This document shows positions 1 to 64,000 of a DNA stretch of 64,000 nt, in pieces. Source of the DNA: a virus; IMG/VR virus record IMGVR_UViG_3300030333_007705, positions 1 to 64,000 of that record; one strand, given 5' to 3'. Position numbers and translations under genes: made by a program. How positions within the stretch are numbered: position 1 is the first letter of the stretch; each line of letters begins with the position of its first letter. The notes under the pieces were generated by a model. The model searched no databases and was not told where the DNA came from. It worked only from the letters and a program-made list of their open reading frames with translations.

Positions 1-79
1 GGTCTTTAGGCTGAATCCCTTTCTTTGCCGGGTCATCGGGCTCCTCAGTAATGAAGCTGTTCCATGTTTTTTTATCCAT
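1..79 (-). CDS. 5' part of a late protein with leader motif (runs off window)
   Basis: ATG at 79 overlaps the upstream stop; reads MDKKTWNSFITEEPDD..., same W-x2-F-x2-E leader as neighbours. Confidence 0.6.
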   Translation of the reverse strand, partial: MDKKTWNSFITEEPDDPAKKGIQPKD

Positions 80-2111
80 ATTGTTTACCAGTCAAACAAG
101 AAATTATTACTTTTCGGTAGTGAGGACTGATGTCAGACATGTTTTTTACCTGCTCTAAATTGAAAAATCCGAATTCACTGTGTTCGTCACTTAGACTAAC
201 ATCGTCTCTTGCAAACTCTCCTTCAAAAAATTCTTTATTTCCATGAGGCATGTGTAGGTCTACTACTCTGTCAACTATGAGGCCGGTCTCTTCATAAACT
301 TCTCTTTGCAGACCATTTCGCAGAAGAAGAACCACGCCATTCCTATGCAATACAGCCTTGACTGATTTTGTGCCATCTTCGCCGCCTGTAGTAAAATTTT
401 TAAAATTTTGTATTATAGTCGCCATGTTATTCCCGCGTGGCCCGTGAACTTCAAAGCCTTCTGATAGCCTTCTTTTTTTGCTTTCCGTAAAATATTTACT
501 AGTGGCTGTCGCCTCAGGATCAAATCTACCAGTAATGTAATCAACTGCAGCTTCTGTTGAAAAATTTGGATCGAGATAGAGCATAATAGAATCATATAAG
601 TTGTTAAACTTGCCTGTTGGCATCTGGATTATCTCGTTCATAACATACCAAGTATTAAGTTCCGAAAACTTTGAGTCTGCATATGCTTTTGGTGGTTTTG
701 GTCTTGGCTCGCCTGCAGGCTTCTTTGTTCTCGCCTGTTTAGGTTTGGCAACCGGCGCTTCGGGTGTTGGGTAATATTTGTAAGCTGAGCCCTTCTTCCC
801 GCGAGACGTAAGCGATCTTACACCAGGAACCGTGACTTTTCCTTTTTCGTTCTTGACACCAAGAAGAAACTTTCCTGCTTCTTCAAAGCCTTTTCCATCA
901 ATTTCGTCAAACAGGGTACCAAGCCAGCTTTTCTCTTCGAATTCTCTTTCAATGTCCGCAAGGTCTTGATTAATTTGTTTGATATTTCTTATAGAATCTT
1001 TAATCTGGTTGATGGCGAATTCAGTTGTAACGCCGAGACCCGGGTCGCCGGTTTGTCTAACTTGCATTGAAACCCACACGATTGCTTGTAACTCGTGTGG
1101 CAATAAGCCAAGCTTTTTTGCCTCTTGGGCTACAAGCCTAGCCATGTAACGATACGAAACAACATTCGACATTAATTTGCCTTTCAGGGCTTCCCATTCT
1201 TTTGACGTTGATGCTTTCTTTATCATCGGATAAAAGGCATCAATCATCCAAGTGTCAATTGTCGAGTTCCACATGTACATGTCGTTATAGGACATATCGC
1301 CGGTTTCTTTATCTCTTTCGCCAGCCAAATTTGGAGCAACTAAGTTTAATGCAAAGTTTGGAACTTTGCTCGCTTTAGTGAATCCTCTGGCCTCGCCGGG
1401 CTCACGCTTCTCCGCCCCAGGGAAAGTCTCAAGGTATTGCTTGAGCATATCGGGGTTTTCTGATGCGTCTTTTTGCACAGCTTTGAACATGAAGGCTGCT
1501 TCGGCTAGGTTGAGTGCGAACTTGGCCCTCGGTGAATATGTGGCTATTAATAAGCCTAACAAAGCAGAATCTCGATCATCGTTTGTTTCTTGGTCGAGAA
1601 GATCTCTAATGTTGTGATACCAGTCCCTGGCCTGGGTATATAATTCGCCTGTCTTTTTTGTTTCTTGAATCATCATCTGGAAGTCGTCGAGAACTTCTTG
1701 AGGCACTTTTAAAACATAGCCAGCTTTTTCAAAATCTTGAGCGGACATCTGGCCAATACCTTTCTCTGCGCCTTTAACAGCCCGAGGCCCAAATTTTTCT
1801 ATATCTCCACCTGGGCCATAGTATTTCTGTCTGAGCGCTTCTAAATCGTCGTCTTGCTCAGCAACCATCTTCATCGGGGTTGCGTCTTTCTGCGACGCGT
1901 CAAGTTTCACTTTTTCAAAATTGTTCATGCTCAGTAGTGGCGTCGGCCCTTCTGCTCCAAGAACTTTTTTAGCAGCGTTGACGATTTTAGCGATAGAGCG
2001 ATTTAAGGTTTTTACTTCAGCATCGCTAAAAGTAAAACTGCGCATAGCTTGAGCATCAGCTTTTCTTTCATCGTCTACAAATCTGTTCCATCTTTCAAAT
2101 ATTTTTTTCAT
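72..2111 (-). CDS. Leader-bearing protein: HhH-GPD/DUF7178-like glycosylase-type domain fused to a partially deleted Nudix domain
   Basis: ARDWY...ATYSPR...LNL, TIDTWM, ELQAIVW; C-terminal REVYEETGL and LSDEHSEF; start MKKIFERWNRF at 2111. Confidence 0.55.
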   Translation of the reverse strand: MKKIFERWNRFVDDERKADAQAMRSFTFSDAEVKTLNRSIAKIVNAAKKVLGAEGPTPLLSMNNFEKVKLDASQKDATPMKMVAEQDDDLEALRQKYYGPGGDIEKFGPRAVKGAEKGIGQMSAQDFEKAGYVLKVPQEVLDDFQMMIQETKKTGELYTQARDWYHNIRDLLDQETNDDRDSALLGLLIATYSPRAKFALNLAEAAFMFKAVQKDASENPDMLKQYLETFPGAEKREPGEARGFTKASKVPNFALNLVAPNLAGERDKETGDMSYNDMYMWNSTIDTWMIDAFYPMIKKASTSKEWEALKGKLMSNVVSYRYMARLVAQEAKKLGLLPHELQAIVWVSMQVRQTGDPGLGVTTEFAINQIKDSIRNIKQINQDLADIEREFEEKSWLGTLFDEIDGKGFEEAGKFLLGVKNEKGKVTVPGVRSLTSRGKKGSAYKYYPTPEAPVAKPKQARTKKPAGEPRPKPPKAYADSKFSELNTWYVMNEIIQMPTGKFNNLYDSIMLYLDPNFSTEAAVDYITGRFDPEATATSKYFTESKKRRLSEGFEVHGPRGNNMATIIQNFKNFTTGGEDGTKSVKAVLHRNGVVLLLRNGLQREVYEETGLIVDRVVDLHMPHGNKEFFEGEFARDDVSLSDEHSEFGFFNLEQVKNMSDISPHYRKVIISCLTGKQYG

Positions 2112-2118
2112 ACTATAA

Positions 2119-3327
2119 TTATCTGTCAAAAATGATTACTTCACCTGTTTGATAGGAAATACCAAAATTACCTAAGTGAACGTCGCGCGTTTTATTGCCA
2201 TAAATCCACTGATCTCCAACTGACTCGGCTAAATCGTACATCGCAATCAGAAAATCTTTCAGCAATTTTGCGCCTTTGCCCGATTGCAGTGCAGGAGGTA
2301 TAGGCTTCATATCAAACCACTCTTCTTTTTCTGCATGATCAGATTGCGTACCGGCCCATCCATATTTTTGCACCCAGTCGCTGTTGTTTTCTAAGCCTTT
2401 TTTAGATATCCAGTTAATAATATAATCAGCATATTCTTCAGCGCCACCCTCGACATGCACAAAAGGCTTAACATGGTGAGGTTCCAGCTCAAGATCATTT
2501 GCAATTCTTGTCATAGAGCGACCAGCGGCATCTTGCATCCCATTGAAAAGATCAGAGTCAAAAAATGCTTCAACGTCATAAGCCGCGTCTTTGTCAAAAG
2601 CATCCGGCAACCAGGATTCAAACGGAATAACCTTGCCCATTTCTGCATATCCGATATATCTTATAGGCTCTGTCATTTCCATTTCTGCATTGGGTACATA
2701 GGTTGGTATAGTGCCGTATTCATATACAGCTAGGTCATGTGATTTGGCTGAGCCTCCGGACTGCGAACTTAAAAGCTTAGAATAAACTTTTAATTCTTCT
2801 TCAAGCCCGTAAACTCCGCTTTTAAATATTTTAACTATGTGGCTGTTACTGAAGAGCGCGGCAACACCATATCCACCTTCTCCAACTACTTTTACGAATT
2901 TGTGATCTTTAAAGATTTTACTTGGCGACCCTTTTCCTTCGGTAGTGCCTTGTGTTGCTGCTTCTAAAGAATTGCAAGAAAAAGTACCTACGCTTCTCCA
3001 TTCATACCCTTTTAACCACTTTTTCAAATTTTCACAATTGTAAGCAAGATTATCTTGAGATTTTTGTGAAGATCTTTGCTTTCTTGCTTTTTCATATTCT
3101 TCCGGAGTGGGCTTCTGGTGTTGCTGGCCTTCTTCATCTGCTTTCCATTGTTTAAATTTTTCCCAATCTTTTTCAGATGTAGAGGGGTCTTGTTGCCACT
3201 TTTTAGCTTGTGCTGCTCTTCCCGGACGCGCAGTTCTCTCTTCTTGATCTTTCTTGATTGTATCAAGAATATCATCAACATAACTTTCTTTTAAATATTT
3301 ACGCCAGTTTTCAAGTAGAAGTTTCAT
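2119..3327 (-). CDS. Protein kinase-like (PKL fold) protein with leader motif
   Basis: VGEGGYGVA Gly-loop, IVKIF Lys, RDVHLGN catalytic loop, IIFD; start MKLLLENWRKYLKE. Confidence 0.75.
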   Translation of the reverse strand: MKLLLENWRKYLKESYVDDILDTIKKDQEERTARPGRAAQAKKWQQDPSTSEKDWEKFKQWKADEEGQQHQKPTPEEYEKARKQRSSQKSQDNLAYNCENLKKWLKGYEWRSVGTFSCNSLEAATQGTTEGKGSPSKIFKDHKFVKVVGEGGYGVAALFSNSHIVKIFKSGVYGLEEELKVYSKLLSSQSGGSAKSHDLAVYEYGTIPTYVPNAEMEMTEPIRYIGYAEMGKVIPFESWLPDAFDKDAAYDVEAFFDSDLFNGMQDAAGRSMTRIANDLELEPHHVKPFVHVEGGAEEYADYIINWISKKGLENNSDWVQKYGWAGTQSDHAEKEEWFDMKPIPPALQSGKGAKLLKDFLIAMYDLAESVGDQWIYGNKTRDVHLGNFGISYQTGEVIIFDR

Positions 3328-3748
3328 TTTTGTTTTGCCACTCTTCGGATTTAGTATCATCTTTAATCGGCCCGCCTTTTGCCCAGGTCCGACAAGATCT
3401 TGCAGAGTGGCATTTAAAATGATGCATCCAACAATAGCCTAGTTCGCCTTCTTCATCAGAAGTTTCACCAGGCATGCAATCTTTCATTCTGGGAGAGATA
3501 TCAAAAGCAACACAGTTTCCACACAAAGACTTTCGAGCCGCTTCTTCCGTGGTGTTCCAAGCACCGGCAATGTTTTGCCAATAATCACCTGGTTCGTCAA
3601 CATTTAAAGGCCCGTATTGAATATGCTCAGCTTGAACAGCTGCATCTCTATTTTTAGTATTAAGTTCTAAGTCTTGAGTCGCAGAAGGACACATCAGCTT
3701 TTCAGCTTCGTTAACGAATCTACGAAAATTTTCAAATATTACTTTCAT
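3311..3748 (-). CDS. Cys-rich metal-binding protein with leader motif
   Basis: CGNC...C...GYCWMHHFKCHSARSC; start MKVIFENFRRFVNE. Confidence 0.65.
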   Translation of the reverse strand: MKVIFENFRRFVNEAEKLMCPSATQDLELNTKNRDAAVQAEHIQYGPLNVDEPGDYWQNIAGAWNTTEEAARKSLCGNCVAFDISPRMKDCMPGETSDEEGELGYCWMHHFKCHSARSCRTWAKGGPIKDDTKSEEWQNKNETST

Positions 3749-4457
3749 CTTGTTCTGGCACCTCGGCAGCAACAGGCGAATCGTTTTCGTCTCTAACTAG
3801 TTCTTTATTCACAATATCATAGCCATCAACAACGCCAATATTCCAATAGTCAAAGCCTGGAAGCAAAGCAATTTTTTGTTCTGGAAACTCTCCATAATTT
3901 AAAAAAACAGCCGCCTGGCCGACAACTTCTGTAAATAGAGCACCCGCAGCTTCTGGCGGTATGGTGTGCAAATGAGCGTTATAAGCTTGGATTTCGCCTT
4001 TCATGTCGAACGCCGTGCCTCTGTGGCCAGCGTGCTGTATGTGAGCCATTACATCATGCACTGCTCTAAACTTTTCGTTCGTGTCAGGCTCATCCGGTCC
4101 AGCCATCTCATCCTTAACACTAAAAATTGGATGTTGTGTCCCTCCTTTAAAAACCTTGAGAACGCCAGTCTTCGCAACTTCACGCCGCAACTGCTCGTCT
4201 CCACCTGGATAAGGATCGTCATTCACAAATTCGACTCTAACTCCTTGCTTACCTCTTTGTAGTTTTTCATACCAACTATCAATAACAGGAATTAATTTTT
4301 TAAAAACCTCAGCAGCGTCGGTGTCGTAAACCGGGGCCTCGCGATAAGCGTCGGCTACTAGTTTTCCATATAGATCCCACCCGTTAGGCCCGGGCTTTAA
4401 CTTTAATCGATCTTCTGTTATTAGATATCTTCGCCAGTTTTCAAAAAGTTTTTGCAT
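3732..4457 (-). CDS. Putative metal-dependent hydrolase/zincin-like protein with leader motif
   Basis: FRAVHDVMAH...GEIQAYNAH...ALFTEVVGQ; start MQKLFENWRRYLITE; late promoter motif upstream. Confidence 0.55.
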   Translation of the reverse strand: MQKLFENWRRYLITEDRLKLKPGPNGWDLYGKLVADAYREAPVYDTDAAEVFKKLIPVIDSWYEKLQRGKQGVRVEFVNDDPYPGGDEQLRREVAKTGVLKVFKGGTQHPIFSVKDEMAGPDEPDTNEKFRAVHDVMAHIQHAGHRGTAFDMKGEIQAYNAHLHTIPPEAAGALFTEVVGQAAVFLNYGEFPEQKIALLPGFDYWNIGVVDGYDIVNKELVRDENDSPVAAEVPEQDESNI

Positions 4458-4469
4458 AATAGTAAATAG

Positions 4470-5021
4470 TTATTTAGTTTGTAATACCTGATTCTTTAGT
4501 CGATCCCAGTTTGTGCGTTTGCTTTTTAAAAGTTTATCAACTTTTCCGCCATTTTTAGTATCTCTTGGGTATGATAATTTAACACCTTTAAGCTCTGGAA
4601 GCATGCCAAGTTCTCTTGCCATATCAGTTGTTAAATCTCGCCAGTATCTTTTGTATTTAACCATGGCTAATAATACTTTTTTACGAATAGGTAAATATTT
4701 TCTATCTCTTAAATGTATTATAAAAGGAATAAGATTCTCCCAATCTTCATCGTCAAAGTTTTGATAATCTAATTTAGGTAAAACTGGCAATATTTTTTTA
4801 TGTCTCGTTTTGTCACCAAATATATCGTCTTTCGGATTGCCATGTTTTTCTGCAAATTTGTCTGCTAATTCTTTAGACCAACCGCCGTGTTTTTTCATTA
4901 ACAATGCAAATTCATTTCTTAAAGCCTGGTCTCCTTTGAGAATAGCACTTAATAATTTTTTATGTTTACTGCCTTTAGACTCACACAGATAATATCGCCA
5001 GCTTTCAAATAACTTTTGCAT
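4470..5021 (-). CDS. Hypothetical basic protein with leader motif
   Basis: Start MQKLFESWRYYLCE; CTATTTA motif 5 nt upstream. Confidence 0.7.
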   Translation of the reverse strand: MQKLFESWRYYLCESKGSKHKKLLSAILKGDQALRNEFALLMKKHGGWSKELADKFAEKHGNPKDDIFGDKTRHKKILPVLPKLDYQNFDDEDWENLIPFIIHLRDRKYLPIRKKVLLAMVKYKRYWRDLTTDMARELGMLPELKGVKLSYPRDTKNGGKVDKLLKSKRTNWDRLKNQVLQTK

Positions 5022-5038
5022 GTAGTAAATAGATATTC

Positions 5039-5314
5039 TTATCTAAAAACTCTTTCTTTTGCAGTATCAAACAGTTGAGGCAAAAAGCTCTTCTTCAGCT
5101 TAAGAAGCCTTTCAAACTTTACAGCCTCTCTAGCATTTGTGTAAAGTGTCGTCGGCTTTTTGATATCGCCATCAATTAGTTGTTCGTTAAAATCATAAAA
5201 TTTTGCTTTTGGTTGTCCCGCGAATGCACTGGGGACAAACCAGGGCAGCCCAATAGAAAAGATTATACTAAACAACAAAAAAGCTATTAAAATTATTTTT
5301 CTTAAGTTTGACAT
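5039..5314 (-). CDS. Secreted CglF/GltF-like (myxobacterial gliding) small protein
   Basis: Signal peptide then YDFNEQLIDGDIKKP...KFERLLKLKKSFLPQL, resembling the CglF pattern DF..I.G...KP...F..L..R..F..EL as recalled. Confidence 0.6.
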   Translation of the reverse strand: MSNLRKIILIAFLLFSIIFSIGLPWFVPSAFAGQPKAKFYDFNEQLIDGDIKKPTTLYTNAREAVKFERLLKLKKSFLPQLFDTAKERVFR

Positions 5315-5329
5315 TTTTAAACCCTCCTT

Positions 5330-5866
5330 TTAAATATCAAGTTCAGCCAACGTTCTATTCAGTTGACTAACAAACTGTGTGTGCTCTCTTGTCCAGCACA
5401 AATATAAATCACCCTCGTGATCCGGATCTCCAGACCTGCATCCATTAGCCCACAAAGCAACATGTGTTAACTCGTGAACTAAAGAAGTCGAGGCTACGCG
5501 GTCATACGAGTTTGTACGAAGCCATATATAAGTTGGACCAAGAGTCATGCCCTTGACTTGGCCAATCCTAACAAGCCGACCTTTTATATCCCGCGCCATG
5601 CCAGTGAGAATCTTATCTTTCGAAGACCACTCGATCATGATTTCGTCTATGCTATTTTTAACACGCCCATCACGATCGCCAAATCGTTTTCGCCACTGGT
5701 GATAAAAAATTGTAATCGCCTGTGAAACTCTTTTTGCGTCTGGTACGTCGTCAGAGGATTTTATTTGAAAAGAAAGTTCGGAGTGTGGCAAGCTAATCAT
5801 TTCTTGTCGCACAGTTGTCGCACAACTACACAGCAACAATATTAGTATTAATAAACCTCTAGCCAA
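5330..5866 (-). CDS. Lipoprotein with HEXXH zinc-metallopeptidase motif
   Basis: Lipobox LLCSC; LVHELTHVAL followed by GDPDH. Confidence 0.65.
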   Translation of the reverse strand: MARGLLILILLLCSCATTVRQEMISLPHSELSFQIKSSDDVPDAKRVSQAITIFYHQWRKRFGDRDGRVKNSIDEIMIEWSSKDKILTGMARDIKGRLVRIGQVKGMTLGPTYIWLRTNSYDRVASTSLVHELTHVALWANGCRSGDPDHEGDLYLCWTREHTQFVSQLNRTLAELDI

Positions 5867-5880
5867 TCACTCCGTCTCCT

Positions 5881-6087
5881 CTAGGCATCCACCTTCTTTT
5901 TGCTAACCATCAGCGCGCGAACGGCTACATCTGAACGAATGTCATCCCAGATATGTTTCCAGTTCTCGATATCTGACCTCGTCATTTCGTCCATCATCGC
6001 CCACAAGGAGTCGACTTCATCTTGCAGGTCAGCATTCTTTTTTTTAAGCAAGATAATTGTTTCTTTTAATTTTTTCACTTCAGACAT
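5881..6087 (-). CDS. Small coiled-coil hypothetical protein
   Basis: 68 aa ORF with SD, in operon. Confidence 0.6.
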   Translation of the reverse strand: MSEVKKLKETIILLKKKNADLQDEVDSLWAMMDEMTRSDIENWKHIWDDIRSDVAVRALMVSKKKVDA

Positions 6088-6096
6088 TTGTTTTCC

Positions 6097-8040
6097 TTAA
6101 TTTGTACTACACGCATTTTCATCAAGAATTTCCATAAGATAATTATACATTTCTGTTATGCTGGTTGAAAGTGGATACCATTTACCGCCAGAGGCTTTGG
6201 CAATCGGCTCCCACCCACCTTCGTTGTTCCACGCCTCTGCAATTCCTTGCGGGGAAAATGTGTATACTTTTAAATCTGGCGTTGAAGCCACAGCCGTTTC
6301 TAATATTTCTTGTGTGATGGTATCATTAGAGTTCCACGAACCTGGAATAGGATCTGGCAGCATATAACTTTGACCTTTTTCATCGCTAAAAACAATAATT
6401 ACTCTTTTAGCATTTGGTCTCCAATTGACAATAAAGTCTTCCAAAGGAGGTATCGATTCATCCACTGAAGTGCCGACCATGGTGGCCCACATAATGTCAC
6501 CCACACCATATGGAAGAACAGTGGCGATATTCCAAATAGATAAATAAATTGCATCATAAAGCATTTCATATTGCCCCGACATTGGAGTGCCGTTTAGGCC
6601 AGCGAATGACGCCATAAAGTCAGTAAATGATGCCAAGTTGCTTATCATTTCAAGATAATTATGATTTCCATAATATTGATCTGGAACTTTCGGCCCGATA
6701 ATCAGCCCCCACTGAAGTACTGATTCATCGCTATATTGTTGTGCAAAAGAGTTCAAAGCTGCCAAAACAGCTGAGATCTCGTTATCCATCGAGCCAGACC
6801 AATCTAAGATAAATAGAATATCAGTTTCTTGCATTTCTTCGCCAGTATCGGTTATGCCATCACAGTCATCGTCAACACCATTGCAAACTTCTTCTTGGGG
6901 CGTTATTTCACCCTCGCACATGCCACCAACAAATTCGCCGTCGGCAGTTAACCCACCCCAGGTACCTGCTTGACAAGTTACCTGCCCAGGCAAACAAATA
7001 CCCTTGTTGACAGTACCTTCGGGTCCAGTATAGCACGGCGCGTAGAGATCTTCGTCAATTAATTGATTGCAATTATCATCAAAATTATTGCATAATTCAT
7101 CTTCTAGGGCCATACCAATAAGAGGATCGCATGTTTGGTCCGGTTGAGGAAAATAGTGGCAAAAAGCAAAACACTCTGTGGTGACTATGGTAGTGCAGTC
7201 TTCGTCGACGCATTCACAAGTTTTAAACCCTTGGCCACATAGTAGAGGATCTTCCATGCATGGAAACAAAACGCCGACATCTTGTATTGTACACTCGCAG
7301 GTTAAACCTTCGTCTACTTGACCATTGCAATTGTTATCTAAACCATCACAAATTTCTGGTAACTCCGGAGGCGCAGTACAGCCGTTCCAGTTTCCGTTAT
7401 TACAAAACTCCACACCAGTACCACAAGCTGTATAACATGGCTGGTATAAATCTTCGTCTGTATCTCCGTCACAATCGTTGTCTACACCGTCGCAAATCTC
7501 TATAGGCTCAAGACCACAAGATCCGCACATATTTAGCTGACCTTCGTCGATTTCACCATCACAATCATCATCGAGCCCATTGCACATTTCTTCTGTGCAT
7601 TCTGTTTGACAGTCAGTATATTGAATTTGTCCCTTATTGCATACCTTGTCTTGCGTGCCTGGATATCCATCTTCTGTCACACAATCAACTTGTTCAATCA
7701 AATATTGAGTTGGGTCACACTGAAGGTATTCTTTGCACTCGCTCTCGTGCACGACTGCAGGAGGGTCGACGCAGTGATCAATGCAAATTTCTTTTTGCCA
7801 AACAGAACTCAGAGGAGGACAAAAGTACCACTGGCACTGTACACAGCTATTATTTGGAAAGGGATAAACGTCAGGATCAGGCCCAAGAACATCTTCAGCA
7901 GGAGGCTCGACACGCGTAATATCATTTACTGCTTGCGCGGTGTCAGAAGGGACTGGCAACACTGGGTCGTCCATAAATACCTCTGAGCAACCTACGCTCA
8001 AAATTAGAAGTATTGTGGACACCATTGCCAGCCTTTTCAT
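6097..8040 (-). CDS. Lipoprotein with Cys/Asp-rich metal-binding repeats (MopE-like) and C-terminal VWA domain (CglB/CglD-like architecture)
   Basis: Lipobox LSVGC; five E.C(D/N)..D(D/N)(D/N)C....DE-type repeats; MIDAS DILFILDWSGSM; VIIVFSDE. Confidence 0.8.
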   Translation of the reverse strand: MKRLAMVSTILLILSVGCSEVFMDDPVLPVPSDTAQAVNDITRVEPPAEDVLGPDPDVYPFPNNSCVQCQWYFCPPLSSVWQKEICIDHCVDPPAVVHESECKEYLQCDPTQYLIEQVDCVTEDGYPGTQDKVCNKGQIQYTDCQTECTEEMCNGLDDDCDGEIDEGQLNMCGSCGLEPIEICDGVDNDCDGDTDEDLYQPCYTACGTGVEFCNNGNWNGCTAPPELPEICDGLDNNCNGQVDEGLTCECTIQDVGVLFPCMEDPLLCGQGFKTCECVDEDCTTIVTTECFAFCHYFPQPDQTCDPLIGMALEDELCNNFDDNCNQLIDEDLYAPCYTGPEGTVNKGICLPGQVTCQAGTWGGLTADGEFVGGMCEGEITPQEEVCNGVDDDCDGITDTGEEMQETDILFILDWSGSMDNEISAVLAALNSFAQQYSDESVLQWGLIIGPKVPDQYYGNHNYLEMISNLASFTDFMASFAGLNGTPMSGQYEMLYDAIYLSIWNIATVLPYGVGDIMWATMVGTSVDESIPPLEDFIVNWRPNAKRVIIVFSDEKGQSYMLPDPIPGSWNSNDTITQEILETAVASTPDLKVYTFSPQGIAEAWNNEGGWEPIAKASGGKWYPLSTSITEMYNYLMEILDENACSTN

Positions 8041-8050
8041 TACCTACTCC

Positions 8051-8377
8051 TTATGGACCCCATGAATTAAAAACATCCCGCATGTCGATTTCATCAGTAT
8101 CATTTGGTGAATCTGTATTTTTACTTAAATTAAATTTTGAAGCCTTTGCTTTATTGACAGAGCTTTTAGTATCTTCATATAATTTTTTCATGGCTTTGCC
8201 GGCCTCATAAGACGATAAATAATTTTCATACAGCGGCGATTGATCTTTGTGCCAAAAGTTTGGATGCATGCTCCACTTTTGAGTCCACAAGTTCAGCTTG
8301 ACTGCTCCTAATAGCTTTTCGTCCAAATAGATATCTGTATGCGTTTTATCAATTTCTCTAAAACGGGTAGTGGTCAT
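8051..8377 (-). CDS. Hypothetical protein
   Basis: 108 aa ORF in operon. Confidence 0.55.
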   Translation of the reverse strand: MTTTRFREIDKTHTDIYLDEKLLGAVKLNLWTQKWSMHPNFWHKDQSPLYENYLSSYEAGKAMKKLYEDTKSSVNKAKASKFNLSKNTDSPNDTDEIDMRDVFNSWGP

Positions 8378-8525
8378 TGGCTTACCCTGCCTATAAACAT
8401 GCCAATAACAATGCCAAGAAAAAAAACAGCTATTATTGAAGATGTGATAATTGCGCTTTCCATATTAATAACTAGTGTTTATATTACTTGTGGAGAACAA
8501 AAATGTTCAAGGAGCACGCAGCCAC

Positions 8526-8849
8526 ATGATCAATGAAAGATACAAAAATAAGACTTATACAAAAACAGATCCAGAGTTTAATAACGTATTGGACCTCCTT
8601 GCCAAGGAATATTTTAACATTTCTGGCGACGAAGACGCAGAAGTTATCATTAACTGGAACAAGCGAGAAGTAAAAGAAGATGGGGTGGTCTCTTTTTATG
8701 CAACAAACCATGCTTTAAGAAACGCTATTATTCGCTGCCGTAAGGGAATTCAAGCAGTCGATCTCCTGGGCAAGGGCGCAGGAGCAACCTTATATTTTGA
8801 AAAAGGGTTTGTGCGGCCGATGCACACAGTCCTAAAAATTAGGAAATAA
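8526..8849 (+). CDS. Hypothetical protein (one of the few plus-strand genes)
   Basis: AAGGAG upstream of ATG 8526; fills the gap between minus-strand genes. Confidence 0.55.
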   Translation: MINERYKNKTYTKTDPEFNNVLDLLAKEYFNISGDEDAEVIINWNKREVKEDGVVSFYATNHALRNAIIRCRKGIQAVDLLGKGAGATLYFEKGFVRPMHTVLKIRK

Positions 8850-9762
8850 GATCTTTTGGATTTTTCCAAACTAAAATATTTGTTCGCTTCCTAGACTCCC
8901 AGACTCGTGATTCGCTATCATCGCTAGTCCAATCTTCCTCTTTCTCTTCTTCGTCGTCGTCTTCAGGCCAGCCAGAGCCGCTCCACCAGTCGTCTAATGC
9001 GCCCGACGCGGCTAGCGGTGATACGTCTCCTGCTGCGCCGGCAGGCAGTGGCGGAGGAGATCCACCCGATGGCTCATCTGAAACGATATCTTCAGGGTCC
9101 ACGTCTAACGGCTCGTCGTCTTCTTTTTCGTCTTCTTTTTCAGAATCTTCTGGTTTTGATTTATCCGAAGACTCGCCACCGCCCGAGCCAATCATCTTTT
9201 TTAATTGCTGGAGTTGGTTTTCTAAATTATCGCGAAACTTTTGAAAGCTTTCGATTAGCTCATCAAGTATTGCAATAATGTTTCCAACATCTCCAGAGCC
9301 AGCGGCATCTAGTTTGTCGTCGATATCCTTACCGGACTTGTCATCTTTAGAGTCTTCACCTTCCTCTGACTCTTCTTTCTCTTCTTTTATGGCATCCACC
9401 TCTTCAGAGGATTTCTTGCCTTTTAGTTTGTCTCTAGCATCTGTAAGCTGTTCAATAAGCTTGTCAAACATCTCAATCCATCCCTGGATTTGCTGAGGCC
9501 CTTTATCTTGGCTTAATCCGGACAACATCTGAGCAAGGCTATCTCCATAAGCACCGTCTGCCAAACCGCGGATAAACCCCTGCCCAGCATCCCCGGATAA
9601 GAATTTTGCTACTTTTTGACGCCACTTTGGAAGAGAAGAATAGCCCGGCATTTGCCTCGTCTTTATGAGGCTTTCGCCCTCTGCTTCACGCTCTGGGTTA
9701 CCTGCAGCTTCTCTGAGCCGCTTCCTGATCATATTCTTTAATTCTGATTCAGTGATTTTCAT
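8839..9762 (-). CDS. Acidic low-complexity protein with MKIT-type leader
   Basis: MKITESELKNMIRKRLRE; internal duplicated helix (MFDKLIEQL / ILDELIESF); D/E-rich tail. Confidence 0.7.
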   Translation of the reverse strand: MKITESELKNMIRKRLREAAGNPEREAEGESLIKTRQMPGYSSLPKWRQKVAKFLSGDAGQGFIRGLADGAYGDSLAQMLSGLSQDKGPQQIQGWIEMFDKLIEQLTDARDKLKGKKSSEEVDAIKEEKEESEEGEDSKDDKSGKDIDDKLDAAGSGDVGNIIAILDELIESFQKFRDNLENQLQQLKKMIGSGGGESSDKSKPEDSEKEDEKEDDEPLDVDPEDIVSDEPSGGSPPPLPAGAAGDVSPLAASGALDDWWSGSGWPEDDDEEEKEEDWTSDDSESRVWESRKRTNILVWKNPKDLIS

Positions 9763-9943
9763 GTTCTTCCTTCTCCAGGAGTTGTTCAGCTTCTTCAGCC
9801 TCTTCGTCTTCTTTTTTCCAGATCATCTTGATAACTTCGTAAACATGCTCTTTTGGCAAAGTTTTGTAAGTTTCTCTTAAATTGCTTCTGGCTTCTTTGG
9901 ATGTGAGCTTATTCTTGGTCATCTCGACACATATTAAGCACAT
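9749..9943 (-). CDS. Small CxxC protein
   Basis: MCLIC start; stop overlaps the next start. Confidence 0.6.
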   Translation of the reverse strand: MCLICVEMTKNKLTSKEARSNLRETYKTLPKEHVYEVIKMIWKKEDEEAEEAEQLLEKEEHENH

Positions 9944-10081
9944 CTTAGCATTGTCCCGAAAGCCTGGCCAAGAGCCAAATGCCGGCGACAGTTAAAAGCA
10001 AAGGCTTCCAATTTTGCATGAGCAGTAATTTCGCATTATTTAATAAGTTCTTCATGATAATTTCTCCTTGTTGTTTGTATT

Positions 10082-10519
10082 TTATGGCCTAGGCACGATT
10101 CTTAAGGTATCAACTATGTAATCAACGAGATTTTCCAGGGCGGTAACGCGCTTTTCTAGCTCGTGCGGCAGCGTTGGCATTGTACGTTGCGGTGGTCTGC
10201 GGTCATCTCCGGGTCGTTCTGGCGGAAGGGCAGGGCCCAAGGACCGCTCTTTAATGGGAAGGGGCCCCCGCAGGTATTCGGGCTCGTCGCTTTCCAACTC
10301 TTCAACCCTTTCAAAGAGTTCTACTATTGGATCCATAAACCGATTAAGTTTCGTACTCTGAGACGGCCTATTCTCAAGGCCGCCAAGGTCGATCGCCTCC
10401 GAGAGGGCGCGGACCATTTCAGCGCGCATCTGTCCCATGTGGCGCGCCTGCTTCTCATTAAGGGTTTTTTCTAATTCTTCTTTAATAAGCTTCTTTAAGC
10501 CTGATTTTGTAATTTTCAT
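10082..10519 (-). CDS. Protein with MKITKSxLKxLIKEE leader
   Basis: MKITKSGLKKLIKEELEKTLNE. Confidence 0.7.
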   Translation of the reverse strand: MKITKSGLKKLIKEELEKTLNEKQARHMGQMRAEMVRALSEAIDLGGLENRPSQSTKLNRFMDPIVELFERVEELESDEPEYLRGPLPIKERSLGPALPPERPGDDRRPPQRTMPTLPHELEKRVTALENLVDYIVDTLRIVPRP

Positions 10520-10531
10520 ATTGAGGCCCTC

Positions 10532-10897
10532 CTACGGCCAATCCTGAGTTTCATCTGGATTCCAAGTTCTTAAGTCCCAGTTTCTATTATGCACGTCCAC
10601 AGCCATGATCTCATTCTCTGCACCAGCCTCTACCGAAACCAGACAATACGCTTTAAGTGATTTTACCTCCTCAGGGGTTTGCGGAATATCCGTATCATGC
10701 TCGTGTGCCCAACTGAAATAAGCATTTTGTGCGTCTTCTTGTGTCCACGCGTTCCCAGCGGGAGTGTCTCGCAGCTGCCCACAATCTACAAGTGTATCAC
10801 CGCCCTGGTTGTGGTGATCCATGTCAATATTCTCGTTCAAGAAATACCTTGGATCTCTCCGCTTACCTTTATTTTTAATTGGTTTTCCGTATCTCAT
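10532..10897 (-). CDS. Hypothetical protein with basic leader ending YFLNE
   Basis: 121 aa ORF, coupled to upstream gene. Confidence 0.6.
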   Translation of the reverse strand: MRYGKPIKNKGKRRDPRYFLNENIDMDHHNQGGDTLVDCGQLRDTPAGNAWTQEDAQNAYFSWAHEHDTDIPQTPEEVKSLKAYCLVSVEAGAENEIMAVDVHNRNWDLRTWNPDETQDWP

Positions 10898-11091
10898 TAT
10901 TTACTCCTAAAACAGCTCAAGCCCCCAGGAAACATGCCTTTCCAGGTGACTGCTCGTTCGGCTGTGTTTTTTTGTTTTTCTAAAGTAACCACCTTTTCTT
11001 CTAGCTCAGCAACTTTTGCTTCCAAAGCTCTTTTCTCTTGTTTAAGCTTTGCAATAATGTTTATTTTTTGCATGATACCGAACTGTTCCAC
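10897..11091 (-). CDS. Small coiled-coil protein
   Basis: Heptad-rich ORF; late-type motif ACTATATA upstream. Confidence 0.5.
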   Translation of the reverse strand: MEQFGIMQKINIIAKLKQEKRALEAKVAELEEKVVTLEKQKNTAERAVTWKGMFPGGLSCFRSK

Positions 11092-11285
11092 AGGTGCATC
11101 CTTTTGTTGTCAGACACTAATATATAGTTTAATTTTAACTATAAGTTCCTATATTGTTAACAGGAGGTTGACATGATTATCTTTACGACGGTGGTAATCG
11201 CCGGAGTGTTGCTAACAAGCCTGACGTGCAGGCTTTTGCTATCTGCACTCATTAATAATTGCATGCCCGCGCCCAAGGAGGCGAA

Positions 11286-11924
11286 ATGAAGAGGTTGATT
11301 GTTGGAGTGACGCTCGCCACAGTCATGCTCATGACCATATGTGGCACGCGCGCAAGCGCGGAAAAAAATTTCCAAACAGGGGACATTATCTTTCAAACCA
11401 CACGAGGCAGATTGGCCACAGTGGTAGCGACAGCGACCCTTTCGAAGTATACACACGTTGGCATGGTTATCGTCAAGAAAGGAAAACCTTACGTAATCGA
11501 AGCCAGGAATCGGGGTGTAAAGATGCGACCATTGCACAAATTCACCGAAGCGGGCTTCGGAAAAAATTTTTCTGTTTTAAGGATCAACTATGGCCTTAGT
11601 GAAGAAGAAAAACGTAAGCTAGCCAATGAAGCCCGTAGCCATTTAGGCAAAAAATATGATAGCAAGTTTCGTTGGGACGATAAAAAGCTTTACTGTTCAG
11701 AGTTGGTGTACAAATCTTACATGAATGCTTTGGGCCTTGAATTGAATACAACCGAGAAATTAGGTGATTTCTATTCTTCTTGGAACCCTATTATCAATGC
11801 TTATGTCGAGAGAAAATATGGAAACAGCAAAAAGCTTCCCTTTGAAGAAGAGGCGATCACTCCCATACGTCTATACAAAAGCGATAAGCTTAAGCTAATT
11901 CACAGCACTTATCTAGTGCCTTAG
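11286..11924 (+). CDS. Secreted YiiX/YebB-like permuted papain-fold (NlpC/P60) amidase
   Basis: Signal peptide; GDIIFQT, YTHVGMV, VIEA, LYCSELVYKSY; SD AAGGAGG. Confidence 0.85.
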   Translation: MKRLIVGVTLATVMLMTICGTRASAEKNFQTGDIIFQTTRGRLATVVATATLSKYTHVGMVIVKKGKPYVIEARNRGVKMRPLHKFTEAGFGKNFSVLRINYGLSEEEKRKLANEARSHLGKKYDSKFRWDDKKLYCSELVYKSYMNALGLELNTTEKLGDFYSSWNPIINAYVERKYGNSKKLPFEEEAITPIRLYKSDKLKLIHSTYLVP

Positions 11925-12742
11925 ACGTTTACGATTTCCTCGTCTTTGTCATCGATAGCATAGTCGATAATAGAATCAGGTTTGGCAAGGAATGCCTTTC
12001 TCATGGAAAGGCCGCTTCCTTCGCCACCTCCGGCACTCAAAACCTCGGCCACAAACGTCGCGCAATTTTCCCCGCCTGCGGCGGGGCCTAAAAAGTTGTA
12101 CGGTTTCATTCGGCCCGTTTTTGAGTTAGCATAGGCGAAAGCGCGTTCGGCGTTAATTCCTCGAACCAAAGCAACCTTCATTTGGCTTTGCCCTGAGTAG
12201 TTTTTAAACTTTCTGTATGCTTTGACGTTAGCTAGGTACTCATCCTGGTTTTTTAAGCTACCATCATAATCCCATATAGCCCTGCCTTTCATTCTCCAAG
12301 GCCCGCGCACGAGGCCGCCACCCTCTTTTAGGTTCGCTTTCGTCTCAGGTTCCTTACCTGTGATCCCTACAGACTGGGCCCCATACAGATACTTGCCAAA
12401 ATCGAAGTAACGTCCTACACCTTTCTTGTCAATTATTACAATCCCAGCGTGCCCCAGGGGGAAGCCCAGTTTATCTGGGATGATCCCTTTCTCACGCGCT
12501 TTGTTGTATATATCCGACTTGGTTGTTTTTGGCATGTTGAACTCGTATTCTGGCCAGGCAATGGCTAGCGCGTTTACCCTCCGCATGTTTGGGTTCTCGA
12601 TTGCCGCTTCCCTAGCTCTCGCCGCATCGGCTTCTGGGTCCTCATCTTTAAACCCAAACGGATCTAGCCACGATCGTTCGCTTAATACGGCCTTGGTCTC
12701 TTCTAATATGATCTGTCTTAGCAAATCTTGACTAATCTTCAT
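11921..12742 (-). CDS. Permuted papain-like peptidase with MKIS-type leader
   Basis: GHAGIVII ... YNFL...ENCATFV (His before Cys); MKISQDLLRQIILEE; CTATTTA upstream. Confidence 0.65.
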   Translation of the reverse strand: MKISQDLLRQIILEETKAVLSERSWLDPFGFKDEDPEADAARAREAAIENPNMRRVNALAIAWPEYEFNMPKTTKSDIYNKAREKGIIPDKLGFPLGHAGIVIIDKKGVGRYFDFGKYLYGAQSVGITGKEPETKANLKEGGGLVRGPWRMKGRAIWDYDGSLKNQDEYLANVKAYRKFKNYSGQSQMKVALVRGINAERAFAYANSKTGRMKPYNFLGPAAGGENCATFVAEVLSAGGGEGSGLSMRKAFLAKPDSIIDYAIDDKDEEIVNV

Positions 12743-13228
12743 GCTTGTAAATAGTTTATACTCTCGCAAATGTTCTTATATTGTTAGTGTGATTATGCAG
12801 TCCTCACCTTACCCTTCCCTAGGGGCCATGTTAACTAACTACAGGAAATCATTATGTTCTGAAAAACTCAAATCTGAAAATTTACCCGCGCAGCGTAAAC
12901 GTATATAGCCCGCATTTGAGCACCCTTTTATTTACAGGGACTTACATTCGGGGATTCTCTATCCCCCCTCCCCCTACCCCCTTGAAATCAAACAGTTTTT
13001 TTGTCAAGAAAATAGTAGATTATTTTGCGCTCAAATGTAACTTAATGTGTGTAAAATATACACACTCTAAGCTGCCAGAATCACTAGGGTTATCTGTCAA
13101 GAGGAAAGATTCACCACTTGTAACTTTGGCTATGCAATACTTGCGGAGTGTGAGTGTGCATATTCGCTACACTCTAACCTCGCGTGATTACTGCACAATA
13201 CGAGTTTAACATATTGAGCAGGTTTTGT

Positions 13229-13456
13229 TCAGGTCGGGGTGTCACTTTTGTCACTCTCCTTAGTGCCATTGACAATATGTGGCCAGCCATCAACGAAGCT
13301 GATCTCTATCTGACCAAGGATATATTTGTCTAAGGCATCGCTCAAAACCGTAGCAATATCAAGGCGATTGGCCTTGGCAAACTCATCTACGAGCCTGTGC
13401 ATCTTGTATTCCGTGAAGTCGATTACGTTGTCATTTTCAATATGCTCCTCTGTCAT
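13229..13456 (-). CDS. Hypothetical protein
   Basis: ORF directly after early-type promoter 13463-13490. Confidence 0.6.
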   Translation of the reverse strand: MTEEHIENDNVIDFTEYKMHRLVDEFAKANRLDIATVLSDALDKYILGQIEISFVDGWPHIVNGTKESDKSDTPT

Positions 13457-13604
13457 ATACACAATATAGGAACCGTCGAAGTAAAGTCTATACTTTGAAC
13501 AGGTAGTGCCTAGACTATATTGTGTGTATTATTTCTACACACTTTGTCACCGCTTCTCGTTGGTGGGTAGGCACCCTGCATCCTGTGGACTGTGCATAGC
13601 CTTA

Positions 13605-13620
13605 TGCAAAATACGTGCCA
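13605..13620 (-). promoter_or_regulatory. sigma54 (-24/-12) promoter
   Basis: Minus strand TGGCACG-TATT-TTGCA is an exact match to TGGCACG-N4-TTGCW and is intergenic. Confidence 0.7.
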
Positions 13621-13645
13621 GGTTGCTGACTTCTACCCAGAAAAC

Positions 13646-13837
13646 TTAGAAGGGTATGTCGTCATCCTCGAAGGGGACTGGAACCATCCATGATGGGATA
13701 CCTCTCTGTAGTAGGCTCTCCATCTGCTTAAAGGCCATTCGTGGGCCTCTTATGGAACCTTTCTTTTGTTTACCATCCTCGATCCAATGGACGCGGTAGA
13801 GGGTCGTCCAGGTGTCTTCTGGGCGTTGACCAAACAT
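13646..13837 (-). CDS. Small hypothetical early protein
   Basis: 63 aa, ends DDDIPF; weak similarity to the adjacent ORF (L..G.P.W). Confidence 0.6.
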   Translation of the reverse strand: MFGQRPEDTWTTLYRVHWIEDGKQKKGSIRGPRMAFKQMESLLQRGIPSWMVPVPFEDDDIPF

Positions 13838-14091
13838 TAGTTTAGTTCCCTCGGCTTCTCTGCGAGGTGCAGGTGTCGTCCTTGGTCATCCTCGACCCAG
13901 ACAGGCCAGCCGGTGGCGAGCCATTGTCGTGCAGTGATCTCGACTTGCTGAAGGTTGGGCGTATCATAGCGCTGGACCCCTCCAGAACCGTCAGGAACGC
14001 ACAGATACCACGTTGTCGCGACTTCCTCTGCCTTTTGGGGTGCAGGGCCTAGAAGGGCGCTTACGAGGGCGCTGAGAGTGTCTCTACTCAT
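13837..14091 (-). CDS. Small hypothetical early protein
   Basis: 84 aa, translationally coupled. Confidence 0.6.
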   Translation of the reverse strand: MSRDTLSALVSALLGPAPQKAEEVATTWYLCVPDGSGGVQRYDTPNLQQVEITARQWLATGWPVWVEDDQGRHLHLAEKPRELN

Positions 14092-14326
14092 TTTCTTTTG
14101 TCTCCTCGACCATGAAGTTCAGGTCGTCTGTCTGGCGTATCCATCGCCAGTGTTTGTCAGGGTCGCTCAGGGCTCTGAGCAGTGCAATCGGTGTGCCCTC
14201 TGGGTGGACACTGTGGCGTCTCGCTACCTTTAGCTCTGTGACCCTCCACAGGGCTCCTTGTTCCCTCACACGGTTCTTCCCGTGCTTGGTCTTGCCTGTG
14301 AGGGTCAGGATGTCTCCTACGTCCAT
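14084..14326 (-). CDS. Small SH3/KOW-like protein
   Basis: MDVGDILTL start. Confidence 0.6.
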   Translation of the reverse strand: MDVGDILTLTGKTKHGKNRVREQGALWRVTELKVARRHSVHPEGTPIALLRALSDPDKHWRWIRQTDDLNFMVEETKENE

Positions 14327-14348
14327 TTTCTTTGTACCCTCGGCCATC

Positions 14349-15182
14349 TTAGAAGGAGGCGCGGAGCATGGCCTTGACGCCATCGGCTCCGAACGAGCGG
14401 GTGAAGTGGTCAGCGAGCTTCACGCGAAGCTGCTTCTCAATCTGACCAACGCGCTGCTTGGTCACGCCAAAGGACTTGGCGCAGCGCTGCTCCTCACCGA
14501 GCAGGTCGTTGATGATGCGACCGCGCAGGATGGCTGCGTGGTTGGGCTTGAGGCCCTCGACAAAGGACGCCAGAGCGCGGGCGATAGCCTCGCTGTTCTG
14601 GGTGCGCTCCATGCGCGTATCCTGGCGAAGCTGCCCGTCAGGGATAATGGTTGCGACGGTGCCACCGTCAGCGGTGAGCGGCTTGTCGAGCGACACTCCA
14701 CGGGAAGCCATCGAGGCGAGACACTCGCGCACGTCATCGGCGTCGAGGTCGAGGTGGGCAGCAATCTGCTCTGGGGTCGCGTCAGCGCCGATGGTCTTCT
14801 GAGCCTTCTGGAGCGAGGACCAGAGCTTCTTGGCAGTGCGGGAGCCGCAGTGCAGCGTACCGGCGTTGGCCTGGACGTGCTCCTGGCACTTGGCAGTCAT
14901 CCACATGCGAGCGTAGGTCGTGAAGGACGCCTGCTTGGTGGCGTCGAACTTGCCAGCGGCGATGATGATGCCCTCGGTCGCACAGGCGAGGAGGTCGTTG
15001 AAGTCAACGCCACGTCGGACGTGCTTCTTGGCGACCTTGTGGGCGAGGCGAATGTTGGCACCGATGAGGCGCTCAAGGGACTTCTCGTCGCCCGTGGACT
15101 GGTAGTCGGCGCAGAGGTCAATCTGCTCGGACTTGCTGAGGATGATGCAGGTGGCGGCGATGGTCGTAAGAAGGTTCGTCAT
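14349..15182 (-). CDS. Phage-encoded sigma70-family (RpoH/sigma32-like) RNA polymerase sigma factor
   Basis: ERLIGANIRLAHKVAKK, DLL...EGIIIAAGKFD..SFTTYARMW (region 2), SLDKPL (region 3), FGVTKQRVGQIEK (region 4); TAKKLWSSL resembles the RpoH box. Confidence 0.9.
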   Translation of the reverse strand: MTNLLTTIAATCIILSKSEQIDLCADYQSTGDEKSLERLIGANIRLAHKVAKKHVRRGVDFNDLLACATEGIIIAAGKFDATKQASFTTYARMWMTAKCQEHVQANAGTLHCGSRTAKKLWSSLQKAQKTIGADATPEQIAAHLDLDADDVRECLASMASRGVSLDKPLTADGGTVATIIPDGQLRQDTRMERTQNSEAIARALASFVEGLKPNHAAILRGRIINDLLGEEQRCAKSFGVTKQRVGQIEKQLRVKLADHFTRSFGADGVKAMLRASF

Positions 15183-15223
15183 GTTGGGTTCTCCAGGGTT
15201 GTTGACGTTGTGCCTATATATAT

Positions 15224-15239
15224 TGCAGGTTCCGTGCCA
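15224..15239 (-). promoter_or_regulatory. sigma54 (-24/-12) promoter of the sigma-factor gene
   Basis: Minus strand TGGCACG-GAAC-CTGCA (GG-N10-GC), about 40 nt upstream of ATG 15182. Confidence 0.7.
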
Positions 15240-15332
15240 ACTTTGGCTTTTCAGCCATTTTTTTTACTTATTGAATGATTCCAGGGGGTTGCAGTCTTCT
15301 CTCTCTCGCCACTCTGGCCAGGAGAGCCTCAA

Positions 15333-15397
15333 GTGCGTACTTGGTTACGCACTTTTGTGTATCTCGTTACACACTAAGTGCGTACTTTTTGACACAC
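15333..15397. promoter_or_regulatory. Three tandem palindromic boxes GTGYGTA-N6-TACRCAC (candidate enhancer/UAS)
   Basis: 15333-15352, 15355-15374, 15378-15397; 22-23 bp periodicity. Confidence 0.65.
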
Positions 15398-15595
15398 CTG
15401 TGCTCGTCGGGCCTTCCGGGCCTTCCGGGCGCAACCCTTGCAGGTGGCGAGGACAGGAGCCCAGTAGCCCACCGCAGACTGTGCCCAATGGACGTTCAGC
15501 TTCCGTCGCTGGCCAGGGGTCACGCAGTAGTCGTCAGCGTCACAGACGCCAATCTCGACGCGCTCAGAGGGATGGATGGGTGCTTGGTTCGTCAT
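15374..15595 (-). CDS. Small Cys-containing early protein
   Basis: GGAGACGACATG start; CxxC; own promoter at 15624-15651. Confidence 0.55.
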   Translation of the reverse strand: MTNQAPIHPSERVEIGVCDADDYCVTPGQRRKLNVHWAQSAVGYWAPVLATCKGCARKARKARRAQVCQKVRT

Positions 15596-15656
15596 GTCGT
15601 CTCCGTGTCTCTCGTACACCTATAAAGTAAGAACCAGAATCGGCCAGACAAGGGGG

Positions 15657-15902
15657 TCATGTCGTTTTTTTGAAAGATTCTTCATCTTTCTTATAACCCT
15701 TTGAAATCACTATGATTTTTGATGCTGGATACCATCTGTCGTACCCATCGGGTAGATAGAGGCTCTCAGGCGGCTGCAACCACCTGACGCGATACCAGCC
15801 ACCCTTATCGACGTTCAGCACCAGCGCTGGCCCTCGTGGTTCATCCGAGAAGGGAGCCCGCAAGCGAACGAGGTCGCCAACTTCAGGCACCGACTCAGCC
15901 AT
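15657..15902 (-). CDS. Small SH3/KOW-like protein
   Basis: EVGDLVRL...YRVRW...IIVIS. Confidence 0.65.
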   Translation of the reverse strand: MAESVPEVGDLVRLRAPFSDEPRGPALVLNVDKGGWYRVRWLQPPESLYLPDGYDRWYPASKIIVISKGYKKDEESFKKTT

Positions 15903-16194
15903 TGATGGCTCTCTGGCGCTTCAGCCAGAGCAGAGCGCGGGACTCAGCAGAGCCGCCCTCGAAGACAGTCGCGCCGCAGAGCGGTCGCTCTTGAGCGTCA
16001 AAATGTCCGCAGATAAAACGGTCGTTGGACCGAGCGATGGCAACCTGTGTGCCGTCACCGAGCCATGCACGACGGAACATTGTGTGCGGCATGTTCCGCG
16101 CAGGGATTCGCACCTGACCGATACGGGGCTTGCCCTCGTTTCGCGCTGCTCGCTTGTGGTCGCCTCGGACTGAAATCTTCTGATTCTTACGCAT
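15895..16194 (-). CDS. Hypothetical early protein
   Basis: AGGAGACGACATG start; promoter at 16223-16250. Confidence 0.6.
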   Translation of the reverse strand: MRKNQKISVRGDHKRAARNEGKPRIGQVRIPARNMPHTMFRRAWLGDGTQVAIARSNDRFICGHFDAQERPLCGATVFEGGSAESRALLWLKRQRAING

Positions 16195-16455
16195 GTCGTC
16201 TCCTTGTCTCTTCGACACCTATACAGTAGGCACGGATTCTCGTGGGTAAAGGGGCGCGAGCAAAAAACTATGCACGCACGAGCAAAAAACTTTCAACCCT
16301 TTGGAATGATTAGGGTTATTGTACCCTCGCGAGAGCCATAAGCCTCGCGGGTCTTGTTCTTCTCGATGGTCGCCGCCACGTCCTCGATGGACCAGCAGCC
16401 AATGCGGGACTGGAATCGCTCCCACTCGCTTGGCTTGTGGAAGATGATTTCCACT

Positions 16456-16680
16456 TTAATCTCCGCAACTTGGGGGGTGTGACCAGTTCGCATACTGCCA
16501 GTCAGAGATGATGCGGGCCTTGCAAAGCTGGTCTGTCCAGTTGTTCCAAGCCTCGGAGCGGGCTGGGATGTCGGGCTCGCCGTCCTGCTCGTGGATATAC
16601 TTAATCAGGGGCATCATCTCTTCTTCAAAGACGCGCACGGCATCTGCGTGCAGCATCACTTTTGGAATGTCTCTCGCCAT
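16456..16680 (-). CDS. Small hypothetical early protein
   Basis: SD GAGGAG; ...AWNNWTDQLCK..ISDWQYANW. Confidence 0.65.
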   Translation of the reverse strand: MARDIPKVMLHADAVRVFEEEMMPLIKYIHEQDGEPDIPARSEAWNNWTDQLCKARIISDWQYANWSHPPSCGD

Positions 16681-16819
16681 TATAGCTCCTCTACTGTGAC
16701 TCTTGCCGTCTCTAACAGGACGTGCCAAGAATCGACTGTGAACTCGATTATCTCCACTCCCCAGAGCGCACACACAGCGATGAGCGCGGCTGCGAGGAGG
16801 AGTCTCCCGATTGTAATCA

Positions 16820-17014
16820 CTAGAACTTGACCTCGACTGAGCCCACGGTCGCGTAGCTATTGCACGCACCGACGAACTTGCTGATGTCGAAGCGCGGGTT
16901 CACGTTCTTCAGCTTGACTGCGAAGTTCATCGCGACCGTGTGACGGGTCTTGCTGTCTTCGATGGTCTTAACAACGTCTGCAATCATTTGGAAATCTTTG
17001 CGGGTCATGTCCAC
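16820..17014 (-). CDS. Small hypothetical early protein
   Basis: MTRKDFQMIAD...NPRFD..KF..AC; promoter at 17035-17062. Confidence 0.7.
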   Translation of the reverse strand: MDMTRKDFQMIADVVKTIEDSKTRHTVAMNFAVKLKNVNPRFDISKFVGACNSYATVGSVEVKF

Positions 17015-17197
17015 TCCTTTGTTGGGACACTTGTAATGTAGGTACGCTCTCGCGCAGGTAAACAGGCACGAGTAAAAAACTTACAAGTGCCTGGAATCTC
17101 TAGTCTTTATCTGAGATGTATTTCATTGTCACGAAGGCAGCTAGCCCCATGAGGGCATACAGGCCCAAGGCTTTGATAATCATCATGGTCCAGTCCA

Positions 17198-18490
17198 TCA
17201 CTCGTCGATTCCGATGATGCGCTCTGAGGTTGCGAAGTATGGTCGCTTGGCGTGGTACGTCGTGGTCATCCACATGCGCTGGCACTTACTGGCCTTGGGC
17301 TTGGGGGCCTCCATGTCCGTCAGGACGATATGACCATCGAAGTTGCGCTGGTTGACGTACTCAGTGGGCGGGTTGAAGTTCGTTCCACCGTACATGTATC
17401 GCTTCTGTGGGTGGCTCTGGCCCTTCTTCCAGACGAACACCTTGTCCTCTGCGACCTGTGTGTCGAAGGGGATGACAGTGAACGTGGCAAGGCCCGCCAA
17501 CTTGTTGAGTTCAGCGTAGAAGGCAGCGAGCATGGAGTCGGACACCGAGCCAGACTGGTCGATGCTGACCGCGATGTTAGCAGTGCGGTTGACCTTGCGA
17601 CCGGGGTGGACGTAGGCGTAGCGACGGTTCAGACGCTTGGGCGTGCTGCGCTTGTTGGCACGCTGCGAGGTCTTGACGAAGTAGCGAAGCACCTTGCGCC
17701 AGTCAACCTTCGAGGTCAGGCGCTCCAGAATCTCACGCTTGCAGGAGGCACCAACGGAGCCCCAGCCCTTGCTAGTGGCCTCGCCTGCTGCATCCTTCAT
17801 AGCTTCCTTCAGTCGCTCCTTGGCAATATCCATCGCTTCCTGCGAGGCTGCGTTGGCCTCGCCCTGTCCCCACTCGTCATGCGAGTCGAACTGGCCTGCG
17901 GCGTCAGGGTCGAATGGTTGGTTGCTGGGAGAGCCAGAGCCGCCGCCCTGACCGTCGCCGTCCTCGTCACCGGGCTCACCTTGCCCACCTTCCTGCTGCT
18001 CCTCGACCTTCTGGATGAGCTTGTCGTAGTACCACTCAGCGGTCTTGTCACCGGGCATGTCCTCGAACATGGGACCACCAGGGATGCAGCACTTCTCAGG
18101 CAGGTTGTCTGCGCCGATATGATAGTTGATGGAGAGGTCCGCTGCGATGTTCCACAGCTTGAACTTCTGCGCCTCCTCTGGAGAGGGCTTGCCGCTGGTC
18201 ATAACGCCAGCGAGTTCGTCAGGCAGGCGGCCAGTGACGTGCTCGAAGACGAGGTGGTAGAACTCGTGGACCAGAACGCCAGTGCGCTGCTTGTCAGTGA
18301 GCGGCTCGAAGAAGTCTGGATTGTAGACCATCTCGAAGTAACCATCCTCGTTGACTCGCACACCAGCGGTCGGGATGGACTTGTTCATCTTCTTCTCGAT
18401 GCGGCGCGACAGCGCGGCGAAGAAGGGCTCCGACTGAAGCAGTCGGTAAACATGGTCATTGAGGTTGAAGTCGGACATTATGTCCTCCAT
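17198..18490 (-). CDS. DUF2201-type metallopeptidase (HEXXH) plus VWA domain protein, MoxR partner
   Basis: VLVHEFYH, WNIAADLSIN, IDQSGSV, GGTNF, VLTD. Confidence 0.85.
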   Translation of the reverse strand: MEDIMSDFNLNDHVYRLLQSEPFFAALSRRIEKKMNKSIPTAGVRVNEDGYFEMVYNPDFFEPLTDKQRTGVLVHEFYHLVFEHVTGRLPDELAGVMTSGKPSPEEAQKFKLWNIAADLSINYHIGADNLPEKCCIPGGPMFEDMPGDKTAEWYYDKLIQKVEEQQEGGQGEPGDEDGDGQGGGSGSPSNQPFDPDAAGQFDSHDEWGQGEANAASQEAMDIAKERLKEAMKDAAGEATSKGWGSVGASCKREILERLTSKVDWRKVLRYFVKTSQRANKRSTPKRLNRRYAYVHPGRKVNRTANIAVSIDQSGSVSDSMLAAFYAELNKLAGLATFTVIPFDTQVAEDKVFVWKKGQSHPQKRYMYGGTNFNPPTEYVNQRNFDGHIVLTDMEAPKPKASKCQRMWMTTTYHAKRPYFATSERIIGIDE

Positions 18491-18776
18491 CGGTCGTCAT
18501 CGGTTACAGAGATAACGTAGGCACCACACCTACAGAGTAAATAAAAAAAGCAGCGAAGGGTCGATTTCTAGCAGAGCGACCGTGCTATCCTGTTTTGGTT
18601 TTTTCTTACATTCCGCACACTTACAGGCAAAAAGTGCGGGTCCATACTCTTGGCTCCATCGTCGCTGCTGGGAGCTTTTATAATAAAATCAATAAGTTAG
18701 TTGTTAGTTCATTTGAAACCTCCGTGATTCCAAAGGGTTGAGGCATCTGCTGGCCATGCCTCCCTGCGCCTGAGTC

Positions 18777-19847
18777 TTAGGACTCGGTGGACTTCCCGGT
18801 CAGGATAGCCACCAGCTTGCCAGACACCGTTTCACCGTTGTCGGCCTGCGTCTTGTGGAACGAGGTGACGTTCTCCGTGTCACCCTTGCCGAGAGCCTGC
18901 CACAGCTTCATCACAGCCTCAGAGGGCAGGGAGACGAAGTAGTTGGCAAGGTTCTTGCACTGCTCCTCGGTCATCTTCTTGTGGAAGACCTCGGTGGACT
19001 CCATCTTCTCAATGAGAGCGCAGTGCTCGTTGATATTGAAGTCGGAGGTCTTATCGACCTTGCCGTCGTCGAGGATCATCTCGACCGTGACCTGCCGCTC
19101 GTAGTTCTTCACGAAGTCGTTGAAGGACACCGCAGCCTCGAAACCGACGAAGCCAGTGGCGAGGTGGAAGATGGCGGGGTTGTGGTCCTCGACACCGAGC
19201 ATCCCAGCGGACGCGAGGCAGTCGTTGAGCCGCTTCCAAGAGCGACGCGAGGGGTAAACCTTGTTGGGCTCATAGTCCTCGTTGTGCTCCAAGTGAGAGC
19301 GGTTCTGGTTCACGAAGTCCCAGACCTCATCAGCCACGTTGCCCTTGGCCCAGGTGAGCCAGTCCTCGGTCGTGGGCTCCACGTCGAAGACGGTCCAGCG
19401 GTCAAGCTCGGCAGGGTCCATCTCGCCCACCTGATACTGCGAGCCATGCTCGCCACCGTTGACGGCAGCGATGATGACAGTATCGGGGTGAAGGTAGTTA
19501 CCGAAAATCTTGCGAGAGTCGGTAAGCTCGAAGATGCCCTGGCGCACCTCTGGAATGGCGCGGTCAACCTCATCGAGGAAGAGGAGGACTGCACGCGAGC
19601 AGGCGTCAGCCAGCCAGTCGGGCGGGCAGAAGGACGTAACGTCGCCATCCGTGCGAGGAAGGCCAACGAGGTCGCCCTCAGTCATCTGTGATGCACGTCG
19701 TTCGACGACGGGCAGGCCCATGTCGCCAGCCACCTGATAGACAAGCTCAGACTTGCCTACGCCGTGACGACCACGGAGCATGAGCGGCTTCTTGACCGCG
19801 AGGACGTGAGGGGCAACAGAAGTAAACGTCTTGAAATCGATAGCCAT
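18777..19847 (-). CDS. MoxR-family AAA+ ATPase
   Basis: Walker A GRHGVGKS, Walker B LLFLDEVDRA, MDPAELDRW, PSRRSW. Confidence 0.9.
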   Translation of the reverse strand: MAIDFKTFTSVAPHVLAVKKPLMLRGRHGVGKSELVYQVAGDMGLPVVERRASQMTEGDLVGLPRTDGDVTSFCPPDWLADACSRAVLLFLDEVDRAIPEVRQGIFELTDSRKIFGNYLHPDTVIIAAVNGGEHGSQYQVGEMDPAELDRWTVFDVEPTTEDWLTWAKGNVADEVWDFVNQNRSHLEHNEDYEPNKVYPSRRSWKRLNDCLASAGMLGVEDHNPAIFHLATGFVGFEAAVSFNDFVKNYERQVTVEMILDDGKVDKTSDFNINEHCALIEKMESTEVFHKKMTEEQCKNLANYFVSLPSEAVMKLWQALGKGDTENVTSFHKTQADNGETVSGKLVAILTGKSTES

Positions 19848-19943
19848 GATAACTCCGTGTCAGGCTAAGAGGGAACATATTTGGTGTCGGGCCTTCCGAC
19901 ATAACTAACGTAGGAACCAGATTGTGCTGGTAAACACTTTTTT

Positions 19944-20594
19944 TTACTTTCGCGACTTTTTGAGCCAACGCTCTTGAATCACTAGGGTTTCTCCTGCGCC
20001 GATAGGCAGGACAGTGTAGGACCGCGAACCCTTGGTTGCGTGCAGGACATTCTGCTCGACATCGACGATGAGCACATCCTGGCCGCGAAGGCTCGGACGT
20101 AGCGGGCTCTGCATCGAGTCTCGAATCGTGACCATCGTACCCACCGCATAGAGAGGGCTCGCCGCTGCATTCGCCATCGCTCGTTGGACGTACTTGTTCT
20201 CAACCATCTTGCGATACAGCTTTTCGGACGGTATGTAGTTGGAATCATTGATGATTCTGTCCGCCGCATCGCTGAAGTAAGGCGGGTTTGCCTTGTAGTA
20301 GTTCGCAGCGAACACCGCCTTGGTGCGCTTCTCAGGAGTCCACGACTCATTCCACGACTTGCGTGCGGCCTGGAAGGCCGGGTCGGAGTTCCTCTCGATG
20401 CGCTGATAGACCTCATGCTGCTTCGCAGTGAGTCGGCCCCACTTCTTGGCAGATTCGAGCAAGGAAGACAGGAAGTTGCGCTCCCAATCCGTCAGCGTCG
20501 AGATTCCTTTCGCAGCCGTCTTCTCAATGCGAGCGACAAGCTCAGGGTTGTTCTGTCGAGGCTGTCGATTGTAGCGTCGTCCGTAGTATCCCAT
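19944..20594 (-). CDS. Early protein with C-terminal SH3/KOW-like domain
   Basis: LTDWERNFLSSL...LTAKQ; YAVGTMVTIR; promoter at 20625-20652. Confidence 0.7.
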   Translation of the reverse strand: MGYYGRRYNRQPRQNNPELVARIEKTAAKGISTLTDWERNFLSSLLESAKKWGRLTAKQHEVYQRIERNSDPAFQAARKSWNESWTPEKRTKAVFAANYYKANPPYFSDAADRIINDSNYIPSEKLYRKMVENKYVQRAMANAAASPLYAVGTMVTIRDSMQSPLRPSLRGQDVLIVDVEQNVLHATKGSRSYTVLPIGAGETLVIQERWLKKSRK

Positions 20595-20653
20595 CGTCGT
20601 CTCCATTGTCCGGGGTACGTGTAAAACATAGGCACGGGTTTCGCTGAGTAAAG

Positions 20654-20783
20654 AAAAAAAGATAACATGGCGTCCAGTCACCACACTGGATCGATGGTTC
20701 AGCTAGCATCGTTTTCCGCCACCCGTATACGCGGGCTTGAACTAAGGGGTCGGTTCAGTATCCGCCACCATGTCATCTTGGTA
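20654..20783 (-). ncRNA. Candidate structured small RNA
   Basis: Own promoter (20789-20816), 14-bp closing stem followed by a U-tract, four internal hairpins, no convincing ORF. Confidence 0.55.
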
Positions 20784-20824
20784 TCTTTAATATAGTTACG
20801 AGAAAAAAGTAGTAAACACCTTGA

Positions 20825-21034
20825 TCAAAGTTTTTCTAAGTCCTCGACAAACATCGAGTCCCAATCCCATCGATCGTTCCACTGGACCCATACCGACCAC
20901 AGTGCCCCGTCGCGTTGGAAACAGGCGGTCGATGCCTCTTCGACCACGATGCCAAGAGCATCAGGGGGAATCTCTCCGTTGTTCCTGTGGACCTCTGGGT
21001 CATCCAGAAGTCTAACCAAATCACCTACTTGCAT
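20825..21034 (-). CDS. SH3/KOW-like cassette protein
   Basis: MQVGDLVRL...GIVV...VQW...EDLEKL. Confidence 0.75.
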   Translation of the reverse strand: MQVGDLVRLLDDPEVHRNNGEIPPDALGIVVEEASTACFQRDGALWSVWVQWNDRWDWDSMFVEDLEKL

Positions 21035-21227
21035 TGACCACCTTCAGAATGTTTGCCGCGTAAAAACCAGCGGGAGTGTATGTATCAACCCACTCGATGT
21101 AGGCTGTGGGTTGTCCGTGTGACGTGGAGCCTGTTTTAAGCACTACGCCAAGATACTTAGAGCCACGACCCAAAGTCTCGGTGGCTGAATAGTGCGACTC
21201 AAATGTAACCAAATCACCGACTTGCAC
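21021..21227 (-). CDS. SH3/KOW-like cassette protein
   Basis: MQVGDLV...VVNASR*, 14-nt overlaps. Confidence 0.75.
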   Translation of the reverse strand: MQVGDLVTFESHYSATETLGRGSKYLGVVLKTGSTSHGQPTAYIEWVDTYTPAGFYAANILKVVNASR

Positions 21228-21396
21228 TGATTATCTCCAACATGCTGTTCACTTCTAGTGTTGGGCCTGGTTCCAGCCGGTCGTCATCAGTTTCGTATGT
21301 CCACTGCACCATGCAGTGTGCGCCTAGACTCTGCACCACTAGACCACAACCCAGCCTGGGAATCTCTTTATGTTTCACTAAGTTACCGACTTTCAC
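21214..21396 (-). CDS. SH3/KOW-like cassette protein
   Basis: MKVGNLV...LEIISASR*. Confidence 0.75.
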   Translation of the reverse strand: MKVGNLVKHKEIPRLGCGLVVQSLGAHCMVQWTYETDDDRLEPGPTLEVNSMLEIISASR

Positions 21397-21553
21397 TGAT
21401 GACCCTCAACTGGCTCTGATACATATCGGCCTCGCCGTTTGGCCACTGGACTGTGGCGCGCTTGTCCAGGCTAGTAGTTCTCAAAATCTTGGCTACGATG
21501 CCCACGCCGTCTGTCTCCCAGCCTTTTTGCACAACCAAGTCACCGACTTGCAC
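21383..21553 (-). CDS. SH3/KOW-like cassette protein
   Basis: GTG start MQVGDLVV...LRVISESR*. Confidence 0.75.
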   Translation of the reverse strand: MQVGDLVVQKGWETDGVGIVAKILRTTSLDKRATVQWPNGEADMYQSQLRVISESR

Positions 21554-21695
21554 TGACGACCTCGCACTGAGATGCAACGAACCAGACCGTGTGTCCGGTG
21601 CTGGTGAGTACCCTCAAGGTGCCGCCAGCGTTTGGCCGAGATAGCACCGTGGCCATCTGTCCATTAAAATATCTAATAATATCACCGACTTTCAA
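21540..21695 (-). CDS. SH3/KOW-like cassette protein (51 aa, not in ORF track)
   Basis: TTG start MKVGDIIRYFNGQMATVL...CEVVSASR*. Confidence 0.7.
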   Translation of the reverse strand: MKVGDIIRYFNGQMATVLSRPNAGGTLRVLTSTGHTVWFVASQCEVVSASR

Positions 21696-21886
21696 CTTAC
21701 CAACTCCAAATCGCCTTCAAGGTAGCGACCAGTCAGGCGACGGGCGTGGTGAGAGATGACACTGACGTGCCAAACCTTAGTGCCCTGAGCGGCTGAAAGC
21801 CACTGCCAAGACATGAGCATCGCAAGTGTGTTTTGTGGCAAGCCGATTGAGGCTCGCTTGATTCTCACTAGATTACCGGGCTGCAC
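21692..21886 (-). CDS. SH3/KOW-like cassette protein
   Basis: MQPGNLVRI...DLELVS*. Confidence 0.7.
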   Translation of the reverse strand: MQPGNLVRIKRASIGLPQNTLAMLMSWQWLSAAQGTKVWHVSVISHHARRLTGRYLEGDLELVS

Positions 21887-22052
21887 TAACTACCTCTGCA
21901 CATCGCTTGAGTTCTCTCATGCTCATCCAAGTTGGGTTCTTGAAGTGAACGTCCTGTGTAACTAATATACGAACGTGATTGTAGTCAGTAAACTCTAAAA
22001 TCAAACCAGTGTAGTTTGTTTCAGGAAACCTAATCAAATCACCTACTTGCAC
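21873..22052 (-). CDS. SH3/KOW-like cassette protein (59 aa, not in ORF track)
   Basis: MQVGDLIRFPETNYTGLILE...AEVVSAAR*. Confidence 0.7.
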   Translation of the reverse strand: MQVGDLIRFPETNYTGLILEFTDYNHVRILVTQDVHFKNPTWMSMRELKRCAEVVSAAR

Positions 22053-22224
22053 TGATTAACTCCAAAAACGGCATCGCGCAACTTCTAGGCTCACGGTCAG
22101 GCATCATGGACCACTTGACGAGACATCGCCTAGCCTGGGGCGTCACCTCGACAATGAGCCCAACACCATACAACTCCGGTGGGGCCACGGCTGGCCTGAT
22201 AGTCACCAAGTCACCGACTTTCAC
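22039..22224 (-). CDS. SH3/KOW-like cassette protein
   Basis: MKVGDLVTI...LELISASR*. Confidence 0.75.
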   Translation of the reverse strand: MKVGDLVTIRPAVAPPELYGVGLIVEVTPQARRCLVKWSMMPDREPRSCAMPFLELISASR

Positions 22225-22267
22225 TGGCAACCTCCACGCCCCAAGGGGCTGCACAGCGCAGTCTCAC
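22211..22267 (-). pseudogene. Remnant of a deleted cassette
   Basis: 18-codon frame MRLRCAAPWGVEVASESR* between two connectors. Confidence 0.5.
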
Positions 22268-22433
22268 TGATGACTGTCACGTTTTTAGGGTCTGCATGAA
22301 TATCATGAGGGTGGTCGAATGGTCTGATTCGCCAGACTGGATAGCGCTTCGAGCCGTCGTCGATGCCGACGATGAGGCCAAACTTTTCACCATACTGCTT
22401 TGTCTTTACTTTGACTAAGTTACCGACTTTCAC
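22221..22433 (-). CDS. SH3/KOW-like cassette protein
   Basis: MKVGNLVKV...VTVISE then read-through into the remnant. Confidence 0.7.
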   Translation of the reverse strand: MKVGNLVKVKTKQYGEKFGLIVGIDDGSKRYPVWRIRPFDHPHDIHADPKNVTVISETALCSPLGRGGCQ

Positions 22434-22596
22434 TGATAACCTCCAGTTGGTTCGCGAACCTCGCGGCACGAAAGCCGTTGTCAGGATTAACAGTGACAAC
22501 CATCGTTTCGAGACTGTGTTGCACATCCACTACCAAAACAACCGGGTTGGACTCCAGTGTTTTAGATTTATATCTAACCAAGTCACCGGGCTGCAT
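22420..22596 (-). CDS. SH3/KOW-like cassette protein
   Basis: MQPGDLVRY...LEVISESR*. Confidence 0.75.
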   Translation of the reverse strand: MQPGDLVRYKSKTLESNPVVLVVDVQHSLETMVVTVNPDNGFRAARFANQLEVISESR

Positions 22597-22807
22597 TGAC
22601 AACCTCCAACTCGTCGAGAGCCATAGGATGCAAGCCATCGTGGACTTGCCCAAGGCCGGGAGCATCGCGACCCTCGCCTTCAATACCAGGGTAGTGAACT
22701 TGAATCGTCATGTCGCCATGCGCTGCGAAAATCTTTGCGGCGACGCCAACGCGACCTTTGTAGAAGCGAGCGTAACCAACATACCTTACCAAGTCACCGA
22801 CTTGCAT
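22583..22807 (-). CDS. SH3/KOW-like cassette protein (first in array 1)
   Basis: SD AGGAG, MQVGDLVRY...LEVVNAAR*; promoter at 22840-22868. Confidence 0.75.
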   Translation of the reverse strand: MQVGDLVRYVGYARFYKGRVGVAAKIFAAHGDMTIQVHYPGIEGEGRDAPGLGQVHDGLHPMALDELEVVNAAR

Positions 22808-22976
22808 GTCCATCTCCTGTGTCATCCGTGGACAACTAAAACATAGTCACGCAGTCGGGACTGGTAAAGAAAAAAAGTCTACTGCACGATGGCGTAGACG
22901 AGACTAGCTAGGCAAATCGTGCCATAAGAAACTGCAAGTGTCATCCTGTTTCTCCTTTTATTTCAATGAGTTATAG

Positions 22977-23141
22977 TTATGCCTTGAGGATGCGACTGCT
23001 GCCACAGGCAGTGCAGTTGCTCTCGCAGGCGGGGCGAGTGGGCTTGGGCTTGTTGAGGTATTTGCAACCACAAGAGCCACAGTAATAGTTGTAGGGTTCA
23101 GGCTTCGGCTTGGGTGCTGGACAGCACCAATAGCTCATAAT
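22977..23141 (-). CDS. Small Cys-rich zinc-ribbon protein
   Basis: CGSCGC...CTACGS. Confidence 0.5.
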   Translation of the reverse strand: MMSYWCCPAPKPKPEPYNYYCGSCGCKYLNKPKPTRPACESNCTACGSSRILKA

Positions 23142-23143
23142 CA

Positions 23144-23356
23144 TTAGATTACCTCTAGGTGGCTCCTTTGAAACCACCACGGTTTGCCATGTCGTTGTTG
23201 TGATGCAGACAACTCTGGACCAATAGGCTCGACGACACACTCGATGCCTATCGTCTTGACTACTAGCCCGACCCTGCCTGCTGCTTCTGTGTTGGGGTAG
23301 TCCTCGCTAATCTTTACGAGGTTGCCAACTCTTGGTTTCGGGGGTCGTCCTTCCAT
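23144..23356 (-). CDS. SH3/KOW-like protein (probably leaderless mRNA)
   Basis: RVGNLVKI...HLEVI*; ATG 7 nt from the -10 box. Confidence 0.7.
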   Translation of the reverse strand: MEGRPPKPRVGNLVKISEDYPNTEAAGRVGLVVKTIGIECVVEPIGPELSASQQRHGKPWWFQRSHLEVI

Positions 23357-23392
23357 GCTGATACCATAGGAACAGATAATGCAGAGTAAACA

Positions 23393-23782
23393 TTAAATCG
23401 AAATATGCCTGGAAATGTAAATGTTTTCAAAGCCATAGCCGCGTGTTTCGTTGTCATCCATGTCTTCGCCAACGCGAACAAACTTGAAAAGCTCCGCGTA
23501 GTTAGGAGCGTTATCGTCGTCCTTGAGGCCAAACTCCGACAGGTCTTCACACTCCAGGCCCTCGATGAACTTCTCAATCATGGCGATCTCTGGATAGCTG
23601 TCATACCACTTGACATGCTCCCAATGCATGAGCCAGTTGCCCTTGCCGTCGTAGTCGGTGTCAAGATTGTCAACGTCCCTCGTGCATAGCTTCTGCGTCT
23701 CCTCGCACTTGGCGAAAGCCGTCATCAAGGCTGGCATCAGTTCTGCATGAACTGCCAGTATTACTTCAGATCTGTATCCCAT
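23393..23782 (-). CDS. Hypothetical phage protein
   Basis: MGYRSEV...VKWYDSY...FVRVGED. Confidence 0.75.
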   Translation of the reverse strand: MGYRSEVILAVHAELMPALMTAFAKCEETQKLCTRDVDNLDTDYDGKGNWLMHWEHVKWYDSYPEIAMIEKFIEGLECEDLSEFGLKDDDNAPNYAELFKFVRVGEDMDDNETRGYGFENIYISRHISI

Positions 23783-24049
23783 TTACCATGCTCCGTTGTA
23801 AGACCAGCAGAAATCATTATCCCACTGGCACCATTCTTCATACCATCCATCGACCATCCAGACACAACATGTTGTGCCATCGTCGTACCAGTCGCACCAT
23901 TCGGGCTCCCAATAATATGGATCTTCTGTGCAATAATCAGGCGTGTAATAGACTACCACGCCGCTTGTATTTGGCACCGGCCTAGTCTCAAGCTCGACCG
24001 TGCAGCATGACAACAATAGGCACAGAGTCGCGAGAGTAAAGTTTTTCAT
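23783..24049 (-). CDS. Small Trp/Cys/Asp-rich lipoprotein
   Basis: Lipobox LLSC; WCDWYDDGTTCCVW...WCQW. Confidence 0.6.
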   Translation of the reverse strand: MKNFTLATLCLLLSCCTVELETRPVPNTSGVVVYYTPDYCTEDPYYWEPEWCDWYDDGTTCCVWMVDGWYEEWCQWDNDFCWSYNGAW

Positions 24050-25170
24050 CGACGCTCCTCCCACAGTCGCCAACCAGCCTTTGTGATGGCGTCTTCACTG
24101 TTCCTCTGTTTCTTGTGAGAGGCAAAGACCTCGCTGCCATCAGGCATACGAATGAGGTACTGTGAGCCTCGGATGTGCTCAACTACGAGCGCACCCTCAA
24201 AACCTTTCTGGGTGATGAGTGAGCCAACGAGAGCTTGTCGCTCGCGGGCAAACTGTGCCCTATCTTCAGCGGTTAGCCGTCGGTTCCTTGTTCTGTCTCT
24301 GCGTCTCATACTCTCTTCTCCGGGTAGAATCTATAGACAAGACGCCAGTGCTGGGCGCGTTCCTGCTTGGTAGCCTCATCCCAATAGAGAGACGGGGAGC
24401 TGTCATCTTCCCAAACAGCCGACGCATACTGAAGTTCATAGTCGCTGTCTTGTCGCTTGAAAATCTGAACTGCGATATTCTCCAGAACCACTTGCCCTGC
24501 ATCAACTGTATCAGTAACAAGCGAGCCAAACTTTGGGTGGTTAATATCGGGGTTAAATCGTGTCATCGAAGTCGTCCTCTTCGTCGTTCACTGGTACTAT
24601 AGGAACGCCATCAGGTAGAGTAAACCTGTCATCATCAGAAAAAACCAAATCGACTTCGCGATCTCCACTAACATCTCGTTTTTGTTCATCTTTTTTACTC
24701 CATCGAGTTATGTGGAACCATTCTTTTTCAGCCATTCGATAGCAACTTGACTTCCCAGCACTGAACCTTGTCCGGGTTGTTTTGTCGCGGACGATATTGT
24801 GGCGCCTTGAACCAGTGAACCCAGAGGTCATAGCGAGCCTGCTTTTTGCCTCCAAGCACCTTGGCGTAATGCTCTTCCAAAACATATTCCTTGTGAAGAA
24901 CCATGCCAAGTGTGTGGCACGGCTCAGGCGCATAAGCCTCAGTTACCATCGCACCGGGTTTCAATTGTTTGCAGTCTTTCATATTCATGGTGCTATGAAC
25001 TTCTCCTTCTCCTCTGAAAAGGAATCAGGCAGTGAGACTGTCTCGCCGCGCACTTGCTCCAGCTTGCAACTGTCCTCGATGTCAGCAATCATATTGTCAA
25101 CGTCTTCAAGTGCGCGTGTGATCTTGTCTTTGACGCTGCGAAGCTGTTTCAGTTTTTGTTCGTCTGTCAT
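24046..25170 (-). CDS. Run of five small coupled hypothetical genes (24046-24309, 24306-24566, 24553-24735, 24728-24988 SH3-like, 24985-25170)
   Basis: Overlapping start/stop codons; promoter at 25188-25215. Confidence 0.6.
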
Positions 25171-25218
25171 TGTCGTCTCCTGCGTGTAACATAGGCACGC
25201 TCCGTCGCGAGTAAAAAA

Positions 25219-25401
25219 CTATGCGGGCGACACGACAAAAAAACTTTTCGCCGCTTTCCACTCTTCAGGATCATCTGCCGTCACGATGAACGGACCCTTC
25301 GCATGACCTAGACTCTTTGTCACCTGAACCACCAGCTTTGATGGCAGGATGTTAGCATGGTTTTGATAAGCCTTGCTCATCACCAAGTCTCCAACTTTCA
25401 T
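25219..25401 (-). CDS. SH3/KOW-like cassette protein
   Basis: MKVGDLVM. Confidence 0.7.
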   Translation of the reverse strand: MKVGDLVMSKAYQNHANILPSKLVVQVTKSLGHAKGPFIVTADDPEEWKAAKSFFVVSPA

Positions 25402-25661
25402 TTGACTACCTCCAAGAAGTCACCGTAGTGCGAAAGCGAATCACCGCGCACTGTATTGAGATTAAAGATACCGCCCCAACCATAACCATCCTCTTCTGGT
25501 CCTGTGATTACAATCGCCAACTGACCGTCCAGATTTTCATCAAAGTTGTCATTACCGGGCGGGCGAAGCTCCTTACCGAATCCGCGACGGGGTGGTGCAT
25601 GTACGAAGCGGACCAATGTGCCAGCCGGAATGTCTTTAGGGGAGTTGCGCCAGTTCTTCAT
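25398..25661 (-). CDS. SH3/KOW-like protein
   Basis: PAGTLVRF...FLEVVK*; leaderless after promoter 25668-25695. Confidence 0.65.
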   Translation of the reverse strand: MKNWRNSPKDIPAGTLVRFVHAPPRRGFGKELRPPGNDNFDENLDGQLAIVITGPEEDGYGWGGIFNLNTVRGDSLSHYGDFLEVVK

Positions 25662-25697
25662 GCTTAAACCGTAGGAACAAAATCTAGCGAGTAAAGA

Positions 25698-25904
25698 CTA
25701 TTTTACGTGTTTGAGATCGCGGCGCACTTGGAACATCGGTTTGTCATGTCCAGACCAATGCACAGTGACATGGGTGCCTGGATGGCGTGGGACACTACTC
25801 AAGTTCTCGATGTCTGTCACCAAGCCTACCGCGCCACGAGCGGCAAAGTTGCACGTCAGCTTCTTGCCGTAAGCAGAAAGCTCAACTAAATCACCGACTT
25901 TCAC
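25698..25904 (-). CDS. SH3/KOW-like cassette protein
   Basis: MKVGDLVEL...GLVT...VHW. Confidence 0.7.
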   Translation of the reverse strand: MKVGDLVELSAYGKKLTCNFAARGAVGLVTDIENLSSVPRHPGTHVTVHWSGHDKPMFQVRRDLKHVK

Positions 25905-26079
25905 TGACAAGCTCCAGTTCCATTTCGTTCCACCAAGTCCTATCTGCTCCCGGCCAATCGACCTCGTAGTAGACTATGCCGTAGTCGTCTTCATACATAT
26001 CAATGACTATTCCATAGCCGTAGTCAACGCCAAGCATCGAAGCATCATTCTTTGGCAGAACAACATCACCGACGTTCAT
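25891..26079 (-). CDS. SH3/KOW-like cassette protein
   Basis: MNVGDVV...LELVSESR*. Confidence 0.7.
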   Translation of the reverse strand: MNVGDVVLPKNDASMLGVDYGYGIVIDMYEDDYGIVYYEVDWPGADRTWWNEMELELVSESR

Positions 26080-26296
26080 TGTCCCCACCAAGATGGATCA
26101 CCACCTGCTTCGATGAGTCGTCGAGATCAAAGGCGCTGTGCCAGCCAGACTGCTCTGGGTGCAGAAACCACTTGATGTAATATGGCTCCGGCTGGCTTCC
26201 GTGCGCGTTACTGTGGTCTACCTCAGAGACGATACCAATGTCGCCGTCAAGAATATATAGAACGTGGTCGCCTACTTTGAAGTCTGATTGCATCAT
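26066..26296 (-). CDS. SH3/KOW-like cassette protein
   Basis: FKVGDHV...GIVS...IKW; ends NERR*. Confidence 0.7.
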   Translation of the reverse strand: MMQSDFKVGDHVLYILDGDIGIVSEVDHSNAHGSQPEPYYIKWFLHPEQSGWHSAFDLDDSSKQVVIHLGGDNERR

Positions 26297-26664
26297 GGGT
26301 CCATGAGTTCTGAGAGGTTGTCTCGCCAACCGATGGCCTCGTCAACGTAGTCTCCATAAGTATCTCGCCACTTGATGCTGCCATCGAAGCACTTGATGTA
26401 GACATACTCTGGGCCTAGATCTTCCATTGAAGGATTCTGGAGTATACATGGATTGATGTAGTCATCCAGGTATTCTGTACCATGAGTCTTGATGATGCGG
26501 AAGCCTCCTCGCGGGGCAGCGAGCAAAATGTGAGTCAACAAAACGTCGTTGTCGATTGCTGCCAATGTCGGGAACATATGGCTAGGGTAGCCATCATAAT
26601 GACAGTATGTGCCAACATATGTCCCAGGCTCAGTCTCAACATAAACATTAGAGCGCGTGCCCAT
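26293..26664 (-). CDS. Hypothetical phage protein
   Basis: MGTRS...YCHYDGYP...EYVYI. Confidence 0.75.
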   Translation of the reverse strand: MGTRSNVYVETEPGTYVGTYCHYDGYPSHMFPTLAAIDNDVLLTHILLAAPRGGFRIIKTHGTEYLDDYINPCILQNPSMEDLGPEYVYIKCFDGSIKWRDTYGDYVDEAIGWRDNLSELMDP

Positions 26665-26665
26665 T

Positions 26666-26959
26666 TTATGCCTCCAAGTAGACGATGCCCGCTGGTAGCT
26701 CACCAGACACTACGCCACCGTGCTTTGCAATCACATCCAACACGGTCTGCGAGGGCACCCAACCATAGACAGTCTCAGTCAGGTTTTCCGGGTTCTCTGC
26801 GTACCTCTCCAAGAGGGGCTCAGGCTTGTTTGGGAAGCCAACCTCGACCTCATCATATGAGGCCGCGTTGTCAGACCTTGGGCTGCAATATGCGTTGCTG
26901 TTAGCTTGCACGCTCATGCTGAATCCGTCAGCGCACTTGATTCTTTTATTCTTGCTCAT
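26666..26959 (-). CDS. Hypothetical phage protein
   Basis: CADGFSMSVQA...YCSPR...VEVGFP...VYGWVP...KHGG. Confidence 0.75.
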   Translation of the reverse strand: MSKNKRIKCADGFSMSVQANSNAYCSPRSDNAASYDEVEVGFPNKPEPLLERYAENPENLTETVYGWVPSQTVLDVIAKHGGVVSGELPAGIVYLEA

Positions 26960-27143
26960 CTACAATCTCCAGCCATGCCTTGCTGTTCCATGAATAATCA
27001 GGGCAACCCGGCGGTGGGTTAATCCAATGTACCTTGTAGTCACAACCGTTCATTGGTTGGTTGCGAATGTTCACTTCTACTATAATCCCCAAACCGCTCC
27101 GGTCAAGGGCATGTGTATTATTTACTAAATCACCGACTTTCAT
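26946..27143 (-). CDS. SH3/KOW-like cassette protein
   Basis: MKVGDLVN...WLEIV. Confidence 0.7.
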   Translation of the reverse strand: MKVGDLVNNTHALDRSGLGIIVEVNIRNQPMNGCDYKVHWINPPPGCPDYSWNSKAWLEIVDEQE

Positions 27144-27294
27144 GACTCTCCACCGCTGAGTAGTCGCAGTAAATCATGCTTTCCTCTTTGGGGAACTCGA
27201 CCAACATCGTGCCTTGGTTCGCATAGAACCTAACAATCTTGCCCGCGCCATATTCCTCTCTGCCTTTCACTATGACGGTATCACCGATTTTCAT
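27130..27294 (-). CDS. SH3/KOW-like cassette protein (54 aa, not in ORF track)
   Basis: MKIGDTVIVKGREEYGAGKIV...VESHESR*. Confidence 0.7.
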   Translation of the reverse strand: MKIGDTVIVKGREEYGAGKIVRFYANQGTMLVEFPKEESMIYCDYSAVESHESR

Positions 27295-27541
27295 TTATCT
27301 TCTCTTCTTTCTGCTTGCGAGTCAGGCGCTTGAACTTGTTCTCGGCCCGCATGGCCGAGGAACGACTAGGGTGAGGCTCCAGCAAAACAATCCTCGTGGG
27401 CCTTCTTCTTCTAGTGTATTTTGCACCACGTTTGGTGTGGTTGTGTTCGTACAACCTTCTCTCCGTGTTCGTCGTTACACCAGCATAGTAAGAACCATCA
27501 GCGCACAGTAAAACATAAAACCACCAGAGATCAACTTTCAC
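27281..27541 (-). CDS. GIY-YIG nuclease (YhbQ/UPF0213-like) embedded between connectors
   Basis: FYVLLCADGSYYAGVT..RRLYEHN..GAKYTR...AMRAE...K. Confidence 0.85.
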   Translation of the reverse strand: MKVDLWWFYVLLCADGSYYAGVTTNTERRLYEHNHTKRGAKYTRRRRPTRIVLLEPHPSRSSAMRAENKFKRLTRKQKEEKINENR

Positions 27542-28250
27542 TTATTATTTCAACGTCTTCAAAGCCAAGATAAACTTGGGTGCCTTCAAAATCCACAGTC
27601 ACGACCCTGTTGATGGCCGCTGCGACAACGACACCAATCTTGTCCTCATAGCCAATGCCGCGTCGTGTCTTCCTGCTCGAAAGTCTAACCAGATCACCGG
27701 GCTTCGGCTGAGTTGACGATTTTGATTTCTGAATATCTCGCACTTCTCTTTACCCCGTTTCTCAAATCCAGCAGCCTATACATTTGCTCACCAAAGGGCA
27801 CTCCTTCTCTCGGCAGCTTTTCTAGAACAATATAGTAACGCCTTGTCTCATATAAAACAGAAACTAAATCACCCGGCTTCACTGAGAACCTCGACCCAGC
27901 CACTTGTGATAGCGCTCAGGTCCATTGGCATCGCTTCTCCGTTATTGGAGGGCCACAAGACAAGCTGGGTGCGCGACGGGCTATGAATGAGGGCACGCTC
28001 TACTAATGCGCCGACGATGATGCCAACGTCACCCTGGTCTACATCACGCACTAAGCTGCCAATCGGAATCGAGGTCATCGTGTTTCATCTCCTCAAGGCT
28101 TGCCTCTGCATAGGTGCCCTGCGTTCCTGACTCGTCGTCGAGCCATAAAATCCTGTAGTTGTTGTCGCCAAGTGAGCTTGTTACTACACCTAATGTAGAC
28201 TCCAAAACTTGACCGTCAATCTTCATGTGAACCAAATCACCAGTAATCAT
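27531..28250 (-). CDS. Four SH3/KOW-like cassette genes (27531-~27707, 27694-27882, 27869-28078, 28044-28250)
   Basis: KPGDLV, MKPGDLV, PIGSLV, MITGDLV starts; EIISES*, NSAEAR*, EVLSEAG* ends. Confidence 0.65.
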
Positions 28251-28444
28251 TTTCCCACGTCCTTCGCCATGTTGGCGCTTGAAATATACATGTAGCCGCC
28301 CTTGTTGTAGGCTGGCGCAGTGCATTTTGCCTTGAATAGAATCTGTCTTGTCGCGATGGCGTCACCGCACTCCAAGCAGGTGTTGTAGCCGAGCGCCTTG
28401 CGGCGGTCAGAATACTCATCGTCACACTTAATACAAATAGCCAC
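28247..28444 (-). CDS. DksA/TraR-type C4 zinc-finger small protein
   Basis: CIKCDDEYSDRRKALGYNTCLEC. Confidence 0.6.
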   Translation of the reverse strand: MAICIKCDDEYSDRRKALGYNTCLECGDAIATRQILFKAKCTAPAYNKGGYMYISSANMAKDVGK

Positions 28445-28463
28445 GTCGTCTCCATTGTAAAGG

Positions 28464-29018
28464 CTAGAAAGTAAGTTGTAGTTGCCGACCCTGCGGGTTG
28501 GTCTGTTCTTCCTTAACTATAGGCACCGTCATAACAAAGTCAAGCATGTCAATGTGCTTAACTCCTCTTTCGCCTGTGTCGTCTTCATAAGAGACATAGG
28601 CTGTACGATCGCCGCCCCATGCTATGGTCCTTGAGCCGTCTGCGCTTAGGGCCTGAACAACCTCAAAGAGTTCACGCTCATACATCGTGTACATCGTTTC
28701 GCCATCGTCGTCTTTGTGCCAAAACTCTTCTCCTAGCACGGCGAAAAAGTGCTCAGTCAAGTCGCGACCGTCAACCTCTTCTTCCCAATAGCAAGTCTCG
28801 CTGTATGCTTCCAGATTGCCGTTGTCGGTGTCAACGTAGAACTCAACCCAACCTTCGGGAACAGGTCGGTGCAGTTGACTTGGCTCATGCTTTCGCCAGT
28901 AGAGATAAAACCCTTCGTGGTCATAGCTGAGAAACTTGTCGCAAAAGTGTTCAATAACTTTTTCTGCTATCTCAGGCCCACACTTGGGCTTGAAGCAATA
29001 GCTTGCTAAACTTGGCAT
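28464..29018 (-). CDS. Hypothetical acidic early protein
   Basis: SD AGGAGG; promoter at 29036-29063. Confidence 0.65.
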   Translation of the reverse strand: MPSLASYCFKPKCGPEIAEKVIEHFCDKFLSYDHEGFYLYWRKHEPSQLHRPVPEGWVEFYVDTDNGNLEAYSETCYWEEEVDGRDLTEHFFAVLGEEFWHKDDDGETMYTMYERELFEVVQALSADGSRTIAWGGDRTAYVSYEDDTGERGVKHIDMLDFVMTVPIVKEEQTNPQGRQLQLTF

Positions 29019-29070
29019 GTCGTCCTCCTGCCTAAAGTATAGTTACGTGTGTGTACGAGTAAAATATTTT

Positions 29071-29489
29071 TTACCCAGAAACCTCGAACTCAGTGTCATC
29101 TAAGAGTAAAATCCTATCACCACACAAGACTCGATAAACATCTCCAGGCCAAAGATCCGCTTCCGATGGGAGTTCCTCGGAATGAAGCCCAACGATGAGT
29201 CCGTGGGTACACTTACCAAGAGCCAACTCTTCAGGGTCGTGCAGCTTGACTAGGGTGCCGATAGTGAACTTTGCAGCCATATTCCTGAATCTAGTTTATC
29301 GTCGCTGAGAATGGTGTCAACGCTTTCACTTGTTACACTTAGTTTGTCATCTGGCCACACAACAGTGACAGCCAAATACTCGCCTTCCATCGTGCTTGGT
29401 CGGTACATAAAAGGCTCGTCAGATGTTACCAATCCCCATTCAGTTTCGCCGTCCAGATTGACATAGCCGATCAAATCGCCTTTGTTCAT
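29071..29489 (-). CDS. Two SH3/KOW-like genes (29071-29280, 29250-29489)
   Basis: FTIGTLVKL; MNKGDLI. Confidence 0.6.
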
Positions 29490-29579
29490 ATTAAAAACCC
29501 ACCCTATCCCGCCGCGTTCATTCACGGCCCAACCAGTACCTACACTATAGGGACGACAATCTACAGTGTAAAGGTAGTT

Positions 29580-30362
29580 CTACCTCTGATCAACAATGTT
29601 GTTGATGACCCACTTCTCCACCTTCTTCTCATCAAGAACCTCTGGTGTGACCAGACAATCCTCGCTGAGGTCACAACGAGACAGCAGCGTGCAAGTGCTA
29701 TTGCTCGGCTGCCGATACCACTCGTCTTGAGGAATGTCATCGATGTTCAGGAACTCTGGCGGCATGTAACAACTGCCGTTAGTGTAGCTTCGGTCAGACC
29801 AAGAGTCTTTCTTGGGTACGACATACTGAAACTTGATGGCTCCTGAAATGCCGTAGAAGTATTGATCTCTAGTGATTGCATGACTGGGCGCAACAACCCC
29901 CAGGTCCACCGACTGAATGACAGCCATGATGTGCTTACCGTCCCCTTCTTGTCCGACACTGACAAGAGCACCGGGGCCGAAGCCAGCATCCAACATGCGA
30001 GAGATTACTTTCTTCCGAATGTCAAGCGTCTTCGCCAGTTGCTCTGCCGTCTGGCGCTTACGCTCAGGGCAGGTGCGTCGGGTGTGGCCCACGTCGCCGC
30101 AGAAACCACACTTGCGGTTCTGGCCGCGAGTTTCCATCTTGTGGAGTGCCTCTTTGGCGTTACGAAGGTAGCGCTCAGTGTTAGTTTTCTCCCACTCTCT
30201 GGAGAACTTGTCTTCTGCCAACTCTTTCGTGTAGCGTTCGATGTTCTCTTTAAGGTCTACCTTTCGCTTGGGGCAGGCGCTCTTGTTGTGGCCCTTCTCG
30301 TAGCAGTATCCGCAGCGCACCGTGCGCTTGTAGTTTCCGTTCTCGTCAGTAATGTATGCCAT
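29580..30362 (-). CDS. Protein with two CCHC zinc knuckles
   Basis: CGYCYEKGHNKSAC and CGFCGDVGHTRRTC. Confidence 0.8.
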   Translation of the reverse strand: MAYITDENGNYKRTVRCGYCYEKGHNKSACPKRKVDLKENIERYTKELAEDKFSREWEKTNTERYLRNAKEALHKMETRGQNRKCGFCGDVGHTRRTCPERKRQTAEQLAKTLDIRKKVISRMLDAGFGPGALVSVGQEGDGKHIMAVIQSVDLGVVAPSHAITRDQYFYGISGAIKFQYVVPKKDSWSDRSYTNGSCYMPPEFLNIDDIPQDEWYRQPSNSTCTLLSRCDLSEDCLVTPEVLDEKKVEKWVINNIVDQR

Positions 30363-30410
30363 TGGGTCGTCCTCCTGTGGCTTTCGGGTACATCTAAACT
30401 ATAGTCACGC

Positions 30411-30936
30411 TCATTCGGCTGTAAACAGTTTAATGTATTTTGTGTGCTCTTTGTAAATATAGATGCGCTGGCCGTCAGGTCTAGCGAAAAGGTGCGCGTC
30501 ATCATATTGGACCGAATCTCCATTCATGCCACCATAAGCCTTCTTCAGTCCCAAATAGATTAGTGGCCCGGTGGACAATGCTCGCTTCATAAAATCGTCC
30601 GAGCGATAACCTCTTTCATAATCTTGCTTGCTCATTCGGTGCAACGCCACCCTGACCGCTTTTTCTTTTGCCATAGGCGCTGCTACAACATATACTCTAG
30701 GGTCTGAGCTTATGGTGTAGATCTCTGATTTCTTTAGCTTTCTAGTTCTCATTCAGGGTTCCGATATTCCATCGGGCTATGTACCTGTATTCGCCCTCAA
30801 CTAAAATCCTGGCGTATGAGCCTCCGTCTAACATCTCGATAATCAAGAACGGAGTCCTGTCACGATAAAGCCGCACGAGCCAAGGACTGTCTCCAGTTGA
30901 TGTGCTGTTCACGTATGCAAGTGTGCCTGCCTTCAT
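30411..30936 (-). CDS. Two small hypothetical genes (30411-30752, 30742-30936)
   Basis: Coupled ORFs after promoter 30943-30970. Confidence 0.55.
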
Positions 30937-31019
30937 GTAGACATTATAATCACTTGCGCGTGTCAGTAAAGAACTTGCGTGACCGCGAGCACAAAACTAT
31001 GGCGTATGCCAGCATAAAA

Positions 31020-31481
31020 CTATCCATTATCTTTAACCTCATCCATCGCTTCAAGCGTTTTCTGTAGAACCTGCAAGGCTATATTATCCTCAGAGGTTTT
31101 CTCCACCATGTCTTGCACGGCCTCGATGGCCTCGCCCACAGCTTCCATGTTTTCTTTCATCTTGTCGATTACTCGATCCAAAACTTCAAACTGCCCATCA
31201 CTCGCCTGGGCACGTAGGACCATAAAATCTTGTGTGTTCATGCTGCTGCCCGCAGCATAAAAACCCTCGACTGCTTTATCTTTCTGCTCCTGCGTAAGCT
31301 CGTCCGACTTGTTTTGATTTTGCTTTTGCTCGACGTTTGTCTCGCTCAAGTTATCTTGAGTCGAAGAGCTAGGGTCCATAGCCCTTACTGCCTGCGAGTT
31401 GAGGCTTGGGCCAATACTTTCAATGCTCATTCTTTCCTCGAAACTATCTTTATCTCTGTATCCTGTTAGTGGTAGGTACAT
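31020..31481 (-). CDS. Hypothetical helical protein under late-type promoter
   Basis: GCTATTTA upstream; coiled-coil C-terminus. Confidence 0.6.
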   Translation of the reverse strand: MYLPLTGYRDKDSFEERMSIESIGPSLNSQAVRAMDPSSSTQDNLSETNVEQKQNQNKSDELTQEQKDKAVEGFYAAGSSMNTQDFMVLRAQASDGQFEVLDRVIDKMKENMEAVGEAIEAVQDMVEKTSEDNIALQVLQKTLEAMDEVKDNG

Positions 31482-31506
31482 TGTAAAATAAATAGCTCCG
31501 AAAAAG

Positions 31507-32026
31507 TTATTTAGAATGTCGCATGTAAAACTTTCGATCGTGCGCGGCGTATGATGCCCTAAGATATGCAGTCACCTGCTCTTTTGTGACGATAAAACTT
31601 TGAGCCTCCATCGCCTCCATGATGTCCTTTATAATATCTTTCGGCGGATCATAATACTTGCCTTGAGACTTTAGAAGTTTCTTGTAGCCTTTGACACGAT
31701 CGGCCTTATACTTGGAAAATATTTGCTTGTTGCCTTTCATCTTCCACCGTGCTTCTTTGTTTGCCTTCGGCAAAGCTGATACATTCACAGAGGGCAGTTA
31801 GCTCTCGCTTTGTATCGACAACTTTCAGTTCGTCATTACGATATTCGTAACGAGTCAAATCCTTTTTGCGAAGGTCACGCAGAGTTGTCATGGCGCGCTC
31901 GTAAGGCTCGTCACTAAACCACTTGACCTTCCAGAAGGCCCAGCCACCTCTCATCTTCTTTTCAGTTGTAACACCAAAGCGCCTAATGCCTTGATACTCC
32001 TGAAAAACTACATCATTGATTTTCAT
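31507..32026 (-). CDS. Two hypothetical genes (31507-31740, 31706-32026 SH3-like)
   Basis: Overlapping ORFs; MKINDVV...WKVKW. Confidence 0.55.
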
Positions 32027-32585
32027 TTTCCTTTCCTTGGCCAGACTCAACATCGTCTGGATTGAACTTTTCTACTTCAATCGGCTCAAACCAAACCACT
32101 ATGTCCATGTTTCCCGTTCGGTAAAACGCGCCTCGATATTGAGACTCGCCCGGTTCAATAAGTAGCTTTGGTGGTGCGCCATATTTTGATTGTCGGGGCA
32201 CACCAGCGAGGCTTCGCAATATTGCGTCCACATCTGGCGTCACCCTCCCAGGCACTACTGACTTTTTTATAAGACCAAGGGGGTCTTGCGCCAAATCATA
32301 TATCTGATTTGTCGGCACAAAAACACTGAAGAGTGACGAGCCTTCTTTGACCATCCTTTCGGCGTGGTCGAGATTTGTGTAGAAAAAAACTCTCGGCAAA
32401 TCAGATGCCTCGTAATCTCTCCTACTATAGCTGTGGCGGTGCTGTAAAAAATAATCAGGATCCAAAGTCAGCTTTTGCTCGCTCGACTTTGAATAGTGAT
32501 ATAGTCTTATTGCGCCGTTCACCTCATAATCGCTCAACGCCTCTGTGAGTAAAAAACTTCGCCAGTTCTCAAACAAGTATTTCAT
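32013..32585 (-). CDS. Leader-bearing protein, possible ADP-ribosyltransferase-like fold
   Basis: MKYLFENWRSFLLTE; RLYHYS...LDP...RVFFY...IYDL. Confidence 0.5.
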   Translation of the reverse strand: MKYLFENWRSFLLTEALSDYEVNGAIRLYHYSKSSEQKLTLDPDYFLQHRHSYSRRDYEASDLPRVFFYTNLDHAERMVKEGSSLFSVFVPTNQIYDLAQDPLGLIKKSVVPGRVTPDVDAILRSLAGVPRQSKYGAPPKLLIEPGESQYRGAFYRTGNMDIVVWFEPIEVEKFNPDDVESGQGKENENQ

Positions 32586-32614
32586 ATAAAGTAAGTAGTT
32601 CATATTACATGATT

Positions 32615-32691
32615 TGGCACGCCCGACTGGATTCGAACCAGTGACCTACGGCTTAGAAGGCCGTTGCTCTATCCAGCTGAGCTACGGGCGC
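32615..32691 (-). tRNA. tRNA-Arg(UCU)
   Basis: GCGCCCG acceptor, anticodon loop with TCT, GGTTCGAATCC, CCA end. Confidence 0.95.
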
Positions 32692-32696
32692 TCACC

Positions 32697-33071
32697 CTAT
32701 TCGAAGCTCGTGCCAAACTTGCTAGTCTTGTGCCGTGAAACTTCATTCAGGCGTCTAGCCAGCGCAGCCAAGTGCTTGTAGTCAACTCGGTAAGCCGAAT
32801 GACCAGCAGTTGCTTCGCCACTCAGCTTCTTCAACTCAACGCCCTTCTTGCGATATTTAGTCGCTCGCCCCCGAAGCTGCTTGAAGCCACTATTACGGCT
32901 TGAGTAAAACGTCTTCCCTGGGCGGTGGGCTTGCCGCTGCCAAGCATCCTCAATCTTGTCATACACCTCTGATAAAGATTCGCAAAGCTGCCAGGTGACA
33001 ACAAAAGATTCTGAATCTAGGCTAGCCTTCTCTCTCGATTGAAGGCGAAACTTGATATTTATATTAGACAT
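32697..33071 (-). CDS. Hypothetical basic, probably DNA-binding protein
   Basis: SD AGGAGG; RATKYRKKGVELKKL. Confidence 0.6.
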   Translation of the reverse strand: MSNINIKFRLQSREKASLDSESFVVTWQLCESLSEVYDKIEDAWQRQAHRPGKTFYSSRNSGFKQLRGRATKYRKKGVELKKLSGEATAGHSAYRVDYKHLAALARRLNEVSRHKTSKFGTSFE

Positions 33072-33243
33072 GCTTAATCCTCCTATGTCATACTAAGACT
33101 ATAATAACAGTTCAAGTTAAGTTAAGTCTTTGTTTCAATAAAGCAACTAAAGCACCGCATATAGCACAAGTGCTATAACACCAGTAGCTACGCCAATGAG
33201 GGCGCCCTTGAAAAGTCCATCTCCACTAAATCTATCTGCGTAA

Positions 33244-34173
33244 TCATTCATGATTTTCTCCTAGTAAGTCTCGCATTTTAAACAGCCCAAGTTCTTTGTG
33301 CTTGCACTCCAACATAACATCCAAATCCAGATCGTAAAGATCGATCGGAGTCCAATAGGAATCAGAGTGCGCGTTGTCTCGAATCTTAGGGTCATTGTAT
33401 TCGACGGATCTGGACTGTGAGTAGTGTACGACAGGACGAACATCGCCCCATGTCATGCACGCAGTCAACAGAGCCTCTTCTTCGTCTTGGCCACCGGTGC
33501 AGAACTTGTGGTGGTGATAGTCGAAGACGATTGGAATCCCAATACGACTATGAACCTCGTCATATAGTTCCTTGGTTGAGTACAGGCTAGCCTTATCATC
33601 ATTCTCGACGGTCAACCTAGAGCGCACAGACTCAGATAGTCGCTCAAAGTTGCGACAAAAATTATCGATTGCCATCGGCTTGTTGTTATAGTGTGCGCCA
33701 ACATGAATATTAATCTTGGCATAAGGCGTGCGCGGAAGACCCATGAGATCAAAAATCTTGCCATGATTTTCCAAGTCAACAATGGTGTTTGCTACAACAT
33801 GTGGCGTCGGACTAGTGAGCTTGTTGAATGGACCAGGGTGCGTCGTAATGCGCTGACCATACAACTTTGCTAGATCGCCGGCGCGTCTAAGAGACGCGGC
33901 GATCGCTTTGAAGTCTGGCAACTCCTCTAGTTCATATTCACTGTACCAGGGTACAATATCTGAGGACATGCGATAAAACTTAATGTCATTGTCTTCGTTC
34001 CATTGTATGATACGCTCTAGGTCTAGACAGTTTTGTAGTGCCAACTCAGAGGCATACGGCAAACCTTTAGCATCAAAGGTCTTACGAATCATTGAGCGAT
34101 TTGTAGTAACGCGCTTAGACTTGGGCTGGTTACTCAAGCCCATGTTGATGCATGCGTATCCTAGATTATACAT
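33244..34173 (-). CDS. uvsE: UV DNA damage endonuclease
   Basis: LGYACIN, FYRMSS, HPGPF, INIHVG, LTVENDD, FDYHHH, HSD, MLECKHKE. Confidence 0.93.
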   Translation of the reverse strand: MYNLGYACINMGLSNQPKSKRVTTNRSMIRKTFDAKGLPYASELALQNCLDLERIIQWNEDNDIKFYRMSSDIVPWYSEYELEELPDFKAIAASLRRAGDLAKLYGQRITTHPGPFNKLTSPTPHVVANTIVDLENHGKIFDLMGLPRTPYAKINIHVGAHYNNKPMAIDNFCRNFERLSESVRSRLTVENDDKASLYSTKELYDEVHSRIGIPIVFDYHHHKFCTGGQDEEEALLTACMTWGDVRPVVHYSQSRSVEYNDPKIRDNAHSDSYWTPIDLYDLDLDVMLECKHKELGLFKMRDLLGENHE

Positions 34174-34191
34174 ATTATCCTCGTGTGTGAA

Positions 34192-34268
34192 TGGTGGGCT
34201 CTCTCGGACTTGAACCGAGGACTACCCCGTTATGAGCGGGGGGCTCTAACCAACTGAGCTAAGAGCCC
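34192..34268 (-). tRNA. tRNA with CAU anticodon (probably Ile2/lysidine, otherwise elongator Met)
   Basis: Cloverleaf, CTCATAA loop, paired G1-C72 (not initiator), CCA. Confidence 0.9.
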
Positions 34269-34277
34269 GAAATATAA

Positions 34278-34364
34278 TGGTAGCCCCGGCGGGACTCGAA
34301 CCCGCAAGCCCATACGGGCGACAGATTTTAAGTCTGTTGTGTATGCCAATTCCACCACAGGGCC
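34278..34364 (-). tRNA. tRNA-Leu(UAA)
   Basis: CTTAAAA loop, long variable arm, GGTTCGAGTCC, CCA. Confidence 0.95.
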
Positions 34365-34369
34365 GAGAC

Positions 34370-34663
34370 TTAACAGCTTGGTACTACGTAACAACCAGTC
34401 TTGTCACACTCTTCAAAAAACTTATCGACTGCTGTATCATATTCGGATCCAGAATCGATATCCGGCCCTGCATCATGCAAGACATCGGAATCATTATTCG
34501 AATCAGGTTCTGGCGTGGAATCAGTATCACGTTCTAGCTCCACGGGCACCAGAATAACCTCTGGGTCGCGATCTCCGAACTGTGCGCTGCACTCGCCTAC
34601 AATGCCAGATGCAATCACAATCATTGAAATTAAGGCAAACAGCCCTACCGCTTTGTAACTCAT
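34370..34663 (-). CDS. Small membrane-anchored acidic protein
   Basis: N-terminal hydrophobic segment; D-rich; SD GAGGAGG. Confidence 0.55.
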   Translation of the reverse strand: MSYKAVGLFALISMIVIASGIVGECSAQFGDRDPEVILVPVELERDTDSTPEPDSNNDSDVLHDAGPDIDSGSEYDTAVDKFFEECDKTGCYVVPSC

Positions 34664-35046
34664 TTGTTCCTCCTCTTGACTTTAAGATAGACACAAACTT
34701 GTTTCTTGTAAACACTTAGTCTTCGCTGGTTTCAATTAAGCGTGACAGCTTTGCTCTGATGGCGTTAACCATCTTGATCCTTGAATCAGGCGTACCGGAC
34801 TGATAGTCGATTGCCTGACGAAGCAAGTAAAGCTCTTTCAAGACATTACGGATAACTTCGTCCTTCGGATCAGGAACATATACTCGCATCGAATACTCCT
34901 CCTAAATCATATTTCTATGACGACAACTCCCCTGCTCTCGTCGTCACGCTTTTCTGACTCTTCTTGTTGTTTCTTAGCCCACTCCTCAAAGCGGCGCCGC
35001 TCCTCCTCAGAAGGCGCAGGGATCTGTAGGTATGGGCGCTCTTGAG

Positions 35047-35232
35047 TCATCGACCTTGACCCCTGCTTGGCTTACGCCGGCGACGTGCTGCTGAAGGGGG
35101 TGAACCGGCTCGCTGACCGTTGATAAAAGTCTCTCCGCCAGCCGCCGGCTTCTTACTGTACTTGCCCTCGCCCTGTCTCGTAGTCTTCTTCTCGCTTAGA
35201 GAAGAACTCTTTGGGTTTCCATATCTAGACAT
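35047..35232 (-). CDS. Small basic protein
   Basis: KKTTRQGEGKYSK...RKPSRGQGR. Confidence 0.55.
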   Translation of the reverse strand: MSRYGNPKSSSLSEKKTTRQGEGKYSKKPAAGGETFINGQRAGSPPSAARRRRKPSRGQGR

Positions 35233-35707
35233 TGAATAACTCCTTTTCTATTGCTCTGTCCATCATTGTGATTCCGTGCAAATGGTCAATCTCGTGCTGG
35301 ACGCAAACACACTCAAGCGGATTTTTTTGAAAAGAAAAAATCAACTGCTTGTTGTGATTAGATGCGTCGACAACAATATCTGTCCATCGCTCAGTAATAA
35401 CATAGTCACCGGGAAAGGACAAACAACCCTCTTGAAAAAAGCTTTTTCCAAAATGGCCTACAATCCTGGGATTGACTAAGATAATCGGGCGCACAACATT
35501 TACAACGCACACGGCAGCGTCGACACCAACTTGGTTTGCTGCAAGCCCGACGCCATCTTTGTTTTCTTTTAGGATTTCTAAAAGCCTGTTACCAACGACC
35601 AAGCCTTCGGTCACTGTTGCACAAGGTTTGACGACCCTCTTAAGGATCTTCTGGTCGGTGACGTACTCCACTATGTCCCGACTCCATTCTCTAGAATGTA
35701 TAAGCAT
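35225..35707 (-). CDS. def: Peptide deformylase
   Basis: GVGLAANQVG, EGCLS, QHEIDH. Confidence 0.93.
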   Translation of the reverse strand: MLIHSREWSRDIVEYVTDQKILKRVVKPCATVTEGLVVGNRLLEILKENKDGVGLAANQVGVDAAVCVVNVVRPIILVNPRIVGHFGKSFFQEGCLSFPGDYVITERWTDIVVDASNHNKQLIFSFQKNPLECVCVQHEIDHLHGITMMDRAIEKELFNV

Positions 35708-35787
35708 AAAAATAAACTTGAAACTAGGGCAACCATCCAGAACCTAACTCTTCGCTCTGACTGGTCATTTTCCATCTTTAAGCCCCC

Positions 35788-36435
35788 CTAACAATAAATA
35801 GGAGGCTGCGGCTTCTGCTGCCTTATAAATAACTTTGCGATGTAAAAACTTAAAACCGCAGTAGCGATGCCAGAAACAACATCGGCAACAAAATGCTGTT
35901 TAATCACCAGGGTAGAGAAAGAGATACCAATTGCCCATAGCAAGAAAAACCTGCTAATGAATGGATTCTCTTTTGCATATTTTGTCTTCCGTGCGGCCAA
36001 AAACATCAGCCACGAAAAAGCAACATGGCCAGACGGGAATGTATTACTCGCACCGTCTATTGTGCGAGTAAATTCAACTAAAGTCTCATGCACATTTGTA
36101 ACCTCAAATGGCGCGCGCGGATATATCGCCGGCGCCGCGATATGAAATACTGACATAAGCAGGCCGGCCACTATGCAAGCCCAAAATGTCTGCATAAAAA
36201 GTGCTCGATGTTGTATATACCCCACCATAACCATGGCTATACAGACAGGCAGCGTATGATACACCCAGACAAACTCGGGCATAAAAGGGATCGCACCATC
36301 AATCTCAGTCCAATAGTCAACTTGTGTCTGGTGGACGAAATATTGAATGGTGTAATAGATGACAAGGTAGGCAAGGAACAACAATGCTGTGTAGATTACC
36401 TTGCCATGTCTCGACATAGAGATCTCCTGCAACAA
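35788..36435 (-). CDS. PAP2-superfamily membrane phosphatase/phosphotransferase (IPC-synthase-like)
   Basis: Multiple TM helices; NTFPSGH; QHFVADV. Confidence 0.8.
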   Translation of the reverse strand: MLQEISMSRHGKVIYTALLFLAYLVIYYTIQYFVHQTQVDYWTEIDGAIPFMPEFVWVYHTLPVCIAMVMVGYIQHRALFMQTFWACIVAGLLMSVFHIAAPAIYPRAPFEVTNVHETLVEFTRTIDGASNTFPSGHVAFSWLMFLAARKTKYAKENPFISRFFLLWAIGISFSTLVIKQHFVADVVSGIATAVLSFYIAKLFIRQQKPQPPIYC

Positions 36436-36525
36436 AAGAGAGGGAATGAGGTGCGCAAGATTTTACACACCTCATTCCTTAACTATCTAAATAAACAGGA
36501 AAAAGTTATTTTTTTTTGAAAAAAT

Positions 36526-36948
36526 TTACTTAATTTCAATGTTTAATGGGCGTGCCTCTTCCTTGCGTGGAAGAACCAACGTAAGAAGCCCGTTATTGAA
36601 CTCTGCTGTAGTATTATTTAGATTGAGATTGTTGTCATAGTTGACATAAGTTTTTGTAAAACTTCGCCTAGCAATCCGACGAGCATCATCATTCTCGCTA
36701 GCGCGGGATGCACTAACAGTGATGGTGTTTTTCTCTGGCTTGATCTCGATAGACAAGTCTTCCTTGGAAAAGCCCGCCAAAGCGAACTCCATAACGGTGT
36801 CACCTGTGTCATTCTGATACAGGTCAGCAACAGGATAACCTTTGGTTGTTCTATTCGTTAGAGCAGAAAAATCCATAGCATCAAACAAATCATCAAAAAC
36901 GCTCCTACCAAGAAGGCTAGGGCGGTAAGTGGCAAGTGTTGTATTCAT
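36526..36948 (-). CDS. Small heat-shock protein Hsp20
   Basis: YPVAD, ALAGFSKEDL, ARRSF, FNNGLLTL. Confidence 0.9.
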   Translation of the reverse strand: MNTTLATYRPSLLGRSVFDDLFDAMDFSALTNRTTKGYPVADLYQNDTGDTVMEFALAGFSKEDLSIEIKPEKNTITVSASRASENDDARRIARRSFTKTYVNYDNNLNLNNTTAEFNNGLLTLVLPRKEEARPLNIEIK

Positions 36949-37052
36949 AATATTTTCTCCTTAAAAAAGCAAGTTAATAAGCAAAAGCCCCTTGCAGCAG
37001 CAAATGCTCTTTTATACTATAAGAACATTTTTTTAATAGTCAAGAAAAATAT

Positions 37053-37388
37053 TTATTTCCACATCACCTGTATTGTTATTATGGCGACGGAGAGCACCAA
37101 ACACACCATAGTCTTGGGAACCAGTATAGACTCCTTTAACAGTGCGTAGGTCAATATTGCAAACACCATGTTAGATACCCCGAAACCGATCAGTTTGGAG
37201 GACCACAACAAGCCAGTCGCATCTACGATGTGTCGGATGGCATACCAAAAGCAAAGACCCATCGGGACAGCAAAAATAATGTTTGACAACATGGGTCGCG
37301 AAGACCACCAGGGCCAAACAAATTGTGAATTAAATTGAAACCAAGCAAGTACGTTGCCCAGCAAAAATAACATTACACCAGCAAACAT
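37053..37388 (-). CDS. Small 4-TM membrane protein (DMT/SMR-like)
   Basis: Four hydrophobic helices; LLKES. Confidence 0.6.
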   Translation of the reverse strand: MFAGVMLFLLGNVLAWFQFNSQFVWPWWSSRPMLSNIIFAVPMGLCFWYAIRHIVDATGLLWSSKLIGFGVSNMVFAILTYALLKESILVPKTMVCLVLSVAIITIQVMWK

Positions 37389-37399
37389 TCTTCACCCCG

Positions 37400-37753
37400 C
37401 TAATGAATAGAGGTAGATATAGACAACTTGTTAAGCTCGCTGACAGCATGGTGCCTAGCTAAAACAATGTTCTGTAAAGTCAAGATTGTGTTTTCTAAAA
37501 CCATCAAATGTTCGCCTTGTCCCTCATCAGGCATAGAAACCGCACTTTCAATTTCTTTCTCAAGGAGAGATATTAGTGTTAAGTTAGACCAGATCATCTC
37601 ACAAAACAAACTGAAAATGTAGCTTTTGCTCTCCTCCTCTGCATCGAGGAGCATGTCTTTTGTCAAGTTCTTCACCACGTCATATTGTTGCTGAGTCTCT
37701 ACAAGAAGCTCAACTAAAAACTCGAAAGACAGCGAATATACCTTGTTACTCAT
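37400..37753 (-). CDS. Hypothetical protein
   Basis: 117 aa coupled ORF. Confidence 0.55.
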   Translation of the reverse strand: MSNKVYSLSFEFLVELLVETQQQYDVVKNLTKDMLLDAEEESKSYIFSLFCEMIWSNLTLISLLEKEIESAVSMPDEGQGEHLMVLENTILTLQNIVLARHHAVSELNKLSISTSIH

Positions 37754-37994
37754 CTATTCCCAGGTGGTCAAGAAAGTCGGTGTACCCGCCAATAAACTTT
37801 ACATCGTTACCGACGCGCTTAAAAATCATTGGTACAGTTCTCCAGTCGTGCACCTTTTTGATTTCTGCTAGAATGTTCTCTTGCTCCGGCTCAAAAACAA
37901 CTTCGCCAAATTCCAAATCTCGTTCTTGCATGAGCTGTACGGCAGAAACGCAAAAGGGGCATCCAGGCTTAGAAAAAATTATATAACGATCCAT
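37746..37994 (-). CDS. Glutaredoxin
   Basis: CPFC, TVPMIF, IGGYTD. Confidence 0.92.
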   Translation of the reverse strand: MDRYIIFSKPGCPFCVSAVQLMQERDLEFGEVVFEPEQENILAEIKKVHDWRTVPMIFKRVGNDVKFIGGYTDFLDHLGIDE

Positions 37995-38811
37995 TTAGTT
38001 TGCCTCTCTCTTGTTTAGCTTTTCTGCTATTTGTTCTAATGGGCCAACAACATCAACCATCGTAGGTCCAGCGTTGGAGCGAATCAAGAACAAGCGCGTA
38101 AACTGAGTGTGCTCGCTCAAGCCATCCACCATAGGGGTGGTTCTTGAATTGTAATCTTCGTTAGCCCGGGCAACAATAACATGTTCTGGGTTAACAAGGG
38201 CGCGCCGAAGCGCAAAGTCTGTCTTTACTCGGCCAGCGACGGGATCATATTCTGACGCTGCTGAATATATTTCTGTAAGTTCAATCATCTTTTATCCTGA
38301 AATTTCGTAAACATCTTTTGCCAATACTGTCCAGTGCTGATTCTCATAAATAACACTTAGGATTTTTGGATCAGAGCCAGCCTCAGTCAGCAACAAGTTT
38401 CTTGGCTTTTCAAGTTTCATGTAGGTTTGTATATCTCCGCTTTCACGAAATCTATACAAATAAACCCCCGAGGGTGCATGAACTAAATCGCCTTTCTTAA
38501 ACTTCATCTTCTTGCTCCTCGCCGACTGGAGCCGTAGCTTGTCTCATGTCCTCAGGCAAATCAGGCGCGGACAGCTGCGCAATAACATTGGCGTACCCCT
38601 GGAGCATGCTAGTAACATCCTCAAGTTGACTATCGACGATGGCCAATCCAGATCGAACATGCTCAACAGAATCATTAAAAGCAGGCAAACTGGCTGTGGT
38701 CATGGGCGCTTTTGATAGTTGCGCCAGCCTTCTCCTGATCAGGTGTATTAGTTCATCAATTTTAGCTGGCACCTCATCAAAATCAATAGTGTGCGTAATC
38801 TTAACTTTCAT
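37995..38811 (-). CDS. Three small hypothetical genes (37995-38288, 38292-38507 SH3-like, 38497-38811)
   Basis: Tightly packed ORFs downstream of groEL. Confidence 0.55.
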
Positions 38812-40384
38812 TTTCTATCTCCACAATAGCGTTGTTAGTAGTAATAAGGGTGGAAGCAACAGAGACGGCATTCCTGAGTGCGGTTATGGTAACCTTAGCC
38901 GGATCGATGATTCCTGCTTCCATCATGTCGACAACCTCCCCGCTGGCAAAATTCCAACCGAAGCCTTCTTTCTCTTGTTGTTCCTGAAGCCTGGAGATGA
39001 TCAAGTCTGAGCTTTCCCCCGCGTTCGAAGCCATCTGTCTAATCGGTGCTTCGAGGCTTCTCTTTAATATCTCAGCCCCGAATCTCTGATCTTCGTTTTC
39101 TAATTCAAACTCCAGCTTGCGACAATTCAACAACGTCGATCCGCCGCCGGGGACAATCCCTTGTTCTTGGGCTGCTCGTACTGCCTCCAGCGCATCTTCA
39201 ATACGGTGCTTTTTCTCTGTCATTTCAACTTCCGTTGGAGCACCTACCTTAATTATTGCAACACCACTGTTTAGCCTAGTGATGCGCTCCTGCAGGCGCC
39301 GGCACTCCTCCATGTCTTCTGTTTGCTTTATCTCAGACTTGAGAGACTCTATCCTCTCTTCAATAGCTGGCCAGTCGGAGTTGCCGTCAACAATGGTGGT
39401 GAAATTTTTCATAATCTCAATTCTCTTACATGTACCCAAGTCAACCAGCTTTACGTCACCTAGCTTTTTTCCTGATTCACGAGACACAAAATTAGCTCCG
39501 GTGGCCAGGCAAAGGTCCCTCATGATGTCCCTTCGCTCATTGCCGTATCTAGGAGCCTTGACAGCGGCGACCCTCATTGTGCCACGAACTGCGTTCATAA
39601 TTAACGCTGCCAGGGCTTGACCCTCGACTTCTTCAGCGACAATCACAAAAGGCTTTGCTTCGCGAGAAACAAGCTCTAGAATAGGGAATATATCATTTAC
39701 GTTTTCTATCTTGTGATCTGTAACAAGCATGAGAACATCATCATAATCAACAATGTTTCTTTTTTCATCTGTAACAAACGCTCTAGCAAAATATCCAGAA
39801 TCAAATCTAAAGCCCTCGACAACATCAAGACTTGTTTGTTCGGCCTTGGCTTCTTCGATAGTGATAGCGCCGTCGGCTCCGGCCTGATCGGCAGCAGTGG
39901 CAATGAGTTTACCAATAGAGGCGTCGTTGTTAGCTGAAATTGTTGCAACATGTTCTATCTCTTCGAATGACGAGACGGGCGTGGCCTGATGTTCAATCTC
40001 ATTTACAATTTTCTCTAGCGCGTGGTCCATGCCTCGCTTAAGCTCAATCGGAGAACTGCCGGCAATAATATATTTTTGTGCATTAGCTAGGATGTCTCTT
40101 GCCAGCACTGTAGAGGTAGTCGTGCCGTCCCCTGCAAGTGCGTTGGTTTGCAACGCTGCTTGCTTCAAGACCTCGGCACCCGCGTTCTCAACCGGATCGT
40201 CTAAGTGAACAAAGTTGGCAACAGTGACGCCGTCTTTTGTTATGACGGGGCTTACACCATTTTTATATAAAAGGACGTTTCGTCCGCGTGGGCCGAGCGT
40301 AGCTGCAACGTTGTCAGCCAACTTGTCGACTCCAGCGAGTAGTTTTTCTTGCAAAGCGCGGTCGTGCGCATAGACCTTAGTCAT
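38801..40384 (-). CDS. groEL: Chaperonin GroEL
   Basis: TLGPRGRNV, ITKDGVTVA, AGDGTTT, GIVPGGG, GIIDPAKV; no GGM tail. Confidence 0.95.
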   Translation of the reverse strand: MTKVYAHDRALQEKLLAGVDKLADNVAATLGPRGRNVLLYKNGVSPVITKDGVTVANFVHLDDPVENAGAEVLKQAALQTNALAGDGTTTSTVLARDILANAQKYIIAGSSPIELKRGMDHALEKIVNEIEHQATPVSSFEEIEHVATISANNDASIGKLIATAADQAGADGAITIEEAKAEQTSLDVVEGFRFDSGYFARAFVTDEKRNIVDYDDVLMLVTDHKIENVNDIFPILELVSREAKPFVIVAEEVEGQALAALIMNAVRGTMRVAAVKAPRYGNERRDIMRDLCLATGANFVSRESGKKLGDVKLVDLGTCKRIEIMKNFTTIVDGNSDWPAIEERIESLKSEIKQTEDMEECRRLQERITRLNSGVAIIKVGAPTEVEMTEKKHRIEDALEAVRAAQEQGIVPGGGSTLLNCRKLEFELENEDQRFGAEILKRSLEAPIRQMASNAGESSDLIISRLQEQQEKEGFGWNFASGEVVDMMEAGIIDPAKVTITALRNAVSVASTLITTNNAIVEIENES

Positions 40385-40441
40385 AGATACCTCATTAGTA
40401 TTATAAGTCCAGATTACCACAAGTCAATCTTTTTTTAAAGA

Positions 40442-42136
40442 TTAAGATTGCTTACCTGGGTCGATTTTTAAGCCAGACTCTTCAGCCGTTTTCTTTTGAA
40501 TGTTTCCGGCAGAATCAATAGACTTTCGAGCGTGCTCATCTTCTTTCAAGCCAGTTGCAAAATACGCCTGAATGTTTGTGGTCAAGTCTTTGAGGCTACC
40601 AAAGATCTCAAAAATAGATTCATTAATAATCGCAATAACTCGATTCAACATGCCCTGAATAGCTTCAGGACCGATCTCAATTTCGGTTAAATACACCTCA
40701 GACTGGCCCTCGGGGAACAAGCCCTGGGTGTCTTGCTCGCCGTCGGGGCCCGCTGCAGCAGTGGCGATTCTTTCAACCATTGTGCGAGTCATTTCAAACT
40801 GATCTACGTTCGCATAGCCGTAAGTATATTTGAGAGCCTTCTTTTTCTGAGCGGTGCTTAGGTTGTTGTACGCGACCTGCGACTCAGATATGAGATCTCG
40901 GCCTTCGACGCCAGTGAAGTAAGCGCTCTTGATGGCGGCCTGTCTCTTCAGCGCGGCTTCGGTAGCCGAATACTTCTTTCTTATTTGTTCATTTGCATCG
41001 ATGATTGCATCTCGCATAGCCTTTCTAGTTCTCGAAGTCGTCTTGGGTTCAGCAAGGAACTCAAGCTCTTTAATCTTAACATCTAATGGCGTAGCCGCGA
41101 TAGAAGACTTGCCTCGAATGACTTCACCCTTGCCCCACATTTCATCATCTTTGGCATAGTTAACGGCCTGCACTAGGGCTTTAAAATCTATCTTGCCATA
41201 GATATCTTCAAGACCCCTAGTCTTGATTATTTTTGCCAAGTTTTCCAGAAACTCTTTTTCTAAAACTTCGGCACTTGGAAATTGTCCTGCTGATGGCAAG
41301 GCTTTCACCTTCCGACCCTTTAGAAAAGCCTGAGGTAAGATTATACAACGGCGCGACTCCTTGCTGGAGTTGGCAATGATGTTAAACACGTTGTCCAGCG
41401 TGAAGTTAAATCTATAAAATTTTAATACGCCAGCCTTCTGCAAGCCCTCGCCCTGCAAGGTCTTTGTAACGACGACATATTGCATTGGCTCGCCGGTAAC
41501 TAAGTCGTTCACTAAGTCAACCCAGCTACCTCCGACCTTCACTGAGCCGTGATTGTAAAGCTTCAAGCTGATCGCTACCTGATTAGCGTCCTTGAGGTCT
41601 GCAATAGTACCCTCGCCAGTCGGCACCTGTGTGCCACCTAGCAACACTGCTAAGAAGGACTCAAAAGAAAAGCCGGCCGAGGAAGCATTAAAGTGGCCAA
41701 TGATCGTTGTGAGCGTCTTGTAGAACACCAAGTAAGACATGACCTTGGAGATTCTTTCAGAGTTCGAAGTTCCCTCGTCCATACCCAGCATGCGAAATGA
41801 CTCTTCGTCACCTTTATAAAATCGTGAAAGGCTGTCGAGTTTATCTTTTAGATCTGCGCCCTGAATATTTCTTAGGAAATTGTGCAGTTGACCACGGGCA
41901 GTTTCATGGAAGCCTTCTTCCTCTTCGCCCACTGACACGTCAGACCAGCCAATTTCAGAAACAGGAATCTCTGGGATTGCCTGCATTGTGAGCGTGAACT
42001 TTTCTTGATTTTCGAAAAGCATTTGAAGCTTATCTCTACCCATTTCATATTCCGCGATCATCTCAAAGAGCATCTCTAGGTCAAGGTTGTCAGAGTAAAA
42101 GCTGTCTACAAGTGAATTAATTTTTTCTTCATTCAT
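40442..42136 (-). CDS. Large hypothetical late protein
   Basis: ACTATTTA 6 nt upstream; FESF...IAD...ISLKLY hints at a PD-(D/E)XK-like fold. Confidence 0.6.
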   Translation of the reverse strand: MNEEKINSLVDSFYSDNLDLEMLFEMIAEYEMGRDKLQMLFENQEKFTLTMQAIPEIPVSEIGWSDVSVGEEEEGFHETARGQLHNFLRNIQGADLKDKLDSLSRFYKGDEESFRMLGMDEGTSNSERISKVMSYLVFYKTLTTIIGHFNASSAGFSFESFLAVLLGGTQVPTGEGTIADLKDANQVAISLKLYNHGSVKVGGSWVDLVNDLVTGEPMQYVVVTKTLQGEGLQKAGVLKFYRFNFTLDNVFNIIANSSKESRRCIILPQAFLKGRKVKALPSAGQFPSAEVLEKEFLENLAKIIKTRGLEDIYGKIDFKALVQAVNYAKDDEMWGKGEVIRGKSSIAATPLDVKIKELEFLAEPKTTSRTRKAMRDAIIDANEQIRKKYSATEAALKRQAAIKSAYFTGVEGRDLISESQVAYNNLSTAQKKKALKYTYGYANVDQFEMTRTMVERIATAAAGPDGEQDTQGLFPEGQSEVYLTEIEIGPEAIQGMLNRVIAIINESIFEIFGSLKDLTTNIQAYFATGLKEDEHARKSIDSAGNIQKKTAEESGLKIDPGKQS

Positions 42137-42150
42137 GTTTATAAATAGTC

Positions 42151-42822
42151 CTAAAAAATGATATCAGCAATTCCTAGCTTAACTGCCTCTTCGGCATCCA
42201 AATATACGTTGGTTTTTTTGTTCATCAGCCGCCTAACATATTTCTCATCCATGTTTGTTTCTTCAGCAAGGGCCCGGACATAAAGCTTCTGTGTCATCTT
42301 GGCTTCCTCAAACTCATTGGCGATGTTCGCGAGATGGCCGTGCTGGCCGGAGATGACTCCGTGAATCATAACACGACAATTCTTCCCTATGTAGCGGTGG
42401 CCTTTTGTACCAGACGCCAACAGCGGAACGCCAGCAGACATAACCTTGCCTAAGCCATGTGTATAGATGGGAGTTTTGTCTCTTATGGAGCGTATTGTGT
42501 CGTATACTGAAAACATTTCTGCAGCGACGCCGCCGAAAGTAGATATGTAAAAGTCTATTGGTTTGTAAGTCTCAACTAGGCTTTTTTCAGGCTCGTCAGG
42601 ATCCATAGCAACCAGCTCTTTGCCCATCTCATGAAGCGCGAGGAGGCCATAAATGGCTTCCGAGCAGCGCTCTTCTGTGATGTCACCATAAATACCAGTA
42701 AATCTTAAATCTTGCTTGTCCATATAGCTCATCAGAGTTGCTAACTCTTCATTCGATTTTTCTGTCTTTTCTTTCTTCTCACCTTCATTAAACTTGTTCA
42801 TCTTGACTCCTAACTTCTTCAA
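42151..42822 (-). CDS. clpP: ClpP-like protease subunit
   Basis: ISTFGG, GKVMSAG (Ser), VMIHG (His), YLDAEEAVKLGIAD. Confidence 0.85.
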   Translation of the reverse strand: MKKLGVKMNKFNEGEKKEKTEKSNEELATLMSYMDKQDLRFTGIYGDITEERCSEAIYGLLALHEMGKELVAMDPDEPEKSLVETYKPIDFYISTFGGVAAEMFSVYDTIRSIRDKTPIYTHGLGKVMSAGVPLLASGTKGHRYIGKNCRVMIHGVISGQHGHLANIANEFEEAKMTQKLYVRALAEETNMDEKYVRRLMNKKTNVYLDAEEAVKLGIADIIF

Positions 42823-43150
42823 GTGCGTGAATAACCCTCTCCACAGTGGCCCAGTCTTTTATACCTAAAGAAGACCAGACCTCTGGAGGGGTGCTATTTT
42901 TCAATGAAAGAACGGACAAGTTTTGCCAATACTTGACCGCTTCTCTTATAATCGGCTTCTCCGCCTCAGTCGCGCATGCCGCAAGCAAAAATTGCTCAGA
43001 GTGCCTGCTGGCATATTTTGTGATTCCCAAGCAATTAATCAAGGCTGTGCGATATACCCTTAATTTAATATTGATTCCAAGCATCCTAGAAAGGAAAGCG
43101 TGACACAGGGCGCCACTAATAAATATAAATAAAGCTTCTGCTAATTCCAT
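42788..43150 (-). CDS. Hypothetical membrane-anchored protein
   Basis: N-terminal TM; SD GAGGT. Confidence 0.55.
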   Translation of the reverse strand: MELAEALFIFISGALCHAFLSRMLGINIKLRVYRTALINCLGITKYASRHSEQFLLAACATEAEKPIIREAVKYWQNLSVLSLKNSTPPEVWSSLGIKDWATVERVIHALEEVRSQDEQV

Positions 43151-43159
43151 TACTACCTC

Positions 43160-43190
43160 AAAAAAAAAGCAGAGCTTTCGCTCTGCTTTT
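43160..43190. terminator. Intrinsic terminator (bidirectional-type)
   Basis: AAAAGCAGAGC-TTTC-GCTCTGCTTTT with A9 tract. Confidence 0.85.
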
Positions 43191-43216
43191 CATTATACCA
43201 CTTTTACATCAATCTC

Positions 43217-43780
43217 TTAACGCTTCTTCAACAATCTTTTAGCGACGCGGCGGGTGACCTCTTGTACAATCGACTCCTCAAGATCGTCCTCGCCCTCGTC
43301 GCCTGCTGGGGCTTCGCCCCCTTCTTCGTCCTCTGGCTCATCCATGTCCATCTCTTCTTCGTCGCCAAGATCAGGCTCCTCCATGTCCATGTCGTCTTCA
43401 CCGCCTGCTCCGGCAAGGATCTGGTCAATTACATCGCGAGCAGTGCGAAGAGTCTCAACATCCTCCTCGCTGATCTGGACCTCTGCTTCGACTCCTTCAT
43501 CGCCGCCAGCCTCAGGATCATCGCCCATGTCCATGTCGTCTTCTTCGTCGCCCATGTCCATGTCGTCTTCTTCGTCGCCGGCCTCGGGGTCACCACCCAT
43601 ATCCATGTCTGCTTCTTCGCCGCCTGCTTCGTCGCCGGCTTCCATATCCATTTCGTCTTCTTCGGCCTCGAACATTTCTTCTTCTTCGAGACGATCAATA
43701 AAGTTTTCGCTTAGTGGGTGAAGATTCGCGAATTTCATCATCTTGCGAATTTCACCTTCTGATAAGAGATTCTTACTCAT
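43217..43780 (-). CDS. Highly acidic protein, possible prohead core/scaffold-type
   Basis: MSKNLLSE...; DMDMGDEED repeats; C-terminal LEESIVQEVTRRVAKRL; late motif upstream. Confidence 0.6.
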   Translation of the reverse strand: MSKNLLSEGEIRKMMKFANLHPLSENFIDRLEEEEMFEAEEDEMDMEAGDEAGGEEADMDMGGDPEAGDEEDDMDMGDEEDDMDMGDDPEAGGDEGVEAEVQISEEDVETLRTARDVIDQILAGAGGEDDMDMEEPDLGDEEEMDMDEPEDEEGGEAPAGDEGEDDLEESIVQEVTRRVAKRLLKKR

Positions 43781-43816
43781 AGTATATTCTCCTTGGTATA
43801 ATATGCATACTACAAA

Positions 43817-44056
43817 CTAAATAGACCCATCTGTAAAGAAACGACCTATTTTTTTTAAAACTGAATCTTCTATTTGTTTAACCCTGACAAAACTAATCCC
43901 GAGCCGCTCACCAACATCACGAAGAGTCATATTGCCATTCTTTTCAACCGCTTCCAGTGTGCAGTTTCTGTCTTGCTCAAAGTCTATCCAATGCCGGCAC
44001 TCCTGCACAGGACAAGAAACGCCCAAGCGTTTACATGTTTTCAAGCATTCTCTCAT
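43817..44056 (-). CDS. Cys-rich protein with stand-alone sigma70 region-4 HTH
   Basis: C..C....C..C...C then MTLRDVGERLGISFVRVKQIE. Confidence 0.75.
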   Translation of the reverse strand: MRECLKTCKRLGVSCPVQECRHWIDFEQDRNCTLEAVEKNGNMTLRDVGERLGISFVRVKQIEDSVLKKIGRFFTDGSI

Positions 44057-44391
44057 ATTCCACTCTCCGTCTCGATTATATCAAATATAGACTCAATTTC
44101 GTTTTCATCTAAATTAAATTTTTTAATATTTTCATTAGAATTTTTAATCATCTTGCTGGCTGAGGCGCGCTTGTGCTTGCCTTGCAGGTTCATTTCTGCT
44201 TTTTTCTCTGTCAGATAGCCCACAACAGCGGGGTGGTTGTCTATATAGCCAGACAGCATGATTCTAAAAAACTGAGATTGGCTGATGCCATCATGCTGGC
44301 ACCTGATCCTGAGCCTGGTTTGCCTGTCAAGAGAGTCATAGAACATGATTTTTTTTCTTTCTTTGGGCTTCGGTGCAGTTGGGTCCTTCAC
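44053..44391 (-). CDS. Ribbon-helix-helix-like DNA-binding protein
   Basis: KKIMFY...RLRIRCQHDGISQSQFFR. Confidence 0.5.
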   Translation of the reverse strand: MKDPTAPKPKERKKIMFYDSLDRQTRLRIRCQHDGISQSQFFRIMLSGYIDNHPAVVGYLTEKKAEMNLQGKHKRASASKMIKNSNENIKKFNLDENEIESIFDIIETESGI

Positions 44392-45413
44392 TCATTCCTC
44401 CACAATATGTGAGTTGCGCTCTCGCTCTGGCCGGCACTAGTTTGCAAAATAAACTCAGATTTGGCTTGAAAGTCCGCTATGTTACGGCAGCCAGAGTAAG
44501 ACAAGCCGCTCCGGAGGCCACCAACAATGTCACCCATAATCAAGCTCACGCTGCCTCTAAATGGGACAGTAGTTGACACACCCTCCGGCGTGGAGGATTT
44601 CCCGCGCCAGCTAGTCTGCGCAGCATGAGAGGCCATGCCTCTGTAAACCTTATACTTCTTGCCGTTGGCCTTGGTCAAGACATCGCCCGGAGTCTCAGAC
44701 GAGCCGGCCAACATAGATCCTAACATAACAAAGTCGGCGCCGGCAGCGATGGCCTTTACCATGTCGCCAGTAGTCTTTATCCCGCCATCAGCAATTATCT
44801 TTGCATCGTAGGTGCTTCTTGCGCAATCCATAACGCTCTGTAGCGTCGGCATGCCGTGACCGGTCACAAGTCTCGTGGAACAGATAGACCCTCCTCCGAT
44901 ACCAACCCTGATAGAGTCAGCTCCAAGGGAGGCTAGCTTATCAAACCCCTCTAAAGTTGCCACGTTGCCTGCCATAATGTGAACGTCATCACCAATCCTG
45001 TTTTTTAAGTTGGTTAGGCTGCGCTCAACCATCGCATGATCTCCGTGGGCGACGTCAATGCACAAGACGTTAGCGCCGGCATCCACTAAAGCAAGTGCAC
45101 GATCAATCGAATCGCCAGTCACTCCAATGGCTGCGGCAATAGTCTTGGCACCTCTAGAGTAAACTTGATAAACCAGCTTGGCCTGCTCTTTGATTGTATT
45201 ATATCGATGAATGACGCCTAGGCCGCCATGCTCGGCCATGGCCAAAGCCATAGTAGTCTCAGTAACCGTATCCATTGGACTAGAAATGACTGGCAGTGCT
45301 AGAGTGACGCCCTTGGACAAGGAAGAAGACAGGCTCACTTCTGACCTGCTTTCAATATCACTATATTTTGGCACAAGCAAAACATCATCGAACGAATATG
45401 TCTGCCTAATCAT
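44388..45413 (-). CDS. guaB: IMP dehydrogenase/GMP reductase family (no CBS domain)
   Basis: [46 protein letters not shown]. Confidence 0.85.
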
Positions 45414-45696
45414 TTTCTACTCCTTTTTTTAGGGTGTCGAGCCTTCTCTTCAAGTACCATATTGCTTTCTCAATGTCTCTAATCGCTGTACCTTTATGCA
45501 TGTGTCTTGAAATATACTTCACGGCATTGCCGCAATTAAAATCAAGATCCCAATCTTCAATAACATCGATTGTTTCATATTTGCCCTGATTGTAGTGGTC
45601 TGGATGGTCGACTAAATTCAAGGCAAGAGTTAGAGTCTCTTCTTCCGAATTGTCAACACCCAAAAGCATTTTTATTGTCTTATTTTTATCTTTCAT
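45406..45696 (-). CDS. DUF3310-family protein
   Basis: VDHPDHY...ETIDVI...GNAVKYISR..HKG...DIEKAIWYL. Confidence 0.85.
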   Translation of the reverse strand: MKDKNKTIKMLLGVDNSEEETLTLALNLVDHPDHYNQGKYETIDVIEDWDLDFNCGNAVKYISRHMHKGTAIRDIEKAIWYLKRRLDTLKKGVEND

Positions 45697-45704
45697 CTTA
45701 TCTC

Positions 45705-46217
45705 CTAGAAGCCTGGTGGCATGCCATTGAGTGGGTGCCCGTTAGGCCAAACCTGCGCCTGTTGGGGGGTCACGTCAGTGCTGCCAAGGGCCCCATCTCC
45801 GCGCTTAGAAATAGAGATTGACTCACCATAAAGATCTCCATCTGCCTTTTCAGATAAGCGGAAGGGCACCACTGGAATGAGCACAAGCTGTGCCACCTTG
45901 TCGCCCGGACAAATTGATTGTTCGTGCCGTCCGACATTGTGTAGATCAATGAAGACCTCTCCGTCGTAGCCGGAATCTACGATGTGCGCACCAACAACAA
46001 GAGAGTATTTGGCACCCATTGAGGAGCGGTTGCAAACTTGCAGCATGTATCCATGCGGTACACCAAACCTCAAACCAGTTGGAATTAAACTATTTCCGGC
46101 TGGTGGGATGATAACCGATTCAGTTAAGTTTGCATACACATCCAGCCCGGCGTCCGATGGATTTGAGCGAGTTGGTGTTTTTACTTTCTCATTCTTCTTG
46201 CAGTATTCTAGAATCAT
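45705..46217 (-). CDS. dut: Trimeric dUTPase
   Basis: AGLDV, RSS, IVDSGYDGE, AQLV, RGDGALGST. Confidence 0.92.
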   Translation of the reverse strand: MILEYCKKNEKVKTPTRSNPSDAGLDVYANLTESVIIPPAGNSLIPTGLRFGVPHGYMLQVCNRSSMGAKYSLVVGAHIVDSGYDGEVFIDLHNVGRHEQSICPGDKVAQLVLIPVVPFRLSEKADGDLYGESISISKRGDGALGSTDVTPQQAQVWPNGHPLNGMPPGF

Positions 46218-46464
46218 TTTCTACCTCCTGTATTGCGGCCATCGCTGTGTCCCAACATTCGGGACAATAAAGCCTAACTGCGTTTTGTTTTTCTCTAACA
46301 ATCACCTTCCAGGTATTAGCGTACTCCTTTGATTTCTTATCAAAATCTTTACGACAAGAGTAACATTCGTCACCTAGTTTGTGAAATAAGTTAATTTGTT
46401 CCTGCATGCTTTTTTTAGCACGCTTCTCTTTTGCTCTTCGCATTTTTCTTTTTAAGCTTCCCAT
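46189..46464 (-). CDS. Small zinc-finger protein
   Basis: CYSC...LYCPEC. Confidence 0.6.
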   Translation of the reverse strand: MGSLKRKMRRAKEKRAKKSMQEQINLFHKLGDECYSCRKDFDKKSKEYANTWKVIVREKQNAVRLYCPECWDTAMAAIQEVENDSRILQEE

Positions 46465-46465
46465 A

Positions 46466-49400
46466 TTACCCCAACAGTTTGAAACCTCTAACAGAGCGCG
46501 AGCTAAAGCCCCACTCATCACTATAGTCTAGCTTGGCAGCATAAGGTCGATTAAGGTGCAATACATCATGCTCTTTGATGCCCCAGCACTTGATTGTTGT
46601 TGTCGTTGAAGTATCATCGATAACCTTAACCAGCCAGTATGGCTTGTCATTTTTAGTTTTCTTAGGGATGATCTGCCTAGGTATAAACCACGCAACTCCA
46701 AGCTTGTTGTCCCAATTGCCAACTGCTGGTACGCAGTATCTTTCAATTGCCTCCATGACGTTTTGTGACATGACAAGCGAAAAAGGAAACATTCCCGTCA
46801 ATGAAGAGATGTACTCGATCTTCTCCTCGCTGGAAAAATCGCCCTCTGGAGAATATAGTTCAATATTTTCAACCAGCTTCTTAACGCTTTTTGGTCTGTC
46901 TTGGATGCACGCCATCCAGAAATGTTTTGCTCCGGTGAACCTCTCATCCACAAGATTGGGGATCGCACCAGCCCTACAAAGAACGTCAAGCGCCTTCTTG
47001 TTGAGTTTTGAATAGACAATATCTTCGTTAAACAGCAATTCTTCCACTGTGTTGAATGGCCTATTGTTGATAATCTGCTCAATAGCTTTGTCCCCCAGGC
47101 CTTTAATAGAGCTTAGTGGCTGAATCAAAGTCCTGCCGTCTTCAGCTATCTCCCACTGCTGAGTGGAAGTATTGATATCCAAAGACTTAATCTTAAATCC
47201 AGATTTTTGAGCTAGCGAGATTGCGACCTCTTTTCTGGACTCTGGTTCCTTGTCAAGGAAAGCTGCCATCCATTCCGCAGGATAGTAGTTCAATAGCCAA
47301 GCACACTGAAAGCTGAGTATAGAATAAGAAATAGCGTGAGACTTATTAAAGCCGTAACCACTGAAGTATTCAAATGTTTGCCATAGATCGCTGGCCTTTG
47401 ACTCTTCAATTCCCTTCTCCTTGCAGCCCTGGATAAACTTCTCTCTGATCTTGTTCTTTTCCTTCGCACCTTTTCCTGTTCCTTTCTTAGTTAATAGTTT
47501 TCTGAGTTTGTTTCCCTCGTCCAAAGAGATGTCCTTACCAAGCTTGTGAGCCAGCAAGGCAATCTGCTCCTGAAAGATGAGGAAGCCTGCAGTTTCGCTC
47601 GTAACTTCTTTAACGGTGTCGTTTATGTATCGAATGTCTGAGCTGTTATTCTTTGCCTTTACATATTGCCTATCAACAGAGGCCGACAATGGCCCGGGCC
47701 TGTAAATAGATGTGATAGCAGAGATGTCAATAATGTTGTTGGGCTTTGCTTTTTTGCAAAACCGTTGTGCACCGGCGTTAGTAAACTGAAATACGCCGGC
47801 GAACTTACCTTTATGAAAGATGTTTTTGTACACCTTGTCATCATTAAGATCAATCTTGTCTGGATGCAGATTCTCCTCGTAGTATTTTTTGATATCTGCA
47901 AAAGTCGGATCTTGGATCCCGTGATGTCTTTTCAGGATGTGGCCGACGGCGGACTGAATCATCTCCAAAGTAGAAAGACCCAATAGATCAAACTTAATAA
48001 AGCCAAGCGGCTCTAAATGTCTGACGTTCATCCCCTCTGACCAAGGTGTTTGAATGACACCACCAGAACAGATCAAAGGCATGTGCTTGTCAAGATCTTC
48101 ACCAATCACCACACCTCCGGCGTGACGACTGACAGAACGTACCTGCCCCACGAGAGATTCAACGTGTGTCTTGATGTGGGGGTATTTGTTCAAGAAGTTT
48201 TGCAAGGAAATAGAATAGTCCATGACCTCTTCAAAAGTTGGAACATAGACACCAGCCTTGATGCCATGCTTTTTCTTTGCCTTGGGGGTAGCCTCCTTGA
48301 CCATGCGACTAGTAACCGCGTTGACTTCAACAAATGGCACATCATAGAACTTCCCGATATCTTTGATTAGAGATCTAAGCTGCAGAGTATTAAAGTTGGA
48401 GATAGGCACAACCGTTGTGTTGCCCCACTCCTCTGCAAGAATCTCTTTAAGGCCAAAAGCATCACTAACATCATAATCAATATCAGGATAGTCTTTTGCA
48501 TCAGATCGCAAAAAACGACTGAATAGTAGGCCGTACTTGATTGGGTCGACTTGTGTGATTCCCAGGACATAGGCGACAAGTGAGCCGGCTGCGGATCCTC
48601 GGCCCGGGCCGGCCAGCATGTGCTCGCCAGCTTTGTCTGCGATAGCCTTCATGGTGAGAAAATACTTACTAAAACCTCTGCCATTGATCGTCGTTATCTC
48701 GTGTTTTAGGCGCTCAATATACTCTTCATCATCGTCTAGGCCAAGCTTTTTAAGACCACTAATACAAGCCTTTGTCAGTGTCTCGTCGGCGTCGGCGCCA
48801 TCAGGAACAACGAAGCCTGGTAGCCGCACAGTGTCGTCTGGCATAAAGTCATCAATTAGCTCATGAGCAATCCAGTGAGTGGTTGTTAGCGAATCGCGGA
48901 CGACGCCATCATCGTATTCGACGCCGGCTTCGCTGGAGTACTTCTTGTAGGAAGCCCACATCTGATCGCCGTTCTTCGGGTAAAGCTCATAACCGATCTC
49001 CTCAACACCGAGTGGAAGCTCGGAGGTCATATAATCAGGCTGCTTCTTGCCTCCTCCAAGCCAGCCCAAGCGCTTATAAAGCTCGCGCTCTTTCCAGGCG
49101 TCTGGACTGGGGTAGTGGCTGTCTGCTGTGGATATCAAATCTATGCCAAACTCGTCTTTCATTTGAATTACGAACTTATTTAAAATGTGTTGCTCCGGCA
49201 CGTTATTCCACTGCAGTTCTCCATACCACCGGGAGCCGAGAGCTTTTTGCATTCGACGAGTTGTTTCGCGCATGGCGGTAAGGACAGCCTCGTCACCATC
49301 ATCGCGGTTGTCCCAGTAGTCGCCAGCGTATACGCCGCCGAGACAAGCGGAGGAGGCCATGATACCTTCCCCATACTTCTCAAGCATCTTGTAATCCAAG

Positions 49401-49897
49401 CGCGGATATCTATAAAAATTATCACCTTGATGAGTTTCAGAGACAATTTTGTAAATGTTATTCAAGCCCACCTGATTAAGCGCAACCAGCACGATATGCC
49501 TGCGCGCATTGATCTTGTTCTTGGACTTCCTCTTGGAGGCTCCCTCGTCTTCTGTAGATACTTTATCTGTATCAGAAATAATCTTCTTAGCTTGTTTCTT
49601 GTCAAGCTTGACTCTCTCATACTCCTCTTTCCACTCTTCTACGGAAGGCACAAAATAGGCCTCGACGCCGAAGATGGGCTTAAAGTCTTTACCTTCCTCC
49701 TTCATCTTCTTGGCATGCAATACTTGATAAGACAAGCCATTCATGTTGCCATGATCGGTGAGGGCAAGGGCTGACATGCCGTTTTGATATGCGAAATCCA
49801 TGTGCTCTTGTGGATATCCAAACCCATCAAAAACTGAGCCGGCAACGCTGTGGGCGTGCAAGCCGACGAACGGAATTTGTGATACAGTTCTCTCCAT
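46466..49897 (-). CDS. dnaE: DNA polymerase III alpha subunit
   Basis: PHP (LHAHS, TDHG), GRGSAAGSLV, PDIDYD, RHAGGVVI, KFDLLGL, GYGFNKSHA. Confidence 0.95.
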   Translation of the reverse strand: MERTVSQIPFVGLHAHSVAGSVFDGFGYPQEHMDFAYQNGMSALALTDHGNMNGLSYQVLHAKKMKEEGKDFKPIFGVEAYFVPSVEEWKEEYERVKLDKKQAKKIISDTDKVSTEDEGASKRKSKNKINARRHIVLVALNQVGLNNIYKIVSETHQGDNFYRYPRLDYKMLEKYGEGIMASSACLGGVYAGDYWDNRDDGDEAVLTAMRETTRRMQKALGSRWYGELQWNNVPEQHILNKFVIQMKDEFGIDLISTADSHYPSPDAWKERELYKRLGWLGGGKKQPDYMTSELPLGVEEIGYELYPKNGDQMWASYKKYSSEAGVEYDDGVVRDSLTTTHWIAHELIDDFMPDDTVRLPGFVVPDGADADETLTKACISGLKKLGLDDDEEYIERLKHEITTINGRGFSKYFLTMKAIADKAGEHMLAGPGRGSAAGSLVAYVLGITQVDPIKYGLLFSRFLRSDAKDYPDIDYDVSDAFGLKEILAEEWGNTTVVPISNFNTLQLRSLIKDIGKFYDVPFVEVNAVTSRMVKEATPKAKKKHGIKAGVYVPTFEEVMDYSISLQNFLNKYPHIKTHVESLVGQVRSVSRHAGGVVIGEDLDKHMPLICSGGVIQTPWSEGMNVRHLEPLGFIKFDLLGLSTLEMIQSAVGHILKRHHGIQDPTFADIKKYYEENLHPDKIDLNDDKVYKNIFHKGKFAGVFQFTNAGAQRFCKKAKPNNIIDISAITSIYRPGPLSASVDRQYVKAKNNSSDIRYINDTVKEVTSETAGFLIFQEQIALLAHKLGKDISLDEGNKLRKLLTKKGTGKGAKEKNKIREKFIQGCKEKGIEESKASDLWQTFEYFSGYGFNKSHAISYSILSFQCAWLLNYYPAEWMAAFLDKEPESRKEVAISLAQKSGFKIKSLDINTSTQQWEIAEDGRTLIQPLSSIKGLGDKAIEQIINNRPFNTVEELLFNEDIVYSKLNKKALDVLCRAGAIPNLVDERFTGAKHFWMACIQDRPKSVKKLVENIELYSPEGDFSSEEKIEYISSLTGMFPFSLVMSQNVMEAIERYCVPAVGNWDNKLGVAWFIPRQIIPKKTKNDKPYWLVKVIDDTSTTTTIKCWGIKEHDVLHLNRPYAAKLDYSDEWGFSSRSVRGFKLLG

Positions 49898-49949
49898 CTT
49901 TTCTCCTTAAGCTACAAAAACAATATAATGATGACTTTAAAAAAGTAAA

Positions 49950-50795
49950 TTACTCATCAAAACTAATCTCGTTCCACTCTTTGTAGCCCAATAAGCTTGG
50001 TTTTATAACATTGTTAGACTTGCCCAAAAACGAACAATAGTTAGCCCAGCTATCTATACTCTTGTAATCAGAGATTTCGATTTTCTCATGAGCACTAAAG
50101 TCCAAAGTATCGAAAACCTCAGAAGGAGAGAAGTTGCGATAAGAGTACCTCTCGTCTTTTGATAATTTTACAGTGCGAAAAGAGTCAAGCCAAAGACCAG
50201 TTGATTTATCTCTGACCTCGCCAACAAGTTGTTCAATGTGCTCTGGAAGCAGAGTCATTCCTAAATATTTATTGTCAACAATAGACTGACCATCGTGATT
50301 TAAGATAACACCTTTTTCATAAATAGTCCGCCTGTGGGCTTGAATTGCGTCAGGTGAGTAGTATCCGTATGGCCAAGAGACATAGAAGATATCTGGACGC
50401 GTCCATTTGCTCAGAGCGCCGGCAACCTTTAGGGCCGTGCCGGCACCATGTATGGCGCCCCAACTCAGGCAATCTCTCTTTCCCAGGTCACGCGGATGAA
50501 TCGGCACATAGTAAATTCTAATCATGCGACGGTGTTCATCTCGATTGCTCTCAAAGTGCCGATTAGCGTAGACAGGATCTTCTATCTTTTCTCCAACCTG
50601 ATACCTTATCAATGGCTGGACGTCGTCATTGCAGACAATCCAGATTGTAGAGCATCCTGCATACGCGCACTCCGCAACCGAGCGTTCTACAGAAAGATAG
50701 TTTGGCGCCAAGGGCATCAGACTCTCGTGCCATGGCATATCAAAGTCGCTCCTAAGGCCAGATACCGGTATTATACCTGCAACGTGCTTCTTCAT
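49950..50795 (-). CDS. Divergent sugar-phosphate nucleotidyltransferase-like protein
   Basis: AGIIPVSG...LMPL...ECAYAGCSTIWIV; C-terminal IDSW. Confidence 0.6.
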   Translation of the reverse strand: MKKHVAGIIPVSGLRSDFDMPWHESLMPLAPNYLSVERSVAECAYAGCSTIWIVCNDDVQPLIRYQVGEKIEDPVYANRHFESNRDEHRRMIRIYYVPIHPRDLGKRDCLSWGAIHGAGTALKVAGALSKWTRPDIFYVSWPYGYYSPDAIQAHRRTIYEKGVILNHDGQSIVDNKYLGMTLLPEHIEQLVGEVRDKSTGLWLDSFRTVKLSKDERYSYRNFSPSEVFDTLDFSAHEKIEISDYKSIDSWANYCSFLGKSNNVIKPSLLGYKEWNEISFDE

Positions 50796-51532
50796 CCCAC
50801 CTTCACCAAAGTTATATTATTACTTTTTTTGTAGTCCTGCTTGTAGATTGGAAGAACATCTCTCTTCCAAAGTTCTAGCTCAACCCCAGGGAAGCCATGA
50901 CTACTCAGCAGCGCTTGGGCCTTAAATCTAGACATGGTGTCACTATACTCTATTGAAGATATCTGCTGTCTGGTCATAAATGATTCCACAACCAAATCTT
51001 TGCTAGCGTGCTCTCCGTCGCGACGCGAGCTTTGAAAAAGCTGTATCTTTTTTGCAAACTCTTCGCCGTTGGCCTCAATAGAAGTTAAATCTATTTTAGA
51101 ATGCCTCTTGATATCAAACCAGTCCAAAACCCTATAGCCAAGCAAAACCTGATTAAAGTCAGAATCTAAACCTGCGATGTCCTGCATGCTGAATATAGTG
51201 CAGGTCTGGTATTTGACTCTATACATGTTGCCAGACAAGGTAAACACCTTGATGGTGTCACTGTCTAATTCAAAGCGCAAGGATTGAATCAACCCGCCAA
51301 AAGGATTCAATCCTTTCTCGTAGAGTTCAACACTAAGCGCAGACCATTGCTCTTCTAAATTATTGCCGGCTGAATCGACATCATAAGAGTGGATAGCAGG
51401 ATAACTATTGAGCAGTAAATGAGTCTTGTTTTTAGTGGCAAATCGTAATGCATCTAGACTTCCTCCTATGGTTACGGCAGTCCATTGAAAATCAGCACCC
51501 GCAGCCGTCTTGCTTGGCTTCACATTCTTCAA
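50792..51532 (-). CDS. Hypothetical protein, degenerate Rossmann-like N-terminus
   Basis: AVTIGGSLDAL. Confidence 0.5.
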   Translation of the reverse strand: MKNVKPSKTAAGADFQWTAVTIGGSLDALRFATKNKTHLLLNSYPAIHSYDVDSAGNNLEEQWSALSVELYEKGLNPFGGLIQSLRFELDSDTIKVFTLSGNMYRVKYQTCTIFSMQDIAGLDSDFNQVLLGYRVLDWFDIKRHSKIDLTSIEANGEEFAKKIQLFQSSRRDGEHASKDLVVESFMTRQQISSIEYSDTMSRFKAQALLSSHGFPGVELELWKRDVLPIYKQDYKKSNNITLVKVG

Positions 51533-52184
51533 CTTCTTTTCTCAGCTTCATTATGTTTTTATGCCACTTCCTTAAAACACGGTAGTGTAAAGGCCTCTCC
51601 TTGCACCGGCCACCCTTCTTTTTGTAGCGTATGCCGGTCACCCAAGCAGCTAGCCATATCCTATTATCAGTTCTGTATTTGCACTTTCTCTTCACGCCAG
51701 GTATCTGGCGAACGATATGCTTCATCCACGCGTGGGCTGAGGCGATCGGATCAGTTCTGTCTAGACCAGGGTTCATTTTTTTATAGACTGGCCAAAGTTG
51801 CAGCATCCCAATGGCCATCGGTGTTTTCTTGTTCTTGCTAAACTTTCTGTCACCTTTGGCTTTTGGATTGTAACCAGATTCCCAACATGCTGCTGCTAGG
51901 AGCATCCCCTTCATCCCAGCTGGCACGTTATATGATTTTTCAATTTCAACCAACTTCTTCAAAAGCTTCCTATCAACCTTGTCAGGTTTTCGGCGCCGAC
52001 AATTAAAGATTGCTTGGTCGAGGATCTCATCATAGGTGACTGACATTTGGACCTTTCTAACAGGTTTGACGTACATGTCACTGTCCGCAATTTCAATCAA
52101 ATGCACAGGCTTTGCGAAGGCCCGATCTATGTCGGTGCTCCCTGCTCCGCTAAAAATAAAATATAAAGGTAACAACCAATCCAC
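51492..52184 (-). CDS. Lytic transglycosylase (SLT)-like protein
   Basis: AACWESGYNPKA...AIGMLQL...DP. Confidence 0.7.
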   Translation of the reverse strand: MDWLLPLYFIFSGAGSTDIDRAFAKPVHLIEIADSDMYVKPVRKVQMSVTYDEILDQAIFNCRRRKPDKVDRKLLKKLVEIEKSYNVPAGMKGMLLAAACWESGYNPKAKGDRKFSKNKKTPMAIGMLQLWPVYKKMNPGLDRTDPIASAHAWMKHIVRQIPGVKRKCKYRTDNRIWLAAWVTGIRYKKKGGRCKERPLHYRVLRKWHKNIMKLRKEVEECEAKQDGCGC

Positions 52185-52909
52185 TACTTCTCTCCTTCCG
52201 CAACTTTAAAGGCGCTCACTGCCGCTGGCCACAAATCTCTTGCTATTTCTAACATGTTATTTGCTAATTGCTGAATCTCCCACTGAGCACCCTCATGCGT
52301 TCTAAGACTTATAAACTTAAGTAGGTTGCTTAGATTGACAGTGCCATAATATTCAGTATAAAGATTTTGAGGTAGTACGCCGCGTGCTTGTTCTCTACAA
52401 ATTCCGCTATCAATTAATTTATTGTAGAGTCGTAGAGATTTGAGGTGATGACCCCTAACGAGATACGACGCACCTGAGCCGCCAGACAGACTACCCTCAT
52501 CAATCACCGGGTCGATCAAATCGTTAAAGTTACTAGCCTGTCTATTTGATTTATGTTGTGTTCTAAAGCTTTTTGGCTCATAAAACCTAATACCAACATC
52601 AGTGTACCTGCGACTGATCTCATTATAGGACCACGTACGATGCCTCATGTGCTGAGACCGCACGAACAAGGGAACACAAATTCTAAAAGTCAAAACATTG
52701 TGCTCGAAGGTTGATGTGTGCCTATGCTCAACCAAATATTTAATTAACTTACGATCCTTGTCGTCGATCTCATCCTTGTGTTTTCCAAAAGATACGCGCG
52801 CTGCATTAACAATCGTCAAGTCGGTACCCATGCTGTCAACTAGCTCGACAAACCCCACCTTATCATCATATAGGTATTTCCTTTCCATACTCACTCTTTT
52901 AAGATTCAA
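52184..52909 (-). CDS. thyX: FAD-dependent thymidylate synthase
   Basis: AARVS, HTSTFEH, RHRTWSYNEISRRY, EQARGVLP, AQWEIQ. Confidence 0.95.
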   Translation of the reverse strand: MNLKRVSMERKYLYDDKVGFVELVDSMGTDLTIVNAARVSFGKHKDEIDDKDRKLIKYLVEHRHTSTFEHNVLTFRICVPLFVRSQHMRHRTWSYNEISRRYTDVGIRFYEPKSFRTQHKSNRQASNFNDLIDPVIDEGSLSGGSGASYLVRGHHLKSLRLYNKLIDSGICREQARGVLPQNLYTEYYGTVNLSNLLKFISLRTHEGAQWEIQQLANNMLEIARDLWPAAVSAFKVAEGEK

Positions 52910-53168
52910 CTCGCGCTACGACATGACTCTCCAACACAATGTGGTGGACTTCACCGCCTACGTTAACATGCTCAAGGCTATGGCTGGGCACAACAAGACA
53001 ACACCCAGACCAAAGGGCAGAATCCTCATGAGCCTTTATCAGCTTCACAACCTTGAAAGGCTCAACATCGATTTTTACATCATCCGGCACAAGTATAGTT
53101 GATTTGTCTTGTTTGTCTTCATTGAGGCAAGGCTCAACAACCAAATACCTATTTAGTGGGAATAGCAT
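52899..53168 (-). CDS. groES: GroES-like co-chaperonin
   Basis: PLNRYLVVEP...ILVPD...GEVHHIVLESHVVARV. Confidence 0.7.
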   Translation of the reverse strand: MLFPLNRYLVVEPCLNEDKQDKSTILVPDDVKIDVEPFKVVKLIKAHEDSALWSGCCLVVPSHSLEHVNVGGEVHHIVLESHVVARVES

Positions 53169-53169
53169 G

Positions 53170-53418
53170 TCATGCTCCTGTGATTTTTGTATTAATCTTG
53201 TTAAAGTAATTTACAAACTCATTGATGTCGTCGCCGTTCTTCAGCATACGATAAGCTCTCACAACTTGACGCATCTCGTCGCGACTTAGCCACCCGTTTT
53301 GAACGTAATTACTTCTCAAATCTCTTTTGTGTTCCTTGTACGGCTCCATCTCATCTTCAATAGCCTTAAACGCTTTAATAAACTCAACTGCGTACTCATC
53401 CTTCGTTAGGTCACTCAT
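53170..53418 (-). CDS. GapR/T4 DsbA-like dsDNA-binding protein
   Basis: FIKAFKAIEDEMEPYKEHKRDLR...MRQVVRA. Confidence 0.5.
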   Translation of the reverse strand: MSDLTKDEYAVEFIKAFKAIEDEMEPYKEHKRDLRSNYVQNGWLSRDEMRQVVRAYRMLKNGDDINEFVNYFNKINTKITGA

Positions 53419-53441
53419 TATACTCTCCTTTGTTGTTTTTG

Positions 53442-55298
53442 TTAAGTGATTTCACAGGCGCCGCCAGCACAAGCTAGCTCGCCCGTCAGATTTGTATTAT
53501 CCTCTGCTTCTATAATTTTAGAAACATCCACCTCTTTTAAAAGGTTAAAACTCTTTTCGTATTCTTCCTTGCTGCAATCTTCGAACGGAGCCTGTTTATA
53601 ATTGTGATCTGCCCAAGGTAGTACCGACAGGCCGTTATATACATTCTTGTTGTCCCACATCCACTCTGCAACCTCTTCCCATTCTTTTTCCTTAATAGAA
53701 ATGGTGGCAGACACGTTGTGCGTATTCTGACCCCTGCAGTGGCCCGGGCGGACCCAATCATGAGAAACTGCCTGAACTCTCCTCAGCAAATCCAGAGCGC
53801 TCTCTTTTCTAGTGATACTGCCTCTAGGGGCTTGCTGTGGTACAGTTATAACTGCAGTGTCATGAGGTCGAAAGAACTCATCTTCTACGAGTTCTGGATG
53901 GTTTACATACAAATACCAATATATGGCCTCATTTTTCCCAACCCGTATTCTCCTCTTGTAGTGTCTGTTGTGCCATGCATGGATGCCACTAGAGGTGCCA
54001 AGAGTCAAGGATGTGGTGCCTGCAGGCTTAACACAAGTTGTCCTAGCTGCTGGTTTTATCCCAATCAAGCTTGCGACTCTTTTATTTTCCTTCCTAACAA
54101 GCTTGGCTGCAGTCGACATGTCCAAATTAAGAACTTTACCTGATGCGATACCAGTCATAGAAACTCCAATCAATGCATCTTTTTCTGTTGTCCTGCGCCA
54201 AATATCTCGCAAATAATGAAAATCAGTGTATCCTGCCTGGAGCGTGCCAATAAAGGCTGCTGCAGTGGCACGTTGCTCATAATCTTGTTGAGACTCTATG
54301 TTGGAAGCATTAATTTCAGTCAAATTACAAAATTGGTAGGGCCGGAGGGCAATCTCACAACATGGATTGGTGCCCCAGTCTTTATCGTTAGAGAAATAAA
54401 AACCAGGCTCCCCCGAGCCGCTAGCGCGGACGCGCTCCCAGATGTCCATAAAGAATTCTTTAGTGACTCTGTGGCGCATCAAAACTACTGAGTTGTTTGC
54501 CCTGCCTCGCTGAGGATTTGTCTCCCACCAGTTTCCTGTTTTCGCAGCGAGCATCTCTTCATCGTCCGCCGAAAAAAGTGAAATAAGAGCAGCACGACGA
54601 ATCCCCCCGGCGAGAACAGCATCAGCAATGTAGCAAATAATGTCGTGTACTTCGATAGGTTCAAGCTGGTCTCCTGCTTCTTTGCTATCTAAAACTCCCC
54701 TGACCTTCAAAAGACATTCTTTTAAAGGCTGGGGGCCTGGGGCTTTGCCGCCAGAAGTAACTAGTCGCGCGCCTTTAGGACGGATGTCACTAAAATCAAA
54801 ACGCACCCTGGAGCCCCCCTTAAAGTAGGATCCAATTAAAACTTTCACTGCGTCGGCCCAGCCTTCGATTGAGTCCCCAATTAAATATCTCCTAGTCCTC
54901 TTTAGGCTAGGTTTTTTGATTTCAGGTAATTTTTCAACGTGGTGCTTCTGCACAGAAAAACCAACACCTGTTCCTCCAAGAAGGAGAAACATGCACTCGC
55001 TGAAAGCCAGAATATGATCAACAGGAAGGTAAGCGCAGTTGTAAATCCGGTTAGGAGCCACTTCAATTGGCTTGCCACCGAATTGCATCGATCGCATAGA
55101 TGGTAAAACTTTTTTTTCATAGACATATTCATAGGCCTCCTTGATCTCGTCCCTTAGATCTGGATACTTCTTAATGTGCATATTTTTATTTCTGGTTACT
55201 AACTCTTCCCATGTCTCGCGGCGCTCAAGCTTCGGCTCAAAGCGCGCATATTTCATATGTACTGTGATGTCTGATAAGATTTTATTAGATAGTTCCAT
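53442..55298 (-). CDS. nrdJ: Class II (B12-dependent) ribonucleotide reductase
   Basis: IYNC, GGTGVG, TNPCCEI, CNLTE, TCVKPAGT, C-terminal CAGGAC; no beta subunit nearby. Confidence 0.9.
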   Translation of the reverse strand: MELSNKILSDITVHMKYARFEPKLERRETWEELVTRNKNMHIKKYPDLRDEIKEAYEYVYEKKVLPSMRSMQFGGKPIEVAPNRIYNCAYLPVDHILAFSECMFLLLGGTGVGFSVQKHHVEKLPEIKKPSLKRTRRYLIGDSIEGWADAVKVLIGSYFKGGSRVRFDFSDIRPKGARLVTSGGKAPGPQPLKECLLKVRGVLDSKEAGDQLEPIEVHDIICYIADAVLAGGIRRAALISLFSADDEEMLAAKTGNWWETNPQRGRANNSVVLMRHRVTKEFFMDIWERVRASGSGEPGFYFSNDKDWGTNPCCEIALRPYQFCNLTEINASNIESQQDYEQRATAAAFIGTLQAGYTDFHYLRDIWRRTTEKDALIGVSMTGIASGKVLNLDMSTAAKLVRKENKRVASLIGIKPAARTTCVKPAGTTSLTLGTSSGIHAWHNRHYKRRIRVGKNEAIYWYLYVNHPELVEDEFFRPHDTAVITVPQQAPRGSITRKESALDLLRRVQAVSHDWVRPGHCRGQNTHNVSATISIKEKEWEEVAEWMWDNKNVYNGLSVLPWADHNYKQAPFEDCSKEEYEKSFNLLKEVDVSKIIEAEDNTNLTGELACAGGACEIT

Positions 55299-56664
55299 CG
55301 GCTGCTTCCTTCTTTGTTTTTCTAAATTGTTTGTATTTTTCCTTTAGAGAAGTTGCGACTTGCTGAGGTGACGCGACAGGGCCCACAGAGGGACTGTCGA
55401 CAGGCGAGAGGACCTGCAGATTGACACAAGACGTGTCCATAAGCATAGGGAACACCAGTCCATCGGGTCCATTTCTATTTTTTGCGATAAACATTCGTGC
55501 TGTATTGGCATTTTTGTCTCTTATCGTTCGTGAAACAGAGCAGATAAAGTCTGACACAAAGCACTTATTAAATGCCTCAGAGATAGATTCCATTGTTACC
55601 ACTTCTGCGTTCAATCCTGTCCTGTTGGTTTGCGAAGCTGTCCAAACAGGACACTTATTTTCTTGCGCAATAGCTCTTAGGTTTTCATAAATAGACTCTA
55701 ACTCATTCCTCTTCTCTTTAAAAATTGCAGGGGCTCTTAGCAAATCAGCGTAATCTACTAAAATCATATCAATTTTGTGATTTCTTTTTTTTAATTTTTC
55801 TAAATGTGCGCGTAAAGTATTCGGAGAGGCGGTCTTTGTGGGGTATTCTTTAATAATAAGCGTCCCTTCAACTTCGCTAATAGCCTCTAAGACATCTTCT
55901 TTGCGATGAAATAAGGTAGACAACGGCACTTGACTAATGCAACTGTCGTATCTCTGCCCTGTTACGGCCTCCGACAATTCTAGTGTATAATGCACTACAT
56001 TTTTGCCTGCTTTTAGCGCTTGGGCGCCCAAGTGTGCCAAAACCATTGATTTTCCTGCGCCCGTGGGGGCGATTACAACACCCATCTCGCCAGTACCTAA
56101 GCCGCCTTTCGTCAGCTTGTCAACTTTGTCCCAGCCAGTCGTTACAGGATTACGAGCTTTAATCTCATATCTCATCTCGAAGTCTTTAACAAACTCGTGA
56201 CCAAAATCATTATCAGTGCCGAGATTCAGAGCCTCATCAATTACTTTTCTAACTTCATCGTATGATGAACTTTGAATTAAGTCGGCCGACTTCATAAGCG
56301 CTTCTTTGAGCTTCTGCTTTTTGCAAAAATCCAAAGATGTATCTTTGATGTACTTCTCGTCATCAACACTCTTAATGAGTGTTCGGCTAAAATAGTCTCT
56401 TACCTGTTTTTGAGTTGCTTCGTTTTGATTGTCAAGTTCTGTCCTCAGAATAGAGGCAATAATCTTATCAGTTGGATGGACGCCGTATTTTTTTCTATAA
56501 CCAAACACCACCGAGACAAAGACTCTCAGGTACTTTAGCTCAAAAAAATTTATATCTAAAACTTCTTCAAGTTGATCTGCGAATGGCCGGTCTTGTAAAA
56601 TTAGTTGACATAAAGTCTCCTGAAATTGTTTTCCATATTTGGAAAAGCTGATATTGTCTGTCAT
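55285..56664 (-). CDS. Replicative DnaB/T4 gp41-type helicase
   Basis: APTGAGKS, YTLEL, IIKEYPT, LVDYADL, TASQTNR, KNRNGPDG. Confidence 0.9.
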   Translation of the reverse strand: MTDNISFSKYGKQFQETLCQLILQDRPFADQLEEVLDINFFELKYLRVFVSVVFGYRKKYGVHPTDKIIASILRTELDNQNEATQKQVRDYFSRTLIKSVDDEKYIKDTSLDFCKKQKLKEALMKSADLIQSSSYDEVRKVIDEALNLGTDNDFGHEFVKDFEMRYEIKARNPVTTGWDKVDKLTKGGLGTGEMGVVIAPTGAGKSMVLAHLGAQALKAGKNVVHYTLELSEAVTGQRYDSCISQVPLSTLFHRKEDVLEAISEVEGTLIIKEYPTKTASPNTLRAHLEKLKKRNHKIDMILVDYADLLRAPAIFKEKRNELESIYENLRAIAQENKCPVWTASQTNRTGLNAEVVTMESISEAFNKCFVSDFICSVSRTIRDKNANTARMFIAKNRNGPDGLVFPMLMDTSCVNLQVLSPVDSPSVGPVASPQQVATSLKEKYKQFRKTKKEAADGTI

Positions 56665-56698
56665 TTCTTCCTCGCTTAAATTTAAGATAACTACGGCA

Positions 56699-57673
56699 TC
56701 AAGAGTTGTCTACGCAAATCTTATTAAAATGCTGAAAGATCTCAGAAAAATTAGTTTCGCCAAAGCCATCCTGCAACATCATCTTTATGACCTCAGTCCT
56801 ATTGAATGTATTGTCCGGAGAGTCTAGTGTGGCATTTATCTCTTTTTTTGAAGAAACTGTAAGCATAGGGGCATAGAGTTGCATCATCTTATAGTTGCGC
56901 TCAACAACCTGCCGATGATCTACCACATTTTGGTATGCCTTGATGTCCTTTTCCTCTAGTTGCTTTTCGCAGTGTTCAATTAGGTCATCCACAGTTGCGG
57001 CCTGTTCGCTCCGCAGGAATGGGAAGCGGCGGGCGACTGTTTTCAATCCCAAGCCAGGAACACCGTCAAGATTATCTGATTTATCTCCGACGATCGCTCT
57101 GGCAATTGCAAAATTATTAGGATGTATATCAAACTTGTCAAGCAAAATTTTTCGATTTACAACTTCTTTCTGTACAGGCCGCATCAAAACGGTGTGCTCA
57201 TTTAGTAGCTGAAAAAAATCTTTATCGCTCGAAACAATCAACTTTTGCCAGTCTTTAAATCTGGGGTGCTGGGTAACGTAGCCAATGACATCATCAGCCT
57301 CTGTGCTATCAAACATAAATTGGACAACTGGCATCTGGTTTAGATATTCGACCAGCCTGGTTTGTTGCCAAATTTTGTTTTCAAGCTCTTCGTGTTCAGA
57401 CAGGTTTCTGATACCCCTATTGAGCCTAATTGGCTTTCTTCCAGCCTTGTAGTCTTTCTTGATTAGTTTTCTTTTACGAGAGCCTCCAGCACCATCCCAA
57501 CAAACGACAATCATGTCAGGCTTTGACTCTCTAACAATCTTCTGTAAACTCTGGATGCAGCCCTTGAGACCGCCGATTGGCTGTCCGTTAAGAGACAGAC
57601 TCGGATTTACAATATAGTTCCTAAAAAATAGGTTCAACTGGTCAATGACCAGCATACGTTTAGAATTTTTCAC
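56699..57673 (-). CDS. 5'-3' exonuclease/RNase H (T4 Rnh/PolI N-terminal type)
   Basis: LVID, WDG, YKAGR, EADDVI, SSDKDF, GDKSDNLDGVPGLGLKT. Confidence 0.92.
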   Translation of the reverse strand: MKNSKRMLVIDQLNLFFRNYIVNPSLSLNGQPIGGLKGCIQSLQKIVRESKPDMIVVCWDGAGGSRKRKLIKKDYKAGRKPIRLNRGIRNLSEHEELENKIWQQTRLVEYLNQMPVVQFMFDSTEADDVIGYVTQHPRFKDWQKLIVSSDKDFFQLLNEHTVLMRPVQKEVVNRKILLDKFDIHPNNFAIARAIVGDKSDNLDGVPGLGLKTVARRFPFLRSEQAATVDDLIEHCEKQLEEKDIKAYQNVVDHRQVVERNYKMMQLYAPMLTVSSKKEINATLDSPDNTFNRTEVIKMMLQDGFGETNFSEIFQHFNKICVDNS

Positions 57674-57681
57674 TCTTTCCT

Positions 57682-58017
57682 CTAGTTTCTGTAGATTCTG
57701 TTTTGGACTTTTCCAACTTTCGTAACAATAAAAGAATAAACACCATCGATCTTTCTAGCTTCAAAAGCCATTTTTTCGACATGCCTTCTCATCGAGTCCT
57801 CAGTTTGAAAAAATTTAACTTTCAGATATGTTTTCTCTGCGGATGCGGAAACTTTTTGAGCTGCCTCCTTGACAGTCACAACCGTGATTCCGCATACTCC
57901 GCGCAAATTATCTGTTATAAGAGTGAGTCTTTTTGTCCGATCCGAGCGCATTATAACATCCGCTTCATATAGAGTGTCTTTAAGATATTCCCTAACAAGG
58001 CTTTTTACAGAATCCAT
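57682..58017 (-). CDS. Hypothetical late protein
   Basis: ACTATTTA upstream; VREYLKDTLYE leader. Confidence 0.6.
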   Translation of the reverse strand: MDSVKSLVREYLKDTLYEADVIMRSDRTKRLTLITDNLRGVCGITVVTVKEAAQKVSASAEKTYLKVKFFQTEDSMRRHVEKMAFEARKIDGVYSFIVTKVGKVQNRIYRN

Positions 58018-58045
58018 TTAAAATTCTCCGTTTATATAAATAGTA

Positions 58046-58480
58046 CTAAAGCTTGTACATTTCAAACGTTCCTTCATTAGTTGTATAATAAACTCTTTTC
58101 ACCCCGACATGTCTTAGTGCCTCATGGCACATAGGACAAGGCTTACTAGAACGAAACTCACCTTCTTTGTTAATGCGACAAACATAAATATCTGCGCCTG
58201 TGGTGCTGTCTCTCGACAGGCCCAGGACGCAACCAAGTTCGGCATGCACGGTCGCTGGGCCTTGGCCTGACCTTCGAAAACGGTTGCCAAAAGAGCTAAA
58301 GTTCTCTTTATTGAAGGAAGCGTTTAGCACAGAGCCGCCCCTGACAAGAACCGCACCATGTCGAATGTTGCCATAAGTACTGTTATGAGCAACATTCCGC
58401 GCTAGTTCGAAATTGCGACTAATTTTGCGAGTCACGCTAACTTGCGTGCCTACCGCTTCTGTTCTTGACTTAAAAGACAT
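58046..58480 (-). CDS. Cytidine/dCMP deaminase-family zinc protein
   Basis: HGAVLV, HAE, SKPCPMC. Confidence 0.85.
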   Translation of the reverse strand: MSFKSRTEAVGTQVSVTRKISRNFELARNVAHNSTYGNIRHGAVLVRGGSVLNASFNKENFSSFGNRFRRSGQGPATVHAELGCVLGLSRDSTTGADIYVCRINKEGEFRSSKPCPMCHEALRHVGVKRVYYTTNEGTFEMYKL

Positions 58481-58525
58481 ACACCCTCTAGATAAATATA
58501 AGAACCTAGAGGGGAGTAGAAAGAA

Positions 58526-59647
58526 CTACTCAGAATCAATATTATAGAAATCGCTAGCTTTGCCTTCCTTGTTGTCGAAACGCATGATGATCTCCTCATC
58601 CATAATCTGGAGCACTCTGGACTTGAATTTTTCATCTTTTAGCTTTTCTTTCCACTTTGCAGCTTGAAACTTGTCAACACTCCCATCTTCATATACAAGG
58701 TTATACCAAGCCCCAGCTTGCTTTAGATTATCCGATCCCTTGATTGCCTCAAGCCAGCTTTCTTCGTCCTGAATGCCAACATCGCCGCCCCACATAATTT
58801 TAAATGTGCATTGGCGACCCTCAGTGCCAAAGCGACTTTTCTTTAAAGTAACTTTAACTTCTGATCCAACTCGGTAACCATTTTCATCAACAATAAAAGA
58901 CGCCTTGGCCTTCCTCTTAGTTAGCCAGATACGCAAAGAATAAGCGTAATGCATCGCCTTGCCTCCGGGCGTGACATAGGGAGTGGTCATCGCCTCCGCG
59001 ACGTTGCTAGTAATGTTGGTCTTAAGCTGATTCAAAACCAAGAACGTTGATTCAGATGCAGCGATTGGCACGGTCAGCTTTGACATGCCTTTTGCAAGAA
59101 TTCTTGGCTTAACAGCCATCGAGGACTGTGGGTTAAAGTCTCCTTCAACGTCGCTAATTGAAGGAGTAAGCGCCAGCGAGTCCCAAATAAACAACATTCT
59201 GTTATCGTTTGAGCCTAGTAGCTCTTCAATTGTCTCCAGCACATATTCAACGCTGGGCGGCTGTAGATATAGGATATTGTCAACGTCGCAGCCTGCGCTG
59301 GCTAAAAATTCAGGATCAATAGCTGATTCTGAATCAAAGTATACAACGTCAATGCCCAGCTTTTGAGCATTCGCAGCAATTTGTGCTGCCATATAAGACT
59401 TACCTGAGCCTTCAAGTCCAGCGATTTCTACGATCTTTCCGACCGGAACTCCAGCTAGATGGCCCCTGCAGATAACACTATCAAGCCAGCGTGACCCCGT
59501 TGAAATCCACTCCTTGACTTGTGTTGGGTTGTCTTTTGTCAGGTCAAAAGCAACCTCTCTGCCTGATTTTTTGTTAATAAGATCTCGCATTTCGCCAATG
59601 CTCAAACGACCTAGTTTTTTCGCTTTCTTAGCCACACCTTCCTCCAT
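58526..59647 (-). CDS. recA: RecA/UvsX recombinase
   Basis: ISTGS..LD, GLEGSGKS, YFDSE, IWDS, LNQ, TPGGKA. Confidence 0.92.
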   Translation of the reverse strand: MEEGVAKKAKKLGRLSIGEMRDLINKKSGREVAFDLTKDNPTQVKEWISTGSRWLDSVICRGHLAGVPVGKIVEIAGLEGSGKSYMAAQIAANAQKLGIDVVYFDSESAIDPEFLASAGCDVDNILYLQPPSVEYVLETIEELLGSNDNRMLFIWDSLALTPSISDVEGDFNPQSSMAVKPRILAKGMSKLTVPIAASESTFLVLNQLKTNITSNVAEAMTTPYVTPGGKAMHYAYSLRIWLTKRKAKASFIVDENGYRVGSEVKVTLKKSRFGTEGRQCTFKIMWGGDVGIQDEESWLEAIKGSDNLKQAGAWYNLVYEDGSVDKFQAAKWKEKLKDEKFKSRVLQIMDEEIIMRFDNKEGKASDFYNIDSE

Positions 59648-59648
59648 T

Positions 59649-59685
59649 AAAAATAAGGCACCTGTAACCCGTGCCTTCCTGCGGT
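59649..59685 (-). repeat. 37-bp direct repeat copy 1 (terminator-like hairpin)
   Basis: AAAAATAAGGCACCTGTAACCCGTGCCTTCCTGCGGT. Confidence 0.85.
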
Positions 59686-59697
59686 ACTTACTAAAGT

Positions 59698-59979
59698 CTA
59701 CTTGGTATTAGTACCGGTAGAAGGCGTAACAATCACCTCCTCAACAACAACAGGGGTGTTGTCGCTGTTGATAGGACCAGTAGTCTTAGTGCTAGTTGTG
59801 TTGGTTGTATTTGTAGCACTTTCGGTGCCAACGCTAGCGTCCAAACCATTTGAAACTGGGTCCGTATTTGGAGCCGGTGTCGTAGTGGGTTCAGCTACCG
59901 TAGTAGTTGTCTCTTCAGCAAACGGGTTACAACCAACCATCATTGCAAGACATGCCATAGTGGCAAAAATTCTAATCAT
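59698..59979 (-). CDS. Thr-rich small lipoprotein
   Basis: Lipobox MVGC; T/P-rich mucin-like body. Confidence 0.7.
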   Translation of the reverse strand: MIRIFATMACLAMMVGCNPFAEETTTTVAEPTTTPAPNTDPVSNGLDASVGTESATNTTNTTSTKTTGPINSDNTPVVVEEVIVTPSTGTNTK

Positions 59980-59995
59980 AGTAAAATCCTTTTTA

Positions 59996-60033
59996 AAAAA
60001 TAAGGCACCTGTAACCCCGTGCCTTCCTGCGGT
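59996..60033 (-). repeat. Direct repeat copy 2 (one extra C)
   Basis: AAAAATAAGGCACCTGTAACCCCGTGCCTTCCTGCGGT. Confidence 0.85.
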
Positions 60034-60038
60034 TTTCT

Positions 60039-60812
60039 CTAGGCGCCTAGAAGATCCTCAAAAGCCTGATCAACAGAGCTTTTTTCTGAGTTGCTCGTAT
60101 ACCGAGCAGACTCAACGGATGCATCTTCGGCATCCTCCTCCCCAAGGAGGAACTCATCCAGCATTGCTTGGACTTGCTCCGGCGTCTTACGTTCGAAGAC
60201 ATCGTTAAAGTCCGGAATGCTATCGAGTAGAGTACTAATCTCTTCCTCAGAATCCACGAGCTTGGAGGGACGACGACGGGGGGTGATAGTGGTCTGAGGA
60301 AATTGAGCGCCGGCTGGCTTGCCATAATTAATGACAAGGTCAGTGCCCTCATTTACATCAGTAATATCACCGTACTCGGGATTGAGAACGAGATTTAGCA
60401 ACTCTTTATAGGCCATCTTTCCATAGCCCCATAGTCGCACACCTTCCCCCTCTTCTCCACGGACGAGGACAGGTGAAAAGAAACGCTGTCGTGCAGACAG
60501 GTTTTTAGCCATCTTGACGGACTCGTCAGAGCCATCCTTGTATAGCTGTCGGATAAAATCATCAAGCGGATCATCTTCTCCGAAATTCTTCTTAGGGCTC
60601 AAGAAACCAGCGTTCTTGCCCAGGTTATAGTGAAACCAATACTGCTTGAATGGATCACCATCGGCAGTTGGTAGAAGGCGAATAGTTTGCTCGCCATCTT
60701 CCGGGCGCCAAAAGACGCTCTTGCCATTTCCGCGATTCTCTAAGGCGTCGCGCTTCGCCTTCATTTTTGCAAAATCAATACCCATTATTTTCTCCATTTT
60801 AATAGAGTACAC
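60039..60812 (-). CDS. Single-stranded DNA-binding protein (T4 gp32-like)
   Basis: FWRP..G..TIRLLP...PF...WFHY, LWGYGK, YGDITD..GTDL; acidic C-terminal tail. Confidence 0.8.
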   Translation of the reverse strand: MYSIKMEKIMGIDFAKMKAKRDALENRGNGKSVFWRPEDGEQTIRLLPTADGDPFKQYWFHYNLGKNAGFLSPKKNFGEDDPLDDFIRQLYKDGSDESVKMAKNLSARQRFFSPVLVRGEEGEGVRLWGYGKMAYKELLNLVLNPEYGDITDVNEGTDLVINYGKPAGAQFPQTTITPRRRPSKLVDSEEEISTLLDSIPDFNDVFERKTPEQVQAMLDEFLLGEEDAEDASVESARYTSNSEKSSVDQAFEDLLGA

Positions 60813-60886
60813 CCGGCTAATGTTCCAGATGCCTGATTCTTTTTAACTTAGTTATACAATAGCAACTCTTGCTCAGTAGTAAAACT

Positions 60887-61720
60887 TTATTCTAAATATT
60901 CTTCCTGAACCATGGTGGCATAGTGTTTGGTGTAAACATACGTGTCCTTATAGGCAGTAGAATAAATTGAAAAAGAGGCATTAACCTCTTTCGATGATTT
61001 TGTACGCACTGATGATCTGACGTCGTGCAGCAAAGACTTGTTTTCCTCCAAGTGAGAGTTGTTAACTCCAAAGTAGTATACTCTACTTCTGGGCATCTTT
61101 AAATCATAAAACAACTTTTCCTCAAAATCCTCGAACTTGACAACACCAATGGTGCTAATCCTCGCAGTATCGGGCTTGCTTGAAAAAGTTGTCAGCAAAG
61201 GCTCTGTATTCTCGAATACATTTATCATGTGAAAAGAATTAACAATTGTATCATTAATTGAGCCCCAGTAGTTTTTTAAAGATATGTGCGGCGTCAAGGC
61301 TTCTATTTTTTCATTAGAAACAAAGCAGAATTCCTCAATCACGCCAGAGCGAGTGTATTGTTGCAGCACCTGACTAACAACTCGATTTTGCGCAGAAGCG
61401 AGAGACGACATGTCTTCTTCGGCAGGCTTAATGTATAGAATTTTTATTTTATTTGTTTTCAACTCTTCAAGCAGGCGAAGAACACAGCCAGAAATAGCTC
61501 CGGCGCCGGAAAGCACGAGCAAAAGCTGGTCTTCCGAAAAGTTTAATCCGAGCTTGGTATAGTTTTTTTCGTAACTCTCGTGATCCTGTTGTTTTAAAAT
61601 TTTTATAAAATTGTCATACCCGGCGTTCTCGACGTCGATGCACGTTGTAGAATACTCAGGAAATGAGGAAAATTTTTGTGCTATCCTGCAACCAGCGGAT
61701 CCAAGACCTAAAACTCTCAT
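60887..61720 (-). CDS. Tubulin/FtsZ-superfamily (PhuZ-like) protein with degenerate signature
   Basis: VLGLGSAGCRIA, CIDVE, SGAGAISG, VSNE, INDTI. Confidence 0.65.
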   Translation of the reverse strand: MRVLGLGSAGCRIAQKFSSFPEYSTTCIDVENAGYDNFIKILKQQDHESYEKNYTKLGLNFSEDQLLLVLSGAGAISGCVLRLLEELKTNKIKILYIKPAEEDMSSLASAQNRVVSQVLQQYTRSGVIEEFCFVSNEKIEALTPHISLKNYWGSINDTIVNSFHMINVFENTEPLLTTFSSKPDTARISTIGVVKFEDFEEKLFYDLKMPRSRVYYFGVNNSHLEENKSLLHDVRSSVRTKSSKEVNASFSIYSTAYKDTYVYTKHYATMVQEEYLE

Positions 61721-62895
61721 TTTATCTCCTTGAGGTTTCCAAAATTTCTGCCCATGGATAGATTAGCTTTGAAGCGGCCTAGTGATGTATCTGAAAATAC
61801 GCTAAGGATCTCCTCTAGAAGCTGCTTGTCTTCTCTGTCGACATCCAAAACTACGCTATCATGCACAAGAAACGCAATTTTAGTTTTCTTGCCAGCAAGA
61901 AGTTTATCAACCTCAAGCACGCTTCTCAAGAACATGTCGCTGGCGGTGCTTTGTATTAGATAGTTTAAAGCCTTGTCGGGCTCTACCTCTATTGTGCGAT
62001 TGTACGGCGTAGATACGCAGCCGTCAATATAATATTTTTTAAGCATCTGATGCTTATCAAAGAAGTTTGATAATTTTTTGTTTTTAGCGTTTGGATTGTA
62101 GAGCCATGCAAAAACTTTCTTCTTGGCTTCGGCGCGTGTTATCTTAGAGTCAAAAATATTCTCTCGTGCCCACTCATGGATATCAGCTTCGGGCTGGGGA
62201 TCTCCCATAAGCGAAAGCAAAGTACGAATTTCAGCTGAATTATAATCAAGTTCAACAAACAAATCATTCTGAGGATGGATAACGCTGCGCAAATTCCTGT
62301 TTAAGGTTAAGATTGGAAAACTATCTGAGTGTGTGGAGAGTCTTCCTGTTGTTGTACCCCATAAATTATATTTTACTTTTGTTTGTGCATTCTTGATCTT
62401 CGCGAAACCCTGCCTTGCAGAAGGATTTATAAAATCAAGGTTTTTTAACTGCAGGTTTAGCTCTTGTGTTGCTATTTTATCGACAAGTGCCGACATGTCA
62501 ACCATGAAATCATAATTTTTTGGCTTTTTTGTATGCTCAAAGACATAATCAGTTATTTTATTCTTTACCTCACAAAATTCCAGTAAAAACTTCTTAGGCA
62601 CCAAATCATAAAAACAGACATGATCTAAATTTATCTTGGCGTGCTTAAAAGAAGTCAAAAATGCGGATGCGCGGGAACGAATGTGCTCGTATTCGTCCTT
62701 TAAGTGCTCTGGGCAGGCGGCCGTGAGGTCTGCGCCGTGGGCCCAGATCTGAGCGTATTCAATATCGCGACCCTTAAAGTGGGGACTGTAGGACCAAGTT
62801 CTACTCAAATCTATATCACCGGGATAGTGACAAAGCTCGCCTTCACAGTAAATCGCATAGCATTCTTTTTTGTTATCTAATGCTTGAAAAAGCAA
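61717..62895 (-). CDS. Minimal family A DNA polymerase domain
   Basis: TTTGRLS, ELDYNSAEIR (A), RAEAKKKVFAWLY (B), NYLIQSTASD, LVHDS (C). Confidence 0.85.
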   Translation of the reverse strand: MLFQALDNKKECYAIYCEGELCHYPGDIDLSRTWSYSPHFKGRDIEYAQIWAHGADLTAACPEHLKDEYEHIRSRASAFLTSFKHAKINLDHVCFYDLVPKKFLLEFCEVKNKITDYVFEHTKKPKNYDFMVDMSALVDKIATQELNLQLKNLDFINPSARQGFAKIKNAQTKVKYNLWGTTTGRLSTHSDSFPILTLNRNLRSVIHPQNDLFVELDYNSAEIRTLLSLMGDPQPEADIHEWARENIFDSKITRAEAKKKVFAWLYNPNAKNKKLSNFFDKHQMLKKYYIDGCVSTPYNRTIEVEPDKALNYLIQSTASDMFLRSVLEVDKLLAGKKTKIAFLVHDSVVLDVDREDKQLLEEILSVFSDTSLGRFKANLSMGRNFGNLKEIK

Positions 62896-62896
62896 A

Positions 62897-64000
62897 TTAT
62901 CCTCTTTTCTTGTTTAAGGAGCCTCGAAGCTCAAGGTCGACTTGTGATGGGTCCGATTTTGACATTTCAGCCAGCTGCTTTCTGTGCTGATATTTGAATC
63001 TTGTTTGACCATGCCAATATTCGCCTTCTCTTATAAACTTACTATCCATGTGCCCCTTTGTCAAGTCATTAATGTAATTTAAGCCAGCAATGGGGCCCAT
63101 GACGTTATTTGAATTCAAAACAATATCAACGTGGTGAGCAAAGCTAGTTTCAGAAAGTTGATGGCCGGTCTCGGCCAGGCGTAAGTGCAATATTATCTTT
63201 AGCCAATATTCATCTCCATACACCATCTCTTCAAGTTCGCTTTTTGGATCATCAGGCCCCGGCAGGGGCTGTCTATTCTCGTATTGTCTTTTTACAGTAT
63301 CAACAAAACAGTCTCCATCAAAAGAAGACTTATGAAATCTTAATTTAATATAAGAACTATACTGTCCATAGAAAGAACTGTAAAGATCAAACATGCTTTT
63401 TCTCAAGTTCTCAATTTCTCTTAAGTGTGATTTTTGATAGTAAACATCAAACACACTATCAAACTCCAGGCCATAATTTGCCAAGTATTTTGCAGCACCA
63501 GACACAAGCTCGGCGCCTTCCTCTAATCCAGTTTGCTTATTTTTTTTAAAATATTTGCCGCCGGAAGCAACATTAAAAACTATACGCCAAGGTGCGTTTC
63601 TATCGACCATAAAGCCAAACTTTCTAGCTGTTTCTACAAAGTGATCATAGTTGTAATCATTTACATATTGAGGAATCTTGTTGTTGGCTACTACATGAGG
63701 CTCACTAGCTATATCGATCATAAGCCCGCTTGCATATGGAGAGCAATGATTGGACAATATAAACCCAGTCATGGTGACCGGAAAATAGTAAGCAATTCTT
63801 GAAGCGTACCTTAAAAATTCGCGAACAAAATCATTAAAATCATGTATTTTTTCATGGCGGCGGTCCACGCTTAGGTACTCTTGCACGAAATTTACATACA
63901 TTTTTTGCATGTGCTTGCTGTAATTATAGGCAATATCACCACTCCTTTGAGCTTTATAAGCCTTGAGGAAGCGATTATACGGACTGTCTTTAACAAGGAA
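62897..64000 (-). CDS. Hypothetical protein, 5' end outside the window
   Basis: Frame stays open from 63910 to the window edge. Confidence 0.65.
   Translation of the reverse strand, partial: FLVKDSPYNRFLKAYKAQRSGDIAYNYSKHMQKMYVNFVQEYLSVDRRHEKIHDFNDFVREFLRYASRIAYYFPVTMTGFILSNHCSPYASGLMIDIASEPHVVANNKIPQYVNDYNYDHFVETARKFGFMVDRNAPWRIVFNVASGGKYFKKNKQTGLEEGAELVSGAAKYLANYGLEFDSVFDVYYQKSHLREIENLRKSMFDLYSSFYGQYSSYIKLRFHKSSFDGDCFVDTVKRQYENRQPLPGPDDPKSELEEMVYGDEYWLKIILHLRLAETGHQLSETSFAHHVDIVLNSNNVMGPIAGLNYINDLTKGHMDSKFIREGEYWHGQTRFKYQHRKQLAEMSKSDPSQVDLELRGSLNKKRG

Follow-up and report, generated by a model that had tools for sequence, protein, structure and literature searches.

A putative enhancer-dependent sigma54 promoter upstream of the sigma factor gene of a large uncultured marine phage

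Promoters read by sigma54, exemplified by glnAp2/NtrC, nifH/NifA-IHF and Pu/XylR, form an enhancer-dependent class. To our knowledge, phage transcription has been described in three ways, as relying on host sigma70, on phage sigma factors or on phage polymerases, and sigma54 is known in phage biology only as a target of phage inhibitors. Coupling of phage expression to a physiological regulator of the host occurs in cyanophage promoters that carry NtcA boxes. Our literature searches retrieved no report of a sigma54-dependent phage promoter. Several phages encode a sigma70-family protein that presumably redirects the host polymerase to later genes, as with SPO1 gp28 and the sigma factors of phiEco32 and 7-11, and in these phages early promoters of the sigma70 type serve the sigma gene (PMC8948821). 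In Myxococcus xanthus, PexR acts at katB, where three tandem interrupted palindromes lie upstream of a sigma54 promoter (PMC12754779), and NmpR has the consensus GCGCA-N5-TGCGC, with a site spacing of 14-15 bp (PMC11841059).

The locus described here resembles SPO1, phiEco32 and 7-11 in that its product is a phage-encoded sigma70-family protein, and departs from them in the promoter that stands before the gene. We regard it as probable that this promoter depends on host RpoN and a host activator, that it gives the phage sigma gene an additional, signal-dependent input, and that the host is most likely a marine member of the Myxococcota. Unlike NtcA boxes, which are sigma70-class activator sites, such a promoter would borrow a whole alternative-sigma and enhancer system.

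The DNA analysed (hereafter the window) covers the initial 64 kb of an IMG/VR virus record that is 74,015 bp long and has an estimated completeness of 41%. Nearly all of its genes lie on the minus strand, and besides the sigma gene they include a DnaE-type polymerase, DnaB, ribonucleotide reductase, GroEL, a MoxR/VWA pair and three tRNAs. A complete relative (G001) measures 180,711 bp and other complete relatives fall in the 180-190 kb range; a "terminal repeat" in G001 was rejected as a 77-nt assembly overlap. Among cultured phages, blastn with the sigma locus gave no match, and tblastn with the sigma protein and the DnaE-type polymerase gave distant matches only, at about 30%, and thus neither a cultured relative nor a host hint. 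An Rfam search of positions 11000-22000 returned no match. The features on which the argument turns are as follows.

14349-15182, minus strand: sigma70-family sigma factor gene, 277 aa, matching Pfam Sigma70_r2 (7e-10) and r3.
15213-15223, minus strand: (TA)n stretch ATATATATAGG, about -11 to +1, directly after the box.
15240-15224, minus strand: -24/-12 box TTGGCACGGAACCTGCA, with GG at 15238-15237 and GC at 15226-15225, 57 nt before the sigma ATG.
15258-15291, minus strand: A/T-rich tract GGAATCATTCAATAAGTAAAAAAAAT between dyads and box, with a weak IHF-like match.
15333-15352: proximal dyad GTGCGTA-ACCAAG-TACGCAC, perfect, centre about -130.
15355-15374: middle dyad GTGTGTA-ACGAGA-TACACAA, with a weaker right half, centre about -152.
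15378-15397: distal dyad GTGTGTC-AAAAAG-TACGCAC, with left half GTGTGTC, centre about -175.
15374-15595, minus strand: small ORF, 73 aa from ATG 15595, no family match.
15651-15624, minus strand: sigma70-type promoter TTGTCT-N16-TACTTT, ahead of the small ORF.
13605-13620, minus strand: second, perfect sigma54 consensus TGGCACGTATTTTGCA, with no upstream dyad and of uncertain status.

By its domain and profile scores, the sigma protein is a member of the sigma70 family and is assigned no further. The preliminary description had labelled it RpoH-like, a label that finds no support: the rpoH_proteo model scores 95.8 bits against a cut-off of 323.1, and the NCBIfam models for RpoH, RpoD and RpoS score alike, at about 90 bits each, where their cut-offs are far higher. 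Marine metagenomic homologues number in the hundreds, and a protein atlas placed the protein in generic sigma clusters only.

The same description had proposed a -24/-12 promoter at 15224-15239, and its letters and position are as claimed, on the minus strand (core letters TGGCACGGAACCTGCA). Compared with YTGGCACGrNNNTTGCW, the box has a single deviation, C for the first T of TTGC (CTGC); TTGC itself is found in seven of the eight other aligned relatives. The pattern TGGCAC-N5-YTGCW occurs twice in the 64 kb where 0.18 matches are expected, and no shuffle reached two. From the rule that transcription begins about 12 nt past the C of the GC element, the start is predicted at G 15213, at the end of the (TA)n stretch, which is kept in relatives with a length that varies by 2 bp. 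The second consensus, at 13605-13620, was rejected as a conserved promoter, since neither G001 nor 31 other relatives conserve it.

Conservation of the box was assessed in nine IMG/VR relatives that had been retrieved via the sigma protein alone, a sample unbiased toward the DNA motif. All nine carry the box, and their sigma proteins are 44-78% identical. In a box-anchored alignment of 75 bases, the sole invariant blocks are TTGGCAC and TGCA; they keep a fixed spacing around five variable bases and stand between diverged flanks. G003 and G005, both complete, each contain a single box without mismatches, which lies at the sigma locus; G001 has one other match besides the box there, and G012 has one match, to a looser box pattern. 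This near single-copy occurrence per complete genome argues that the box does not mark a general class of phage promoter. The preliminary description had made conservation in related phages a point on which its reading turned, and here the answer is divided, since the box is found in every IMG/VR relative but in only 22-25 of 51 metagenomic ones, the latter being the distinct loci with enough upstream sequence. Twenty-two of these have the box itself and three a TGGCAT variant, within 600-1000 nt of the sigma gene, and the remaining loci have at the homologous position a sigma70-type promoter with an extended -10, preceded by an inverted repeat. The presence of either the box or a sigma70-type module at a homologous place indicates that the promoter type has been exchanged between lineages at the sigma locus.

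These observations bear on two rival explanations. One is that the box resembles a sigma54 promoter by chance and has no function. Short motifs do arise by chance, and we see nothing further in favour of this explanation, which we consider extremely improbable given that the box is conserved against diverged flanks, exceeds shuffle expectation and co-occurs with a perfect 20-bp dyad. The other is that the region is an ordinary sigma70-type promoter, with TTGGCA as its -35 element, TATATA or TATAGG as its -10 element and the dyads as repressor operators. TTGGCA does resemble TTGACA and a TA-rich hexamer does follow it. However, the spacer from TTGGCA to TATATA is 12-14 bp, where 16-18 bp are required, and the spacer to TATAGG is 16 bp here but 14 bp in L010; a consensus scan for sigma70-type promoters did not call the box region; the phage's own promoters of this type have the form N16 plus TAYNNT; and the invariance of TGCA would be left unexplained. 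A sigma70-type reading of the box is thus very unlikely.

Under the sigma54 reading, the dyads upstream of the box are candidate enhancer sites. They have the form GTGYGTA-N6-TACRCAC and a spacing of 22-23 bp, and their centres, counted from the predicted start, bear out the earlier claim of three phased palindromes at about -120 to -185. The TGT-N10-ACA motif that had been pointed out in the middle palindrome is there, but is a trivial consequence of the dyad sequence. The middle dyad overlaps the stop codon of the upstream ORF, and the distal dyad sits within the 3' end of that ORF. All three lie within the range expected of enhancer sites (~80-200 bp upstream), where protein binding is putative. 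Like the glnAp2/NtrC, nifH/NifA-IHF and Pu/XylR promoters, the locus thus combines a GG/GC box, upstream dyads at 100-180 bp and an A/T-rich spacer, and its dyads are separated by whole helical turns, as in bacterial enhancer-dependent sigma54 promoters. Unlike those promoters, it is borne by a phage, drives a phage sigma gene and has no activator encoded nearby; it also carries a conserved (TA)n at -11 to -1 and, in the window, a weak IHF match.

Most close relatives share this dyad family, with sites 40-190 bp ahead of the box in G001, L011, L012 and L014-16 and likewise in L152, L154, L191, L221 and L222; the counterpart of the middle site is degenerate in G001 and L014-L016 too. Other relatives have different dyad types at the same place, namely CGCGCA-N5-TGCGCG in L010/L216 and CGCTAC-N7-GTAGCG in L185, L217 and L227. 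Strict dyads are not scattered across the phage genomes. Looser dyads occur in the window at 13047 and 13522, with no upstream box, and a dyad at 36451 was rejected as a regulatory site because it makes up the stem of a terminator-like hairpin that follows an Hsp20-like gene.

One of the closest described arrangements is that of PexR at katB and ahpC, which shares three tandem interrupted palindromes of the 5-N6-5 type and whose activator is a Myxococcota enhancer-binding protein; the PexR site is CACCG-N6-CGGTG, as against GTGCGWA-N6-TWCGCAC here (PMC12754779). The dyad of relative L010/L216 recalls NmpR instead: with a perfect GCGCAATAAATGCGC as a candidate site some 115-125 bp ahead of its box, it matches the NmpR consensus. 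The likeness is incomplete, since the window has the other dyad type and no clear second site was seen at a spacing of 14-15 bp. A literature search on the dyad half-site strings returned nothing relevant.

The preliminary description had suggested looking for the palindrome near sigma54 promoters in candidate host genomes. We scanned one genome per species, 185,579 species in all, for GTGCGWA-N6-TWCGCAC-N65-95-TGGCAC-N5-TTGC, a pattern whose dyad the proximal site of the phage matches perfectly. The scan found 38 dyad-plus-box loci against ~0.5 expected by chance, by our own estimate, which G+C bias does not raise. All 38 are chromosomal, have a G+C content of 54-76% and stand upstream of cellular genes. 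Most carry a Myxococcota, Deltaproteobacteria, Bradymonadia or Anaeromyxobacter label, and all placeable matches belong to one phylum sample, which also takes in four oddly labelled bins (Rickettsiales, Enterobacterales). Within that sample 13 of 401 genomes match, and a reversed-pattern control gave 0. In five host-type genomes the strict dyad occurs only one or two times, and a sigma54 box lies 52-93 bp downstream of six of the seven strict dyads, including one locus outside the selection; across Myxococcota-type genomes the dyad pattern is found 52-95 bp before such boxes. RpoN is encoded in all five pattern-matching genomes tested. Three syntenic loci have, 2.4-5 kb upstream, genes for two enhancer-binding proteins, one of FHA-AAA+-HTH_8 architecture and the other a short AAA+-HTH_8 protein. 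The genes downstream of the cellular modules, grouped by their N-terminal sequences, encode a conserved protein of ~60 aa, for which a Pfam search gave no family, CDP-alcohol phosphatidyltransferase-like and diacylglycerol-kinase-like proteins and, in one case, a CoA-transferase-subunit-like protein.

Among the genomes scanned, the dyad regulon is confined to those of Myxococcota type, which makes a marine member of that phylum the most likely host, and the earlier guess of a myxobacterial host gains backing from these loci and their mostly Myxococcota-type labels. The sigma protein adds nothing to this assignment: it is 24-32% identical to the sigma factors of the pattern-matching bacterial genomes, a level at which it yields no independent host signal and at which a recent origin from the candidate hosts was rejected.

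An alternative that accepts a true sigma54 promoter is that the dyads are bound by a phage regulator or by an activator of another phylum, and that the host assignment is wrong. Four observations lean this way. First, the G+C content of the phage, 38-46%, is unusually far below that of the matching loci for a phage and host pair. Second, there are the looser, box-less dyads at 13047 and 13522. Third, relatives have other dyad types. Fourth, the strict pattern detects only about 3% of the phylum's genomes, so that small phyla sharing the same regulator could have been missed. Set against these, all 38 matches share the dyad and its distance from a sigma54 box and the placeable ones come from one phylum sample, tens of thousands of species from other phyla gave no match, the strict dyad is nearly confined to sigma54 upstream regions in host-type genomes, and the 36451 dyad is accounted for as a hairpin stem. 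We therefore consider a phage regulator or a host from another phylum unlikely.

Similar boxes are present in other viruses. We found TTGGCAC-N6-TGCAWTATATA, an extended form of the motif, in 63 viral contigs, and in several other large phages (G043, G045, G013 and G018) four to six boxes are clustered within 2.5-4.5 kb. Divergent pairs occur within these clusters, their members separated by repeats such as TTGCAAAATGCAA, which we take to resemble NtrC/LuxO-type enhancer sites; further phages have various other dyads 100-160 bp upstream of their boxes. The complete genomes G043 and G018 gave no Sigma70_r2 match and no activator domain. Use of sigma54-type promoters may thus be recurrent in large phages. 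The same data invite a different explanation, in which TTGGCAC-N6-TGCAWTATATA-GG is read by a phage-encoded factor, an unrecognised sigma factor or polymerase, with the dyads as its operators. Such a factor would account for the way in which the motif runs past the sigma54 consensus into a conserved (TA)n-GG, a feature atypical of cellular sigma54 promoters, as well as for the spread of the motif and its multiple copies in some contigs. It would leave unaccounted for that the invariant bases are exactly the GG and GC of sigma54 at exactly its spacing, that the box is essentially single-copy per genome in this phage family, that G043 and G018 have box clusters and no Sigma70_r2 match, that the clusters contain divergent pairs and NtrC/LuxO-like repeats, and that the same dyad-plus-box module exists in cellular genomes. 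We judge a phage-encoded reader of the box to be distinctly unlikely.

If the box is read by sigma54, an activator has to be supplied. The Sigma54_activat domain was found neither in the record of this phage (G000), nor in the complete G001, nor in 39 of 44 other box-bearing viral records, and G000 has no RpoN DNA-binding domain. The AAA_5 ATPase at 18777-19847 and the DUF2201/VWA protein at 17198-18490 were rejected as an enhancer-binding protein since they form a MoxR-type pair. With no phage activator found, it is simplest to suppose that the promoter depends on an enhancer-binding protein of the host.

Two further elements of the region qualify the earlier picture of it. The preliminary description had placed an IHF-like site in the A/T-rich spacer. 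Such a site is frequent in sigma54 promoters, though they can do without one. The tract is present, but the best match within the window to the IHF pattern WATCAANNNNTTR reaches 7/9, a score that 220 of 500 shuffles equal. In relatives the match is better, 9/9 in L010, L011 and L085 and 8/9 in L012, L015 and L016, at fixed distances from the box. The assignment to IHF is nevertheless uncertain because in box-less relatives the same element forms one arm of an inverted repeat, and it may be the site of a phage regulator instead.

The second element concerns exclusivity. The sigma gene had been said to lack the TTTAC-type promoter of its neighbours, which is true of 15183-15373 but not of the region further upstream, where the promoter at 15651-15624 is of the TTTACN-N16-TAYNNT class that the phage ordinarily uses. 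The small ORF that follows it is kept in G001 and in box-less relatives, and no minus-strand terminator was found between this ORF and the sigma gene. This sigma70-type promoter, ~410 bp further up, can therefore also feed the sigma gene, by its predicted placement, and the sigma54-type promoter would be an added input and not an exclusive gate. In six of the nine relatives (L010-12 and L014-16) this sigma70-type promoter comes after the box, directly before the sigma gene. The proposal that the phage gates its sigma gene on a host pathway stands insofar as the sigma54/enhancer architecture is conserved and has a cellular match, and falls short insofar as a sigma70-type promoter can feed the gene as well and about half of the metagenomic relatives have a sigma70-type module in place of the box. 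The further suggestions of a master sigma factor and of a switch between lysis and dormancy find no support here and are speculative, as is the choice of any particular host signal.

We hypothesize that 15213-15397 is the enhancer-dependent sigma54 promoter of a lytic-type, ~180-kb uncultured marine phage, with RpoN binding, enhancer-binding-protein binding, the start site, the host phylum and any physiological signal all inferred. Host RNA polymerase with host RpoN would bind the -24/-12 box and form a closed complex, while a host AAA+ enhancer-binding protein would assemble on the three dyads, which share one helical face between about -130 and -175, and loop to the polymerase across the A/T-rich and possibly bent spacer. 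Its use of ATP would then open the (TA)n stretch, so that transcription starts near G 15213 and yields a transcript encoding the phage's own sigma70-family sigma factor.

On a wider view, which we offer tentatively and as a possibility, widespread ~180-kb marine phages of planktonic Myxococcota would wire their sigma gene to host signalling through sigma54 and enhancer-binding proteins by means of copied enhancer sites. Lineages would have swapped the enhancer type (GTGCG dyads, NmpR-like GCGCA-N5-TGCGC or CGCTAC-N7-GTAGCG) or the promoter class and so read different host pathways, other large phages would use promoter clusters, and the strategy would be a recurrent and so far unrecognised one. 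The cellular loci would in turn define a previously undescribed Myxococcota regulon, with GTGCGWA-N6-TWCGCAC standing before a conserved 60-aa protein and before genes that, in their N-terminal sequences, resemble lipid-metabolism enzymes. As a sigma54 transcript requires a specific, active host signalling protein, the promoter would tie the phage programme directly, at the molecular level, to the physiology of the host. Hosts could then be assigned to uncultured phages from regulatory DNA alone, a logic that here points an abundant uncultured marine phage family to the Myxococcota.

Upstream of the phage sigma70-family gene (window 14349-15182, minus strand), the promoter class is exchanged among relatives at a single locus. 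Relatives without the sigma54-type box (loci L158, L164, L170, L173, L186, L195, and L230) carry at its place an inverted repeat, CCCATTGATATCA-N25-TGATATCAATGGG, and downstream of this repeat an extended -10 promoter, either TGGTATGCT or TGGTATACT. Further features of the window are as follows.

12770-13228, non-coding stretch of 459 nt, containing two dyads as well as a G-rich block, GGGGGTAGGGGGAGGGGGG
13605-13620, minus strand, second and perfect sigma54 consensus (TGGCACGTATTTTGCA) inside a 183-nt intergenic gap
15244-15257, small hairpin (TGGCTgaaaAGCCA) immediately upstream of the -24 element
36526-36948, Hsp20-like gene, identified by eye from its translation
38801-40420, GroEL gene, assigned by a PHROG match

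At the position of the hairpin, relatives have TGCCcaaaaTGGCA. No dyad was found upstream of the second consensus, which is not conserved in G001 (the complete relative) or in 31 other relatives. The dyads of the non-coding stretch are of the GTGTGTA/TACACAC type and oddly spaced; its G-rich part is kept in G001 (locus L001, about 2360-2480), and an Rfam search of the stretch returned no match. G+C content is 56-59% around the sigma gene (14000-20000), compared with 39-47% across most of the remaining record. The phage carries the Hsp20-like and GroEL genes together with a stress-sigma-like factor.

Clusters of four to six sigma54-type boxes occur in other large phages (L147, G043:5500-11500; L148, G045:28000-35000; L149, in G018; and L150, in G013). 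Among them are divergent box pairs that precede small genes; the boxes of a pair are separated by 120-200 bp, and TTGCAAAATGCAA or GTAGCAAAATGCTAC repeats lie in the interval.

Among the bacterial loci L040-L076, a GTGCGWA-N6-TWCGCAC dyad and a sigma54 box precede a conserved protein of about 60 aa (..NRNRxxARSFYRQLRxEGFTHEQIIELSxTLLDLVTEDL..), as well as phosphatidyltransferase-like and diacylglycerol kinase-like genes. These loci apparently represent a previously undescribed regulon of Myxococcota-type genomes.

Follow-up and report, generated by a model that had tools for sequence, protein, structure and literature searches.

Whole-gene variation at a conserved coding connector in arrays of small barrel-protein genes of large uncultured marine phages

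Integrons are gene-cassette arrays with IntI, attI and attC, and poxvirus accordions are a further case of gene turnover by unequal crossing-over. In T4-type phages, PeSL (promoter-early stem-loop) shuffling acts at a short motif between small non-essential genes of a plastic region, and indels or replacements between close relatives end in this motif (Arbiol et al. 2010, PMC2839356; Comeau et al. 2014, PMC4122927). Phage homologous recombination, which needs less than 50 bp, is thought to be responsible, a dedicated recombinase is not known, and mini-circles have been shown for PeSLs (PMC2839356; PMC4122927). PeSLs lie between genes and act as regulatory cassettes of promoter and terminator; they insulate the transcription of each ORF, and the ORFs themselves are ORFans with no relation to one another (PMC2839356; PMC4122927). 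T4 tifA amplification is an example of tandem gene turnover, or 'genomic accordions' (PMC9391042).

PeSL shuffling is the closest published analogue of the arrays described here, which lie in a 74,015-bp contig; the window that we analyzed is a stretch of 64,000 nucleotides (IMG/VR record IMGVR_UViG_3300030333_007705, positions 1 to 64,000). As with PeSLs, a short repeated motif lies between small genes, and indels or replacements between close relatives end in it. However, the arrays have no intergenic space, their repeat codes in two frames and bears the Shine-Dalgarno (SD), the start and the stop, and it preserves translation where the PeSL preserves transcription; moreover, the cassettes are paralogs of one fold. 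A PeSL-type promoter and stem-loop terminator flanking each ORF were not found, the genes overlapping by 14 nt; in the window, promoter-like sites are scattered with none tied to junctions, and junctions have no terminator-like site. In accordions, too, homologous recombination between repeated genes alters copy number in arms races, but an accordion multiplies near-identical copies, which can recombine at any point, whereas the arrays confine crossovers to a 32-nt block, because their copies share about 22% identity and have mosaic ends, and thus yield different genes and not dosage.

This fragment of a large uncultured marine phage holds about two dozen tiny barrel-protein genes (Table 1). 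In the window, the minus strand from 20825 to 27882 carries 18 genes of 51 to 74 aa, in line with the original prediction of about 20 tiny genes with a common start motif. Their N termini read M(K/Q/N)(V/P/I)G(D/N)(L/I/T/V)(V/I), the exception being the gene that starts with GTG at 27743, in which an extension places the motif 12 residues downstream. Scanning every frame of the whole contig gave 18 occurrences of the peptide motif, all on the minus strand from 21031 to 27879, and none outside. The gene 26066-26329 is likewise N-terminally extended, the middle-only score of the outlying member exceeds 199 of 200 shuffles, and the gene 25398-25661 was not detected by the family profile search, though it is family-like by eye. 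One cassette of array I survives as a remnant that keeps the connector head and the full connector tail but has lost its body; the frame of the gene upstream (22221-22433) continues through the remnant and stops in a GTGA overlap of 4 nt. Because the region is dense in sigma70-like promoters (19 of 20 promoter-like sites on the gene strand, 2x shuffle expectation), the array genes are probably early.

Table 1. Coordinates of the arrays, junctions and associated genes
Feature	Coordinates	Strand	Remarks
Outlying family member	15657..15890	(-)	5 kb from arrays; i-E 1.4e-5
Conserved flanking gene, 246 aa	19944..20684	(-)	15 loci, 30-86% identity
Array I	20825..22807	(-)	11 chained family genes and one remnant; family profile i-E 7e-11 to 2e-2
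Array I genes, first six	22583-22807, 22420-22596, 22221-22433, 22039-22224, 21873-22052, 21692-21886	(-)	
Array I genes, last five	21540-21695, 21383-21553, 21214-21396, 21021-21227, 20825-21034	(-)	
Remnant cassette	22211..22267	(-)	18-codon ORF (GTG...WGVEVASESR-stop), read directly in sequence
Isolated family member between the two arrays	23144..23356	(-)	N-terminal extension; i-E 1.7e-4
Array II, distal part	25219..26329	(-)	Family genes 25219-25401, 25698-25904, 25891-26079, 26066-26329
Family genes 26946-27143 and 27130-27294	26946..27294	(-)	Family profile
Stand-alone GIY-YIG nuclease domain gene, 86 aa	27281..27541	(-)	Pfam PF01541; inside array
Array II, proximal part	27531..28325	(-)	27531-27743, 27694-27882, 27869-28078, 28044-28325; i-E 2e-8 to 4e-3
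14-nt overlap stops, first eight	21021, 21214, 21383, 21540, 21873, 22039, 22211, 22420	(-)	
14-nt overlap stops, last seven	22583, 25891, 26066, 27130, 27281, 27694, 27869	(-)	
Variant junctions	21692, 22221, 25398; 27531	(-)	4-nt overlap at the first three; 11-nt overlap at 27531
Phage RecA	58526..59647	(-)	Pfam PF00154, E 7e-38

The middles of these genes had been described as unrelated, which turned out to be wrong: most are detectably homologous, and the genes form one paralog family with one fold. With middles taken as the proteins minus their first 8 and last 9 residues, 10 of 18 outscored at least 98-99% of their own shuffles in a leave-one-out profile, and 12 of 17 did so with an independent profile built from 742 non-window middles. 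Two AF2 models, of the pair 21383-21553 (pLDDT 92) and 21692-21886 (pLDDT 86), each have five strands, so that a typical and a very divergent member are predicted to fold alike, as the five-strand SH3/KOW-like barrel that had been proposed. The models superpose on KOW/SH3/Tudor domains, and their best structural matches are small five-strand barrels (NusG and Spt5 KOW, PcrA/UvrD and Mfd Tudor-like, NdhS, PsaE). For the two models, Z values reached 8.1 and 7.2 with Spt5 KOW (best VIA-align match Z 8.1, rmsd 2.0, 53 aligned), 7.0 and 8.1 with NusG KOW, 7.4 and 8.7 with the Hpy99I N-domain (VIA-align Z 8.7, rmsd 1.4, 53 aligned) and 6.7 and 8.0 with NdhS, while the Foldseek TM against the eS4 KOW domain was 0.74-0.78; by the tool's own scale, Z of 7-8.7 is common among small folds, and the function of the proteins does not follow from it. 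At the N terminus, a G-D-x-V strand and the G-x-G-h-V after it are reminiscent of the KOW motif, but the array proteins stand alone at about 60 aa, and KOW (PF00467) gave no match at E<=1 in the 9 members searched. No Pfam family matched these members at E<=0.1, the one GPKOW_C match (E 0.14) being far under its cut-off.

The family is large, with at least 1,459 cluster representatives (50%-identity clusters, public data) at E<=1e-3, and 1,025 of its domains in 130 loci supplied 423 unique 14-nt junctions. A scan with the connector motif found it confined to the array region in the contig and widespread in IMG/VR, where its exact 23-nt core is present in at least 120 stretches. Five records of 180-293 kb were tested, four of them complete; all have DnaE and RecA in common, and each contains 12-20 members.

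The connector itself proved to be a coding element. In the window, gene n+1 overlaps the end of gene n, stop codon included, by 14 nt at 15 junctions; this confirmed every connector copy originally listed, although the stop at 22211 belongs to the remnant and to no full gene. The Gly-Asp/Asn codons (GGT GAY / GGT AAY) create the stop TGA/TAA, and the S-E/A-S/A-R tail is the other-frame reading of M-K/Q-V/P-G. As expected, the junction serves three purposes at once: it encodes the last strand of gene n, supplies the GGAGG ribosome site and contains the start/stop overlap. The 32-nt consensus had 8 matches at <=3 mismatches against 0 in 100 shuffles, and the logo of the 423 junctions shows sharp conservation edges at -12 and +20. 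GGAG or GAGG lies at -15..-4 in 366 of these 423, 97% of the Glu codons within the SD are GAG versus 47% in the background, and GTG starts account for 61% in overlaps versus 16% without overlap (p 5e-30), which indicates that the upstream frame shapes the downstream start. An overlap with an SD inside the upstream gene is the layout of translationally coupled overlapping genes, and to judge from this layout neighboring genes may be so coupled.

Whole genes had been expected to be inserted, deleted or reordered in frame at the connectors, and the alignment of orthologous arrays, fetched with the 246-aa flanking gene as anchor, agrees with this. In the near-identical genome pairs L121/L122 (96%), L008/L010 (99.7%), L098/L102 (99%) and L033/L060 (99%), all seven cassette-size indels end inside a connector (binomial p 4e-5), with every joint within -16..+24 of a family start and 16-40 nt shared. 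Identity between L121 and L122 steps at connectors (95 to 89% and 90 to 98%), and the block 25401-26669 is missing in both of these closest relatives of the window; around 27130-27294, relatives have additional cassettes on both sides, and the aligned segments share about 20 nt at the connector. At larger distances the order is lost: a homologous downstream neighbor is kept by 55 of 66 cassette pairs at >=95% identity, 12 of 40 at 80-95% and 3 of 90 at 60-80%, a drop from 83% to 3%. Of the window cassettes, seven have orthologues in L123 and four in L124 with a middle identity of >=48% (nine and six when matches down to 39% are counted), and these stand in scrambled order between flanks that remain collinear. 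These comparisons rest on metagenome assemblies, and some cassette orders depend on the original assemblers, because short-k unitigs break at connectors; at k=31, joints with 21-33 nt sides are indistinguishable from unrelated cassettes sharing a connector.

The arrays are probably best explained as a diversified family of stand-alone SH3/KOW-like barrel genes, head to tail on one strand, that is shuffled by homologous recombination at the conserved connector. The DNA for the first strand (MKVGDLV), read one base earlier, also gives the S-E-S-R tail and stop of the preceding gene, whose last strand (L-E-V-I-S) provides the ribosome site. According to this explanation, two overlapping protein frames, the Shine-Dalgarno and the start context would form three layers of selection that are the main reason why the block, about 32 nt from -12 to +20 relative to the start, stays constant, while the middles would be free to diverge. 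Crossovers would then fall at the connector and almost nowhere else, because it is the sole long identical DNA between neighboring or foreign cassettes. General homologous recombination by phage RecA or replication-linked annealing would delete, insert, swap or relocate one whole gene per event, with frame, ribosome site and overlap intact. The extra cassettes in the indel pairs are no fresh duplicates, which makes loss by direct-repeat recombination the only easily explained event; for gain and reordering, donors or circles would be required, and none were observed.

It is also possible, although we consider it rather unlikely, that the connector itself is selected as a recombination module for in-frame cassette exchange on general recombination, its DNA identity being kept beyond the needs of proteins and translation through selfish spread of consensus-connector cassettes or through second-order selection via faster-adapting lineages. 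Synonymous sites are indeed partly conserved beyond protein needs (SD GAG, AAA, GTC, GGT), and the nucleotide conservation exceeds what protein and SD constraints fully explain: without an overlapping upstream frame, GTC is still used at 61% (background 21%, and 5% at Val7) and GGT at 69% (background 29%). The joints sit in the sole uninterrupted identical run of 17-20 nt (start to +17/+20), the same core occurs in phages with DnaE only 40% identical, one cassette has 95% amino-acid identity in its middle between genomes with 63% identity in the flanking gene, and a foreign GIY-YIG gene lies between connector-like ends. However, the third-codon sites -5 and +20 are free, which makes the conservation codon-structured, a pattern of codon-wise selection and not of homogenization of a DNA module, and neither circles nor intermediates were seen. 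The residual GTC/GGT bias fits selection on the DNA itself, but also frequent moves of genes between overlapped (majority) and non-overlapped contexts.

A dedicated integron-like system, in which a recombinase recognizes the connector and excises or inserts cassettes, is largely refuted and seems highly unlikely. The arrays do resemble integrons in their same-orientation small genes, their repeated junction, and a number and order that vary by whole units through gain, loss and reordering, and a nuclease gene lies among them. Yet neither the contig (41% complete) nor any of five relatives (four 100% complete, one near-complete) matched tyrosine recombinase (PF00589), while all control genomes did, and the contig had no serine recombinase (PF00239) match; the original prediction of no visible integrase thus stands, whereas its term "integron-like" does not. 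Ten connectors folded as ssDNA gave no attC-like hairpin (MFE -1.5 to -7.9 kcal/mol; z-scores -2.5 to +1.0, seven of ten between -1.2 and +1.0), and the sole recurrent element among them is a weak ATCA/TGAT stem of 4-5 bp. With no integrase, no folded site, and junctions in coding sequence, the array is not an integron, and joints within identical stretches of variable length (16-40 nt) point to homologous instead of site-specific exchange, so ordinary homologous recombination on an identical block of 17-40 nt is the likely mechanism. The RecA that had been suggested to act is present in the contig and is a candidate general recombinase for the connectors.

The nuclease gene matches the GIY-YIG profile PF01541 (E 5.1e-17; 62.4 bits versus a cut-off of 22.6) and is the sole foreign cargo in an otherwise one-family array. 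It starts with GTG AAA GTT GAT, the connector head minus the Gly codon, and ends in NENR-stop with the standard 14-nt overlap with the next family gene. Homologues adjoin family genes in 8 distinct loci, but the gene is found in only 3 of the 5 relative genomes and is missing from the other 2, which bear arrays all the same, and this speaks against the integron-like system.

Still less probable is a role of the overlap in programmed frameshifting or read-through, in which a +1 shift near the rare CGG and the stop would produce multi-barrel fusions. In all 458 units the length is 1 mod 3, which places gene n+1 at +1 to gene n without exception; the codon preceding the stop is CGG, the rarest Arg codon (7% background), natural in-frame two-domain fusions exist (P0013, P0105), and repeat proteins with many such barrels occur elsewhere. 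But a slippery sequence is absent, a shift from CGG to GGT re-pairs poorly, each gene comes with an SD and a start codon of its own, the SD distance suits initiation and not a prfB-type shift, and first-in-array genes keep the same N terminus without an upstream frame. An equally improbable origin of the apparent indels and reorderings is mis-joining by metagenome assemblers at the repeated connector, where k=31 unitigs do break or branch, since the identical run of 17-40 nt is below read length and below the last k that common assemblers use, two independent studies contain 96-97% of the window's words with unitigs that span the junctions at 21695, 21886, 22224, 22433, 22596, 25401, 25904 and 26079 unchanged, and the variants come from different samples, each an intact in-frame array.

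Shuffling of the barrel genes at the connector would give these uncultured marine phages of 180-293 kb a fast-turnover repertoire of small putative binders, which may serve in host takeover or counter-defence. The arrays would then represent a counterpart, within coding sequence, of the repeat-mediated shuffling of genes in T4-type phages.

The window (64 kb) belongs to a viral contig of 74,015 bp whose completeness CheckV estimates at 41%. Nearly all of its genes lie on the minus strand, and those between 20825 and 28325 are very small. A six-frame scan of the whole contig with [KQNS][VPI]G[DN][LITV][VI] gave 18 matches, all on the minus strand at 21031-27879, and no further match anywhere else in the contig. 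The motif stands directly after the start codon in 17 of them, and the remaining one (27531-27743) carries a 12-residue extension. With a sensitive family profile, which added members with longer N-termini (see the table), the window total came to about 24 family members.

These genes are joined by a dual-coding block of about 32 nt, hereafter the connector. The junction runs ...T-G-GAG-GTn-ATC-A and continues from the downstream start as GTG-AAA-GTC-GGT-GAy-TTg-GTn; the upstream gene reads this DNA in the frame one base earlier as L-E-V-I-S-E-S-R-stop, its stop arising from the Gly-Asp (GGT GA) or Gly-Asn (GGT AA) codons. The tail variants SASR, SAAR, NASR and NESR are other-frame images of the changes K to Q, V to P and GTG to ATG. 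The overlap measures 14 nt at 15 window junctions, 4 nt at three (stops 21692, 22221 and 25398) and 11 nt at one (27531), and the 32-nt consensus has eight matches at up to 3 mismatches versus none in 100 shuffles. The extracted junctions, with their 15 fixed 14-nt overlaps, bear out the dual-coding arrangement claimed in the original prediction. At least 120 IMG/VR stretches contain an exact copy of the connector's 23-nt core, TCARTGMAAGTCGGTGAYTTRGT, and single stretches have as many as 10.

Coordinates of family members with longer N-termini and of other genes in the window
Feature	Coordinates	Remark
Family member	15657-15890	longer N-terminus, sensitive profile
DUF2201 metallopeptidase/VWA protein	17198-18490	in GC-rich island
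MoxR-type AAA ATPase	18777-19847	in GC-rich island
Family member	23144-23356	longer N-terminus, sensitive profile
Family member	26066-26329	longer N-terminus, sensitive profile
Family member	27869-28078	longer N-terminus, sensitive profile
Family member	28044-28325	longer N-terminus, sensitive profile
tRNA-Arg(TCT), tRNA-Met(CAT), tRNA-Leu(TAA)	32615-34364	
UvdE UV endonuclease	33244-34173	
GroEL-type chaperonin	38801-40420	
IMPDH/GMP-reductase family enzyme	44388-45413	
DnaE-type Pol III alpha with PHP domain	46466-49897	
Class II ribonucleotide reductase	53442-55298	

A conserved gene of 246 aa that lies downstream of the array served to collect 15 orthologous loci. The closest, L121 and L122, show about 85% identity to the window in the flank. 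They have in common with the window the GIY-YIG gene and the genes 27130-27294, 26946-27143, 25219-25401 and 20825-21034, and lack 25401-26669 and most of array I (20825-22807). Gene 27130-27294 is flanked in both by additional cassettes, and there the pieces of the alignment share about 20 nt at the connector. Between L121 and L122, at 96% mutual identity, three indels of a single cassette were seen; four more came from the pairs L008/L010 (99.7%), L098/L102 (99%) and L033/L060 (99%). All seven indels in these four near-identical pairs have their joints at the connector, with alignment pieces overlapping by 4-40 nt (16-40 nt in all but one) across the family start codon, at positions 0..+17, -3..+17, -1..+17, 0..+20, -16..+24, 0..+17 and +1..+5. 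An identical ATGAAAGTCGGTGATTT run lies on both flanks of each extra cassette, and the chance of seven connector joints, if the ends were random in 170-nt units, is about 4e-5. Because no near-identical copy of an extra cassette was found in its own locus, these are not fresh duplications, and each indel may be a loss or a gain.

L123 and L124, whose flank genes are about 63% identical to those of the window, hold seven and four orthologues of window cassettes, respectively, at 48% or higher middle identity (nine and six when matches down to 39% are counted), and their cassette order is thoroughly altered relative to the window while the flanks are still collinear. Across all loci, the downstream neighbor was homologous in 55 of 66 cassette pairs with middle identity of at least 95%, in 12 of 40 at 80-95%, in 3 of 90 at 60-80% and in 4 of 161 at 40-60%. 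Identity between L121 and L122 also changes abruptly at connectors, dropping from 95% to 89% and rising from 90% to 98%, the mark of a block that came in from a more distant relative. In L033/L060, a cassette enclosed by two connectors has just 73% identity although the flank is 99.6% identical, which looks like a replacement and not an indel. The 18-codon remnant at 22211-22267, consisting of connector head and tail with the body missing, indicates that some events bypass the connector.

Assembly error is an unlikely source of the indels and reordering, since the identical run is shorter than the reads and the unitigs of two independent studies cross eight window junctions unchanged. The Logan contigs (k=31) contain many joints of non-adjacent connectors with sides of only 21-33 nt, which were not counted, because unrelated cassettes sharing a connector would also give such sides. 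One contig, from an estuary relative, has 27142 joined to 27280 (side of 45 nt), a mere hint of a version without gene 27130-27294. Taken together, the seven joints, the scrambled orthologue order and the rapid decay of neighbor conservation support the proposed exchange of whole genes at connectors.

In order to see what conserves the connector, we examined 130 loci, which contain 1,025 family domains; their junctions amount to 891 unique contexts, 423 of them with the 14-nt overlap. Start-to-start length equals 1 mod 3 in all 458 units with this overlap (median, 169 nt), and the connector logo is sharply bounded at -12 and +20. The identical logo in 268 junctions outside the search pattern and in 38 junctions from flank-gene loci means that it was not created by ascertainment. 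Conservation is codon structured, with the third position free in the Val of L-E-V (-5) and in Val7 (+20). The Glu of L-E-V, which forms the GGAGG ribosome site, is GAG in 97% of cases versus 47% in gene middles (p 6e-86); Lys2 is AAA in 91% versus 49%; and Val3 is GTC in 86% versus 21% in the background and 5% at Val7. GTG is the start codon at 61% of overlapped junctions and at only 16% of those without an open upstream frame (p 5e-30), so the downstream start codon is dictated by the Ser (AGT) of the upstream protein. Inside the overlap class, a test of GGT against the stop is circular, as that stop defines the class, and the non-overlap classes alone were used. Where the upstream frame is closed, GTC still reaches 61% (background, 21%) and GGT 69% (background, 29%), with p of about 1e-25 each. 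Therefore, the two protein frames and the translation signals explain most, not all, of the block: the synonymous choice at the SD GAG, AAA, GTC and GGT is in part more fixed than the proteins demand. The residue fits frequent gene movement between overlapped and non-overlapped positions; alternatively, it fits selection acting on the DNA itself.

The middles of the proteins had been taken as unrelated, which our analysis does not support. By eye, their shared second strand reads G-h-G-h-h-h and their shared third strand h-V-x-W. After trimming the first 8 and last 9 residues, we scored each against a profile of the others, and 10 of the 18 window middles exceeded at least 98 of 100 shuffles; with an independent profile of 742 middles from other contigs, close homologues left out, 12 of 17 exceeded at least 199 of 200. 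AlphaFold2 predicted five strands for a typical member, 21383-21553 (pLDDT 92), and an unchanged strand order for the most aberrant one, 21692-21886 (pLDDT 86, own subfamily alignment). These two models, respectively, matched Spt5 KOW (Z 8.1 and 7.2), NusG KOW (7.0 and 8.1), the Hpy99I N-terminal domain (7.4 and 8.7) and NdhS (6.7 and 8.0), and both also retrieved Tudor and PWWP domains; Foldseek gave a TM of 0.74-0.78 to the eS4 KOW domain. Such Z values, at a level common for small folds, fix only the fold class of the models and carry no functional information. The predicted structures thus agree with the SH3/KOW-like barrel first suggested. A reading of 21692-21886 as a gene with two connector tails proved wrong, as the gene falls in a longer subfamily with a conserved RRYLExDLEVIS. 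In two database proteins of 126-127 aa, P0013 and P0105, a pair of family barrels is naturally fused in frame, and in one of them a mutated connector reads through (...LEVVKQVKVGDLV...), so junction mutations are able to yield tandem-domain proteins.

The integron-like system of the original prediction was not supported: the contig yielded neither a tyrosine nor a serine recombinase, five relatives (four complete, one near-complete) had no tyrosine recombinase, the connectors formed no consistent hairpin on folding and Rfam gave no match in 19500-30500. The sole foreign gene in the chain encodes a protein of 86 aa with a GIY-YIG domain (Pfam E 5e-17). It opens with GTG AAA GTT GAT, resembling the connector head minus the Gly codon, ends in the standard overlap with the next family gene and adjoins family genes at every occurrence (8 loci). 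As a driver of shuffling it was rejected, because it is missing from two of five array-bearing genomes, both complete; it is cargo or an independent neighbor, not the engine. The phage encodes a RecA at 58526-59647. The engine is probably general homologous recombination, or annealing during replication, with the sole identical DNA of the diverged paralogs as substrate. Recombination of the connectors on either side of a cassette would delete it and release a circle, and exchange with a circle or a co-infecting relative would insert or replace one. Because the block carries stop, SD and start, every exchange product would be a legal chain. We infer this recombination pathway, as well as translational coupling and an early timing of the arrays.

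As to timing, 19 of 20 sigma70-like sites in 19500-30500 share the strand of the genes, double the number expected from shuffles, which suggests that the arrays may be early. A promoter-like TTTAC(A/T)-N16-TATA(G/T)T recurs on the minus strand of this region, suggestive of many host-sigma70-type starts across the small genes. Directly following array I, a promoter-like TTTACT-N16-TATATT (20816-20789) is separated by about 100 nt without an ORF from a terminator with a 9-bp stem and T-run (20687-20664), and Rfam gave no match to this stretch (20664-20816). A GC-rich island at 14001-20000 has 56-59% GC versus 40-47% over most of the contig; the arrays have about 50%.

Searched with the family profile at E<=1e-3, 1.84 billion cluster representatives yielded at least 1,459 family clusters at 50% identity, most representatives being proteins of 50-75 aa ending in ...EVISESR, along with a few natural two-domain fusions; remote matches were eukaryotic Mind-bomb SH3 and Tudor repeat proteins. 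The source annotation of the matches gave only "hypothetical protein" and no Pfam domain. For the small proteins of the window, Pfam, PHROGs and NCBIfam returned nothing usable, ESM Atlas only "hypothetical protein" clusters, and BFVD only unnamed viral proteins, all with E above 1e-3. Five large host records (180-293 kb; three with terminal repeats, four at 100% by CheckV) each hold 12-20 members, mainly in one or two clusters, and all five encode RecA and a DnaE with 40-78% identity to that of the window. No named relative emerged from megablast of the array against INPHARED or from tblastn of one family member at 1e-3, and the window DnaE reached at most 31% identity to cultured phages, none being close. 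Within 29000-36900, DNA similarity to cultured phages is confined to the tRNA-Arg/Met/Leu genes. The UvdE, GroEL-type, IMPDH/GMP-reductase, DnaE and ribonucleotide reductase genes (see the table) belong to the auxiliary and replication genes of the phage. Sequencing runs containing the window are marine metagenomes. The core also occurs in eight marine MAG contigs from seven unrelated phyla or orders, most simply mis-binned phage DNA that points to no host. NHDW01000006.1 (305,838 bp, labelled Methylococcaceae MAG) carries the core and is perhaps the whole genome of a large phage that was assigned to a bacterium in binning.

The closest described phenomenon is shuffling by promoter-early stem-loops (PeSLs) in T4-type phages (PMC2839356, PMC4122927). 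Both share a short repeated motif, junction-bounded indels in close relatives and the lack of a dedicated recombinase. However, PeSLs lie between genes, as cassettes of promoter and terminator that surround unrelated ORFans (PMC2839356, PMC4122927), whereas the connector is a dual-frame coding overlap within one paralog family. Unequal crossing-over in tandem families ("genomic accordions") is alike, but here crossover is limited to a 32-nt block between otherwise dissimilar genes. Our literature search found no description of the family or junction, an absence that is not proof of none existing.

The connector extends the linker/PeSL view of modular phage evolution from intergenic regulatory DNA to overlapping coding sequence. 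Since the only recombinogenic DNA also holds the stop, ribosome site and start, all crossover products are expressible, a clean natural case of a small-protein repertoire turned over gene by gene without the operon ever being broken. The family is large, without a Pfam, PHROG or NCBIfam model, and is a hallmark of an uncultured marine lineage of 180-290 kb phages, which the 23-nt pattern, as a practical marker, pulls out of metagenomes. A bolder and rather doubtful reading is that the connector is a self-maintaining exchange module, in which cassettes with consensus DNA would hop in frame and translation ready among positions and co-infecting phages of the lineage, synonymous conservation would reflect selection for mobility, and the phages would share a library of thousands of mini-binders; if true, it would give an integron-like outcome without a dedicated recombinase. 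Whether the proteins are small single-domain binders in a fast-turnover repertoire, most likely directed against host or rival-phage molecules, we regard as evenly balanced. Numerous diverged single-domain barrels that are rapidly replaced are what one expects of genes for host interaction or counter-defence, and therefore the family is a reasonable pool for screening when a host, or a system for expression, has been selected.
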